64,000 nucleotides of DNA from Octopus bimaculoides (taxonomy: Eukaryota): the NCBI RefSeq assembly GCF_001194135.2, contig NC_068985.1:107368549-107432548 (forward strand), written 5' to 3'. Both the position numbers and the translations under genes were made by a program. Positions 1 through 64,000 of the stretch are shown here, piece after piece. The stretch's first letter is position 1. Every line of letters starts with the position of its first letter. The notes under the pieces were generated by a model that saw only the letters and a list, made by a program, of their open reading frames with translations, had not been told where the DNA came from and made no database searches.

Positions 1-229
1 GGCACATAAAACACACCATTTCGAGCGTGGCCGTTTTCGTGCGGGTGACACGTAAAAGAACCTACTACACTCTGAGTGGTTGGCGTTAGGAAGGGCATCC
101 AGCTGTAGAAACTCTGCCAAATTAGATTGGAGCCTGGTGTTGCCATCCGGTTTCACCAGTCCTCAGTCAAATCGTCCAACCCATGCTAGCATGGAAAGCG
201 GACGTTAAACGATGATGATGATGATGATG
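1..229 (+). mobile_element. SINE/non-autonomous retroelement family A, 3' part, RTE-like (GAT)n tail
   Basis: ggaagggcatccagctgtagaaa...gcatggaaagcggacgttaaac(gat)n. Other copies at 25765-26224 (+), 11456-11535, 53500-53820, 62480-62700 and 63115-63650 (-). Confidence 0.8.
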
Positions 230-505
230 ACTACCACATCTACTATTCATCATCTTAATAATGACTTCTGATTAAGACACAAAACAATTTTGAGGAGAAA
301 GAGGTTAGCAAATACCATCAACCACAGTACTTGACTGTTACTTTATTTTATAAACCACGGGGGAATGGAAAGCGTAGTTGATGTCAGATGGAGCCGAACT
401 AGGAATATAAAGAGCCAAAAGAAATACTACCAAGCAGTTTTTCCAATGTTTTAATAATTCTGCCAGCTCACTACCTTAATAATAACAAAAATAACACATA
501 ATTAC

Positions 506-631
506 CGTGTCCTTCTTCAGCAATGGGATGGAAGTAACCATCATCTGATATAGAACTGACAACGCTTTGGTTATCAGGTGTGTCAATTTCATCATCGCTT
601 GAGGGACGTGATCCAGCCCCTCTTCGACCTG
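506..631 (-). CDS. IFRD1: IFRD-family coding exon 2: (T)GRRGAGSRPSSDDEIDTPDNQSVVSSISDDGYFHPIAEEGH; the gene continues beyond position 1
   Basis: Polypyrimidine tract and acceptor (ttttttctctttctctttcattgacag), donor G|gtaatt, 126 nt, phase 1 to phase 1. The SDDE..DNQSVVSSISD motif resembles the acidic/Ser-rich IFRD N-terminus (recognised from memory). Confidence 0.8.
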
Positions 632-1551
632 CTGTCAATGAAAGAGAAAGAGAAAAAATTGTTGGTTAAAAAGAGAAGAAAACATTAATAATAAAAGTCA
701 AAAAGATGTTTTATTGCAGTGAACATCACAGAAGAGAAAATGCTGAAAACCATCCTGACAGTGCAGAGCAACACAGGTTTAAGGTGAGCTGCTTGATGGG
801 AGAATGACAATTTTACCTCGTGTTTATCACAGTTAAAGCCATGCCAGAATGCCACCTTCATTAAAAATTTTCTTTTATTATACTTTTGAGAAATTTTTTC
901 CTTAAGAACAATTTTCCCAATGTTTAAATTCAAATTAGCAAAATTCACACTAGCATAGATAAATGAATGGAGAACAACGATAGCACGTTTTAATTAAGCC
1001 AGAATGCAACCACAAATTAATTACATGTAAGAGAAGCAAAAGAGAATACCAAATGCTTTTTTCATATAACTCATCTGTTTTATAGCCACACATACATATA
1101 TCTATTTGTTATGTCTAAGGTTAACAGATCACATATCTAGATTTAAATATTTTTGAATTACCTCATTTGAGGAAATTACCTCCCTTCACTCTGCTAGAGA
1201 AAAAGTAAAGGAAAAGAAAGATAAAGATGAAGAAGAGGAGGACTAAAGACAACAACAAAGGAAGGAGACTGACTGAGAATGCTAACTGAAGGAACACCTG
1301 ATACAAAGGTTGGCTAGGAAAACAGATGGATAAGAGAATGGATACATGTATACATTACATGTGAGTATGTGCAAGGGGCTATAATCCAAGCTGTGTCCTC
1401 ATGAAGCGCATCACCATGTTCACAGTAATTAAATTTATCATATGTATAGAGATGTTTAATTTGAATCAGGCATACATAACATTTGAAATTTCTGGTGAAT
1501 GTCATAAAAAAAGTATACCATATTTTTCCAGTTTTTCACATATATATTTTC

Positions 1552-2311
1552 AATTCCCCATCACTAAACAGTGACAAAGGGTGCAAGGAGACTACCATTG
1601 CTAAAAATAAGAGTCAAAGAACTCTTTAGCTACAGAAAGCACATTTTTTGTTTACTGACAGGGGAGACAACCTCCTCGCTACAACTGGCATGCCAATTTT
1701 GCATGAAATTTAATGCTCACTAGTAAAGCTTACTTCATTGTGGCATTGAGGGTGGTGAACTTAAATTCTACCCCCATCAGTATATATAGATTTTACCATA
1801 GGAATCAGTGGCTGATTCCACAAAATGGCAATGTGAAAATTATAAAATGATTAAAATGTCTAGATGCTTACTCCATTGTGGATAGTGAAGTCATTGTTTA
1901 GTGACAGTGAATTATTTCTCTTGATTTTGAATTGCATCTAGCCACCTTATTATTTTATATAATTTCACATTACCATTTTGTGGGATCAGCCACAGATTCC
2001 TGTAGTAAAATCTATATATACTGATGGGTTAAAATTTAACTTCATCACCCACGCTGGAGTAAGCGTTATGAATTAGCATCAAATTTCATGCAAAACTGGT
2101 ATGTCAATTGAATGCTACTCAATTATGGTGGGGAGGTTGTCTCTCCTGTCAGTTAATAAAAAAAAATGTGCTTTCTGTGGCTAAAGAGTTCTTTCATTCT
2201 TATTTCTAGCCATGTTGGTGACCCCTGCACACTTTGTCATTGTTTAGTGATGGTGAATTATTTCCATTTTGGCTTTGAATTGTGTCTAGCTACCTTAATT
2301 ATTTTCTATAT
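1552..2311. repeat. Old foldback element: ~315-bp inverted arms (1552-1867, 1934-2259) plus a ~72-bp direct repeat (1890-1960, 2236-2311)
   Basis: Arms align by eye as diverged reverse complements (e.g. aaagaactctttagctacagaaagcac vs gtgctttctgtggctaaagagttcttt). Confidence 0.8.
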
Positions 2312-3357
2312 CTACCTATGTAAATCACATTAAATACTTAGGATACCAACATAAACTTAGAAAACCTATCTCAACAAATTAATTTTTCAACTTTATTGAA
2401 TTCTTTTTTGTTTTTGTTTTGAGAAGTACTCAATGTCATAATCAACCATCAGTGTAGTAGTCACAGCAAAACAACAAATAGTAAATTATATGGCGGTGGG
2501 GAGAAGAGATTTTACAGAACATTTGGGTTCATAATCTCCAAAGTCCCATAAGACAACCAGGAAAAAAAACAAAAAAAAAACAAACCAATATTGTATGAGC
2601 CCTGGAGAAGGGGCTCTTAAAAATCTGAGTTAGTACCCGGTTCTTTGATATAAACTTCCTGTTTTAAAGTGTTCTAGATTAACACAAACTATTAAAATTT
2701 CATGGTAATTTATGTTCCAAACACCAGCTTAAAAATGGTCTCTTATTCAGGCACAAGGGCAGCAATTTTGAGGAGAAAAGTTTAGTTCACACCATAAACC
2801 CATGTTTGACTACTACGTTTTTTTATTGACCATACAGGAATGAAAGGCTAAGTTGACCTCAGCAGGATTTGAAATCAAAACTTAAGGAGCAAGAACATCA
2901 GCTTAAAAATGAAAGTTATTTTTCAAAATTCTTCATTTTAAAAATTAATTGAAAGAAAGGCAGTGTATTTCAATAGAAATGTGGTAACAAAAGGATTAAG
3001 GGAGGATGCTTTGGTTTTGGTGTTAAGATACAAAATGGATAAGGTTAATCTCTCTCTGGATAGTCTATCACAGATAACATCTGCAAATTATCAAGAATCT
3101 ATTACTGACAACTAATTGACTCAAGGTTATGTAGAATGAAGTGTACTGTTTCAGAAACAACACAATACCTGGAATTTATTTGAATTTGCAATCTATGAGC
3201 AAATGGTGGTCCAAATCAATAATTTTACTTCTACCATGGGGTAATTTGTCTCTAAGATGCGTAAAATTGCACAAATGAACCACACACCATATGAATAGGA
3301 CACTAGTCTATTGCATTTAACTTCCCCTAAAAGATAAATTGAAGTACACTGAATTAA

Positions 3358-3578
3358 CCCTTTTGTTACCATATTTCTGTTGGGGTACCCTGGGTTTCTT
3401 TCAATTAATTTTAAATATAACAAAGGATTTAGTAAAATAACTTAGTTATCATTAAGCTAGTGTTAGGAACATAAATTGTGACTAAGGTTTGGTAGAAAAT
3501 TTTAATTCAGACTTTTGAAAACAAGACATTTGTACTACAGAGCTGGAGGCAGTTTCAGCTGGGTTGGCATCAAAAGGG
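3358..3578. mobile_element. piggyBac-like MITE with TTAA TSD
   Basis: TTAA-CCCTTT...AAAGGG-TTAA; ~85% similar to 7226-7439 by eye. Confidence 0.8.
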
Positions 3579-4477
3579 TTAAGTATCTTGAGCAGAAATA
3601 TAAGTCGTCTGAGATAGTAGTCTGATGGCTTTACTGAGTTGGTCACTTCATGATTAAATAATTCTTTTTTTTTTTTTTTTTTTTAGAAAAAGAATGTTAA
3701 GTAAATAATGGAGAGAGTAGGAAGGTGTGGTGGTGGTGGTGGTGGTAGTAGTAACATGAGCTGTTAATCGTTTGGTTCCTGTGTAAGAGAGTGGAACAAG
3801 GACAATGTGGAATAATGACTAACAGTCTAAATGTTTATTGATAATGTTGCCAGAGAGTACCGGAAAACAAAGAAATTAGTAGCAGAAAAAAGCTAATTCC
3901 ATTATGCTATTATTATACTGAGTACACAAATAGTGAGTGTACTAACATATTGTTGATGCCATAGATAGACTATCCAGGTAAACGGCCAAGATATAATAAC
4001 CAAGGTGGAGAGAGGGGTCTTTGTATTTGTATTGATTTTGCAGTAAATACCCTAGGGAAACACTGGAGTCTTATTTACATCAACTATAGATGGGATGTAA
4101 ACCTGAAAAGAGTACTGGGGTAAGCAACATACAAAGACAATGAAATGAAATGTGATGGTAGATTTATGTAAAGATAGGGATATTTACTTTACAATTCACT
4201 AATGTTCGGGCACTGGGTGAGAGCATACAAGGCTGTCTCGTTGTCCTGCGCGCATCTAGGACATGCTCGGCTGACGGCACTTCTGTACCTCGAACACGCA
4301 AAAGCACTGCCAGGCTAGAGAGTTTTGAAAATTATCCATCAGTCTCGGGTTTCCAAGAGTCAGACAAGTTTATCAGAGAAGACTGAAAATGAACAACCTC
4401 ATTTGTATGATGACACCCATTTACAACCAACACAGGATGTCTAAATAAGGATACACACACATATATACACATACGAC

Positions 4478-4692
4478 GAGCTGGCAGAAACGTTAGCACG
4501 CCGGGCGAAATGCTTAGCGGTATTTCGTCTGCCGCTACCTTCCGAGTTCAAATTCCGCCAAGGTCGACTTTGCTCTTCATCCTTTCGGGGTCGATAAATT
4601 AAGTACCAGTTACGCACTGGGGTTGATGTAATCGACTTAATCCCTTTGTCTGTCCCCTCTGTGTGTAGCCCCTTGTGGGTAGTAAAGAAATA
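4478..4692 (+). mobile_element. tRNA-derived SINE family B (core CATCCTTTCGGGGTCGATAAA)
   Basis: A-box-like TGGCAGAAACGTTAG and B-box-like GTTCAAATTCC. Copies at 35245-35460 and 59795-59930 (+), and 5506-5740, 6465-6662, 23690-23815, 33155-33375 and 61465-61675 (-). Confidence 0.85.
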
Positions 4693-6165
4693 ACACATAC
4701 AGACATCAGACTTCTTTCAGTTTCTGTCAACCAGATCCACACAAAAGGCTTTGGTTGGCCAAGGTGCAACACAGTGGGAATGAACTAGAGACCACATAAC
4801 TGGTAAGCAATCTTTTTAACCACACAGCTACATTCCTCCATAAAAATTGTTGTTTAACCTCAAATTAACCCTGATTGAGAAGACGTGATCAAAAGCTCTC
4901 TTGCCATCATCATTCAAGCTTTCTGCATATCAGAGACAATACTGTCTAATGCAGTCTTTATTTAAAATGGTAGGATGTGATTTGAAAGAGATTTGACTCC
5001 AATTTCTTGTACTTAAGCAACTCCTATCAATCTGCATACATAAAAGTTATGACTTGAGGAACAAAGAACAATTATCTATGATGACTGTCACACAGAAATA
5101 ACCAAGAATCGCCTGAAGGAAATCTATAAATACAAGGCAACACTAAAACACTATATGTTCAGTAGAGGAGATAACTAATTAGCTAAAATGCAAAAAGAAA
5201 CACACACACACACACTCTTTCTCTAACAGTTTGTTAGAGAAATAAAAGTCAATACTTAAGGTCAATGAACTTTCAATGAAAATCTCACCTTCAACACAAA
5301 AACTGAATAGTGAGAATCTCAAGACTAATGACTATTTTATGATCAAAGATATATACACAATTGTGCGTGTGTGTGCACCTGAGCACATGTAGTAGTTTGA
5401 ATTAGACTTGTGCAGAGCAGCTGGAATCATCAGGCAAGATTGGCTTGTATGTGTTTATACTTTGGGTGCATGGGTACTTTGTAGTCATCTTATTGGTTGT
5501 ATGTGTTATTTCTTTACTACCCACAAGGGGCTACACACAGAGGGGACAAACAAGGACAGACAAAACGGATTAAGTCGATTATACTGACCCCCAGTGCATA
5601 ACTGGTACTTATTTAATTGACCCTGAAAGGATGAAAGGCAAAGTCGACCTCGGCGGAATTTGAACTCAGAACGTAGCGGCAGACGAAATACCGCTAAGCA
5701 TTTCGCCCGGTGTGCTAACGTTTCTGCCAGCTCGCCGCCTTTGGTGGGTATGTGTATGTGTGTATATGTATGCATGCATGTACATNNNNNNNNNNNNNNN
5801 NNNNNNNNNNNNNNNNNNNNNNNNNNNNNNNNNNNNNNNNNNNNNNNNNNNNNNNNNNNNNNNNNNNNNNNNNNNNNNNNNNNNNNNNNNNNNNNNNNNN
5901 NNNNNNNNNNNNNNNNNNNNNNNNNNNNNNNNNNNNNNNNNNNNNNNNNNNNNNNNNNNNNNNNNNNNNNNNNNNNNNNNNNNNNNNNNNNNNNNNNNNN
6001 NNNNNNNNNNNNNNNNNNNNNNNNNNNNNNNNNNNNNNNNNNNNNNNNNNNNNNNNNNNNNNNNNNNNNNNNNNNNNNNNNNNNNNNNNNNNNNNNNNNN
6101 NNNNNNNNNNNNNNNNNNNNNNNNNNNNNACCTAACTTAGAGGTATCTCCCTGCCCTTATTCTTG

Positions 6166-6203
<38 letters not shown>

Positions 6204-7225
6204 CCTTTCTCAGTCATGTTCTATGCAGGCATAGGTTGGACACACAACGTAAAGATTATTTATTGTCTGGCTACTTGGAATTTCAAGAGCATATGCAATG
6301 TTGTAGATTTTTAGAGAGTAAGTTTGCAACAAATATGAATCACTCTTTGTTAGCATTTCTAAATGCAAATGTGTGCATGTGTACCTAAGAAAAAATCCAT
6401 ATCTAGAAAATAAAAGTCTATTAATATAATGGTAACTGAAATAAAATTAAAATATTTTCTACTCTAGGCACAAGGCCCAAAATTTTGGGGGAGGGCGCCA
6501 GTCAATTAGATTGACTCCAGTATGCAACTGGTACTTAATTGACCCCGAAAGGATGAAAAGCAAAATCGACCTCAACAGAATTCAAACTCTGATCATAAAG
6601 ACAGACAAAATACCGCTAAGCATTTCACCCGGTGTGCTAACGTTTCTGTCAGCTCGCCGCCTTAACAAAATAAAAATATTAAGGACCAGACATATTAAGA
6701 GTGTCAGACATAGAATGGAAGCTACAGAGTAGAAGATTCTACAACCATTAAATTAACTACCAGTACATATCTGGTACATTAACACTTTTGCTACGGCCCT
6801 TAGCTTTTAACCTTAATTTGGTTAAATTGCAATTAAAACTTTCCATTATAATTCTAGATAATAACTTTTTGTTATCTTTCTTTTATTTTTTACTTGTTTC
6901 AGTCATTAGACTGCAACCATGCTGGTGCAGACTAATCAACCCCAGTACTTATTCTATTGGTCTCTTTTGTTGAACCACTAAGTTATGGGGATGTAAATAC
7001 ACCAACACCCGTTAACAAGCGGTGGTGGAGGACAAACACACACACACACAAGACTGGAAACACTGCTTGTATGATGGTGAGGCTTGTTTACAACTGTCAT
7101 GTGATATCAGAAGTAGAGTACATACAGACAGACACACACTGGATGGGTTTCTACAGTTTCTATCTACCAAATTCACTTACAAGGTTTTGGTCAGCCTGGA
7201 GCTAGAGTAGAAGACACCCACTTAA

Positions 7226-7439
7226 CCCTTTCGTTACTGTATTTCTGCTGAGATGCTCTGTGTTTCTTTCAATTACTTTAAATATAACGAAGAATTTAGT
7301 AAAATATCTTAGTTATCATTCAGCTAATGTTAGGAACATAAATTGTGACTAAAGTTCGGTGGAAGATTTTAATTCAAAACTTATGAAAACAAGACATTTG
7401 GACTCAGAGCCGGTTTCAGTCGGGTTGCTAACAGAATGG
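7226..7439. mobile_element. piggyBac-like MITE nested inside a SINE
   Basis: TTAA flanks; the SINE sequence resumes on both sides. Confidence 0.8.
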
Positions 7440-10400
7440 TTAAGGTACCGCATACGTGGAACTGGACCTGAGACCACATGGTTGAGAAGCAAACTTCAGA
7501 GCCATACAGCTATGCCCATAAAACAAGAGATTTGCATGGAGATGTCAAATCTAAACACTTGGAATATGCTACTGTGTAAAGTACCAACACCTGGAGACAT
7601 TACTGTGCAAAAGGAATATACAAAAGCAGTGACATCAATTTCCCAAATAAAAAAAAAGCTATGATAATATAAGAGTGAGTGAGTGAGTGCATGCATGTGT
7701 GTACACAATGCCCTACCACCTCTATCTATGCATTCCTAAGAAACAACAGCTTAAAAAATACCTAACCTTCATCCAAAACACTAAAAGTCTCCAGTAGCCC
7801 AACCGAGCCCTAAAAGAAGAGTTCTTAGCTCCAACTTAATATTCTCACAATTACTTTACCTAAAATCATGAAGTAGGTATAAGTATTAAACAAATGATTA
7901 AGTGGAGATTAATATATTTACTAATAATTCACGATTGCAAATTTCAAATCAGCTGCAGGCATTCAATTATTTTTGTATAATGCTATATGTTAGTGTTCTG
8001 AACTATCTGGCATCTAGTCTATGTGGTGATTTATCTTTCCTCTGTAAGCTCTGTTCCTTAAGGGGCTAATGGAGATTTCTATTGTTTCTTTTTAAAGGGA
8101 GAAAAATTAAGTAATTTCTAAAATATTTGTTTGTTAGGAATGCATAAACAGGGGTTGATGGGGCATTTAAGGTGTTAGAATGGAGACAGTGGATTGAAAA
8201 GTAGAACAAAAGCAATATGTTCTAGCCAGTGTGTAAATCTCTTCAAAGATTGTCAACCCTAACCCTTCTGCTTTGACACACACACACAAACATGGAAAAA
8301 GAAATACCTAAGCAAGAGTAAGAGACTATAACAGCTGGCAAGACTGGTAGACAACAAAGGGAAAAAGGAAGAAAAAAAACGCTGTTTAGCAAATGTTGTC
8401 TGACTGGTTATTGACACGAGATATACATGGCTCTGCTTGTAGCCTTTGCAGGCCTTCTGAGACTAGTGAAACACAGGGTTAATATTCCTCTTGAAGGGCC
8501 AACATTCTGGAGAGAAAGAACCGAGTTTAACAGCTAAGGCAAGGTCTTGAACAAGGGTACACAATATGGGCAACAACAATGCATTTAGTGGAGGAGATAT
8601 GGAACCAAAGAAGAGGCAGAAGAGAAAGGGAAGATAAGAGAAAACATATCTGAACCAGATATTGCATTGTGACTGTGAGAACTTCATGCCAATCAAACAA
8701 CAGGCTTTTACTTTGGAAGCAGGGATCTAGGAGTCATGGGCAAAGTGTGACCCACAGAACTTTTTGAATGGTATGTCCAATGAGAAATTACCTTGAGATT
8801 GTTTTAGCAGTGCAGTCAACCTGACAAAGAACTATATTGCATACATGCTTCTCATAAAAGGTTGCCCACACCTGGTTTAGGGTGTGTGTGTATGCAAGTA
8901 AGGAGTACCATCCCACATGTGGGAGAATTATTACACTGTGGGTTTCACCTAAGCTTTGCAGTAATCATGAAGGGTTGAAGTATTTTCTGGCTCTGAAGAG
9001 GGAGGCCAATCATCATTATGTAATTTTAATGATATGGACTAGGTGTTCACTTACAGAGATCACCAGTGATTGGCTAATATGACTTCAGTTCTCTCCTCTT
9101 TCATGTATACAGCTGGGTGCTTCTAACTAAATAAAAACTAGAATGACACAAGGGCAACAATTCTAATTATGATTGAAAACACCATTCAAAACAATAAGAA
9201 AAGTCTCACTTGGCTGCTCCCCACCTCCACAAAATTCACAAGTCCATATCTAGAGTTTGTGTAGATAAAGAGTCGAAGTGTGTGTGTGTGTTTGTCAGAA
9301 TGACAACTTGGATAATTGTCAAACTATGTCATACATTATCTACGATATTTAATTAATATTAAAAGTATACCAGGAAAGTCCTAATTATTTACATGACCAT
9401 TGAACTAGTTCACAAAATAACAATGGATAAGAGTGGGGATCAAGAAAGGGGAGGGCACACTCTACAAACAGAAATATAAAATAATGCTGGTGACAAATAT
9501 TCACACACACACACACACACAATCACTGATAAGGGGCTAAATTCAAGCCACTGGACTAAGAATTAATACAGAAGGTTAGTAGTTTAAAACCTTGTCAGAG
9601 AGTAGTGGTTCCAGACTATACAAAACTTTTTGTGCCGGTTCAATCTCACCATATGGTCATGTTAGAGTAGTCACTGTTGTAATCATAGGCAAAGTATATA
9701 GTTCTGCTAACCTTAGTTTTCCTGATTGATAACTAGGAACTGTTCCCAACTCATAATCACGATGTTAATAGCAGACCAAATATCTTGTTTAAAAAAAAGT
9801 TTCTTCAGAATACCTACTTTTATATATATATATATATATATATACAAACCACATACATTATAAGATATTGGGTAATGAGGAGACCATTTAACTAGAACAG
9901 GAAAAACAGTGCTAGATGGAGACACTCAACAATAATATACAAGTTGTAATGCTTCTATGATACAAACTTTCAGTCTTAAAGTGATCTAAATTAACACCAG
10001 TTTAATAACTACAAAGTTCTTTTACTAAATTCTTCATAAGTTTCAAAAGGCAGTGTATTTCAACAGAAATGTGTTAATGTAAGAGGTTAAGTTTGAGACA
10101 CAATTTGTGTGTGAAATGGAAGTTGTGCAAGAAGAGAGTATGCCTAGAGTTTTGAGTAGGTAAAAGACTTAAGTTTATATTACAGAGGGAAGGGAAGTTA
10201 AGTAATTAAACCAGGCAAAGTCATACATATCCCCTCTGTCCATCATCTCACAGCTACATACAACTCATTAGATAACTCCACCCAACATATATAATCTCAG
10301 TGACTACATTAGTGAAATATTTCACTAACAGCTTCTAACACTACACAAATAGCTGACATGTGGCCTGACTCTGTTGATGACTTCATGAATCTCCTTTATA

Positions 10401-10659
10401 TACATTGTTTGCACAAACGCTTTTATGTGTGTGTTTCAGGCTACTCAACATAGATGTATGCATACATGATCTATATTGATATGTACATATTGTGAGAGAT
10501 ACATATAGACAGTGAAGTCTATGTGGGGGGGGGGGGACCCCCAGACAGGTGCTTGTGTGATTAAGACAGGCATATGTATATACATATGTTTAAGATCTAT
10601 AATGCTTAAATTGACATGTAATATGTGATCATCAAGCTAAAACAAAAACAATTTATATG

Positions 10660-10694
<35 letters not shown>

Positions 10695-10916
10695 CGGAGA
10701 TGTACTTGCATAGCAAGTAACCTGATCTGAGATCGTGTGCTGGAACGAAAACAATTGCAGCGTGGAAGGTGTTTATAAGCCATTTAAAATAACACACAAA
10801 ATCCGTTAGNNNNNNNNNNCACAAAATCCGTTAGATTCACTTCAACATTTAAATTTAATTTGTCAAAATATTTTCGTCGCTTTGAGACCGCAACCTGTTC
10901 ACTGACAAAATTCTGT

Positions 10917-10954
<38 letters not shown>

Positions 10955-11418
10955 GTGTGTGTATGTGCATTTGTGTATGTATATTACACACACACATTGG
11001 TTGTATGCAAATATATACACAAAGGCCTACACACAATTAAAATTCCTTTACAGCATTATAAAACAAAGTTATATTGATTCTCACACCCAGTATTGTATCA
11101 TGAATGCAGGCATGCAAATTTGTGTGTCTGTGCATGCACACAAACTTGTGTAATGACTGGCACTAGGAATACTCATACAAATCCAGAGTAACAATAGTTT
11201 AAGCCAATTCAGTGGTAACCTATTACTCTGTAGTTTCAAAGTCATGGAAACCCGAGAGCTAACAGGCCAACGGACATGTGTATATATATATATATATATA
11301 TAGTTGTGTGGTGAGAAGTTTGCTTCCGAACAACAGGGTTTCAGGTTCTGCAAGTGTCTTTTACTATAGCCTTGGGCTGACCAAAGCTTTGGTAGTCAAA
11401 AGCTGAAAGAAACCTGTC

Positions 11419-11457
<39 letters not shown>

Positions 11458-12079
11458 TCATCATCGTTTAACGTCTGCTTTCCATTCTAGCATGGGTTGG
11501 ACAATTTGACTGAGGACTGGCGAACCAGATGGCTGNNNNNNNNNNNNNNNNNNNNNNNNNNNNNNNNNNNNNNNNNNNNNNNNNNNNNNNNNNNNNNNNN
11601 NNNNNNNNNNNNNNNNNNNNNNNNNNNNNNNNNNNNNNNNNNNNNNNNNNNNNNNNNNNNNNNNNNNNNNNNNNNNNNNNNNNNNNNNNNNNNNNNNNNN
11701 NNNNNNNNNNNNNNNNNNNNNNNNNNNNNNNNNNNNNNNNNNNNNNTATATATATATATATATATATGTACGCGCCCATGCATGCCTGTGTGTGCAACAG
11801 GTTTCTTTATATATATAAATGATAGGTTTCTTTGAGTTGGCAAAAATGAGTAGTACCTGTATTTCAAAGGGCCATCCTTGTCACACTGAATCTCCCCAAG
11901 AACTACGTTAAAGGCACACATGTCTGTGGAGTGCTCAACCCACGCACGTTAATTTCATGAGCAGGTTGTTCCGCTGATCAGAGCCAACTGGAACCCTAGT
12001 CGTAGCAACTGATGGAGTGCCATTAAGATCCACTGCATGGCTACAGTCCAATAACTGAAACAAAATATATATATATATA

Positions 12080-13299
12080 TAGGGTGTCCCCAAAAAATGT
12101 ATACACACTTTTGCAGCAGATAACTCAAATGATGTTTTTTCTTTCCAGATTAAACCCATTGGAATTAATGATGGTAGTCAGACTAAACCTTGAACAAAGG
12201 AAATTCATTCTAAAATGCTACTGGAAGTGTGAAAACAGTTTAGGAGGGGGGTTTCAAACAGATCCACCAACACGACTTACCATCACTCGAATTAGAGATA
12301 AGTTTGAAGTCGATGGAACTGTTCAGAATGTCCACGAGAAGCGTTCTGAAAGACCACGACCATCAACACCCACCACAAAGCAAGAAGGAGTGCTGGAAGC
12401 GAATCACCAAAGTCCAAGAAAATCTTTGCGGCAAGTGAGTCATGAGGTAGGTATTTCAAAATCGTCTGTCCAATGCATTTTGAAGCATTGTCAATGGAAA
12501 AGTTACATTCCAAGATTAGCCCATGTTATTAATGACGACGATTCAGACTGAAGAGTGCAGCATTGTGAGTGGTACTTGGCACGTTACATAGAAGATGCAC
12601 ACTTTCCAACAAAAATTGTGTGGAGTGATGAGGCCACATTCAAATTAAATGGTTCAATTAACCATCATAATTGTACCTACTGGAGACCTGAGAATCTGCA
12701 TGTTGTGGTGGAACACCATGTTAATTTACCAGGAGTTACAGTGTAGTGTGGTTTATCACCAAGAGGATTAATTGGACCATTCTTTTTTTGAGGCTACTGT
12801 GACTGGTCCTGTTTTCTTGATCTTGCTGCAATTGTCTGTCATGCCAAGCATAAGAGAAGACTTTGAAAATGAGTTTATTTTCAGCAAGATAGGGCACCCT
12901 CACACTACCATCGCGATGTTAGATCTTTCCTTGATGAGATCTTGCCAAACAGGTGGATTAGATGAAGGGGTTTCGTTTAATACCCTCCATGTTCACCAGA
13001 CCTCACTCTACTAGACTTTTTTTTTTATGGGGATAGCTAAAAGACAAAGTCTATGCTATGAAACCTGCAACAGTCACTGATTTGAGAGCAGCCATTGAAT
13101 GAGAATGCACACAAATACCAAACGAATTGTTTAGTGATGCTTGCGATTTCATTGCTTCACATTGTCAGCAGTGCCTGGACCAGAATGGATGTCAGTTTGA
13201 AAACAGGCATTGACAAAACAATAAAATAATGTCTGTAGATTCTATTAAATTCACTTTACAATTATTTAAAGTGTGTATACATTATTTGGGGACACCCTG
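12080..13299 (+). mobile_element. Full-length decayed Tc1/mariner, DD41D (rosa/Visitor-type) transposase
   Basis: TIRs AGGGTGTCCCCAAA...TTTGGGGACACCCTG in a TA context. WSDEATF and FQQDRAPSH...[10 protein letters not shown] motifs, with 41 residues between the 2nd and 3rd Asp. In-frame stops and frameshifts. Confidence 0.88.
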
Positions 13300-16200
13300 T
13301 GTATATAGATATATATATATACTAGTACAACCAGTATAGAAGAGGTTATCATGTTCTCAATAAGACCAAAATGTTCTCTATATTCTACACTGTCATAATT
13401 CATTTGTCAACCACTTTACAGAATGTAATCTTGGTAACAGCTTGGCAAGACTAAAGGAACCTCTTTAACCTACTAGGTCTCCGTTCTTTCATTCACTTGG
13501 ACTTAGTGGTCTCAAAAAAGTGTGATGGAAGAGTAACTAAAAGAGTAATGGAATAGAACAAGAAAATGAATGAAGAGAATGCCAGGAGAGAGTGATAGAA
13601 GATAGAGTATTTGAAGTGAGAGTGTGATGGACAACATTAAAAGGGGATGTTAATAATGAGAGTAATGACACAGAAGAGTGATGGCTAACAATAAAGAGTG
13701 ATGATAAACTGGGAAATGAATACAAACATGGGTGGTGTGATGTTGGGTGGGAAGAATAGCACATGGAGATGCAAATGTGAACATACATAATAGTCAGGAG
13801 AGAACCAAATGTTACATACACACCAATATTCATCACCACCACTACCACCATCTTCCCATACTTGCATAGATTGGACAGGTCCTCTCCAGCACAACACTTT
13901 TCCACAAGTCACAATTCCTTGTCATTTCATCAGCCTTCACCACTTAGTCCCATGTCTTTCTTGATCTCCCCCCTCAAAAGGTTCCACCCACTTGGAGCAA
14001 GTGACATGTTCACTCCAGTGTTATCTTTTCTAGCACATAACTTCCAATTACTTTTATGCCCTATCGATTCATTTGTGCCATTGTTCATGCTTTCCTGCAT
14101 TCTTAGTTCATGTCTTGTTAACATGCAACGTTGCACTTTGTACCATCTCAGAGAGAAACTCTTTGTTGCCAGCAAATGTAATAATCCCCTGAACTTTTCC
14201 CCATCACATTTGTATTTCTGGCTGCAATACTTTCAGAACACACACCACCACTACTACTAATTGAGTTACCTAGGCAATAAAAGCTATCAACTACAACTAG
14301 GCAGGACCTTCCAAATATTTATAAAATCATGCATATCTTACTACTACTCTATGTCTGCCATATATACAGCCTACCTTTCCCTGATAATGTGTCCATGATC
14401 CCTTGTGCACCTTTAGTTATACTGGGCATATCATATAGATGTGATCCCTTGGAAATTCATATGGACTCCTTTTCTGTACAGTGAGCACAGCCACTCTATC
14501 CATCTTTAAAAAATGAAGACCTATTTTATAATAATAATTACAAAACATAACATTGAATAGATACACTCATCACAATAAAGAAAATGTGATAAAAACTTAA
14601 CGGTAGAAGTGACAGGTTAATAAATCCCTATTGTGAACATTACAACAGTGGAGTAGAAGTAAACTAGAAACTATTTTAAATGTGGTTTTTACAAGACAAT
14701 TTAAATACAAAAATAAGTTTAAAATTTTTTTTATTTAATTACAGTAAAATAAAGATTTCATACATTAGCAAAATTCTTCACAAATTTCAAAAGGGTACAA
14801 CTGAGGAAACTGACTAGCACTTTATGTAAATGACATCTGCCACGTAAGTAGTGTTCTACTGGTTGCTTTATAATAACATAGCAGTGCACTACTATTTATA
14901 TTACAATCATCATCATCATCATTATCGTTTCACAGCCGTTTTCTACGCTGGCATGTGTTGCATGGTTTAGCAAGACCCAGTGAGCTGCATCAAGCTCCAG
15001 TGTTAGATCTTGGGAAAGGAGCATAATAATTAAGCTTGATCCCAATACTTGACTTATCAATCCCAAATAATCATCATAATTCTCTCAACTAAACAGACAG
15101 CATGGTGATGCTTATACTTTCCCAAAGTGAAATAACTTTCAAACAGAAATCAAAAGGTTCCTTTCCCCAAAACTTAAGCTCTTCCTCTTCTGAATGCAGG
15201 ATGTAAAGGGATGCAACTAAATACCAGAGGTATTTTGCTACTCGCAGATCTTATACTGCTACCACTAACCATTATCACAAAGTGGTGACCCCTAATATTT
15301 TATTCTCTCTTAAACAATTTCCCCTACAAAGAAGGTTAATCAAAATATCCACAAAAATGGATAAAGACGCAGGTATGGCTATGTGATAGGAAGTTAGCTT
15401 CCCAACCACAAGTGCCTTCTACTATAGCTTCAGGTTGACCAAAAATCCTTGAGTGGAATTAGTGGACAGAAACCGATAGAAACCCATTATGTGTGTTGCG
15501 TGTGTGGTTTGTTTACATCTCCGTAACCTAGTTCAGCAAAAGAAAAAAAAAAAAGAAAAAAAACTAGTACCAGACTTAAAAAAGAAAAAGGTAAGGAGAT
15601 CGATTTGTTCGAATAGGCCAATGACTGAAACAAGTAAAAAAAAAAAACTGGAAAAAAAAGACAAGTTTTAAGTGGAACTGATTTTCTTTTACCAATATAC
15701 GACTGGTATTAGAAAGAATATTAACGCCAAAATAATTCGTTTCATTTGTTTGTGTAAGCAGAATGATGATTTCAAGGCAAACGAAAACGTACTCATTTCA
15801 ATTTGATACTTTGTTTTATCGATTTCTATTCGCGAAACTGCTAAGTTACGGAGCAGGAAAAGATGTTATTAGACACCTGTACACATGCACACACAAGGGC
15901 TTCGTCAAAATTTCTGTCAACTGGATTCCACGTCTAAGGTGAAGTCACTTGCCCAGTACTGCGCAGTGACATCGAACAAAGTGCTAGCGAACTTTTCAAC
16001 TATACAAACAGGCTTATCCATGACGAAAATAAATGAAATTTTAAAAGAATAAACTGGGCATAATGTTTATTATCTCAGTTTATCACCACATAAATTGAGA
16101 CAATAAGCGAGGTGAGATTATAATCGTTAAATAAACAGATGTGATTAGAGTGGACAAAATATTGAGAAAAACAGCTTTATTGTTTGGAATTTCTAAATTG

Positions 16201-16418
16201 CTATTTAGACCTCTACTCAATCTTCCAAGGCGCAGTCTTCAGTCCCTTTTAAAATTTTAGACGTGACTATAAACGAAAGCTGAATGTGTTTAAAAAAACC
16301 AACAAAAAATAAAAGACATGAATGGTTAGGTAGTAAGTAGCAGCTGAAGGGAAGAAACCAGCTGACATTTTGGTTGTGGTGGTGGTGATTGAGAGCTGTA
16401 CACGTGGGCCAACTTGCT

Positions 16419-16465
<47 letters not shown>

Positions 16466-16895
16466 NNNNNNNNNNNNNNNNNNNNNNNNNNNNNNNNNNN
16501 NNNNNNNNNNNNNNNNNNNNNNNNNNNNNNNNNNNNNNNNNNNNNNNNNNNNNNNNNNNNNNNNNNNNNNNNNNNNNNNNNNNNNNNNNNNNNNNNNNNN
16601 NNNNNNNNNNNNNNNNNNNNNNNNNNNNNNNNNNNNNNNNNNNNNNNNNNNNNNNNNNNNNNNNNNNNNNNNNNNNNNNNNNNNNNNNNNNNNNNNNNNN
16701 NNNNNNNNNNNNNNNNNNNNNNNNNNNNNNNNNNNNNNNNNNNNNNNNNNNNNNNNNNNNNNNNNNNNNNNNNNNNNNNNNNNNNNNNNNNNNNNNNNNN
16801 NNNNNNNNNNNNNNNNNNNNNNNNNNNNNNNNNNNNNNNNNNNNNNNNNNNNNNNNNNNNNNNNNNNNNNNNNNNNNNNNNNNNNNACACGCATG

Positions 16896-16933
<38 letters not shown>

Positions 16934-17690
16934 CACGCACACACACACATTTGAGAGCCCCGTACCATGCACGAAATTTGACTCATTTTTATAACTTCAG
17001 CCCATTAAATTTTTTTTAAATGTACATATGTATTTCTCTCTCTTCCCGTCCCTATATATATATATATGTATATGTGAAACTACTTTACAAGACAAGGAAG
17101 AGTCAGTGAAAGAGCGCCAACGTGGTCGCTCAATTGTCTAGAAATAGCAGCTAAATCTTCCGCGAATCACACCATACTGCCTTGGAAAAGGTGAAAAATA
17201 AAGTATGAAAGTACTGGTTAATGCTAACAGATACACTGGATAAAAAATCTGATTGGAAATCCTTTTATGACAATAAGCCTACTCGATCAGGACTGACCTA
17301 GAACCTAATTTCACTCACATTGGAGGGAAAGCATGGGTATCACAACATTCCATGCCTTTCACCTAAAATACAAGATCTTTGTGACGTATGAAAAAGAAGA
17401 CTAATATTAGATTTCTAAATTCAAATCCTGCCAAAAGTTGTTCGTCCTTCAGATCTTTAAAGGTACCCAGGTTAAGAATAAATGTCAGTTATATATTGCA
17501 TTTTCCTTATCAACTTAGCCGCTTCCCTTTATACTGTAGTTAGAAATTATTGCTGGAACGCCCAACAAAAAAATGCCTTACGATATTCTAGTTACATGCT
17601 TTTGCACTGCTAGTTCGTATCTCGCTAAGGTCGACTTTGCTTTCCTTCTTTATTGTGTCCATAGGGCCCAATCAAACCGATTATGGGTCC

Positions 17691-18051
17691 AGATGGACTA
17701 TATGTAATCTGAACCTTTCCCCCCTTATTATTTTTTTTTTTTGCGGAATCCCACGTTTTAGGCTATGGAGATTCCGATTCTGAAATTTTTTTTTCAAAAA
17801 TCTCAATTTCAAAATTTCGACCCCACCCCCACCCCCATTTTTATATAGATCCACAGGGTAAACCTAACCCTAACACTAGTTTTGTGAGATTTGGCTGTTA
17901 TTTCTAGCATGTAAATAGCCTGCTTGGTGGCGGGAGGGAATTGAAACAATTTTTTTTCAGAATCGGAATCTCCATAGCCTAAAACGTGGGATTCCGTAAA
18001 TAAAATTAATAAATAAGGGGGAGAAAGGTTCAGATTACATATAGCCCGTCT
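17691..18051. mobile_element. MITE with ~100-bp terminal inverted repeats
   Basis: agatggactatatgtaatctgaacc...ggagattccgattctgaa is mirrored at the right end. Internal AACCTAACCCTAAC. Confidence 0.8.
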
Positions 18052-19593
18052 CCGCCCGATTATGTCCTACTCACTGCACATGTGGTTTTGTGCTTCTTTC
18101 GAGATCACTATTATTAGCAATGTAGTGCTACTGAAAACTGGGTGTTTTGCCATATTTCTTGACGATAACATCTGTTAAATCTTACACGGCTTTAACTGCT
18201 TGGTAGGCATTTGGGCTGATGCAACAGTCTGAGATGTCAACTACCTCCACCACCATCTGGGAGAGGAAGGCTCGATCAACCAGAATGGTAAAATTAAGAA
18301 AACTATGCGCATGTTAATAGGGGTGGGTGGGGGTAACAGAGATAAAGGGGTGGAACAATGAAAATACACTCAGTTAATGAAGGGCACTAACTAAGAGAGA
18401 TGCACTATTAGGGAGGAACAGAGGAATTCAGTTAACCAACAATGTAGACTTCAGTTAAATGACAACTTGAGATGCATCGCCAATATTCTTAGACTATTAA
18501 GTGTGCGTGTTTATACACACACGTAGATTTTTTTTTTCATCAAAGGCAACGGACGCACAGTCTTATTATCTAAAATTTTTGTTCTTTAGTACTTTCATTA
18601 GCGAAGAAAACAAGAAATTATTAGAAAATGATCATCTTCCATCGCGAAAGTAGAGGGCAGTAGACAGCCGGTTAAGACACTATAACGTGGTGGTTTCCAA
18701 ATTAGCAAAAACCTTCCCCAAAAACAATATTAAAGAAAGAATTTTCCCTCGTATTATTCTTCCTTCGTCAGTGTTGGACAAGTTTTAAAATTATCTTAAT
18801 TTTACTTCACATGGCAATTTGTCCGCCGCCGCCTCAACCCTCACAGGCCACCCACCTATGAAACAAACAACTGTTAAAGCCATCCAGTGATGACGTTTCC
18901 ATTAATTCCAACAGGATCTTCGCAAATAATTTTGCGTCTAAATAAGACCCGCTTTTGATGGATTTTAACAAGTATTTAAGTTAAAAGATGTTAATATTGG
19001 ATAACTATTTTCAATAAATAATTAAATAACACTCAATTTTCACCCAGAAAACCTTTTTTATCTTTTTCTCATTGAAATACCTTCTCTATTACGATGAACC
19101 CAGTATACAGTACTTCAAGCATTTCTAGTAACCTGCCGGTAATCTAAAATTTATTTCATTCTATAGTTAGTCCGAAACTTGGTTTCATATACTCCTTTCA
19201 TCAATACACCTGTCTATTTATATAGCAGAGGATAAAATACAAGGTTTTATTTTTGTACCTGTTTCTAAGAAAGGGGGGGGGGGTAGCAGTATTAACGAAA
19301 AGCGCCAATATGTCCTCTTTTAAAATCGAAAGGCATAAATCAAGGAAATTTGGACCGCTTGTCCCATTAAATCGAGCGACAGCGTAGGTGGTGGAAGACT
19401 TAATCCAGTTGTGATCAGATAACGAAATCAGAATGTCCTTATACGTTCGTGTTGGCTGCTCTTTTATAACATGCCCCGAAAAAACATTATTATAAAGACA
19501 GAAGCATGAAACAAGAGAGAGGTATACCAATAAGTTAACTGCGACAGTAATCAGAAGAGAGTCCATCACTACATGTTGGGAGATTGTTTATAA

Positions 19594-19738
19594 CAGTCAT
19601 GGGCAAAATGCGGCCCGCGGGACTTTCTGAATAGCACGACTAACAAAAAAATTACTTTGAATTATTTTAGTGTGGATCGCTTGATGATGAGCCATGTCTC
19701 ATGCAGCCCACTTCTCGAAAAAGGTTGCCCATGCCTTG
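19594..19738. mobile_element. Short hAT-like MITE (related copy at ~8731-8874)
   Basis: CAGTCATGGGCAA...TTGCCCATGCCT termini with a GCGGCCCGCGGG subterminal motif. TSD not preserved. Confidence 0.6.
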
Positions 19739-20932
19739 ACCAGGTGGGGTCTAAGCACGAGGTGCCTTTAATATAGACCACGCGTGTCAACGAGTTTGTC
19801 AATCGCCCAGCTTGGTCAGCGCGCACGTCGAAACTCTCTCTTCAATAAACTCCCTATCGCTTCTCAAATAGAGACACATGGTTTAAATTATCGGAAATCG
19901 TGGCCCCATACAGTAAAAGGGACTGACCAATAAAGAACAGAATACTTATACGTTTTATTTTATTTTTTTAACTGTAAGGGTGATTTCAGAAATAAAGAAT
20001 ACGTAAGGTTGCATAAAGAACTCCGCCAGAAATTGTAGCCGATTTGACATAGATATAATTTCTTTTATTAGATGATAATAATTTACCTTTATACCTTGAG
20101 TCTACCTAAACAAAGCTGAGTGGGGTCACCCAAACATTACGTTGGTTTTCAGTTATGGATCACCTTCTACGGCATTAGATAATCACGTCTTACATAAGTC
20201 GGGGGTGGGCATACGTACATCCGTTACACGAAACAGCAATTGTTTGGCCCCAGGCCGCCCTTATCGAGTAGACTCTATGATCATACCGTTACAGAGAGAC
20301 CAACTTTTTTTTTTGTTAGTATATCAGGGGATAAATTTGAGAATGGATCGATAGGGTGCGATTTAAGGAAGATTTAGTTAATATTTCTAGCAAGCCGAAT
20401 GAATGCACACAGGCTCCCGCGTTGGCTCGTACATAAAATGTATTAAGCACACAGTAAATAGATTAACATACACCAAATATATTACCACCTGATAAATGGC
20501 TAAGAACCATGTATTAAATTATAATTTTATTTGTTTATTTACAGTAAGAAATGTAGCCGAGATAATGTGTATCTAATGACTAATTACTACCTCTTAGCGA
20601 CTAATATGGCATGGGATTTAAAATATATCAATGGTAACTTATCAAAAAAAATAAGAAGAAATAGTGAAGACAAACGGTATCGGTAGAAGTAACGGAATAG
20701 AATATGAAAAGAAATTCAGGCGAGAGAGAGAGGTGAGTGTGTGGATCATGTGAAATCCCGCCACATTTGTAATAATCAAAGCCGGCCATGCGACGGCAAC
20801 TGGTGTCAATAGCCGACATAGGCGGACACAAAGACAGGGAACGATTTTACACGTCAAGAATTACTCAAACTGGTCACCCATTTTTGGGCCACAAAATGCT
20901 CACGCCTGCAAAAATTGCGAAAGAAAACTTAC

Positions 20933-20954
20933 TTTTTCTTTTTCCCTTGGGCAT
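20933..20954 (-). CDS. IFRD1: IFRD-family (interferon-related developmental regulator) coding exon 1: MPKGKRK plus 1 nt
   Basis: Minus strand reads ATG CCC AAG GGA AAA AGA AAA A|gtaagt, a strong donor in phase 1. It joins in frame to the exon at 506-631. MPK plus a basic stretch is the typical IFRD N-terminus. IFRD1 vs IFRD2 orthology is not resolvable here. Confidence 0.8.
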
Positions 20955-21082
20955 TATTCTCCTATATGTTGTGTCCTTCTATAGCTAAAAGATCTTACTA
21001 ATTGGTCAGACGTGCGTATATGGAAGTCAGATTCATATAAGTAATAGAATTTGTTGATTTTGTTGGTGAGGAACATACACAT
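20954..21082 (-). CDS. Upstream ORF (42 aa, MCMFLTNKINKFYYLYESDFHIRTSDQLVRSFSYRRTQHIGE) in the IFRD 5' leader; its stop overlaps the main ATG (TAATG)
   Basis: Manual translation gives 129 nt open from ATG at 21082 to TAA at 20956-20954, sharing nt 20954 with the IFRD ATG. An in-frame stop lies 18 nt upstream of the uORF ATG. Confidence 0.7.
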   Translation of the reverse strand: MCMFLTNKINKFYYLYESDFHIRTSDQLVRSFSYRRTQHIGE

Positions 21083-21179
21083 GGTTCGTACAATGTATTA
21101 GCTGTAGCTATACAGTACTGACAAGGTCAAGCGAGCAGCATCATGGGTAATTTCACTGCGGCTACATTAATTTAACTAA

Positions 21180-21436
21180 CATTATATGCTCTTATATTTT
21201 ATAAACAGACTCCAAAAAAGAAAATTTATAAAGAATTTGCTGCGAAATACAGATGAAATAGTAGCGATAATTTCTTAAAAGAAAAAGAAGAACGTTACGG
21301 AAACTTTTCCGGTTGTTTCCGTAGTTTACACGTGAGACTGAGAAAAAGTTGAAGTGAAAGTTTCCAGCTAAGTGAAAGTTATTCGACTTGACGCGATCTA
21401 TTAAAAATTCTGACGAAATAGTTTAGTTGCAGTACA
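21180..21436. promoter_or_regulatory. Putative bidirectional promoter between IFRD (-) and the 419-aa ORF (+)
   Basis: Short head-to-head interval with locally raised CpG. Contains TTCCGG (ETS-like), CACGTG (E-box, 21329-21334) and two AAGTGAAA motifs. No TSS data. Confidence 0.5.
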
Positions 21437-22696
21437 ATGTATCATCGTCCGGGAGATCGTTTTAACTTCGTCCATCCTAGTAGCGCTGAGAACAACAACA
21501 ATAATAATACCAACCAGGTCCGAAGATATCCCACAAACAATAAAAACATCAATTATTGGCGTCCACCTTCTACCAACAGTAGAATTAACAGTCCATATAT
21601 ACATTCATGGAATGGAAAAAATATAGGATTTGGATACCCTTCATTTTCACATTCGATGCATTATGGTTTTCAAACTTCGAATAACCAAAAACTAATTAAT
21701 ATATTGCCGCCTAGTGTTCCAGTACATCATACATCCCTCAATAACTCTGGTTATTTTAGAGTTCCGTTGCGCAAACCGTTCAACAACTACCAAAAAACCA
21801 AACCCGGTGTTAAAATTTCTGCTAAAAATAAAGCGAAACTTTTAAAGAGATCGAAGATGCAGCGCCTGAAAGCAGCCAAAAAACGCACGACAAACGCACA
21901 ATCTTCCAAACAACAAAATAAATTTAAACATAATCCTCCAAGGAAAAGGGCTGCTAGAAAAGCAAGATGGAAAAAAATCGATTTGAAATCTAAAACTCGA
22001 AATGCATCCCATGAATCCACTCCTCAGGAAAAGCCGAACTTAACCAACCCTACGTCAAGTACAGCATTGGTAAGTGCTTGGTTAACGAACAACTTTGAAA
22101 CACCTTTTTCATCCAGACTGAGTAATCGTTCTTTCAGTTTAGAGACTATAGATAATTCTACAGATGCAGTGGTACCTTTGTATGCAGCCGGTTGCCCCTC
22201 AGACTTAAGGAATGTCGAACACGGTGCGACGAGTTTTACTCTTCCTGATAATATATCAATGTGGTCAGGAATGGAATCTTGTAGCTTAGTCGAAAGCCAG
22301 GAATTGCAACATTCCAAGCCAGCAAACTTCGGTAAACTTCTGACCACAGAAAGTCTTTTACAACTAGAGAAAGAAGAGTTAGTTGCTTTAGTACTCAGTC
22401 TTCAGAAACAAGTTCTCTCCGACAACAACCGAACTTGCAGAGTTGCAAATACTTCCGCCGTCCACTCCAGTTTGCCAGACAATGAAAGGTCCGATGTACA
22501 TCCCAGTAACCCTATGGAATCTAATCCTAGTTCCTATCCGAATCAGAGCTGTAGCAGAATGTCCGTGAAAGCCGACCCAGAGTTACTAAATTCAAATTGT
22601 GCTGACATTTCATCACCAGGCGACATGATGCCAACGATGACCGAAACAACGACAGATGTGTCTGGAATTAAACAGGAAACAAAACCTCTCTGTTGA
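21437..22696 (+). CDS. Intronless 419-aa ORF: Asn/Tyr/His-rich N-terminus, Lys/Arg-rich basic region (aa ~120-188), short coiled coil (aa ~303-332); possibly a divergent HEXIM-like protein
   Basis: A 1260-nt open frame in AT-rich DNA where non-genic ORFs are usually under 130 aa. No recognisable TE motifs. Divergent from IFRD across ~350-480 bp. Confidence 0.75.
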   Translation: MYHRPGDRFNFVHPSSAENNNNNNTNQVRRYPTNNKNINYWRPPSTNSRINSPYIHSWNGKNIGFGYPSFSHSMHYGFQTSNNQKLINILPPSVPVHHTSLNNSGYFRVPLRKPFNNYQKTKPGVKISAKNKAKLLKRSKMQRLKAAKKRTTNAQSSKQQNKFKHNPPRKRAARKARWKKIDLKSKTRNASHESTPQEKPNLTNPTSSTALVSAWLTNNFETPFSSRLSNRSFSLETIDNSTDAVVPLYAAGCPSDLRNVEHGATSFTLPDNISMWSGMESCSLVESQELQHSKPANFGKLLTTESLLQLEKEELVALVLSLQKQVLSDNNRTCRVANTSAVHSSLPDNERSDVHPSNPMESNPSSYPNQSCSRMSVKADPELLNSNCADISSPGDMMPTMTETTTDVSGIKQETKPLC

Positions 22697-22925
22697 AAAC
22701 AAAACCTGTGGAATTAATGTAAATCTGACAGCTTTTATACCTCATTAATTCTTTAAATATTTGAACGTTTTTCTTTTATTTTTGTAATTATAATTAATCA
22801 TTTCAAGTTTTTTATCTTTGTTTTAAAACATGTATTTTTGTAGTCTACCAGTCAGCAACAAGTACTTGCCCTCTCTTGGGTTGATTTATCATATATTCAA
22901 TTTTTGTTTTACTTACACACACACA

Positions 22926-22957
<32 letters not shown>

Positions 22958-22968
22958 NNNNNNNNNNN

Positions 22969-23001
<33 letters not shown>

Positions 23002-25764
23002 CGGATTTAGTATGTAAGATTCTTTCACTTTCGTATCCACTTACAAAGGTGTATATGATTACATACATACATATAAATATAACGGCCAGACTTCCTTTTG
23101 TACCCCCATCTGGACAAAAGGAAGTCTTTCCAAATATACATATACACACTCACTTACAATATGTGTTGTACATATTCAAGAATATGCATTCATTCTTATG
23201 CAGTGGTTTTTTTTTTTTTAATTTTAGAAGTGGTAAAACCCAGAGGTTATTCAGCACCCACATCTGACTGGAGTGGGAGAGATTTGTATATAGTTAATGT
23301 GACCTGATAAATGACACAGGTATACAAGAACAGTATTGTTTATACACACACACATCTATTCATATACATACACTGCACATATGTAAGGTCGTGTGTCGCA
23401 CTTAGGAAGGACCCCATACATAATTAGACAAGACCCGTATACATTTCTGTACCTTTTACTTGTGAAGTTAAGTGTGTGTGTGTATATATATATATATTGA
23501 TGATGGATTCTCTGTCCGTCTCAACTATATGCATTCTGTTGTTCAACCAACTGAATTCCTCAATGAGAAATTAAAGTGTATATGACTGAATATTCCGCAG
23601 ACACATGTAACCATTATGTAATTCTCTGGTGAAATCCGCATGGCAAAATATGACATGGTTGCACCTCTGAATTATTGGTACAATCTAGGGACAACAGAGA
23701 TAGAAAAAGAAAAATCGCCCCAAGTACTGGTATTTTGTTTATTGACCCAGAAAGGAAGAAAAGTAAAGTTGACCTCGACGGGATTCGAACTCCGAACGCA
23801 GAGGGCCGGAATAACTATCTCATGGTATTTTTTCCAACCAGTTTGCTTCAATATCTTCTTTGGTAGTAAAGCCTTCATTCATCAATGTTCTCCAATCATT
23901 GGTTCACTATTAAACTCTCCCTTTCTCTTTTCTTCTAATGGTATTACATTTCTGTTACTTTTGAATTTTCTATCTACCATCTCTTCTCCTTCATAAACAT
24001 ACAAGCATAACCTTAGGTTCCATAATTAACACTTACTTATCCCTCCTCATATTAGCAATGTGACCACTATATATCTCTTGTGAAACTACCTGCTCAAATG
24101 TCAAGAATCCAAATCCATCACTTGTCTTTTGGATTATATACTGAATTTTATGTGGCTTCAGTTCGACAAGCTGTCTGTATCAAACCAATAGACTAGCACA
24201 TTCTATTTATTTTTCCACTTGGTTTATTAGCCAAGGAACATTCCTTGAAAGCCTTACATGGTTTTGGAAAACATTTGCATATTTCTTTTAATCCTTCTCA
24301 ATTATTTCATCTTGCTGGCTCTCACATACGAACCACTCCTATGTGGGATTGACATAATCAACTGTTCTTCCCTGCATACACACCAAAAATTGTAATTTTG
24401 TGCCCTTGTTGCATCTCTTCACTCAAGAGTTTGCATTCTACAGAGATTAACTTAGCTCTTTATTGTCCAGGGTTGATAAAATAAGATTCTATCAATGAAA
24501 TTGATAGCATTCGCCTCCAAACTTTGTAACCTTAGAAATTTTAATTTTTTAGATTTATTTTGTTTATTTTTTGTATCGTTAGAAACAGAGGGAGCTAGAT
24601 GGTAGGGATCTACAATGAAAGAAAAGGAATGGTCTCTTTAATAGGCTTCCATACAGTTTCTATTCACCTAATTTTTTTATATGGTTATGGTAAAAGGTGC
24701 TTGCTTAGATTGCCATGCAGTGGGATTGAAACTAGTATCCTTTTGCTGCCAAATGAACATCATGCAATGGTTGACTTAGTAGACATCACCCATTTGCAGT
24801 GTCTTTATATTTCCAGCTTTAAATGAATAAATAACCTTTTTAAATAGACTTAATGGTACTCAAATTTCTGGAGAGAATTTAATAACAAAAGACCTAGTTT
24901 TTAGTGATGTGAAATTGCTAAAACAAGGTACCTGTTACAGCTGTATTAGTTTTTACTCTCTTTTTACTTCTGTAATCTAATAATAAAGTTTTCAAAACTG
25001 AATAACTTTTATGTACCATGAGAAGAAAAAAAATTTTAACATTTCAATTAGAGTTCTTAATCCTTATTTCTTTTCTCCAAATAAGGGCAAAAATCACATA
25101 AACATATTTATTAAACTGATCTTTGCCACTACAGATCACTGCTAGTTTCCTTAGGCCAAAAAAAAAAAAGGAACCTTAGAAATAGCAACCAAAATTCTCT
25201 CAAATTACACCTACTGTCTTAGAAAGAAAAAAAAATTACATGATGTAGTACTGGATACACTAGCCCCCCCCCCCCTAAGAAAGAAAATGTGAATAATCAG
25301 GGATGGCTTTCCTTTGATCATAGATCTAGTCAATCAATGGAGATGGATCTGAGGCTAAGCAATAGTATCAACATTGTCAATCATTGGTTTCCTCAGACTC
25401 TGGCATTGAAGTTTTATAACAGTTACACCAAATGTTAAACTTCCATATGGTCCATCTGCAACAAGTTTTGTAAGGACCAAATGCTTCATATCTGTTATAT
25501 GCTTTTAATAAATGTTGTGAGGAATGGGGGTACTACAGAACAAGAAATAGTCTCTCATCAATGTAAGCTGTAGAGGGAGGTCTTAAAAATCTGATTGATG
25601 CCTTTTTTTTTTTTATTGTACTTGTCTTTTGTTGTTGCAACTTCCCAATTTTATTTATCCCTTTGAAAACAATGATATATATATATTTTAATAAAATATT
25701 CTGTTTTGTAAAATACTAATTGTTGGTCTTGTTTTCTTGGTTAGTTTTAATCAATGTTCTTTTA

Positions 25765-26224
25765 TTTATGGCACCTGTACCAGTGGAGCACTAAGAGCAC
25801 TGTCCGAGCATGATCGTTGCCAGAGCAGCTGTCTGGCTTCCGTGCTGGTGGCACGTAAATAGCACCATTTGAGCATGATTGTTACCAACGTCGCCTTCCT
25901 GGCACTTGTGCCAGTGGCATGTGAAAAGACATTCAAGCGAGATCATTGCCAGTGCCGCTAGACTGGCTCCTGTGCAGGTGGCACATAAAATACACCATTT
26001 TGAGCGTGGCTGTTGCCAGTACTGTGTGACAGTCCTTCATGCAGGTGGCATGTAAAAGCACCCACTACACTCTCGGAGTGGTTGTCATTAGGAAGGGCAT
26101 CCAACTGTAGAAACTCTGCCAAATCAGATTGGAGCCTGGTGTAGCCATCTGGTTTCACCAGTCCTCAGTCAAATCATCCAACCCATGCTAGCATGGAAAG
26201 CGGACGTTAAACGATGATGATGAT
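25765..26224 (+). mobile_element. Family A retroelement, longer copy with internal direct repeats
   Basis: Near-identical 3' 230 bp to positions 1-229; repeated gtgctggtggcacgtaaa-type modules. Confidence 0.8.
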
Positions 26225-26699
26225 TTCTTTGTCAACATCCAAAGTGTCACAACATTGCATAGAAGCATGAAGAATGTGTCGGTTGTTTAAAATTTACACT
26301 CCAGTTGCAGTGTCATTTTTATATGGAGGCAGAAAGGCAGGAGAAAATTTGTATATCTGAATGTCACCTGATTGCAGTTAAATGAAAACTTGGAGTGGAT
26401 TCAAATGGTTTTTGCTTAGTAATGAAGCACATATAAATCCAAAAGATCTAGATGTCTGTGATGTGGTATTGTGTTTAACTTTTCTGATACTAACCCACCT
26501 GAGACTGTCCATAGTTCCCTGATACAAACTTTGGATTTTAAAGTGATGTAAATAATAATAGTGATGAACTTATTCTATATGGTGCTTAGGTGCACTTCAG
26601 CTCACCAGAAAAAGTAGCCCAAAGTGCATGAACAGTACATATATGCACAAGAAGTGAACAGTGAATGAGTCATTTAAAAAGAAAATCGAGGTGTCGTCA

Positions 26700-27200
26700 G
26701 ATGTACTGTTAACAAACTTCAGGAAGCAGGGAAGGTTTGAAGGATGCAGTGTCCTGATAGTTAACAATTGATGTGTTTAGTTTACTCCATGCTTCACCAA
26801 TTCTGAGCATGGAAAAATGTTTCCAAAAATCATGGATGCTGTGTTGTTTTTTGATTTTGTAAACATGTCCATGAGTGTTAGGCATACAGAATTCAGAAAG
26901 GTGCTCAAGGTTGTTGTTGGAAAGATCGTGGATAATCTTGTGGGTGTCTACCAAGACATTTGTCAGGCATTGGAAGTTTGCTGTCTATGACCAAGGAAGC
27001 AAGATGTTCAGAGTATGGTAGATGTCTGATGGTGGGTATTCATCTAGTTGCATGTTTCTGAACAGTTTCCAAGAGATTAATATGCTGAGCAAGATAGGGG
27101 TTCCAGAGTCGTGATGCAAACTCAAGTGTGGACATACCATAGCTATATACAGCTTCAAATCGATTGCTAGAGAGTGGCTGACAAAGGTCTTACTGAGTGA
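26700..27200 (-). mobile_element. CR1-like LINE 3' fragment
   Basis: Minus-strand translation LYIAMVCPHLEFASRLWNPYL...LETVQKHATR...LVDTHKII...HGHVYKI matches the CR1 RT C-terminus. Confidence 0.8.
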
Positions 27201-27202
27201 TG

Positions 27203-28125
27203 CTAAGACACTCTCAGCCTTCTTGACAGTTTTTTAAACATGATTTGTCCAACCCAAATTGCTGGGTGGACTTCAGTGCCTACCTGCACAGCCTGCCACA
27301 ACTCTCGGCAAGAGAGGCGGAGTGCTGCAAAGGTGCCATCATGGCGGCGGAAGTGAAGGATGCGATGGCGGGATGCTCGAGGGACAACTCTCCGGGTTTG
27401 GATGGTCTGCCCTACGAGCTTTACAACTGTATGCCAGACTTGTTTGGAGACGTCTTGGTGGCAGTGTACTGCAACTGGCAGCAGAACGGGAGCATTCCCG
27501 GTTTTGTGAGCCAAGGAGCCGTAACGCTGCTGAAGAAAGATCCAAACAAGGGGGACGTCATAGATAACTTTAGGCCCATCACTCTGCTCAATGCAGACCT
27601 GAAAATTTTGACCAAAGGTGTTAGCTAAGCAGTTGGCGCTTGTCATCAAGGCGCAAACGTGCGCCGTGCTGGGCCGGAGCATCCATAACAACCTCCATCT
27701 GATGCGCTACATCATAGAACGGGTAGTTAAGAAGCCTGACATGAGTGGGGCCCTGATCAATTTGGATCAATCGAAAGCTTTCGATAGGGTAGACCATCAA
27801 TACTTGGAGGCTATCCTCATAGCAGCCGGCTTCGGTCCAGTTTTCCGCAGCTGGATGGCTGCCTTGTACAGAGGCATCCATTCGGTAGTTCGCGTCAATG
27901 GGCATCTATCAAGACCTTTCCACATTGCACGCTTGGTCCATCAGGGATACCCCCTCTCGTCGCTTCTGTACGTATTGACTCTCGAGCCACTACTGCGTCT
28001 AGCCACAAGCACATCGAGCTGGTCGGCGAGACACTGAAAGACCACGAAGCGGTGACGGGAGTGAAAATCAACGGGGAAAAGTTGGTGGGCTTGCGGCTCG
28101 GCACCTGGAGAAGCAAGCCCATACC
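27203..28125 (+). mobile_element. Tx1/L1-like LINE reverse transcriptase fragment with frameshifts and an internal deletion
   Basis: SPGLDGLPYELY, RPITLLNADLKIL, LDQSKAFDRVDH, QGYPLSSLLYVL.LEP, then directly TGVKINGEK; the YADD segment is missing. High-GC island. Confidence 0.88.
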
Positions 28126-30829
28126 TCATCAACTTTTTCAATTATCACTTGAAAAGGAAGGTGAGAGTAGAGAGGCAAGTGTTGTCTAGCAAATGTTTCG
28201 AAAAAAGATGGATACATGTAGCAAGAATGGCATGTATGAATGACGAAGCTACCTCGAACATGATTCTATAGAACCGTAAACTTTATAAGCAGAGAGTTAC
28301 TTCCGTTTCTTCCGTAAATAAAAGTATTTTTCAATTTGTGACATTAGTGCCCGAGGTTACCATGGTCTTTTCGTAGGTTCTTCTTTCCACGGATAATCTC
28401 CCCATTTCTTGGAAAGTTTTTGTATTATTTTATTTTTTTGTACATACACCAAACGTTTTTCGATGCCTTTTGATCGTTATCCCCACTTTTGTTTTTTTTT
28501 TACTTTATTTTCGTCCCCTCGAAAAGAAAAATTCTACATTGTATTTGTCCCATTTGTGTTGAGCTCTGTGTGGCTAATAAAGAAATCTATCTATCCATTT
28601 AGCTATCTGTCTGTCTTTCACTTTTTCTCTCTTTCTCACTCTCACTATATTCCTCTCTCAACAACAACTTTTTCTCCTTTCCTTCATCTAAATATACACT
28701 GTGACAGGGGGTATCTCTCTTTTTGATTCCTTCCCTACTTACCTCCCTCTAAAAGATGTTGTGACAGACAGACAAATGGAGATTAGCTTCTCTTTTATGA
28801 TATAAGATTAATCATCTTTGTCTTCCACAATCTTTTGCAAAACAAGAGAAAAATAAATGTTGTTATATTTGTGAGAAGTCATGTTCAATAAAGCCTTCAA
28901 GCACACAAGTTGTTTGTCTTGTTCATTTCTCATTTTCAAAACAGTTTCCAAAAACATTTTCACCACAGATGTGTAAAAGAAACCACAAAAGAAAACTTCT
29001 GAGGTCATTAATATATCATTAATTATCTCAGTCTTTCATCATCTTTGAAGTACTAGAAATAATAGCCAAATTTGTTTCAGATCAGACTCCCTTTTCTTAA
29101 AAAAAAAAAAGAGCGGATACATTAGATAATGTCATGCTAATTACACTGTGATTAAATAATATAAAATGAGATAGAAATCCAAATGTTTAAAACAAGATGC
29201 CATATTATTTAAGTGGTTTAGTACAAACTGACCGGAGAGTATACCAATTTCAGGGCTAATGGACATAGAAAAATGCCAAGGAATTACATGAAAATTTGGA
29301 CATGTGTTTATTGTTGAGTAGTTTAGAAAAATTAAAATATATGACATTCATAAACTTAATCTATCTGGAGAAAAGCAAACAGATTGAAGATGGTGAATAA
29401 ATAGAGTTTAATGTTTGATGACCTGTTTTAAAAAAAAAGGATTTTTTTAAAAATCAGATTCCAATACATAGGAATATGTGATAATGTGGCTCTGCCCAGG
29501 TTCCAAGGGTACCAGATTAGCAGACTTGTATGAAGAGACAGTGTCCCCTGTATCCAGAGTTGTAGTACAAAGTAGCCTCAGTACATAAGTATATCCTCCA
29601 AGTATTTGACAATGGATATAAGTGCCTGACAGGAGGGCAGAGGACTCCTGTCTTGAGTAAAATGGACTCAAAAGCTGAAGTGAAGAGTATTCATGATTAG
29701 AATGAAAATAACTCTTGGCTTGAGAGTAGAGGACTTGTATTTATATGGTAACAGCCTAGAGATTTGCTGTTTGGAGCTTGTGGCCATTGCAGTGACCCTT
29801 TCCAAACAAAACCTTTTTGCAACAAAAACAAATGTAGAACTATGCCCTCATTACCAAATAGACCAAGGGAAAATAAGGGTTAGTAGAATTCATGTAAATG
29901 AATTGGAAATGAAGCTAAATACTTAAAAGGAGAAGAATTTAAACAAACACAATTCAGAAATACTTAAACTGATGTGGTAGGGGAGGCCATTCAGTATAAT
30001 GAAAAACCTTCACCAGTCAAGATATTGATGTGTAATCATACATGCATTGATAGTGCCCAGGAAGCAAACTACAGAGAAGTGAGCAATGCACCTGTGAATG
30101 ATAGCGAGGGTAGATGAGTAAAGATTAGTTGGTTTACAAAGAGTCTGAAAGTACCATACTTGAAGATGAAGATTCAGAAGAAGAAAGGATTACCAGTAGA
30201 AGAAGAGCTCTAGAAAATTTGCCTGTTTAGTCTTATTACACAGGTGATGAAATGTTTAATCCACCAAGTGGAAATGGTAAGTGGAAAGTACAAGAAGGCA
30301 ATAACAAGAGGTCAGTAAGGAGAAAAAAAAATCTTTGACAAGTAGGAACATTAAGGCATGAGAAGGAGAAAAAGGATCTTTTGAAAGCACTATATGATGA
30401 TATTATGAAGTGCATCTAACGGCTGGTCTAAATTAGAGAAGGAAAGAGAGGAGAAGGCTCAAATGGTGGTGCTGAAGACGTTTCAATCAAAATTCTTTAG
30501 TAGGGTGTGAAAAGATGGTCCCAAGAAAGCAGAAACAGTTACCATTAAGCATATTGTCTGGTGCAATAACAATTCTGCCAGTTTGTCTCACAAATACAGA
30601 CACACACACACACACAATACACACAGTGTTATGGTGCAATAACAATTCTGCCAATTTGTCTCACACACACAATACAATCTATGTTATACACACACACAGA
30701 CATACACACACACATACATAATACAATCTATGTTATACCAATACATATTTTATATATTTTAATGTTTGTTTTTCTGTATATGTTCATTATTTTTTGACTA
30801 AACTAGGCAATATCGTGATAAAATATTGT

Positions 30830-31310
30830 CTTAGACATGAGCCTAAGTACATAAAAAAAATTCAAGCAAGTCTGTCCTTCCATCGCTCCCAAAAAACTTT
30901 AGTCGAAAGATATTTTATTGTAATAAAATATCTTCGGTTACTGGTCAAACAGTTAACAAGGAGTACTACTGTGACATGTTGCAGCATTTTCAGGATGCTG
31001 TTGGTCAGAAATGGACAGAATTGCATGTGTCTCCACCATGGCAATGCCCCTGCTCATTTAGCATCGTTTGTGCAGCAGTTTTTGGCCAAGCACAACATTC
31101 CCCAGGTCTGACAATCACCATATTCTCCAAATCCAGCCCTTTGTAACTTTTTCCTCTTTCCAAAAATCAAATCCTACTTGAAAGGAACAAGATTTCAAGA
31201 GGTCAAGGAAATCCAAGACAATGCTATGAAGCAGCTACTCTTATTCCAAACAAAGGAGTTCCAGGAATGCTTCCCTCAATGGAAACAATGCAGGATAAGT
31301 AAACTGTTAA
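30830..31310 (+). mobile_element. Mariner (DD34D-type) transposase 3' fragment
   Basis: LHHGNAPAH...QFLAKHNI...SPYSPNPALCNFFLFPKIK..LKGTRF motifs, with stops. Confidence 0.8.
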
Positions 31311-34300
31311 ATTTAGCCCGAACACCTTGTACACGCACATGAATAGATATACTTTGAGAGAGATTATCTTTTCCAACAACGNNNNNNNNNNNNNNNNNNN
31401 NNNNNNNNNNNNNNNNNNNNNNNNNNNNNNNNNNNNNNNNNNNNNNNNNNNNNNNNNNNNNNNNNNNNNNNNNNNNNNNNNNNNNNNNNNNNNNNNNNNN
31501 NNNNNNNNNNNNNNNNNNNNNNNNNNNNNNNNNNNNNNNNNNNNNNNNNNNNNNNNNNNNNNNNNNNNNNNNNNNNNNNNNNNNNNNNNNNNNNNNNNNN
31601 NNNNNNNNNNNNNNNNNNNNNNNNNNNNNNNNNNNNNNNNNNNNNNNNNNNNNNNNNNNNNNGCATAGTGAGAGTGAGAGAGAAAGTTATGAGAGGGGGA
31701 AAGCGTGTGTGAATGAGTGTATAGGATATTGAGAGAGTGAGTGTAAATTGTCTACCTGTGTCCTAATTACAAACAGGAAAGGAAGATGGCGACCACAGGT
31801 GAGTTTGAGGAAGTGACATATATATACTGTGTCCTCACAAAACGGGACACTGTTCTTTATCTGATTCCATTTATTATTTCATTTCTTACTTAAAACATTC
31901 TGAAGTTATTTACAGAAGGGAGTTCTATCTTTGAGAGCAAGAGATCAAAACTTTTCTACGTTGTATACAGCAGTGTGTCTGGTACGTGTTGTTTCTATGG
32001 ACTGTCCTATATGAATGACTAACTTTAATGTCGTGTATATTTGAAAGGATTTAGACGGGCTCGCTGAAATTTATATGAGAGAACGATTAGGATGTTGTAA
32101 TTATAGAACTTTTAGTATAAGTCCGATACATTTGAAACAGAATTCAGAACACGTTGATTCCCAGGAAAAATCAACATGAAAGAGAAGATCAAGAACTGGC
32201 CTTCTGAATTAGAGGTGGGGGAACTGTGAACGTATTTTTAACAGCCTCCGTCTGCTCAATCTCATCCAGACAACTTGAAATGACCCAAAACTATAGTAAG
32301 AGATAGACGTCCAACATGACGAGATCAGCTTGACCCTATGACTTCACTAGCCTTACACTCAGACACACACACACACTATTCTGTAATGTATTACGGACTT
32401 CCCTGTTTGTTTTGAAAGAGCCTCATTTTTCTGATCAGAATGCACACACACACACACACACACGTAACCTTTTGCGATATACCCAACTACTACGTACACA
32501 TATACATACACACATTTTTTGACTCTCATAAAATATCACAATATATATATATATGTATGTATGTATGTGTGTGTGTGATCCATCTCAGCAAATGGGACAT
32601 GGCTGTTGAAGAAGATGATGTGGGTGTATGTATTGGTGGAGCTAGACGACAGTCACCCCCTCCTCCCCACCACAAAACCCGAGCTTTCGCAATTTTTTTT
32701 TTTCTCAGCGGATTCCTAGGTTTTCGATGACGGATATTCCGAATATACAAAAGATCGCGTTTTCAAAATTTTAAATCTCCCCCCCACCCCGCACGTGGAT
32801 AAACATGGATGAAATCCCATTTGGGAAGTGTTAAAGTTTTTAGTAGACGTATGACGGAGAATTATTTAATATCGTGTTTGCTTCTATGAGAATCGTTTAC
32901 CTTTAAAAATATATATATAAGATCGTCATATACAACAGGTGTGTGACTTGTTTCAGCCGTTCATATAGATTGTTGCGTACGTTCGCGCTTTATTGCTAGG
33001 TGGCGAGGGATGTGTGGATCAAATTTAGAGTTTTTCATATAAAATTTGAAATTAATTAATTTTTCGTTTGCATATTGTTAATCTCCGTATTTTCCCACGT
33101 AGCTTAAATAAAAGAAAAATTCCGAAAGCTCAGTTTGTGTGTGTGTGTGTTATTTTTTTACTACCCACAAGGGGCTACACACAGAGGGGACAAACAAGGA
33201 CAGACAAACGGATTAAGTCGATTATATCGACTTCAGTGCGTAACTGGTACCTATTTAATCGACCCCGAAAGGATGAAAGGCAAAGTCGACCTCGGCGGAA
33301 TTTGAACTCAGAACGTAGCGGCAGACGAAATACGGCTAAGCATTTCGCCCTGCGTGCTAACGATTCTGCCTGCTCGTGTGTGTGTGTGTGTGATCCAACC
33401 AAGTGTTTTCAAGTTCAGTTTCACTCTGCGTCTTCTACTTCAACTCCTGATTGATCAAAACTTTGGTTAGATTTGATAGACAAAGTGAAAGAAGCTTGTA
33501 TGCATGTGTGTGTGTCTGAGTATACACAAATATATGTATATATTTATGTATGTGTGGTTTAAGGACACGAAAATAAAGTTGCTCTTACCACGACTTCCAA
33601 ACAGGTACCGCAAGCAGATCGTTCAGTTTCCAGCACAATATGTACATACACATACATATATATGTATCTCCGTTACACATACATACATACATACATACAC
33701 ACATACATACATACGTACGTACTTACATACATACATTTATATATTTCCAGGGTGTTTGGGATAAAATTGATGATTTTCATGCCCCTCCCCCTTTTTTTTT
33801 CCAAGAACAAAGGCACTGGAGAGCACGAGAAAGTTAGCTGACTTGGAGGACTGGAAACCATCTGAATATTGGAAAAGAATCGCTTCTATCATGATGATTT
33901 GTACTGGGTTGTCTGTTGCTCAGTCCTCTGTGAACACTGTAAAGGCTGTTAGACAATTTAGTAAAGTGAACTTATTCGTAGCAGATGTTCTTTTGACTTC
34001 ATTCACACACACCTAACTCGAGCTCAGAATTTACATCCTGAGTTGTTATCTATAGTCGTGAAAATTAAAAGTAATTCAAATTTAATGTGTTCTTGAAACA
34101 ATAAATTTCTATAGAGATTAGGATTTAAATTTATGAAAAGTTTCCGTCCTACAATATTCTTAAAGGAATGAAAAATTATCCAGCAACTCGGACTAATATG
34201 AACAAGCCTGGTAGGTGTAAAAGACTAACTGGCATCTCTTGTCAAGAGTGAAGGTGACAGTCAGATCACTGATGTTTGTTGTGCACTCTATTGTCGTTAT

Positions 34301-34482
34301 TTGATTGCTGCTTTTCTGTGCGTCTGTATGTAAAGATCAATTGTGTTTTGCAGGGTTGCCTTATTTTTACCCTCAACTTAGAAATGGAGAAAGACTTAGT
34401 GCAAGATACAAAAAATAAGCCATTTGGGGCTAGAAATATTGCGGAAAAATGTGAAATTCTTTGAGTAGGCATGTGTTATATG

Positions 34483-34557
34483 TGAAATCTGTGATGAGCC
34501 CGAGTGATGAAATATGTGATGAGCTTGAGTGATGAAATCTGTGACGAGCCTGAGTGA
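34483..34557. repeat. 25-bp tandem repeat, 3 copies
   Basis: tgaaatctgtgatgagcccgagtga and two variants. Confidence 0.9.
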
Positions 34558-34896
34558 TGCTGATGAACTGGTGTCACTTCTAATATATATGTGTGTGTGT
34601 GTGTGTGGTCATAGGAAAAAATACCTTACTTGGAGACAAGTGAAGGTTGTTAACAAAAAGAATGTCTGGCATACAAATTCTGCCTCAATGAAATCCATCT
34701 GACCCATGCAAACATGGAAAAATGGACGTTAAAACAATGATGATGACTGTGATAACGATCATGATGATGATGATAAATTAGAGATATATACTCTGGTCTT
34801 TAGACCTCCTCTAACATATGACTTTAGTCTTTCAAATTAGTTACAAATGAGGTCAGTTGAGCTTGTTAATGTATATCTAATTACAATTAGATACAA

Positions 34897-34927
<31 letters not shown>

Positions 34928-36298
34928 TACTGTTAGTACAGTCATTAACTTATTTGAAAATCTGGAGCTAAGAATCGTAGCCAACGTCTATTGTTAATCC
35001 AATTGTGAACAAGGATTTTACCCTTGAACTGACTGGACACATGATTTATTTATATCTTTTGTAAAGAATCTTTCTCATTCTTTTGTTCATTAAAGTTTTT
35101 GTAAAGAACCTCCCTCTCTTTCGTGTTCTTTTATGATTTTGTAAATCATTTTTTAAACTCAATCACGACTATTCGAATATTTTTAAGGTAACACTTCAAT
35201 GTTTGTTACTGTTATTTCAGATATTTAATGCCCCCTATTGCTTTCCTGGCAGAAACGTTAGCATGCTGGGCGAAATGCTTAGCAGTATTTCGTCTGCTGT
35301 TACATTCTGTGTTCAAATTCCGCCGAGGTCGACTTTGCCCTTCATCCTTTCGGGGTCGATAAATTAAGTACCAGTTACGCACTGGGGTTGATGTAATCGA
35401 ATTAATCCCTTTGTCTGTCCTTGTTTGTCCCCTCCATGTTTAGCCCCTTGTGGGCACGTAAAAAACACCTTTTGTAACATATTGATTATATTCAGCAATC
35501 TAGAGCACTTTTCTATATCATATATATTTACTACACATACACCTACATATATATATATATATATATATATAATATAATATAGGATAAAATCTTTATAAGA
35601 ATTTATCAAGTAGTCAGCGTGAAAAAAACCTCATANNNNNNNNNNNNNNNNNNNNNNNNNNNNNNNNNNNNNNNNNNNNNNNNNNNNNNNNNNNNNNNNN
35701 NNNNNNNNNNNNNNNNNNNNNNNNNNNNNNNNNNNNNNNNNNNNNNNNNNNNNNNNNNNNNNNNNNNNNNNNNNNNNNNNNNNNNNNNNNNNNNNNNNNN
35801 NNNNNNNNNNNNNNNNNNNNNNNNNNNNNNNNNNNNNNNNNNNNNNNNNNNNNNNNNNNNNNNNNNNNNNNNNNNNNNNNNNNNNTATATATATATATAT
35901 ATATATATATATTAGGTTGTTTCCCATTAAATGTATTTGAAAGGTAACAATAAAATGTTTCAGAAGTGTTAGAAAACTGCTTTATTTAATCAAAGTATGA
36001 TCCATGTTCATTTATGACATTTACCTAACGTTTCTCTCTGTCATATATTCCATCTTTAAAAAGAAATTCATCTTTTGCTGTGATAAATTGTCTGAATGCT
36101 TCAATTACCTCTTCTCTATTTAAGAAGGAATTTATTGAGACTGATTTTATACAGCAGCTGGATGCTCTTCCTATCACAAACTTTTGCTTGCTTTCAAGCA
36201 AGGTAATATTTCCTCATGACCATGTTTTCACAGAAGATTGGAAATGAATGACACTGACAGTCATTTACAACTATCACATGATATTAAGATAAGGGGAC

Positions 36299-36333
<35 letters not shown>

Positions 36334-36618
36334 AACACACACACAAGAGGCTTCTTTCAGTTTCCACCTACTAACTCCATTTGCAAAGCTTTGGCCAGCT
36401 CAGGGCTATCTATGAAGACACTTGTTGGGGGATTAAACCGGAAACCACATAGTTGGTTAGTAAACTTTTTAACCACGTAGCCATGTTTCAACTTGTTGTT
36501 CCCATGGTGCAAATTGAATCTAGGTGAAAGCCAGGATCCTAACCTCTTTTTTTTTGCTTTTATGTTTTTTTACAGTCTTTGCATTATGATTGATGTTGTT
36601 TGCAGAAAGAAACTGACG

Positions 36619-36760
36619 ATGACAATGAGGAAGATGGAGAAGGTGATTTGCTTGAAGTATTTGATTGTGGTGATATGCATCACTCTTCTACCTAAAGTTA
36701 ATAGCCAAAATGGTGTAAATACAAATGTTATCAGACCTGACGTTTCTGAAAGTGTTACAT
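36619..36760 (+). CDS. CUB-like domain type I membrane protein, coding exon 1 (signal peptide MTMRKMEKVICLKYLIVVICITLLPKVNSQ...)
   Basis: Acceptor ttttgcag at 36605, hydrophobic signal-like N-terminus, donor T|gtatgt in phase 1, in frame with the next exon. Alternative starts at 36625 and 36634. Confidence 0.75.
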
Positions 36761-37079
36761 GTATGTATACATTACTTTGATAGTTACTTTTGTTTTGGTA
36801 TTAATTTGTTAATTTATACTGATGGTTCATGTAGGGTTTGTGTATTTAAGATTAGATAGTTGATGAGAAGTAAAATAGACACTCAAGGAGAGGTTTACTA
36901 TCAGGTCATTAAGAATGAAATGTCTGATTTTCTTATGCACCAAGTTTGACGGTCATTAACTCTATTTGACAATTCTATGTCTGACATTACAATTTTATGT
37001 CTTACAACATTGAAGAGTTACATCATCACTTTGTTTTACAACATTGAAGAGTTACATCATTACTTTTCAAAATGCAATT

Positions 37080-37590
37080 CATGGGTTTTCTCTTGTAAAT
37101 TAATTTTTGTGAACCCATGGATAAATAAAAAAATTTGTGTTGTTTATGAATATGAGTTCCGTTGTGAAACCAATACATCACAGACAGCTTGAAACATCAA
37201 TGAAGTGTTTGGTGAAGATGTGGCAAACGAGCAGACTGTACATTGATGGTCTGAGAAGTTCCGATCTGGTGATTGGAAAATCAGCCCTGTAGTATACCTG
37301 AGACCAAGGTGGATAATGAGGAGCTGGGAACTATAGTGGAAGCGGATACATCTCAAACTATGCGTGAGTTAGCAGCAAGGTTTGATGTTTCGATTCCAAC
37401 TGTACTGGACTATCTGAAACAAATCAGCAAGGTAAAGAAGCTGGACAAGTGGGTACCATGCCAACTGAATGAGTATCAAATGGCATGTCGTCTTGAAACT
37501 TGCAGTGCTTTGCTGTTATAGCTTAAAAGCGAACCATTTTTACATCATATTGTTATGTGCGTTGAAAAATGGTTTCTTTTCAACAATAGC
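37080..37590 (+). mobile_element. Mariner transposase 5' fragment (HTH, WVP motif) in CUB-gene intron 1
   Basis: VFGEDVANEQTV, RELAARFDVS, KKLDKWVP, FLHHIV..EKW motifs; degenerate. Confidence 0.8.
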
Positions 37591-38519
37591 AAGTGCTCTG
37601 CTATATAGTGACTTATATGAATACTTTGACTTCAATGATTCTGCATGCCACTTCTCTCCAGGGGCACTGTACTACTGGTAATATGTTGTTAATGTGCTGG
37701 CTTTAAATTTCCCTTAAATATCCCTTGGAAAGGGATCCTCTGCTGATGTTGGGAGATATGTACCCAGCTATACTGACTAATAATTTACCATACTGATATG
37801 AAAAAGGTATAAACTCCACCACAGTAACTTAACTCTCTACCACATCAACATGAAGAGGCAGGCTGTTGTTACTTAACTCTAGGTGTGCTCTAATCAAGCA
37901 GACCTATGATTAATAGCATTCCAGCCCTCCTGTTTTTTTCCTACAGTATAGCCCCCTTCTCTTGTAAAAGTTGGTCCTTGTGAATTGTTACAAAGAAATT
38001 GATATTTTCATTTAATTTTGTTCACTTTATGGAGAACCCAGGATCCCATTATCTAGCATATTATTTTTAAAATAGTTGGTTCTATTTCCAGAAGATCATG
38101 CAACCATGCAGAGGCTCCTGTACTCCAGTATGCTAACATAGTACTCCACCATACTGACATGTATTCAATCATACTGCTTAACTGGTTTTCTTCATATACT
38201 TTATACAAAGGTGAAGAGTGGTATGTCTATGATCTTATCAGATGTGAGAATCACAGAACCCCATACAATAGTTGCTCAAATACCTTTTATGCAGCTGATT
38301 CTGATAGTGATAGTACCAATATATTATTGTTATGATGGGTTACTTGATTTTGAAATTAGGGACTAAAACTAGAGTTCACTGTACCCTTCTAATATACCAG
38401 AAGAAATATGGTTTTCTCTTAAGAAAGAAATCAGTCTTCTAACCATTTATAAGTTATTGCTTGATTTTTATTTTAATTTTCTATTCCATGCTTATAAATT
38501 CATATTTATTAAATTTCAG

Positions 38520-38752
38520 ATTATTTAGACAAAAGCCAAGATTGTAATGGTAATATCCAAGAAGTGTCCAACCAAGTCATCATAACTGCTCCAGGTGGAG
38601 CAAATGGCAACTCAGTGCCTCTCTCCTGTACCATTACTTTACGTACTTTTACTGTGAAGCCCACTATATTTCAGCTAAATATTCAGACAGTAGACTTAGA
38701 ATGTTCAATGAACTTCTACATTTTTGATGGGACTGAAGAACAATCACAATTG
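38520..38752 (+). CDS. CUB-like membrane protein exon 2 (YYLDKSQDCNG...SCTITL...DLECSMNFYIFDGTEEQSQL)
   Basis: Acceptor tttcag, donor TTG|gtaagt, phase 1 to phase 0. Three Cys and the C-x-I-x-L, DLE-C and IFDG motifs fit the first part of a CUB fold. Confidence 0.85.
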
Positions 38753-40034
38753 GTAAGTTCTAATGCTTTCAAATTGAATTATTCCAGCTAATACACCTTA
38801 TAACCATTTTTTTCTCTTTTGACAAAAAATAATTGATGTTAATTATAATACAGTGTATGTTCTAACTAATCTGTGCATGAAAACATAATAAGCATCATGA
38901 ATTGAGAGAGTGAATGACTCATAAATCTTCCTTAAGATGATTTGAATTCAAAATATCAGTCATTGATTAGATGCTCTTGTTAATTTGTGTTTTAATCCAA
39001 AATAATTTTCATAACAAGACTAAATATATTTATACAGAAAATTGACAGTGGTGTGATCTCTCTCTCTCTCTCTCTCTCTCTGGGGGGGAGAAGGCTGTAC
39101 CCATGGGCATTACAGACCAGTAAGAGTGGTATAGTTGCTTGTTGTTATCCATGCACTTTCTGTGCCGCTACAGGTTGGGACAGGTCATTTCTGCTCTCCT
39201 AGATATATCAGGAATCTTCGTCTTATAATTGTTCCATTGTTGGATTGGTTTCTACAAGTGGATGCTCTTCCTAATGCCATCCACTGTATGTACTGGATGC
39301 ATTTCTCATGGCATCAGTGCTAGAGAGTTTGTTATGCTTTCAATAAGACTAAAGGATCATCACCATCATACACATAACAGAGTGAACTGGGTGTATTTTA
39401 TTCTGGCATCAGCACTAGAGAAAATAATGCCAAGAGAGATGGTTAGCAATAGATGGCTAAATGTTGAGAGTGAATGATGCCAAGGGAGTCTATTTTGCCT
39501 CCTAGTTGCAAAGACAATCTCAGCTAATTGAAGCTTTTCAGCTACTCTATTACATATATAAAACTCCATGATATGTCTTCTATCTTTTATTTGTTTCAGT
39601 TATTAACTGTGGCTATGCTGAAGCACTGCCTTAAAGTGTTTAGCTGAACAAATCAACCCCAGTACATATTTTTAAGCCTCGTACTTATTCAATTGGTTTC
39701 TTTTACTGAACTGCTAAGTTACAGGAACAAAAGCAAACCAACACTGGTTGTCAAGCAGGGAACAAATATCACATACAAACACATATATGCACACAGGCTT
39801 CATTACGATTTTCACCACATTTCCAGACAAAGAACTGCATGTGCACATGCATCAGCTCACAGTCTCCCACTTCATAGCTATCCATCACACGCGCTAGTGT
39901 GGATATGTTCGCAGTCTCCCGCTAGATTATCCTACAGTGGAACTGAACTTGAAATGCTGTGGTTGTGAAGTGAGATCTTTCACCACACAGTCATACCTGT
40001 ATCTCTACGTAACATATTTTGTTTGTATTTTCAG

Positions 40035-40173
40035 GAAAGTTACAGCTGTTATACCAAATTAACAGCTCCAGTACAACGGGTCACTACTGGCAACACAGTT
40101 TCATTTCGTCTCACTCGACAATCGGATGGAAGTGCTAGATATGCTGTCAGAATTATAGCACAGACTATTACTG
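40035..40173 (+). CDS. CUB-like membrane protein exon 3 (ESYSCYTKLTAPVQRVTTGNTVSFRLTRQSDGSARYAVRIIAQTIT)
   Basis: Acceptor tattttcag, donor G|gtatgt, phase 0 to phase 1. Fourth Cys and a TGNTVSF strand typical of the CUB C-terminal half. Confidence 0.85.
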
Positions 40174-41888
40174 GTATGTTGATATTTCATGTCATTGTAG
40201 CTGCTGTTTTTGCTGTTTAACCCAAGGTTATCCCTGACTTAGTAGACCTATTATCAAAGGTATTCCAGTCATGACCATCTCATCCTAAGTTTCAGATATA
40301 GTATATCATTCAATGTTTTTTTTTTACCTTTTCCAAGATGATAAACTGTAAATTGAGTGAGGTTTACTCGATATTTCTAGCAGGTTGATTAACCATTCGA
40401 GGCTACTTCACATTGTTGTTGATGTTGGTGTTGTTTGTGGTGGTGGTGGTGGTGGTGTTTGTAGTGTTAGTGGTGATGTTGTTTGGCATGTTGGTGTTGT
40501 GTTAGAGTTGTTGGCGTTCAATGGTTTTTGTGTGTTCTGTAGGTCAGCCTTGATCTAGCAGACTTATCCATCAAAAATATTCCAGTCATCATCTCTTTTA
40601 TTCAGACTCAGTTTATCCAGATCTACAGTAATCAATGTAGCCTTTTTTATTGTTGTTCTTATTACTGTGCATTCCAGGTTGGTGATGATTTAACAAACCT
40701 AAAATCTCATTGAACCATCCCACTTTTATTCAGCATGAACATACCCAGGACAGGACTCACTTATTCAATATGTCTTTCTTGGTTCCTATTTTTCTTTATA
40801 CCAGATCATCTCTAATCTAATTGACCAATGATCAGAGCTGTTCCTGTCAAGATCATCTCATAGTTTATCTTAGTCAATATTATCCAATAGGTTCTTTTGA
40901 AGACAGTAGCATGTGATATGAGGTAGATTTTGCTGTTATTTGTTACAGGCCAAGTTAAGTAATTTGCCCATAAAGCAGCATGGCCTTAAGGTTTCAATTT
41001 CACTTTGTTTAGACTATATCTTTATTATCTGTGATCTTTTCATTTAAATCTGCTGTGATGGATTCACTGAAACTATAAATATTGTTAGAGTTTTAAAATG
41101 GGTACATGAGCTCCTAGCTTTTCAAACAGGTGGTATTGTACTGACTGAAGTAATCCATTAGGGTGGGTATCAATACTTAGGAATGATGCGACTGAATCTT
41201 GAAGCATGTCACAACTACAACAATTGGGTTATGAATTGCTGGGTGATTGGGTTAATGTTTTAGCTTGACATTTTTGTAATAGGAAAATCAGAAGTGTTTG
41301 TTTGGTATCCTGTATCTTGTACAGCTGGTTCCACTTTACTTAATGTGAAAGTATTAGTGAGCTTTGCCTTCAAAAGGTTAAATAGTAATGTCCATGCTAT
41401 TAGATATAGAATAAATCATAAAAGAAAAGGCCTAATCTCTCAAAGAGTATATATACTTTTTATATCTGTTGAAACACAAATATGTTTTATGAAATTTTGA
41501 ATAATATTTTTGTATCTTGCAAAAATATCTAACTCTGCAAAAGAGGAAAAAAACAAAATTTTTCAAATTGTAAATTTCTAAAACTGAAGATAAAAGGATC
41601 CATATAATTCTGAAAATTCTGGAATAATCAATTTGAACATATATAGCTAAAAAAGTATAAATTCTGAAGTATGTCTGCAAGTATCCAACATCTGAGACCT
41701 TTTGTTGTGCAAGTCTCGAAATAAAATGATAAACTTCTCACTTGCACACAATTTACACATATTAGTTGGCCAAAGGCCATTTTAGAAGATATTCCAAATG
41801 CTATGTAGTGGTACTGAACCTGAATCCACCTGATTGTGGAATGAAACTTTTAACCTCACAGCCAAGCCTACGCATGCACGTGCATGCA

Positions 41889-41947
<59 letters not shown>

Positions 41948-42018
41948 GATTCTTTTCTTTAGGAAGATTCGCAAAGAATGTTGCTTAACAAACCTTTGTT
42001 TTTTTTTTCATGTTTCAG

Positions 42019-42384
42019 ACCCTTTGGCTGGAGGTGGTGGAGGTATTGACCATGGAGTGTTGGACCCCGATAAAAGTTATCTCCGAAAGTTTTCAACTGA
42101 CACCATCATCATCCTAATATCTGTTGCTTATCTCGTAGCCATTTTAATATGTATTATTATTTTAGTTGTACGCTGTGTGAGATCTTCAAGGGAAGAGAAG
42201 AAATCGTCGGAACGGCCTCTAGCTTACAATAATTATGGTTTAACGCCTGCCACTTCAGTGAATTCATCAGTTATGAATGTATATGACACTAAACCATCCT
42301 CAGATATTAAATCTATGGGTAGAAACAAGTCATTCAAGTCAAGAATGGCCTATTCCACTGAGGACACTGATAGCGTTTTTGAAG
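42019..42384 (+). CDS. CUB-like membrane protein exon 4 (TM helix IIILISVAYLVAILICIIILVV and juxtamembrane tail)
   Basis: Acceptor tttcag, donor G|gtaatt, phase 1 to phase 1. A ~22-aa hydrophobic helix followed by the basic RCVRSSREEKK. Confidence 0.85.
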
Positions 42385-42609
42385 GTAATTCCTTTTTTTT
42401 TTGTGTGTGTGTCTTTCTTTTAAATGCTTTCTTGTAAATTTATTACTGATGGAATGGTAATGGAATTATTTTTAAGTGAACAGGTTGTAGTTGTCAGCCT
42501 CATCAAAGGTGCATGTACAGTACATAGAATTAAATACAAAAGTCAGGAAAGTGAACAATGTATGAATCACGATATACATGTGTACATGCATATGGATGGG
42601 ACGGGGACA

Positions 42610-42990
42610 TTCAGGTGTAGTGTTGACAAATTTCAGGAAGCATGGAGGTTTTAAAGGATGCGACTAACAACTGATTTAAGTAGCTTGTTCCATACTTCAG
42701 CAACTCTGAGTGTGAAAAATTGTTTCTGAAAGTCATGGGAGCTGTGCTGTTTTCTGACTTTGTAGGCATGCCCACGTCTGTTAGACACATGGAATTCAAA
42801 AAGGGCTCAAGGTGGTTGTTGGTGTAATGGTTAATAATTTCGTGGGTGTTTACCAAGTCAGTTGCCAGACATTGGGGCTTCACTGTATCTATGCTCAGGG
42901 AAGCAAGGTGTTCAGAGTATGGGAGATGCCTGATGGAGGGTATTTGCTTGGTTGCACATCTCTGAACAGTTTTCAGGAGGTCATCTAATC
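42610..42990 (-). mobile_element. CR1-like LINE 3' fragment in CUB-gene intron 4
   Basis: Same family as 26700-27200 (TDLVNTHEIINHY..., NNFSHSELLK). Confidence 0.7.
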
Positions 42991-43337
42991 AAACTATTGG
43001 ACAACTAATCAATCAATCAATCTGTCTATCTGTCTGTCATATTAAATATGTGGGTGTGTGTATATTCATGTATGTATATGTGTGTGTGCATGTGTGTATG
43101 TATAGATATGATTATTCCTAAGGATCTTGTTCTTATAAATATTTAATATACAAGTTATAGTGTGTGTGTGTGTGTGTATGTATTTATATCTGTATATGTA
43201 GTAAATAAGAAGTATACACTGTAGAATCTCTGATTATATATAATTATATTTGTATTTAACAATATATAATACTGTTGTTGAGAATAATTGTCTGTGAGCA
43301 GATTGTAATGTATTTCTTTCTTTTTTTTTTGTTGAAG

Positions 43338-44248
43338 CAATGCAATCAAACATGAAGGCACAGCTAAATGCAACCTCTTCTCACTCAAGTTCTTACAATA
43401 ACCCATCCTACCAACGGACACCTCCTACTAAAAGATTGTCTGGTCGAAGAACTGCCTTCCAGAATGATACATCTGCTGCTGTCCCTACATCAAGAGGTCA
43501 CAGAAGAAACCATGAGACTGCTCTCAAAGAAGTAAACAAACCCATTGAGTCAGTGAAATCATCTGTATCACAACAAATACATACAGATGTATATGATGAT
43601 GACGGTGATGTGACGAGTGAAGTTGAGTTGGCTTCAACTGGGATGAACACTGACCCAGAAATGACCGATCATGGTATTCAGTGTGAGGTTGAAACTAGTG
43701 ATGATATCACCAATTCAGATGAAATTAATGCAATTTCTAAGCAGGCATTTGCATACCTGAAGCAGCACAAACATTTACAAAGCCCTTCATTGTCACATCC
43801 ACATGGCACAGTGAGTGATGATGAGATGGGGCAGAAGTATGACCATAATCGATACTACTATCCTTCACATGGTCTGCATGGCTCCCCAGCCATGCATCGC
43901 TATGCTCAACCTACGGAGCAATATGGCTCTCCTGAACCACACACTCATCATTTTGACCCTGCTTTAAGACAGACGAATATTACTCCGCCCAGTTACATGA
44001 GGAGGACCAATGGTTATGGGCCACAAAAAGGCCCTAAGCCACCAGTTCTGACTGACTTGGATGACCGATACATACCAATCTATTCTTATTTAGTAAACCG
44101 AGGCTACAAAATTCCTGAATCTGACAAAAATGCTTCTGGAAGCTCAGGAACAGGAACAAGCCATCATTCAGATTTGAGAATGGTCCAGACAGATGATTCC
44201 GATTTCTCTGCAAATTTGGATAGTGGTGTTGAACTGATGAGAAGGTGA
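43338..44248 (+). CDS. CUB-like membrane protein exon 5 (long disordered cytoplasmic tail ending DSGVELMRR*)
   Basis: Acceptor poly-T...gttgaag in phase 1 and a 302-codon open frame. The five exons total 1791 nt, i.e. 596 aa plus stop. AATAAA occurs ~20 nt after the stop. Confidence 0.85.
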
Positions 44249-44474
44249 AATATAAATCTGAACAACAATAAAAATGAGAAGTTGTAAAGTCACTTTATGG
44301 ACAGCTAAATACACACACACGCACACGCGCTCACATTCATATATATATATTCAAACTTTTGTATATATTATCCAATCATGCACAGGTGCCTTTATTTTAT
44401 TTGCATACATATCTTTGGACTAGTATTGAACTATCAAATCTCTGTTGTAACATCCACATTCTTATAATCCTGTA

Positions 44475-44516
<42 letters not shown>

Positions 44517-44659
44517 TAATATTTTCAATGCTGAGGCTTCTCTCTATCACTTAGTTTACTCTGTGAAATCATATTTTATGTATTGAGTGCTCTTTTCTCT
44601 CATTTTGTTAATTTACTTGTGTGTGTGTGTGTATAAATATATATGTGTATGTATGTATA

Positions 44660-44663
44660 TATC

Positions 44664-44750
<87 letters not shown>
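44660..44750. repeat. Long (TA)n microsatellite ~400 bp downstream of the CUB-gene stop; representative of many (TA)n, (CA)n and (TACA)n tracts
   Basis: Direct reading. Confidence 0.95.
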
Positions 44751-44753
<3 letters not shown>

Positions 44754-45119
44754 ATGATAGAAAACATGGAAACTGGTACATCCTCAAAATTTATTTCCAT
44801 TTATTTTACAATATCATACAGCATATTTTTGTGGTTATCACAGCCTATATGTGTTTCCACTGCACATAGTATGGGCAGTTGCATATGTAACCAGACATAA
44901 TTTTCTGCGCAGCTTTGTTCAGGGTCTTTCAACCAGTTTGGCTTGAAGTGAACTGAATTCCAGCATGAGTGACAACTCCTAGTAGTCATAGATGTTAAAT
45001 ACTAACCAATGTGGTTAACCATAATCTGGAACATAACTGAGAGCTACCATAGTATCTGGCTGTATAATATATCCTTCTAAACTCACATTAATATATATAT
45101 GTATATGGACAGATGTATG

Positions 45120-45335
45120 TATTTTTACTTGTTTCAGTCATTTGACTGAGGCCATGCTAGAGCACCGCCTTTAGTCGAGCAAATCGACCCCAGGACTTAT
45201 TCTTTGTAAGCCTACTACTTATTCTATCGGTCTCTTTTGCCGAACCACTAAGTTACAGGGACGTAAACACACCAGCAATGGTTGTCAAGCGACGTTGGGG
45301 GGACAAACACAGACACACAAACATATACGCACACA

Positions 45336-45366
<31 letters not shown>

Positions 45367-45525
45367 GACAGGCTTCTTTCAGTTTCCGTCTACCAAGTCC
45401 ACTCACAAGGCTTTGGTCAGCCCGATGTTATAGTAGAAGACACTTGCCCAAGGTGCCACGCAGTGGGACTGAACCCGGAACCATGCTGTTCGTAAGCAAG
45501 CTACTTACCACACAGCCACTCCTAT
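45120..45525 (-). mobile_element. tRNA-derived SINE family C (CORE-like CCTTGGGCAAGT, internal microsatellite)
   Basis: Head gtggctgtgtggtaagtagcttgc...gttcagtcccactg. Copies at 60300-60733, 6890-7510, 39590-39800, 49740-49920 and 50620-50775 (-), and 62945-63100, 11300-11430 and 15370-15490 (+). Confidence 0.85.
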
Positions 45526-46659
45526 GCCTATAACTAGTACATTTATGTGTACTAGTTATAACATTTCTGCAGTGATGCCTGCAAGGCAGTAATGTCTTGC
45601 AATAGAGATCATGTAACTCCAGCTGCAGGCTGAGGTGCTATATATGTTCAAATTGATTATTCCAGAATTTTCAGAATTATATGGATCCTTTTATCTTCAA
45701 TATTAGAGGCTTACCATTTGAAAAATTTTGTTTTTTTTCTCTTTTGCAGAGTTAGGTTTTTTGCATAACTGCAGTCACAATTTCTTTTTTATATATTCAC
45801 TTATGTATGTGTGTGTACATGTATGGTTTTTTTTTATATTTGTCATGTATGTGTATCATTTCTTTTCTTCTCAGGCAAATCCTCATAATCTTACCCTTAT
45901 TTTTCAAAAAATGATTATATTGTTAATAAGATCCTTGTATTCAGTTTTATCCAATCAAAGCTTGATATGATATTCAAATATCTCCACTGCATGTCTATTA
46001 TATACCGCCTCAATATTCCATTTTTCATAATGATGTGAAGATATGGGAAAGAGAAATTCAGAGCAATGCTGTATAAAGTTTTGGCTTTCAAGAAAATGTG
46101 TGTGTGTGTGTGTGTGTGCGTGTGCGTGTGTGTGTGTGTGTAATGTAATGTAATGTAATGTAATGTAATGAAAGTTTGGATTTGGTGAAATCTTGACATA
46201 TTCCTTGGGCAGCACTCAGATGCTGTACTAGAACCGTGACTACCTCTTTTCAGCTGAGAATGAGGGACTCCAGCCATTTAAGAAGAACATATATATATCT
46301 TATATATTAAAAGGCAAGTTGTCTGTCTGTGTGTTGTGTGAATGACTTCTACTCCTACAATTTTCAACTGAATATCACCAAATTTAACATGTGTGCTCTC
46401 TTTGACTTAGGATGCTTTTTTCTTATAATTTTTACCTCAAAATTCTGTACCCCAACATAGACTATTCTCAATTTGCCTAGAATTTGAACCCACCATGTCT
46501 ATGCAATGGTATGGAATATAAGTAATGCATGTTCCCAGTTTGGAGAAAATCATTTGAAAAATATGGGTGTTATAATCTTTTGCACACACACACAGAGACA
46601 GAACGAGATTTATATTATAGATATATATGTAACGTCTGCATTATATACATACATACATA

Positions 46660-46930
46660 TATATATAAATAACATCTATATTACATATATATATATATAA
46701 TATATCTGTTATGTGTTTATATATAACTTCTATATTATTCATATATATAAAACATCTATATTATGTGCATATATAGAACATCTATATTATGTGTATATAT
46801 ATATATAACATCTATATTATGTGTATATATATAACATCTATATTATGTATACATATATAACATCTATATTATGAGTATATATATAACATCTATATTATGT
46901 GTATATACATAACATCTGTATTATGTGTGT
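46660..46930. repeat. AT-rich minisatellite (unit about atatataacatctatattatgtgt); a second block lies at 47635-47725
   Basis: Visible repeated aacatctatattatg cores. Confidence 0.9.
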
Positions 46931-47177
46931 GTATGTATACATATATATATATATATAATTATTACAAATTAAAAGGGTAAAGGTTTATCAATTTATTAAT
47001 TTATTAACTTCGGATTAACTTCGGAATGGTTAGTTTTCATTGTTTTTTCTTCTTGTTTTTGCCTTTGTGAGTTACAAGTAATGCTATCTGTTGGAGTCTC
47101 AGCTTTTTTAGCTGCTATTTCTGAACTTCGGTATGTGGTGAAGCAGATATTTGCTGATCCCTTAATTATGTTTATAA

Positions 47178-47213
<36 letters not shown>

Positions 47214-48239
47214 GGTTTAGATATAGATTCAAGGCTTGAATATGGTACTTATGTGTAGGCACCCGAATATCGCATCCCAAAGGGATAGGTGATTAAAATA
47301 AAAAAATAAGCACCACGGATTTCAAAGGTGATTGCAGNNNNNNNNNNNNNNNNNNNNNNNNNNNNNNNNNNNNNNNNNNNNNNNNNNNNNNNNNNNNNNN
47401 NNNNNNNNNNNNNNNNNNNNNNNNNNNNNNNNNNNNNNNNNNNNNNNNNNNNNNNNNNNNNNNNNNNNNNNNNNNNNNNNNNNNNNNNNNNNNNNNNNNN
47501 NNNNNNNNNNNNNNNNNNNNNNNNNNNNNNNNNNNNNNNNNNNNNNNNNNNNNNNTATATATATATATATATATATATAAAACCTTTGTATTATATTTAT
47601 ATATACATATAATATTTATATTATATATATATATATATATAAAACATCTATATTATGTGTATATATATAACATCTATATTATGTGTATATATATATATAT
47701 ATAACATCTATATTATGTGTGCATATATACATATATATGTGTGTGTGTGTGTGTGTGTGTTTATATAATCTACATTATATATATCTTTGTCTATATACTC
47801 TACTGCTCTATAACTTAGCGTATGCTTCTCTTTTGGATTTCTAAGTTACTGATGCTATATATATCTATATATATATATATATATACACACACAGAGGGAT
47901 GCAAATGTAGGTATACAGTAAGTACCACATCAATGTTATAATGCTGAATTCATTGAAATTATTAGCGCATTAAATTAGTTAGCCTCGTTTTTTATATTTT
48001 CAGTGTCATTAATCATAATAACATGTTTATCATCATAACTATAATAATACTTTTATGGTAACTTTGTATTGTTTTGATAAAAATAAATGTGTATGGTACA
48101 TGTTTTCGTTTCTTATAACTGCATACCTACTTTTGCACTACCCTGTGCATATGCATATATATATATATATATATTTGTATAAAGACAGAAAAGGATAAAG
48201 AGACCAATGGCAAAGTTAGAATTATATTTTATGTATAAA

Positions 48240-48288
48240 GTCTTACAGCTGTTTCAGGGAAAATCCAATGTATCCCTTCATCGGAGAC
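48240..48288 (-). ncRNA. Minimal type I hammerhead ribozyme fold (variant core CCGAUGA), mirror copy
   Basis: Same topology on the minus strand. The core differs from CUGANGA only at position 4. Predicted cut between 48244 and 48243. Confidence 0.65.
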
Positions 48289-48328
48289 GGTAATAGTAGA
48301 TGTTATAATCCTTTCTTCTACTATTACC

Positions 48329-48377
48329 GTCTTCGATGAAGGGATACATTGGATTTTCCCTGAAACAGCTGTAAGAC
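48329..48377 (+). ncRNA. Minimal type I hammerhead ribozyme fold (variant core UCGAUGA)
   Basis: GTCT-TCGATGA-AGGGA(tacattggattt)TCCCT-GAAA-CAGCTG-TA-AGAC: stem I 4 bp, stem II 5 bp, palindromic mini stem III. Predicted cut after GUA, between 48373 and 48374. Confidence 0.6.
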
Positions 48378-48967
48378 TTTATACATAAAATATAATTCTA
48401 ATTTTACCATTGGTCTCTTTATCCTTTTCTTTCTTTATACATACACACGCTAATACACGACCTATGTTATATTCCCCACTCATGTTGATACAACGACAGG
48501 GGCATAACTAGTCGGTATACAGCACTTACTCGGTATTGCCTGTATCTTTAGGGTTTGGTTGACTACAATACCCTTCATAACCTTTATATATATATATATA
48601 TATATACTTGAAAGAGGGAGTGAGAGAGAATGCTAATTTCAGTAGTATATAAACAAACTAATCTCTATATATAATAATGGATAATGCTTGATCTCAGCGG
48701 GAAAGGATTTGAAATTAAAAAGTGTGATGTACAGAAGATGATACAGTAATTTACTTAGTCTGATACCAGACTCTCATGGTCTTGATGTTTTGATTATGTT
48801 TAGAAAAAATGTTATTTTAATACTAAATCTACATATGATGTAATAAAAATTATTTTGATATCACATTTATCTAATAAATATTTTGATACTGAGCCTGTGT
48901 ACCTTTTATTTCTTTATCCTTTTTTTTTACCTGTTTCATGTATTGGACTATAAAGCACTGCCTTTAA

Positions 48968-49188
48968 CCCTTCAGCATTCGGATTACTCTGTCACATGTA
49001 ATACTTATTTATTTACTTTGTTTTGAATTAATCATGTATTATCTCTTAGCTTCGAGATTTCAATGATGCGATTGTTTATTTTGTAGAATGATGTTGTAAG
49101 GTAGGTGTGAGAGGCTGGATCTGGCTGGTTTGACCATAAAATGGGTTGAATATTTGGGCTGGATATGGCCGGTTTAAATGCTAAAGGG
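48968..49188. mobile_element. Second piggyBac-like MITE family, nested in a SINE (related copy ~50860-51076)
   Basis: TTAA-CCCTTCAGCATT...AATGCTAAAGGG-TTAA. Confidence 0.78.
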
Positions 49189-49386
49189 TTAAAGGGTTTA
49201 GTGGAACAAAGCAACCCAAGTACTAATTTTTTTTCAAGTCTGATACTTATTCTATTTGTCTTTTATGCTGAGCTGCTAACTTATGGGGATGTAAACAAAC
49301 TGACAAGCAGTGGAAGGGGGAAAATAACAAACACAAAGGTATACACACCTGCCTATCTGCATACATACATACATGTGATAGTCTGA

Positions 49387-49431
<45 letters not shown>

Positions 49432-49481
49432 TAATATAAACAGCCAGGTGCAATATATATATATATATATATACATACACA

Positions 49482-49679
49482 TGAGGTGCATTCAAAAGGT
49501 ATCTGATTTTATTATTTCACTGCCAAAGCTAATGCTGCATGGGCAAAATCCCTTGGGTTGGGAGTGGCACCAACCCTTGTTTGCATGTGTGAAAATTTTC
49601 ACACTGCTAGGCTGAGTCAGTTCCTGGTATTAGTTTTGGCAGGAAAAAGTAAAATTGGATACTTTTTGAATGCACCTCA
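49482..49679. mobile_element. Mariner-like MITE
   Basis: TIRs TGAGGTGCATTCAAAAGGTATC / GATACTTTTTGAATGCACCTCA. Confidence 0.7.
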
Positions 49680-51096
49680 TTTGCATATGTACAGATATAT
49701 ATACTCACACCCATCTCACTGTATCAACCAAGCTATCAGATGTTGCTATACTCCACTGGTTACAATATGCTTCTTCAGTTTCAGTCTACCAAATTCACTC
49801 ACAAGGCATTGGTCAGGTCAGGGATATAGTAGAAGGCACTTGCCCAAAGTGCTGTACTGTGGTATTGAACCTGAAACCATGTGGTTGCAAAGCAAGCTTC
49901 TTAACTACACAGCCATGCCTGTGTCTATCACCAGTGTATTAGATAATTCTGTTTTTTCTTTAACAACCATCTTCTTTCTTTATCGTTGTGGTGGTTGTGG
50001 TGTTAACGGAAGGACAGCAGCAACGTCAGTCATCTGTAACTCACATGGTACAGACAATGATATAGTCAAGTAAAGATGCTCTGAATTAATGTTTTTAGCT
50101 GTGCTTTCACATCTTTTTTAGTAAGATGTGACTGCCCTTAAAATAAGGTACTTGAAATATTGTTGGATTCCATTATAAAACATGAAATACTCTGCACAGA
50201 AACTGTATCATTTATTAGTAATGTGTCGATCTTTTAGAAGATAAGGAGAGAGTTTCATTACTACACTGTGCAGATCAAGTGACCACAGAGAACTTCATTT
50301 GCTTGTTTATTATGATCATGATCATTATCATTACGATCATCATGATCATCATTATCATTATCATCTATTTGTCTTCCACTTTTCCATGCTTGCATGGGTC
50401 AGACAAGAAATAGAGGCAGAATTTTCTACAGTTTGATGTCCTTCCTGTTGCTACTCCTCACTTGTTTTCAAGCAAGGTAATATTTCCCCATGGTTGGACA
50501 TGGAAGAGTGGTAATGAAGGGTAGCACTTGCATGATGGTGATGTTTGTTTTTGACTATCGTGTGATGTCTAGATAAGGCAACACAAACACTTATTTACAC
50601 ATACACCAATACTCACACACACACATGACAGGCTTTGTTCAGTTTTCATCTGCCAAATCCACTCACAAGGCTTTGGTCTGCCTGGGGCTACAGAAAAAGA
50701 CACCTGCCCAAGGTTCTACTAGTAGGATTGAACCTGAAACCACATGACTGGTAAGCAACATCTTAACCACACATTCATAGCTGTTCTTATATAGTTTATA
50801 TTTTTAAAATGATAAAATAGTATTTTTAGTGTTCTTTACCACAAAAAGGCATCTTTACTCTTAAGTGTTTAAACCAGCCATATCTGGTCCAAATATTCCA
50901 CTTGTTTTATTTTCAAACTACCAAATCTGACCTCTCACACATACTCTACAATGTCATCCTAAAAATAATCACATCATCAAAACCTCAAAGCTACAAGATA
51001 ATGCATGATTAGTTCAAAGCAATGTGAATAAATAAGTATTACATTTGACTGAGTAATCTGAATGCTACAGGGTTAAATGTTCTGTGGATATGTTTG

Positions 51097-51240
51097 TTCA
51101 TTAGACTGAATTCTGTAACTGAGTTAACTAATTCATTAGACTGAATTCTGTAACTGAGTTAGCTAATCCATTAGACTGAATTCTGTAACTGAGTTAGCTA
51201 ATTCATTAGACTGAATTCTGTAACTGAGTTAGCTAATTCA
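51097..51240. repeat. 35-bp tandem repeat, ~4.1 copies
   Basis: ttcattagactgaattctgtaactgagttagctaa repeated without spacers. Confidence 0.95.
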
Positions 51241-51653
51241 TACCATTATGACATAAATTACTATTTGACAGTCGCATAAGGTCATGACAACTGTTGCTAT
51301 TCAGATGTCTGTTATATTAAAATATAAAAGACAAAACTTACATGTATCATATCTCAGATATTAATTATGGGACAACCTGACAGGATGATTAACTTGCTAT
51401 CAGTAGATCTGTGTAAGTAGTAGCAATAATTATTGCAAGTCGAGTAGAATATCTTAAAACAACCAGTGATCAGTCAAGTAATTCTATCTTTTCCTGACTG
51501 ACAAAGTTAACCCTGTGATGTCTAAGTTAATATGCACAAAAACATTTTTGGACTATTTCTTTTTATTTAAGGGTAAGAAGTATGTTTGATGTAAGAAATT
51601 AAATTTTCTCACAAATATACAATACATACATACATACATGCATACATATAGAC

Positions 51654-51927
51654 CAGGGGTTTTCAAACTGTGGTCCGTGGACCACAGGGGGTCCGTAGAC
51701 AGCAAATACTTTTTATGGGCAATTTGATTTTATATATGTTTTTTAATCAAAATCTTTTAATTGACAATAAACCTATTTGTTAAATACTGTTAAATAAATA
51801 AATGTAAAGATATATGTTATTTAAAGCAAATATTTATGTATAAATTTCATAAGCGTTTATAAGGGGGTCCCTAAGGTAAAGCCTGAAATTCAAAGGGGTC
51901 TGCAAGTCAAAAAGTTTGAAAACCCTG
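51654..51927. mobile_element. hAT (Charlie-like) MITE with a perfect 8-bp TSD
   Basis: TIRs CAGGGGTTTTCAAAC / GTTTGAAAACCCTG; ATATAGAC duplicated on both sides. Confidence 0.9.
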
Positions 51928-54077
51928 ATATAGACAGACAGGCACAAGTATAATTGTGTGGTAAGAAGTTTGCTTCCTAACCACATGGTTTTGGGTGCAA
52001 TCCCACTGTATTCCATAAGTCGAGTGGTTTATAAGGTAATGATTTATTGGATTGTAAAATTTAGGTTTTAACTTGAAGCATATTTGGCAGTCATATTCGA
52101 TTTTTCAATTATCTACGTGAGGGTACTAATCCATTTAGTTCTTATTAAGCCTTGATCTGCTGCCCCACTTGTCTATTTGATACTATCTCATCTCCTTATT
52201 TTCCCTCTCTTATTCACTGCGTCGAACCATCCATCATATTTTCTTGCTAGCAAACATGTAACTGCCACTAGTGTGTTTCTCTTATCACATTGTTTGAATA
52301 ACAAAGTTTTTCATAAGATCTGTTGGTATCTGATGTACCTCCCCATTTACTCTCCTATGCTGTCTCCCATCACTCCCATCTCCATTAGGATATTTTCTTC
52401 TTTGACACTCATCACCCTCTTACTATCCCTATTTTGACAATCTATCACTTGTGCTCTTCCTCACCACCTAAAATTACCACTCCCCTATATACTGCTAGTG
52501 ACTACTTTCACTTAGATCACTTATTACTGACATGTATCACTTGCTCTCTTACCTGCAAAGAACAGCAATCTGTCTCTCATTACATCATGCTATTACTACC
52601 TCTCTCATCACATTCTGACTCCACTGCATCTCTTGATTACTCTTTTAACACTGTCTCTCCTTTCTCTGTCTTCCTCCACATTGTCACAATAATTGCTCTG
52701 TTTCTTGATTTATACTCTCTCTTTTTCTACCTCTCACCTAACTTCTTTTCTGCAATCATCCTCTCTTTCTCTCTTCTACCCACTCTATTGGTCATATTAC
52801 TATGAATGAACAGAGACAATGCAGAGCTGTGAGTATTTCTTTTGTCTTACAGGGTACATGGCAACTTTAATGGTGTTGGTGCCATGATAAAATGTATGTA
52901 GTACACACTGTAAAGTGGCTGGTCAAAGAGCGGTGATGTAAAGGGAAGAGAACTCTTTAATCTTGTCTTGTTAAAGATATGACAACCCCTCAAGTGTTGA
53001 TAAAATTCCCCCACTACACTCTGTAAAGTAGTTGGTGTTAGGAACGATATCCAGCTGTAGAAGCCATACTAAAAGAAAGGGCACAAGCGAAACATGGTAT
53101 CAGTCATGTTTAAGGGGGCTGCAGCTCTGAGTAAAAACTGACCTGAATGTAACAACTTGTCCATGTGAAATAAAATGTGTCCATTCCATGTTTGTGTATG
53201 CATTATGTTATGAACACTGGTGTTTTTATCTAAGGCTGTTTCAAGTGTATATATTAATTTAATTCTGGTTAGTTTTCCAACATACAGTAAATAATTTTGT
53301 TTTTGAAATATTGGATCTTGGAGTACATCACATAAAGCTATAAATGATGGCATGTAAATATTGGGTTGAAAATCCCTTTTGGATAGAAATACATTACATA
53401 AAGCTATTATATATAGCTCTATGCGATATACTATGAATCAAATTTTCCAAAAAAGAATTATTTCACATTCTCTTGGAATTTAATAAAACTCTTATTCATC
53501 ATGATCATCATCATTATCGTTTAACGTCTGCCTTCCATGCTAGCATGGGTGGGATGGTTTCACAAGAGCTGGCCAGGCAGAAGCCTGCACCAGACTTCTG
53601 TGACTGTTTTGGCAGGGTTTTTACAGCTGGATGCCCTTCCTAACACCAACCACTCAGCAGAGTGGACTTGGTGCTTTTTAAGTGGCGCAAGCACAGGCGA
53701 GGTCAGTTTTGGCAAGGTTTTTACAGCTGGATGCCCTTCCAAACACCAACTGCTTTACAGTGTGGACTAGGTACTTTTAAGTGGCACCTGCACTGACAGG
53801 GTCACCAAGTAGTTGCAAGACACACAAAAAAAAAGAAAAAATTTCAAGAGGGGAAGGAACATTGGAGGAGTAGATCATGTGTTGAATGATGAAAGGTTAT
53901 AGTGAGACAGAGAGACAGAAACAGGTGTCTTGCTGTAGAGGAAGTACACGGTTACTTGGCTGGAGAGAGAGATCAGGAACGAAGACAAAAACAGGTGCAC
54001 TACCACAAAGGAAATACATGGTTACCCAACCTGAGAGAAGTGCAAGAGATGGATATATATATATATATATATATATA

Positions 54078-55887
54078 TGTAACAATTAGAAAATGGAGGA
54101 TAATATGCTGAACCCAACTACTTGCAGACGGTGCATCCCATTGAATTCATTAATTTAATTCATAGCAAAAGTGACAAAAAAAGGAAGAAAAGAAGAAGAA
54201 AGAAAGAACCAAAGCACAGGTGTCTATGGCAGACCATGTTATTTTGCCAACATGGTCTACATATAGAAGTACAAAGTACATAAGGAATTAGAGGATGAAC
54301 AGAAGTTTAATCTTACAGCTGTTTCGGCCCAGTTTTAGCAAGCCCCATTCCATCTGAATATTCCCTTCAGGAGCGACCACCGGACGACATTCCAAAATGG
54401 GGCCACATGCCCGAACCCCCAGACCTCCCCAGAGACCCACAAAGGGCCTCACACAAATGCAGAGCAAGAGGCAAAAACAGAGGCGTGGTAGAGACCAGAA
54501 GAAAAACAACAGCAAAAACAAGACAGAAATAAAAAAAAATAATAAAACTAAAATCAAAATATAAATAAAAATAAAAACAAAAACAAAAACAAGGGTACAG
54601 CAGGAAAAAAAAATAATAACAACAATAAAGAACACATAAATGAAGGCACAGTATGTGGGGCATGCATAAATATAAAAAAGACATATGTCAAAAAACCCCC
54701 AAAAATACAAGGCACCCAAAAAGCCCACAAACATTATAGATAGGTCGCCATAGGCACTCCAACGCATATCCACACGCGTGGGCCCGTGTGCACAGCCCCA
54801 CTCGGACGCCCCCCCCACCCCCATGTGTGCATACACAAGCCTCTATAAGCAAACATTCTACCACACATGCCGCCCGTGGCACCAGCCCCACTAGCCGCAT
54901 CTAGAAAGCTGTAAGTGTTTTTCAGAAAGGAAGTCTTGCCGAGTGTGTGTGTGTCATCTCTGCATACATTGGAAGGCTCTATGTAGAAGCCCACTCTATA
55001 CAAGTTATTAATGTTCCAGCAGCAATAACAGTGATGGTGACGATGACGGTGACAACAACAACAACAACAACAATAATATGCCAGACCTTCAAACTTAGCA
55101 GTGTAAGATATCCCGTTGCCTCCTCCAACGGCCCCACCATTCTGCTGCTAATGGGGGAGGGTTAATTACTACCGTTAACTTCCTCCTTCCAATTGGGCAA
55201 CTATTGTTTTAAACTGCCTACGCTTAGCTACGGTTGGATAGCCACTGGCCGGTCAAGATGCTAGCCTGCCAGCGCACCCCCCCACACACACATGTGCTAT
55301 GTATATCCCCCTGTACTCACGCTCATGCGTGCGTGTATGTATATACATATGTATGCGCGCAGCCACACATCTCTTAATTCTACTATATATTCACGGTGAG
55401 GGGGTAAAGTTCCCAATGTAATGGCAATAGAGTTAAATTGGTAGATTTTCAAGAAGACTACATGCCGATAGCCACAACAGTAACAATGAGGATAAATACA
55501 TTCTCATCTATACATATCCAGATATACATCCTTATACACATTATGTCCCCTCACATATACCCATACTTATTCATACATACACAACTGTATGGCCAACTAT
55601 CATTACATCCGTATGTACACAACTTGCTAAAACTGGGCCGAAACAGCTGTAAGATTAAACTTCTGTTCATCCTCTAATTCCTTATGTACTTTGTACTTCT
55701 ATATGTAGACCATGTTGGCAAAATAACATGGTCTGCCATAGACACCTGTGCTTTGGTTCTTTCTTTCTTCTTCTTTTCTTCCTTTTTTTGTCACTTTTGC
55801 TATGAATTAAATTAATGAATTCAACGGGATACACCGTCTGCAAGTAGTTGGGTTCAGCATATTATCCTCCATTTTCTAATTGTTACA
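54078..55887. mobile_element. 1.8-kb foldback element with 265-bp near-perfect inverted arms and a non-coding core; Penelope-like origin suspected
   Basis: 54078-54342 is the reverse complement of 55623-55887 with about 2 mismatches. The arms carry GAAACAGCTGTAAGA, also seen in the 48-kb palindrome. Confidence 0.7.
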
Positions 55888-56321
55888 CAAATTTTGGGTA
55901 AAACCTCCACTTTTACCCGCTCCCATTGATTGCACCTAGTATAACACTAGTGTAGCAATAANNNNNNNNNNNNNNNNNNNNNNNNNNNNNNNNNNNNNNN
56001 NNNNNNNNNNNNNNNNNNNNNNNNNNNNNNNNNNNNNNNNNNNNNNNNNNNNNNNNNNNNNNNNNNNNNNNNNNNNNNNNNNNNNNNNNNNNNNNNNNNN
56101 NNNNNNNNNNNNNNNNNNNNNNNNNNNNNNNNNNNNNNNNNNNNNNNNNNNNNNNNNNNNNNNNNNNNNNNNNNNNNNNNNNNNNNNNNNNNNNNNNNNN
56201 NNNNNNNNNNNNNNNNNNNNNNNNNNNNNNNNNNNNNNNNNGGTACCCTCCCAGCAGTATACTGGATAGATACTATCCCTTAGTGGGTTGAACCCCCAAC
56301 CCCTAACTCTCTCACATTATA

Positions 56322-56364
<43 letters not shown>

Positions 56365-57615
56365 AGAGAGAGAGAGAGAGAGAGAGAAACAGCAGGGTAA
56401 AGATGGTGGCAAAATGCTGGGTATACTCACAAGGGATGGGGATCAGAATACAAATGGGATTGTTAAGTAAAGGAAAAGAGAGATTTATTACATCCACAAA
56501 ATTAGAAAATGTTTTGTTCATCAATTTCTATTTCAGAACAAGAATTTTTGGCTTGACTTAAAATGTCTAAGGTAGATGTGACTGATGAAACCAAATCAGG
56601 TCAAAACATTGTTTCTGGTGATTCACTGCTGTTTCCAGCTAAGTCCTATGTTTTTAACACAAATATTCACTTTCCTTTGATGATGGTGGTGTCCATATAA
56701 AATTTTTGAAACATCAATCAATGATGTCTGCTGTTCGCTAATGAAACTTCAATTAATGATGTCCACTGTTTAAGGGTTAAGGGTCACCTAGCTCGTAGAT
56801 GCTGAGACTTTCAATTTGTATCCCTAACAGCATTAAAGGTATGTTCAATAAAATGTTGGGAAGAGTAAAGATACCTAACAACTTGGGAAAGTAGCAACAT
56901 GACATGTTTTGAAATAAAGGTCAGTTTTGACTCTGTCATCATTGTTCATGTTTATTATCTTACTGACATGATCAGAGTCCGTTTTAACCATGCAGTGTTG
57001 TTTATTCTTATTGAAACAAAGATTGTTGAGCAACTCAAGGAAGGAAGTTCATCTACTTCAGATTAATGAATCTATTATTCTGATCTCCACTGAGTTTGAG
57101 GAGATATTCTAAGATTATTCATAAGATATTGTGAAGTGAGTAAAGTTATTTATCAAGACCTTGACTGTTAAAAACTTAGTTTGTCGATAGAATCAAACAT
57201 TTTTTTACAATTCAAGTCGTGTTTATTAAGGCAACGTAACTAGCAGAAAATATCAACTCTATTTCTTCCTTGTTTGGAGGATCTGTTCAATTTGGAAGTT
57301 ATTTAGTATCATTGCATGTACAACCAATGCACCAAAAAATATCAGCGATACATAAAATCAAAGTTTTAATATCATGGGATTTTTATGAACTAAAAGTCAT
57401 TATGATCTCGAAAGTCCAACAGAATATCAATCAGAGCAATAAACCAAAGACCACTGCTTTAAATGGTAAAAAAAACAAAAAAACTGTCTCGCCTGCAATT
57501 CTGCTGACTGGATAAGGGAGATAACGCAGAGTATATTGATGACAGTTGTTTCCCCTTAAACATGAATAGACACGTTTATTTAATTTTTTCTCTTTTCTTA
57601 ACTCTTATGTAGAGC

Positions 57616-57630
57616 GTTGCCACTGACAAC
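57616..57630 (+). promoter_or_regulatory. RFX X-box-like motif GTTGCCACTGACAAC upstream of ZMYND10
   Basis: Fits the degenerate X-box consensus GYTRYY-N(1-3)-RRHRAC and lies ~60 bp 5' of the ATG of a motile-cilia gene. Confidence 0.6.
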
Positions 57631-57691
57631 AGTGAAAAATTTTCACCGGCTGCAGAGTTACAATTTATTTTAGGGTTGTTGACACCACTTG

Positions 57692-57795
57692 ATGACAATG
57701 TCTTTCTCTACAAATACAAGGCTAAGTCCATCTGAAGCTGAAATGTTTGTAGATTCTCTAAAGGTGTTTGATGTTGCCAGTGTTGGCAGTCCTGA
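57692..57795 (+). CDS. ZMYND10: ZMYND10 (BLU) exon 1: MTMSFSTNTRLSPSEAEMFVDSLKVFDVASVGSPE
   Basis: Donor GA|gtaagt in phase 2. L-x-P-x-EAE...L..F...GS resembles the ZMYND10 N-terminus. Start could be 57692 or 57698. Confidence 0.85.
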
Positions 57796-58498
57796 GTAAG
57801 TATAACAAGCTCCGTGTATGTCCCATTCATACAATCTTACGTACAGTTGTCGTTGATGTGGGATAGGTTAGATGTGAATAAAGCTTTTATTTTGCAAATT
57901 TACTATATAGATCAAACACATATCATTCGGGACGTAACTGGGAGCAAATAATAATAATAATTGTTGGACTGGGTAAAAAATATGTACACATATATAAGGT
58001 AGTTGTCTGATTAGAACAAAAAGTAGTCTAGAGAATAAAATAACGAACAAATCTATCTTGATGCAGACATGGCATCGTGGCTTAGTAACTTACTTTACAA
58101 CCACATGACTCTGGGTTCGATCTCATTACGCGGCAAGTGCCTTCTATTACATCCTTGTGTTAACCCTTTAACTGCGAAATTAAATTTCATGGTTGTTTTT
58201 GAAATGATACTAAATAACTTCCAAATTGAACAGATCCTCTAAACAAGGAAGAAATAGAGTTGATATTTTCTGCTAGTTACTTTGCCTTAATAAACACGAC
58301 ATATCTCAAAAGAAAATAGTTTCAAACATAACATTCCTCAGCAAAAGATATATTGGTATTGCTTTTCTCAGTAAAATGGTTAAAAAACGTAGTGAGCGGA
58401 ATTTCGTAGAGAGAAGCTCTTTAAAAGTGTGTTGTATCTATAACTAACAACCCATACTGGGATCCACATTTTTACATTATAATTTTTTTTTTTTGTTT

Positions 58499-58612
58499 TG
58501 TCTAGGGAGAGTCATACTGCCTTAACATCTAACACACACATCGTTTCAATTTCCACTCATTTAAATTGAACCTGTGAGTGTGTTAGATATTAAAGCAGTA
58601 TGACTCCCTAGA
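58499..58612. mobile_element. Small hairpin MITE (~37-bp TIRs)
   Basis: gtctagggagagtcatactgccttaacatctaacacac mirrored by gtgtgttagatattaaagcagtatgactccctagac. Confidence 0.7.
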
Positions 58613-59347
58613 CACAACAAAATTTGTTTGAACACACAAATTTACGTAAAGAATCTTGCAAACCAGATACATAAACGAAGTATATATATATATATATATT
58701 TTTTTTTTTTTGTTGTAAATAGTTTATCACCATAGTAACAAAAANNNNNNNNNNNNNNNNNNNNNNNNNNNNNNNNNNNNNNNNNNNNNNNNNNNNNNNN
58801 NNNNNNNNNNNNNNNNNNNNNNNNNNNNNNNNNNNNNNNNNNNNNNNNNNNNNNNNNNNNNNNNNNNNNNNNNNNNNNNNNNNNNNNNNNNNNNNNNNNN
58901 NNNNNNNNNNNNNNNNNNNNNNNNNNNNNNNNNNNNNNNNNNNNNNNNNNNNNNNNNNNNNNNNNNNNNNNNNNNNNNNNNNNNNNNNNNNNNNNNNNNN
59001 NNNNNNNNNNNNNNNNNNNNNNNNNNNNNNNNNNNNNNNNNNNNNNNNNNNNNNNNNNNNNNNNNNNNNNNNNNNNNNNNNNNNNNNNNNNNNNNNNNNN
59101 NNNNNNNNNNNNNNNNNNNNNNNNNNNNNNNNNNNNNNNNNNNNNNNNNNNNNNNNNNNNNNNNNNNNNNNNNNNNNNNNNNNNNNNNNNNNNNNNNNNN
59201 NNNNNNNNNNNNNNNNNNNNNNNNNNNNNNNNNNNNNNNNNNNNNNNNNNNNNNNNNNNNNNNNNNNNNNNNNNNNNNNNNNNNNNNNNNNNNNNNNNNN
59301 NNNNNNNNNNNNNNNNNNNNNNNNNNNNNNNNNNNNNNNNNNNNNNN

Positions 59348-59383
<36 letters not shown>

Positions 59384-60299
59384 GCTCTGAAGCACAAACT
59401 TCTTGACTGTTTGGCCACACTGCACCTAACTCACGCAAGCATGCATGCATGCACACACACAGTGTTTTAGTGTAATTATGTATTGTTGTTGTTGATAAAT
59501 AGTAAGTCAGCTCTAATTAGGGAAACCTACAATTAAAAGCATTCCAGCTGTGACCATCCTATCTGACTACATAATCTGATAAAATGGGTTCTTCTGCTTT
59601 TAGTTTTGAAGATTGTAAGACATTATTTTGATTTCCTCTCTGTTATTTTTAGCAGTCTCTTTTGCCACACAGAAGCCCCTTCTGTTATGTATATCATATG
59701 ACTGGTGGATGGTAGAATTTTTATTAAAGCACTAAATAAAATACCCAGCAATATCTAATTACATCTAGGTTTGACCTAGATGTGACTAGCAAGCTAGCAG
59801 AATTGTTAGCATACCAAGCAAAATGCTGCCAAGCCTTTCGTCCATCTTCACATTCTGAGTTCAAATCCCACCAAGGTTGACTTTGGCTTTTATCCTTTTG
59901 GGGTTGATAAAATAAGTCCCTGTTGAGCATTGGGTTTGATTGTGGGGATGTGTGGCTTAGTGGTTAGGGTATTGGACTCATGATCGAAAGATTGTGGTTT
60001 CAGTTCCTGGACTGAGCAAGGCATTGTGTTTTTAGGTAAAACACTTCATTTCACATTGCTCCAGTCCACTCAGCTGGCAAAAATGAGTAACCCTGTGATG
60101 GACCAGTGTTTCGTCCAGGTGGGGAATATATATGCCTTGAAACCAAGAAACCAACCCTTATGAGGCAGCGCGACTCGAGAAGGTAACTTCACCTTACTTT
60201 TATTGGAGTTGATGAAATCAACTTATCCTCTACCCTGAAATTGCTGGCCTTGTGCTAAAATTTGAAATCAATATCTAGTTACTGTTAGGTATACTCTTT

Positions 60300-60518
60300 T
60301 ACACGTTTCAGTCAGTTGATTGTGGCCAAGCTGGAGCACCGACTTTAGTCAAAGAAATCACCCCCAGGACTTATTCTTTGTAAGCCTAGTACTTATTCTG
60401 TCAGTCTCTTTTGCCAAACTGCTAAGTTTCAAGGACATAAACACACTGACATCGGTTGTCAAGTGATGGTGGGGGTCAAGCGATGGACAAACACAAACAT
60501 AAAGACACACACACATAA

Positions 60519-60565
<47 letters not shown>

Positions 60566-60733
60566 CACACACACACACGATGGGCTTCTTTCAGTTTCCG
60601 TCTACCAAATCCACTCACAAGGCTTTGGTCAGCCCCAAGGCTATAGTAGAAGACACTTGCCCAAGTTGCCATGCAGTGGGACTGAACCTGGAACCATGTG
60701 GTTGGGAAGTAAGCTTCTTACCACACAGCCACA
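60300..60733 (-). mobile_element. SINE family C full copy in ZMYND10 intron 1
   Basis: Colinear with 45120-45525. Confidence 0.85.
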
Positions 60734-60940
60734 CTCATCCTTTTTCTTTTTTTATATTTATGAATTCAAATCCAACATGGATTAATTTTGTCTTGCAATC
60801 ATTCTAGTATTTAATAAAATAAATTACATCAATAAGTATTTAATAAAATAAAACCTTGTTGGCTGTCTTCCTGTGCTATAATTTGCAACTGATGTATTTT
60901 ATATGATTCTTATATATACATGTTTGACCAATTTGGGTAG

Positions 60941-61049
60941 ATGGACACGGCAACATGAATATGTCGAAAAACTCAACATACAAGCAATATTAAATGCTTC
61001 TGCAGATGAAGATGAATTTGTCAAATCCTTCCTGATCTCTTATGAAAAG
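60941..61049 (+). CDS. ZMYND10: ZMYND10 exon 2: [36 protein letters not shown]
   Basis: Acceptor gtag, donor AAG|gtaagc, 109 nt, phase 2 to phase 0. W..QHE..EKLN.QAIL is the hallmark ZMYND10 motif. Confidence 0.92.
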
Positions 61050-61847
61050 GTAAGCAAAAAATAGTGGCAGTATATTTTCTTTAGATATACATATTTAAGG
61101 ACATATGCAGGGCATATAGTAATGTGTGTATATTAAATATTCATATTCAAGGTGTCTGTTAACGGCGTATATTCAGGATATATATTCAGAGTATGTTGAA
61201 GCATGAGTATATATTCAAGATTGCCAAAGAGTTTGAAAATGCTGACATAAATGAATAAATGAAGGAATTATAATTGATGAACATGTTGTAAGAAGGGAGA
61301 CTAAATGTCTGAAATATATTATGTTTCCAAATTTTAGGAATAAAACAATTTTTAATACATTTCAATTGGACTAGAAACAGTTATTTGTAAACTCAGGGGA
61401 ATAAATCTAGTTCACTTTACCACTGACACATATATAAATGTTACATTTCAGGCTCAAATATTCTTTTCTGCTCAAGGCACAAGGCCTGAAATTTTGGGGG
61501 AGGGGGCCAGTCAATTAGATTGACCCTAGTATGCAACTGGTACTTAATTTATCGACCCCAAAGGATGAAAGGCAAAGTCGACCTTGGTGGAATTTGAACT
61601 CAGGACATAAAGACAGATGAAATACTGCTAAGCATTTTGCCTGGTGTTCTAATGCTTCCGCCAGCCCACCGCCTTTCAGGCCCAAATATTCTGCCTGTTA
61701 AGATAAGTGAGGGAACAACAAGCAGTTGTATTAGTTTGATGCTTGGGAAGAATAGAAAAGTCTTCATTGTGTAAATATGGACATTTCTGTTATGTTGCCT
61801 TTATAAATTTCATAAATAACAAACATAATTTCATGATTTTTCCACAG

Positions 61848-61961
61848 TTCCCAGTTCTCATCACAGACCTTTTAGTGTCAGATGTTTGGAAAGAAAAAGT
61901 TTTCTCCCAGCTGCTGGACATGGAGTTTGAACCAGAGAGCACTTTTCCACTATACATTACA
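61848..61961 (+). CDS. ZMYND10: ZMYND10 exon 3: FPVLITDLLVSDVWKEKVFSQLLDMEFEPESTFPLYIT; the gene continues past the window
   Basis: Acceptor ttccacag, donor ACA|gtatgt, 114 nt, phase 0. WK.KVF and F.P..TFP.Y match ZMYND10. Confidence 0.92.
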
Positions 61962-63736
61962 GTATGTAAAAGTTCACCATATATATATCCTTACATTTCA
62001 TATTGAAACCATTTTACTATTGAATGTTATTATTCATTGTCACTGGGTTGCAATCCGAGCCTGTTTTTTTTGGCCTTTCAATAACTTAATACTGACAGGG
62101 ATCGCATACTCCTGTAGATTGCATTTCCTCATGAGTAGAAACAGGGTCTCCTTCGGTGAGGCAGAAATTGTGTGGATCCAATGAATCAGTTTGTTGAAGC
62201 TTGCATCTACTGCATAATGAGTTCCCACAATTCAAAGCTGAGGTTTTTTTTACTATTGAAATATCACTCAATTAACCCTCTTGATACCAGCCCACTGAAA
62301 TCCATCCCATTGATTCTGTGAGATAGACGTCATGTTTTAAAGCAATCTAAATTAAAACCTCACATCAAAATTTCATGTTAGTCTATGTTCAAGACACCAA
62401 CTTAATAATTGTAAAATGATCTTAGTAAATTTTCAAAAGTAATTGTGATAAAGATTGAGTATTTCAAAAGAGGTCATCACTATCATCATTTAAAGTCTGT
62501 TTTCCATGCTGGCAAGGGTTGAACTGTTTGACAGGAGATGGTCAGCTGGAGAGCTACCCGGGCCCCATATCTGTTTTAGCATGGTTTCTATATCTGGATG
62601 ACCTTCCTCACACCAATCGCTTTATAGAGTGTACCGGGTGCTTTTATGCAGTACTGGCATGGGTGCTTTTTATGTGGCATTGGCACCCATGAGCCTGCAA
62701 AATTAGGATTACTCAGCTAAAGATGGATGTAGGGGATGTCTTGTGTGTAAGGACGGTCACATATTTACTTAGCTTGATATGTCTTCTCAAGCACAGCAAA
62801 CCGTCTGGAGTCTCAGTCCCCTATCATCCCCTCTGTGAGGCCAACAGAAGGGTTATCCATAGTTCTACTTATTGCTCACTCATTCATGTGCTTCATAATA
62901 GTTTCCTTGTTATGAAAGTCATAAATAAAATGAAGCACATTTAAATGGCTGTATGGTAAGAAGCTTGCTTCCCAACCACATGGTCCTGGGTTTAGTCCCT
63001 CTGTGTGGCACCTTGGGCAAGTGTCTTCTACTATAGCATCAGACCAACCAAAGCCTTGTTAGTAGATTTGGTAGGTAGCCAGAAACTGAAAGAAGGCTCA
63101 TATATATATATCACCATCATCATCATCTTTAACATCTGCTTTCCATGCTGGTATGGGTTGGATGGTTTAACTGAAAACTGGTAAGCCAAGTAGGCTTCAC
63201 CAGGTTCTGATCTGATGTGGCAAGGCTTTTATGGTTCGATGCCCTCCCTAACACCAACCATTCCGAGAGTGTAGTGGGTGCTTTTTACGTGCCACCGGTA
63301 TGGGTGCCATTGACCTAACACTGACATCAGCCATGACTACGGTCTCACTTGGTTTGACAGGTCTACACAAGCATGGTGTATCACAAAAGATCTTGGTCAG
63401 CTGTCACTGCCTCCATGAGGCCCAATGCTCAAACAGTGCTTTTTATGTGCCACTGGCATGGGTGCCAGTTAGATGGCACTGGCATCAGTCATGACTATGG
63501 TTTCACTTGGTTCTACAGGTCTTCACAAGCACAGCACATTTCCCAACGACTGAAGGTTGCTTTCAACAGGCCAGTTGTGTGACACTGGTATCAGCCATAG
63601 CTACGATCTCACTTGGCTTAACGTGTCTTCTCAAGTATGGCATACCTCCAAAGGTCTCACTCACTTGTCTTATATATANNNNNNNNNNNNNNNNNNNNNN
63701 NNNNNNNNNNNNNNNNNNNNNNNNNNNNNNNNNNNN

Positions 63737-63778
<42 letters not shown>

Positions 63779-64000
63779 CTTATGTGTGTGTCTTTGTGTC
63801 TGTGTTTGTTCCTCCATGACAACTGGTGTTGATGTGTTTATGTCCCTGTAACTTTGTGGTTTGGCAAAAGAGAATGATAGAGTAAGTCCTAGCCTTAAAA
63901 ATTAAGTCCTGAGGTTGATTTGTTTAAGACCCTTCAAGGTGGTGCTCCAGCATGGCCACAGTCAAATTATTGAAACAAGTAAAAGAATAAAGGAGTATAT

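Follow-up and report, generated by a model that had tools for sequence, protein, structure and literature searches.

A conserved-peptide upstream open reading frame whose stop codon overlaps the start codon of an octopus IFRD1-like gene: a candidate gate on translation

Does the short reading frame that immediately precedes an octopus IFRD gene govern the use of that gene's start codon, and is it related to the upstream open reading frame (uORF) of vertebrate IFRD1 (PC4/TIS7), reportedly described by Zhao et al. in 2010? The question arises in a stretch of 64,000 nucleotides of Octopus bimaculoides DNA (contig NC_068985.1, positions 107,368,549 to 107,432,548; hereafter the window). On the minus strand, an ATG-initiated frame of 42 codons plus TAA (20954..21082), encoding MCMFLTNKINKFYYLYESDFHIRTSDQLVRSFSYRRTQHIGE followed by the stop, ends in such a way that its TAA (20956..20954) and a second ATG (20954..20952) have one A in common. 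The result is a TAATG stop-start overlap (20952..20956, minus strand), with A at -3 and C at +4 of the main AUG. A previous sequence-only reading had described this 42-codon uORF and its overlap with an IFRD start codon, and the description stands at 21082..20954. The frame cannot be extended at its N-terminus because an in-frame TAA lies 18 nt 5′ of the upstream ATG (uATG). The arrangement would seldom arise by chance. Among 20000 dinucleotide-preserving shuffles of the 165-nt leader, 117 (0.6%) contained an ORF of at least 40 codons ending between -1 and +3 nt of the main ATG, and 52 (0.26%) contained an exact stop-start overlap. For the reality of the uORF, however, conservation is much stronger evidence than the shuffle count.

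The identity of the downstream gene must be settled first. The main ATG is followed by CCC AAG GGA AAA AGA AAA A and then by a gtaagt donor, so that the coding part of exon 1 (20933..20954, minus strand) comprises 22 nt of CDS that specify MPKGKRK plus 1 nt, in phase 1, with the donor GT at 20932..20931 (GTAAGT). By reading stop-to-stop ORFs in the window we located exon 2 at 506..631 on the minus strand, preceded by an acceptor AG at 633..632 (ttgacag, then CA); intron 1 thus spans 20932..632, or 20.3 kb. The two exons join in frame to give MPKGKRK-T-GRRGAGSRPSSDDE and onward, a product also given as MPKGKRK-T-GRRGAGSRPSSDDEIDTPDNQSVVSSISDDGYFHPIAEEGH. The window holds only exon 1 and this poorly conserved exon 2 of the IFRD gene. 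Direct searches were uninformative: tblastn queries with human IFRD1 and IFRD2 hit no IFRD exon in the window, the 49-residue N-terminus gave no candidate as a protein query, an exhaustive HMMER search with exon 2 gave no match, and an exact look-up of the uORF peptide returned no called gene.

Two other routes led to the gene. First, homologues of a divergent neighboring ORF (21437..22696, plus strand) gave access to orthologous loci in Octopus vulgaris, in Argonauta hians and, through Logan assemblies, in a third Octopus species. The exon 2 peptide of Argonauta is 93% identical to that of octopus; at the position in the Argonauta locus (L002) where exon 3 was sought there is a LINE element, and no exon 3 occurs within that locus. 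Second, a chimeric query, in which the octopus N-terminus was combined with motifs invariant between IFRD1 and IFRD2 and the remainder was masked, ranked cephalopod IFRDs first and yielded their Logan transcript contigs. In the annotations of O. vulgaris, Argonauta hians and O. bimaculoides, the IFRD CDS begins in every case at the ATG of 20954..20952. In particular, O. bimaculoides CM046605.1 is 100% identical to the window, and the IFRD1 gene XP_014772819.1 begins at the same ATG. The product is named interferon-related developmental regulator 1 and has the Pfam domains IFRD and IFRD_C. The ATG that overlaps the uORF stop is the IFRD start codon. The RefSeq and GenBank gene ranges for IFRD are CDS-only.

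Transcripts place the uORF in the mature mRNA. A spliced Octopus mRNA contig (L019; SRR3401912) has its 5′ end at the equivalent of window position 21108, 26 nt before the uATG, carries a uORF identical to that of the window followed by TAATG, and crosses the predicted exon 1-exon 2 junction, where GAAAAA is joined to CAGGTCG (GAAAAA to CAGGTCGAAG); it aligns to the O. bimaculoides locus (L037) in 12 blocks. The sequence-only reading had asked whether the frame lies in the mRNA leader and had pointed to use of a ttttagctatag acceptor near 20980 as an event that would refute its proposal. Because the leader of L019 holds the complete uORF and the predicted junction, there is neither a transcription start site (TSS) nor an acceptor downstream of the point where the uORF begins. 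The ttttagctatag acceptor is unused, its usage being ruled out by the uninterrupted sequence of L019 across the site.

Three distant coleoid species likewise have the uORF in the leader, as seen in a total of more than 20 independent RNA-seq contigs (species A, L007-L016; species B, L017 and L018; species C, L020-L029). The IFRD proteins of these species are 72-73% identical to that of Octopus. Membership of NCBI entry CAE1300168.1 in the 90% cluster of B and C makes it probable that the three species are decapodiforms. The 5′ ends of their contigs are informative about transcription initiation. In species A, an adapter is fused 24 nt 5′ of the uAUG in L009 and L010. Nine of the 10 species C contigs shown start no more than about 15 nt from GGCAGTACTG, which corresponds to octopus TCAGTACTG, and the other one (L020) reaches 114 nt further upstream. 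L018 of species B and nine of the 10 species C contigs begin at CTTGG, GGCAGTACTG, GTACTG or GTAGC, which are homologous to octopus CTTGTCAGTACTGTATAGC. From contig 5′ ends and homology we infer a main TSS cluster in octopus at about 21108..21125 (minus strand), with an Inr-like TCAGTACTG at 21121..21113. This would put the uAUG about 37 nt from the cap, behind a 5′ leader of about 37 nt (21083..21119, minus strand). The uAUG context, GAACCAUGUG with A at -3 and U at +4, is unchanged in all taxa, and the contigs extend at least 26 nt 5′ of the uAUG in Octopus and 24-43 nt in the other coleoids.

The placement of the TSS cluster also bears on two smaller frames that had been noted further upstream as a 5-codon uORF and an ATG-TAG. 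Their positions were correct, the former encoding MMLLA and a stop (ATGATGCTGCTCGCTTGA; 21144..21127, minus strand) and the latter being a minimal ORF at 21163..21168 (minus strand), but they are not conserved as ORFs and would lie upstream of most transcripts. Indeed, both sit upstream of nearly all transcript contig 5′ ends. The product of the 5-codon ORF reads MMLLA, MMLRA or MMQRA, has 15 codons in Argonauta and becomes MILVVG in species C, where the frame is present in one of the 10 contigs shown (L020). As for the ATG-TAG, its first codon reads ACG in O. vulgaris, and the element is missing in Argonauta. A conserved CCCATGAT motif, which contains the ATG of the 5-codon ORF, precedes the Inr-like site by about 28 nt, so that this region is probably promoter DNA for most transcripts. 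A TATAAA stands further upstream, at 21230. An extra, decapod-type uORF (AUGAACCAUG) is not found in octopods, which have ACG at that site. These features weigh on a comparison with ATF4 and GCN4. The octopus locus resembles these genes in being stress-linked and in having a candidate inhibitory uORF that reaches the main start codon, but differs from them in that most of its mRNAs are without a conserved short, reinitiation-permissive 5′ uORF. An ATF4-type two-uORF switch was rejected, since the sole candidate for its first element (21144..21127) precedes the main TSS cluster and varies in both peptide and stop.

If the long uORF matters, it should have been kept in other cephalopods, a comparison that the sequence-only reading had called for together with an estimate of dN/dS. 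The uORF is conserved in all seven taxa. The TAATG is identical in O. bimaculoides, O. vulgaris, the third Octopus species and coleoid species A, B and C. Argonauta is the exception: it has TAATAATG (GGATAATAATG), that is, UAAUAAUG as opposed to the UAAUG found elsewhere. Its uORF is one codon shorter, owing to a change of the last codon from GAA to TAA, and this first stop ends 2 nt before the AUG. The juxtaposition of stop and start, as an overlap or with a 2-nt gap, is thus retained in 7/7 taxa, and uORF length ranges from 41 to 43 codons across coleoids. The uORFs of the distant coleoids have 43 codons and encode MCIFLLASKIQKFYYLYECDFHIRTSDQLIRSFSYKRTQHIGE and MWMFLLASKIQNFYYLYESDFHIRTSDQLVRSFSYKRTQHIGE, each followed by the stop, with the shared ending GGAGAATAATGCC. 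This arrangement has persisted since the deepest divergence of living coleoids, several hundred million years ago.

Several lines of evidence indicate that the peptide itself is under purifying selection. Identity between Octopus and Argonauta is 80-97% from about 21148 to about 20915, a block that corresponds to exon 1 and its splice donor, versus 40-70% in the promoter and the intron. Within the uORF these genera differ, besides the GAA to TAA change, by five synonymous and two non-synonymous changes (dN 0.020, dS 0.264, dN/dS 0.076, Fisher P 0.002); the other two frames show synonymous to non-synonymous ratios of 1:7 and 1:4, with no coding pattern. Comparison with species A-C gives dN of 0.08-0.09 and dS of 0.41, hence dN/dS of about 0.2 (P 0.005-0.008). 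Across the same distance the IFRD CDS has dN of 0.18-0.19 and its synonymous sites are saturated (pS 0.82). The uORF peptide is better conserved than the IFRD protein, because it is 81-84% identical to its counterparts in the distant coleoids and the protein 72-73%.

Conservation is distributed very unevenly along the frame. Nucleotide identity to the distant coleoids is about 50% in the 5′ segment of the leader, except beside the AUG, and 67%, with a one-codon indel, over codons 1-11 (21050..21082, minus strand), which specify a variable N-terminal part (MCMFLTNKINK, MCIFLLASKIQK or MWMFLLASKIQN). Codons 12-42 (20957..21049, minus strand), which specify the near-invariant C-terminal part FYYLYESDFHIRTSDQLVRSFSY(R/S/T/K)RTQHIGE, are 94-95% identical together with the stop (96 nt, 21049..20954). 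In this part 30 of the 31 residues are invariant or have a single change, and residue 35 (R/S/T/K) alone is free. The variable columns of the last 31 codons number 2, 2 and 7 at first, second and third positions, and 24 of the 31 third positions are invariant. Since codons 12-42 are 94-95% identical while synonymous sites of the CDS are saturated, an additional constraint must act at the RNA level; the conservation of synonymous sites here is far more than selection on the peptide would need.

Such constraint on the nucleotides themselves, with its invariant third positions, is what would be expected if the ORF were incidental to a conserved RNA or DNA element, for example a protein-binding site, a promoter-proximal element or a structure linked to ADAR editing. 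We consider this explanation very unlikely. The changes that do occur fall 7:2:2 at third, first and second positions, dN/dS is significantly below 1 solely in the uORF frame, and the ATG, frame, length and stop have been retained in seven taxa, even across a one-codon indel. Furthermore, the limits of the conserved block are those of the exon and not of promoter DNA, and the element matches no Rfam family and has no stable fold.

The parallel with vertebrates is one of architecture. The hallmark of a vertebrate-type IFRD1 uORF is that it represses the main ORF, confers resistance to eIF2-alpha phosphorylation and sensitizes the mRNA to decay. The human mRNA has a single conserved uORF of about 50-53 codons, with 19 nt between it and the cap, 43 nt between it and the CDS, and a uAUG in an A-3, U+4 context. 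This uORF represses a reporter about 8-fold, is alone sufficient for resistance to eIF2 phosphorylation and requires an unstructured 5′ end, and delayed reinitiation of the ATF4/GCN4 type was shown not to be used (Andreev et al. 2015, PMC4383229). TCP-seq on human IFRD1 points to leaky scanning and to queuing, inside the uORF, of scanning complexes and of ribosomes (PMC7619398). The cephalopod element shares much of this design. The mature mRNA (L019) of the orthologous gene, as judged by the Pfam IFRD and IFRD_C domains, carries it in its 5′ leader, and the main ORF begins with MPK.K(K/R)(R/K) in both groups. Both have one long uORF near the cap (41-43 codons in cephalopods, 45-53 in vertebrates) whose uAUG stands in an A-3, U+4 context, within ACCAUGU in cephalopods and AAAAUGU, AAGAUGU or AACAUGU in the four vertebrates compared. 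Upstream of it the leader is unstructured (z +0.76 for octopus), and both groups conserve the C-terminus as far as the stop, the final residues being IG or IGE. The parallel to the human uORF that the sequence-only reading had drawn is borne out in these respects.

The two uORFs differ in spacing and in peptide. The interval between stop and main AUG is -1 nt in octopus and +2 nt in Argonauta, unlike the 43 nt of human and a second mammal and the 97 nt of another vertebrate. The vertebrate peptides that we compared, the human one taken from PMC10032668 and three more from Logan mRNA contigs, are conserved at both ends with a variable middle, their invariant parts being MYR..SQ..G.S and, up to the stop, RR.SKKCSSIG, whereas in cephalopods the first 11 residues are variable and the rest are frozen. 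It had been suggested that the Y-x3-F and C-terminal RRT residues of the octopus peptide recall the vertebrate one. This resemblance did not survive alignment: the Smith-Waterman score of octopus against human, 21, is no better than that of shuffled sequences (P 0.24 local, 0.30 global), and hhalign, run between the cephalopod and vertebrate profiles, gave a probability of 0.6%. Moreover, RRT is not a conserved vertebrate feature, because the residue after RR is T, S or F. Peptide homology to the vertebrate IFRD1 uORF was rejected on these grounds. By sequence comparison, the cephalopod uORF is analogous to that of human IFRD1 in architecture, with no detectable peptide relationship.

The element is very likely a switch that controls translation. 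We favor, as the probable explanation, that this conserved-peptide uORF is translated and acts in cis, as a gate on the start codon of the IFRD1-like mRNA of O. bimaculoides. According to this hypothesis, most 43S complexes would initiate at the uAUG, decode the 42 codons and come to termination at the UAA, which shares a base with the IFRD AUG. The conserved C-terminal peptide would probably slow elongation or termination. At termination, the exit tunnel holds a nascent chain of roughly 31 residues, and slowing mediated by the peptide is probable because the approximately 31 conserved residues match that length. The terminating or paused 80S ribosome would occupy the main AUG and would also stop the scanning complexes that trail it. 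IFRD would then be the work of a minority of ribosomes, those that bypass the suboptimal uAUG by leaky scanning, with a small fraction perhaps arising from reinitiation at the overlapping AUG. By analogy with human IFRD1, the arrangement should hold basal IFRD synthesis low, and synthesis should resist, or rise under, eIF2-alpha phosphorylation. It is from the sequence, the transcript contigs and the human case that we infer translation of the uORF, stalling and a stress response in cephalopods.

Arrest-type uORFs are the closest precedent for such a peptide, and they include the fungal arginine attenuator peptide of arg-2/CPA1, the DDIT3/CHOP uORF and the CPuORFs of plants. A ribosome stalled on uORFs of this kind blocks scanning to the main ORF (PMC10275272, PMC6033536). 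A variable N-terminus followed by a C-terminus that is invariant up to the stop is the sequence pattern of cis-acting arrest peptides, and the octopus uORF shares with them both purifying selection on the peptide and a concentration of conservation in about 30 C-terminal residues next to the stop. Unlike them, the octopus peptide contains no known arrest motif and has no known effector, and arrest itself is putative. A further difference is that its stop overlaps the main AUG, so that an arrested ribosome would cover the start codon.

A gate built on the peptide does not account for the constraint on the nucleotides of codons 12-42, and the zero-nt spacing could serve reinitiation equally. UAAUG overlaps are used for termination-reinitiation by caliciviruses, influenza B virus (M1/BM2) and the SART1 retrotransposon. 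With the viral TURBS sites and SART1 the octopus locus has in common the UAAUG pentanucleotide overlap and the strong conservation of about 90 nt upstream of it. It is thus conceivable that coupled termination-reinitiation is the main route to IFRD and that the last 96 nt of the uORF form a signal that tethers the 40S subunit. The UAAUG, or the 2-nt gap of Argonauta, is kept in 7/7 taxa, and the extreme conservation of the 96 nt before the stop-start site, beyond what the peptide needs, falls where TURBS-type signals lie, namely just upstream of that site (PMC10275272). Several findings nevertheless lead us to regard this route as unlikely to be the principal one. The octopus upstream ORF is short and sits in a cellular 5′ leader, unlike that of TURBS systems, and the 18S-complementary TURBS motif 1, UGGGA, is absent from leader and uORF: it does not occur on the sense strand in nt 1-155 of L019, the only sense copy in the contig being the one at nt 735. 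Neither a stable nor a covarying structure was detected. The minimum free energy (MFE) of the leader is no lower than that of shuffled sequences (z +0.76), the last 116 nt give z -0.52, and RNAalifold returns -9.5 kcal/mol with 0 compensatory pairs, covariation being uninformative here because the sequences are too invariant. On these values a stable leader fold was rejected. Even at viral TURBS sites reinitiation reaches only 3-20% and its efficiency drops with uORF length, which makes 42 codons long for efficient restart (PMC10275272). Finally, the substitutions are of a coding type, which is not expected from an RNA signal alone, and the human IFRD1 data favor leaky scanning and queuing (PMC7619398). 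Termination-reinitiation is therefore the weaker reading when set against gating by the peptide.

Selection on more than 30 residues of a peptide that is more conserved than IFRD itself could instead reflect a bicistronic mRNA, in which a stable 42-residue micropeptide acts in trans and any effect on IFRD is secondary. An AlphaFold model of the uORF peptide forms a single helix with mean pLDDT 80 and pTM 0.43 in a single-sequence run, and is weak evidence for such a product; a single long helix is a frequent default in single-sequence models of short peptides. For human IFRD1, the product of the uORF is listed as a conserved microprotein, and it scored in screens for viability and by Perturb-seq (PMC10032668). 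The Pfam search of the octopus peptide nonetheless found no domain, and the invariant stop-start juxtaposition and uAUG context indicate a role in cis, as does the pattern of variable N-terminus and invariant C-terminus. We consider it rather improbable that a trans-acting micropeptide is the main explanation, and it is possible that such a product coexists with the cis role of the uORF.

A broader scenario would connect the cephalopod and vertebrate elements, and we advance it tentatively, with more doubt than confidence. A single long, translated regulatory IFRD uORF may predate the protostome-deuterostome split, its peptide having since become unrecognizable. Coleoids might then have rebuilt it as a zero-spacer device, in which the frozen 96 nt would be an arrest peptide and, at the same time, a TURBS-independent RNA signal that holds the post-termination 40S subunit on the AUG, so that a mechanical coupling between termination and IFRD initiation would be tuned by stress.

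Gating by a conserved peptide, which we prefer for the octopus element, would matter beyond this locus. In a handful of mRNAs, human IFRD1 among them, one uORF has been demonstrated to suffice for resistance to eIF2-alpha phosphorylation, and debate continues over whether control of human IFRD1 works by queuing, stalling or leaky scanning. In the cephalopod orthologue the same design occurs with an unrelated peptide, and the design must be either independent or very old; its geometry is such that a terminating ribosome would sit on the main start codon. Described here is a conserved-peptide uORF on an IFRD1 orthologue in which an unrelated peptide is combined with a zero-spacer stop-start geometry. 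A full-text literature search returned nothing on IFRD uORFs outside vertebrates and nothing on comparable cephalopod uORFs. The pair offers a natural experiment for separating the effects of peptide from those of spacing in translation, and octopus IFRD becomes a candidate marker gene of the integrated stress response for cephalopod biology.

One further feature lies within the uORF. An internal AUG in the +1 frame, in a weak context (UAUAUGA), opens a 12-codon ORF (20998..21036, minus strand) that encodes MNLTSIYARLTN before its stop and ends 43 nt before the main AUG. It is kept in all taxa, and its retention could be a by-product of the nucleotide conservation.

Codons 12-42 of the uORF (20954..21049, minus strand) are almost frozen at their synonymous sites and retain 94-95% nucleotide identity with distant coleoids, whereas the synonymous sites of the IFRD CDS are saturated in the same species. 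The near-frozen state of these codons is accounted for by no RNA fold and no Rfam family.

The leaders of the distant coleoid mRNAs (contigs L007-L018 and L020-L029) carry an extra uORF of 10 codons (AUGAACCAUG..., MNHV...), which overlaps the main uAUG, its own start lying 7 nt upstream. Where this extra uORF starts, octopods have ACG.

Upstream of the IFRD leader lies a divergent ORF of 419 aa (21437..22696, plus strand), in which no Pfam domain was found and whose homologues are present in octopods only, that is, in O. vulgaris, Argonauta, and a third Octopus species from Logan assemblies. Its ATG is separated from the inferred IFRD TSS by ~320 nt, and the two genes therefore share a bidirectional promoter. 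Within this promoter, a block at 21297..21334 is conserved between Octopus and Argonauta and contains both an E-box, CACGTG (21334..21329), and a palindrome, ACGGAAAC...GTTTCCGT (21322..21297). Closer to IFRD, CCCATGAT and the adjoining TGACCTTG (21122..21147, minus strand) are conserved across Octopus, Argonauta (as CGACCTTG), and coleoid species C, where they occur in the long leader, with CCCATGAT positioned at about -28 relative to the Inr-like TCAGTACTG. These motifs look like core-promoter or transcription-factor sites and not a uORF start.

Two further long plus-strand ORFs, of 223 aa (41766..42434) and 302 aa (43340..44245), gave no firm Pfam match, the sole match being a weak one to DNER_C; they are probably exons of another plus-strand gene.

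A reverse-transcriptase fragment (27618..28034, plus strand; Pfam RVT_1, E 9e-11) and further RT-like ORFs on both strands (27203..28037) constitute a LINE remnant that lies within locally GC-richer sequence. Inside IFRD intron 1, an ORF at 12084..12548 (plus strand) encodes the helix-turn-helix domains DUF4817 and HTH_32, which are typical of transposases. Intron 2 of Argonauta IFRD holds an unbroken LINE-type ORF of ~935 aa with endonuclease/RT-like sequence (27..2831, minus strand, of the orthologous locus L002) that appears to have been active recently. Finally, runs of N make up 4.2% of the window and represent assembly gaps (e.g., 5790..6130, 11530..11790, 16450..16900, and 58730..59330), with (TA)n/(CA)n microsatellites at their borders.
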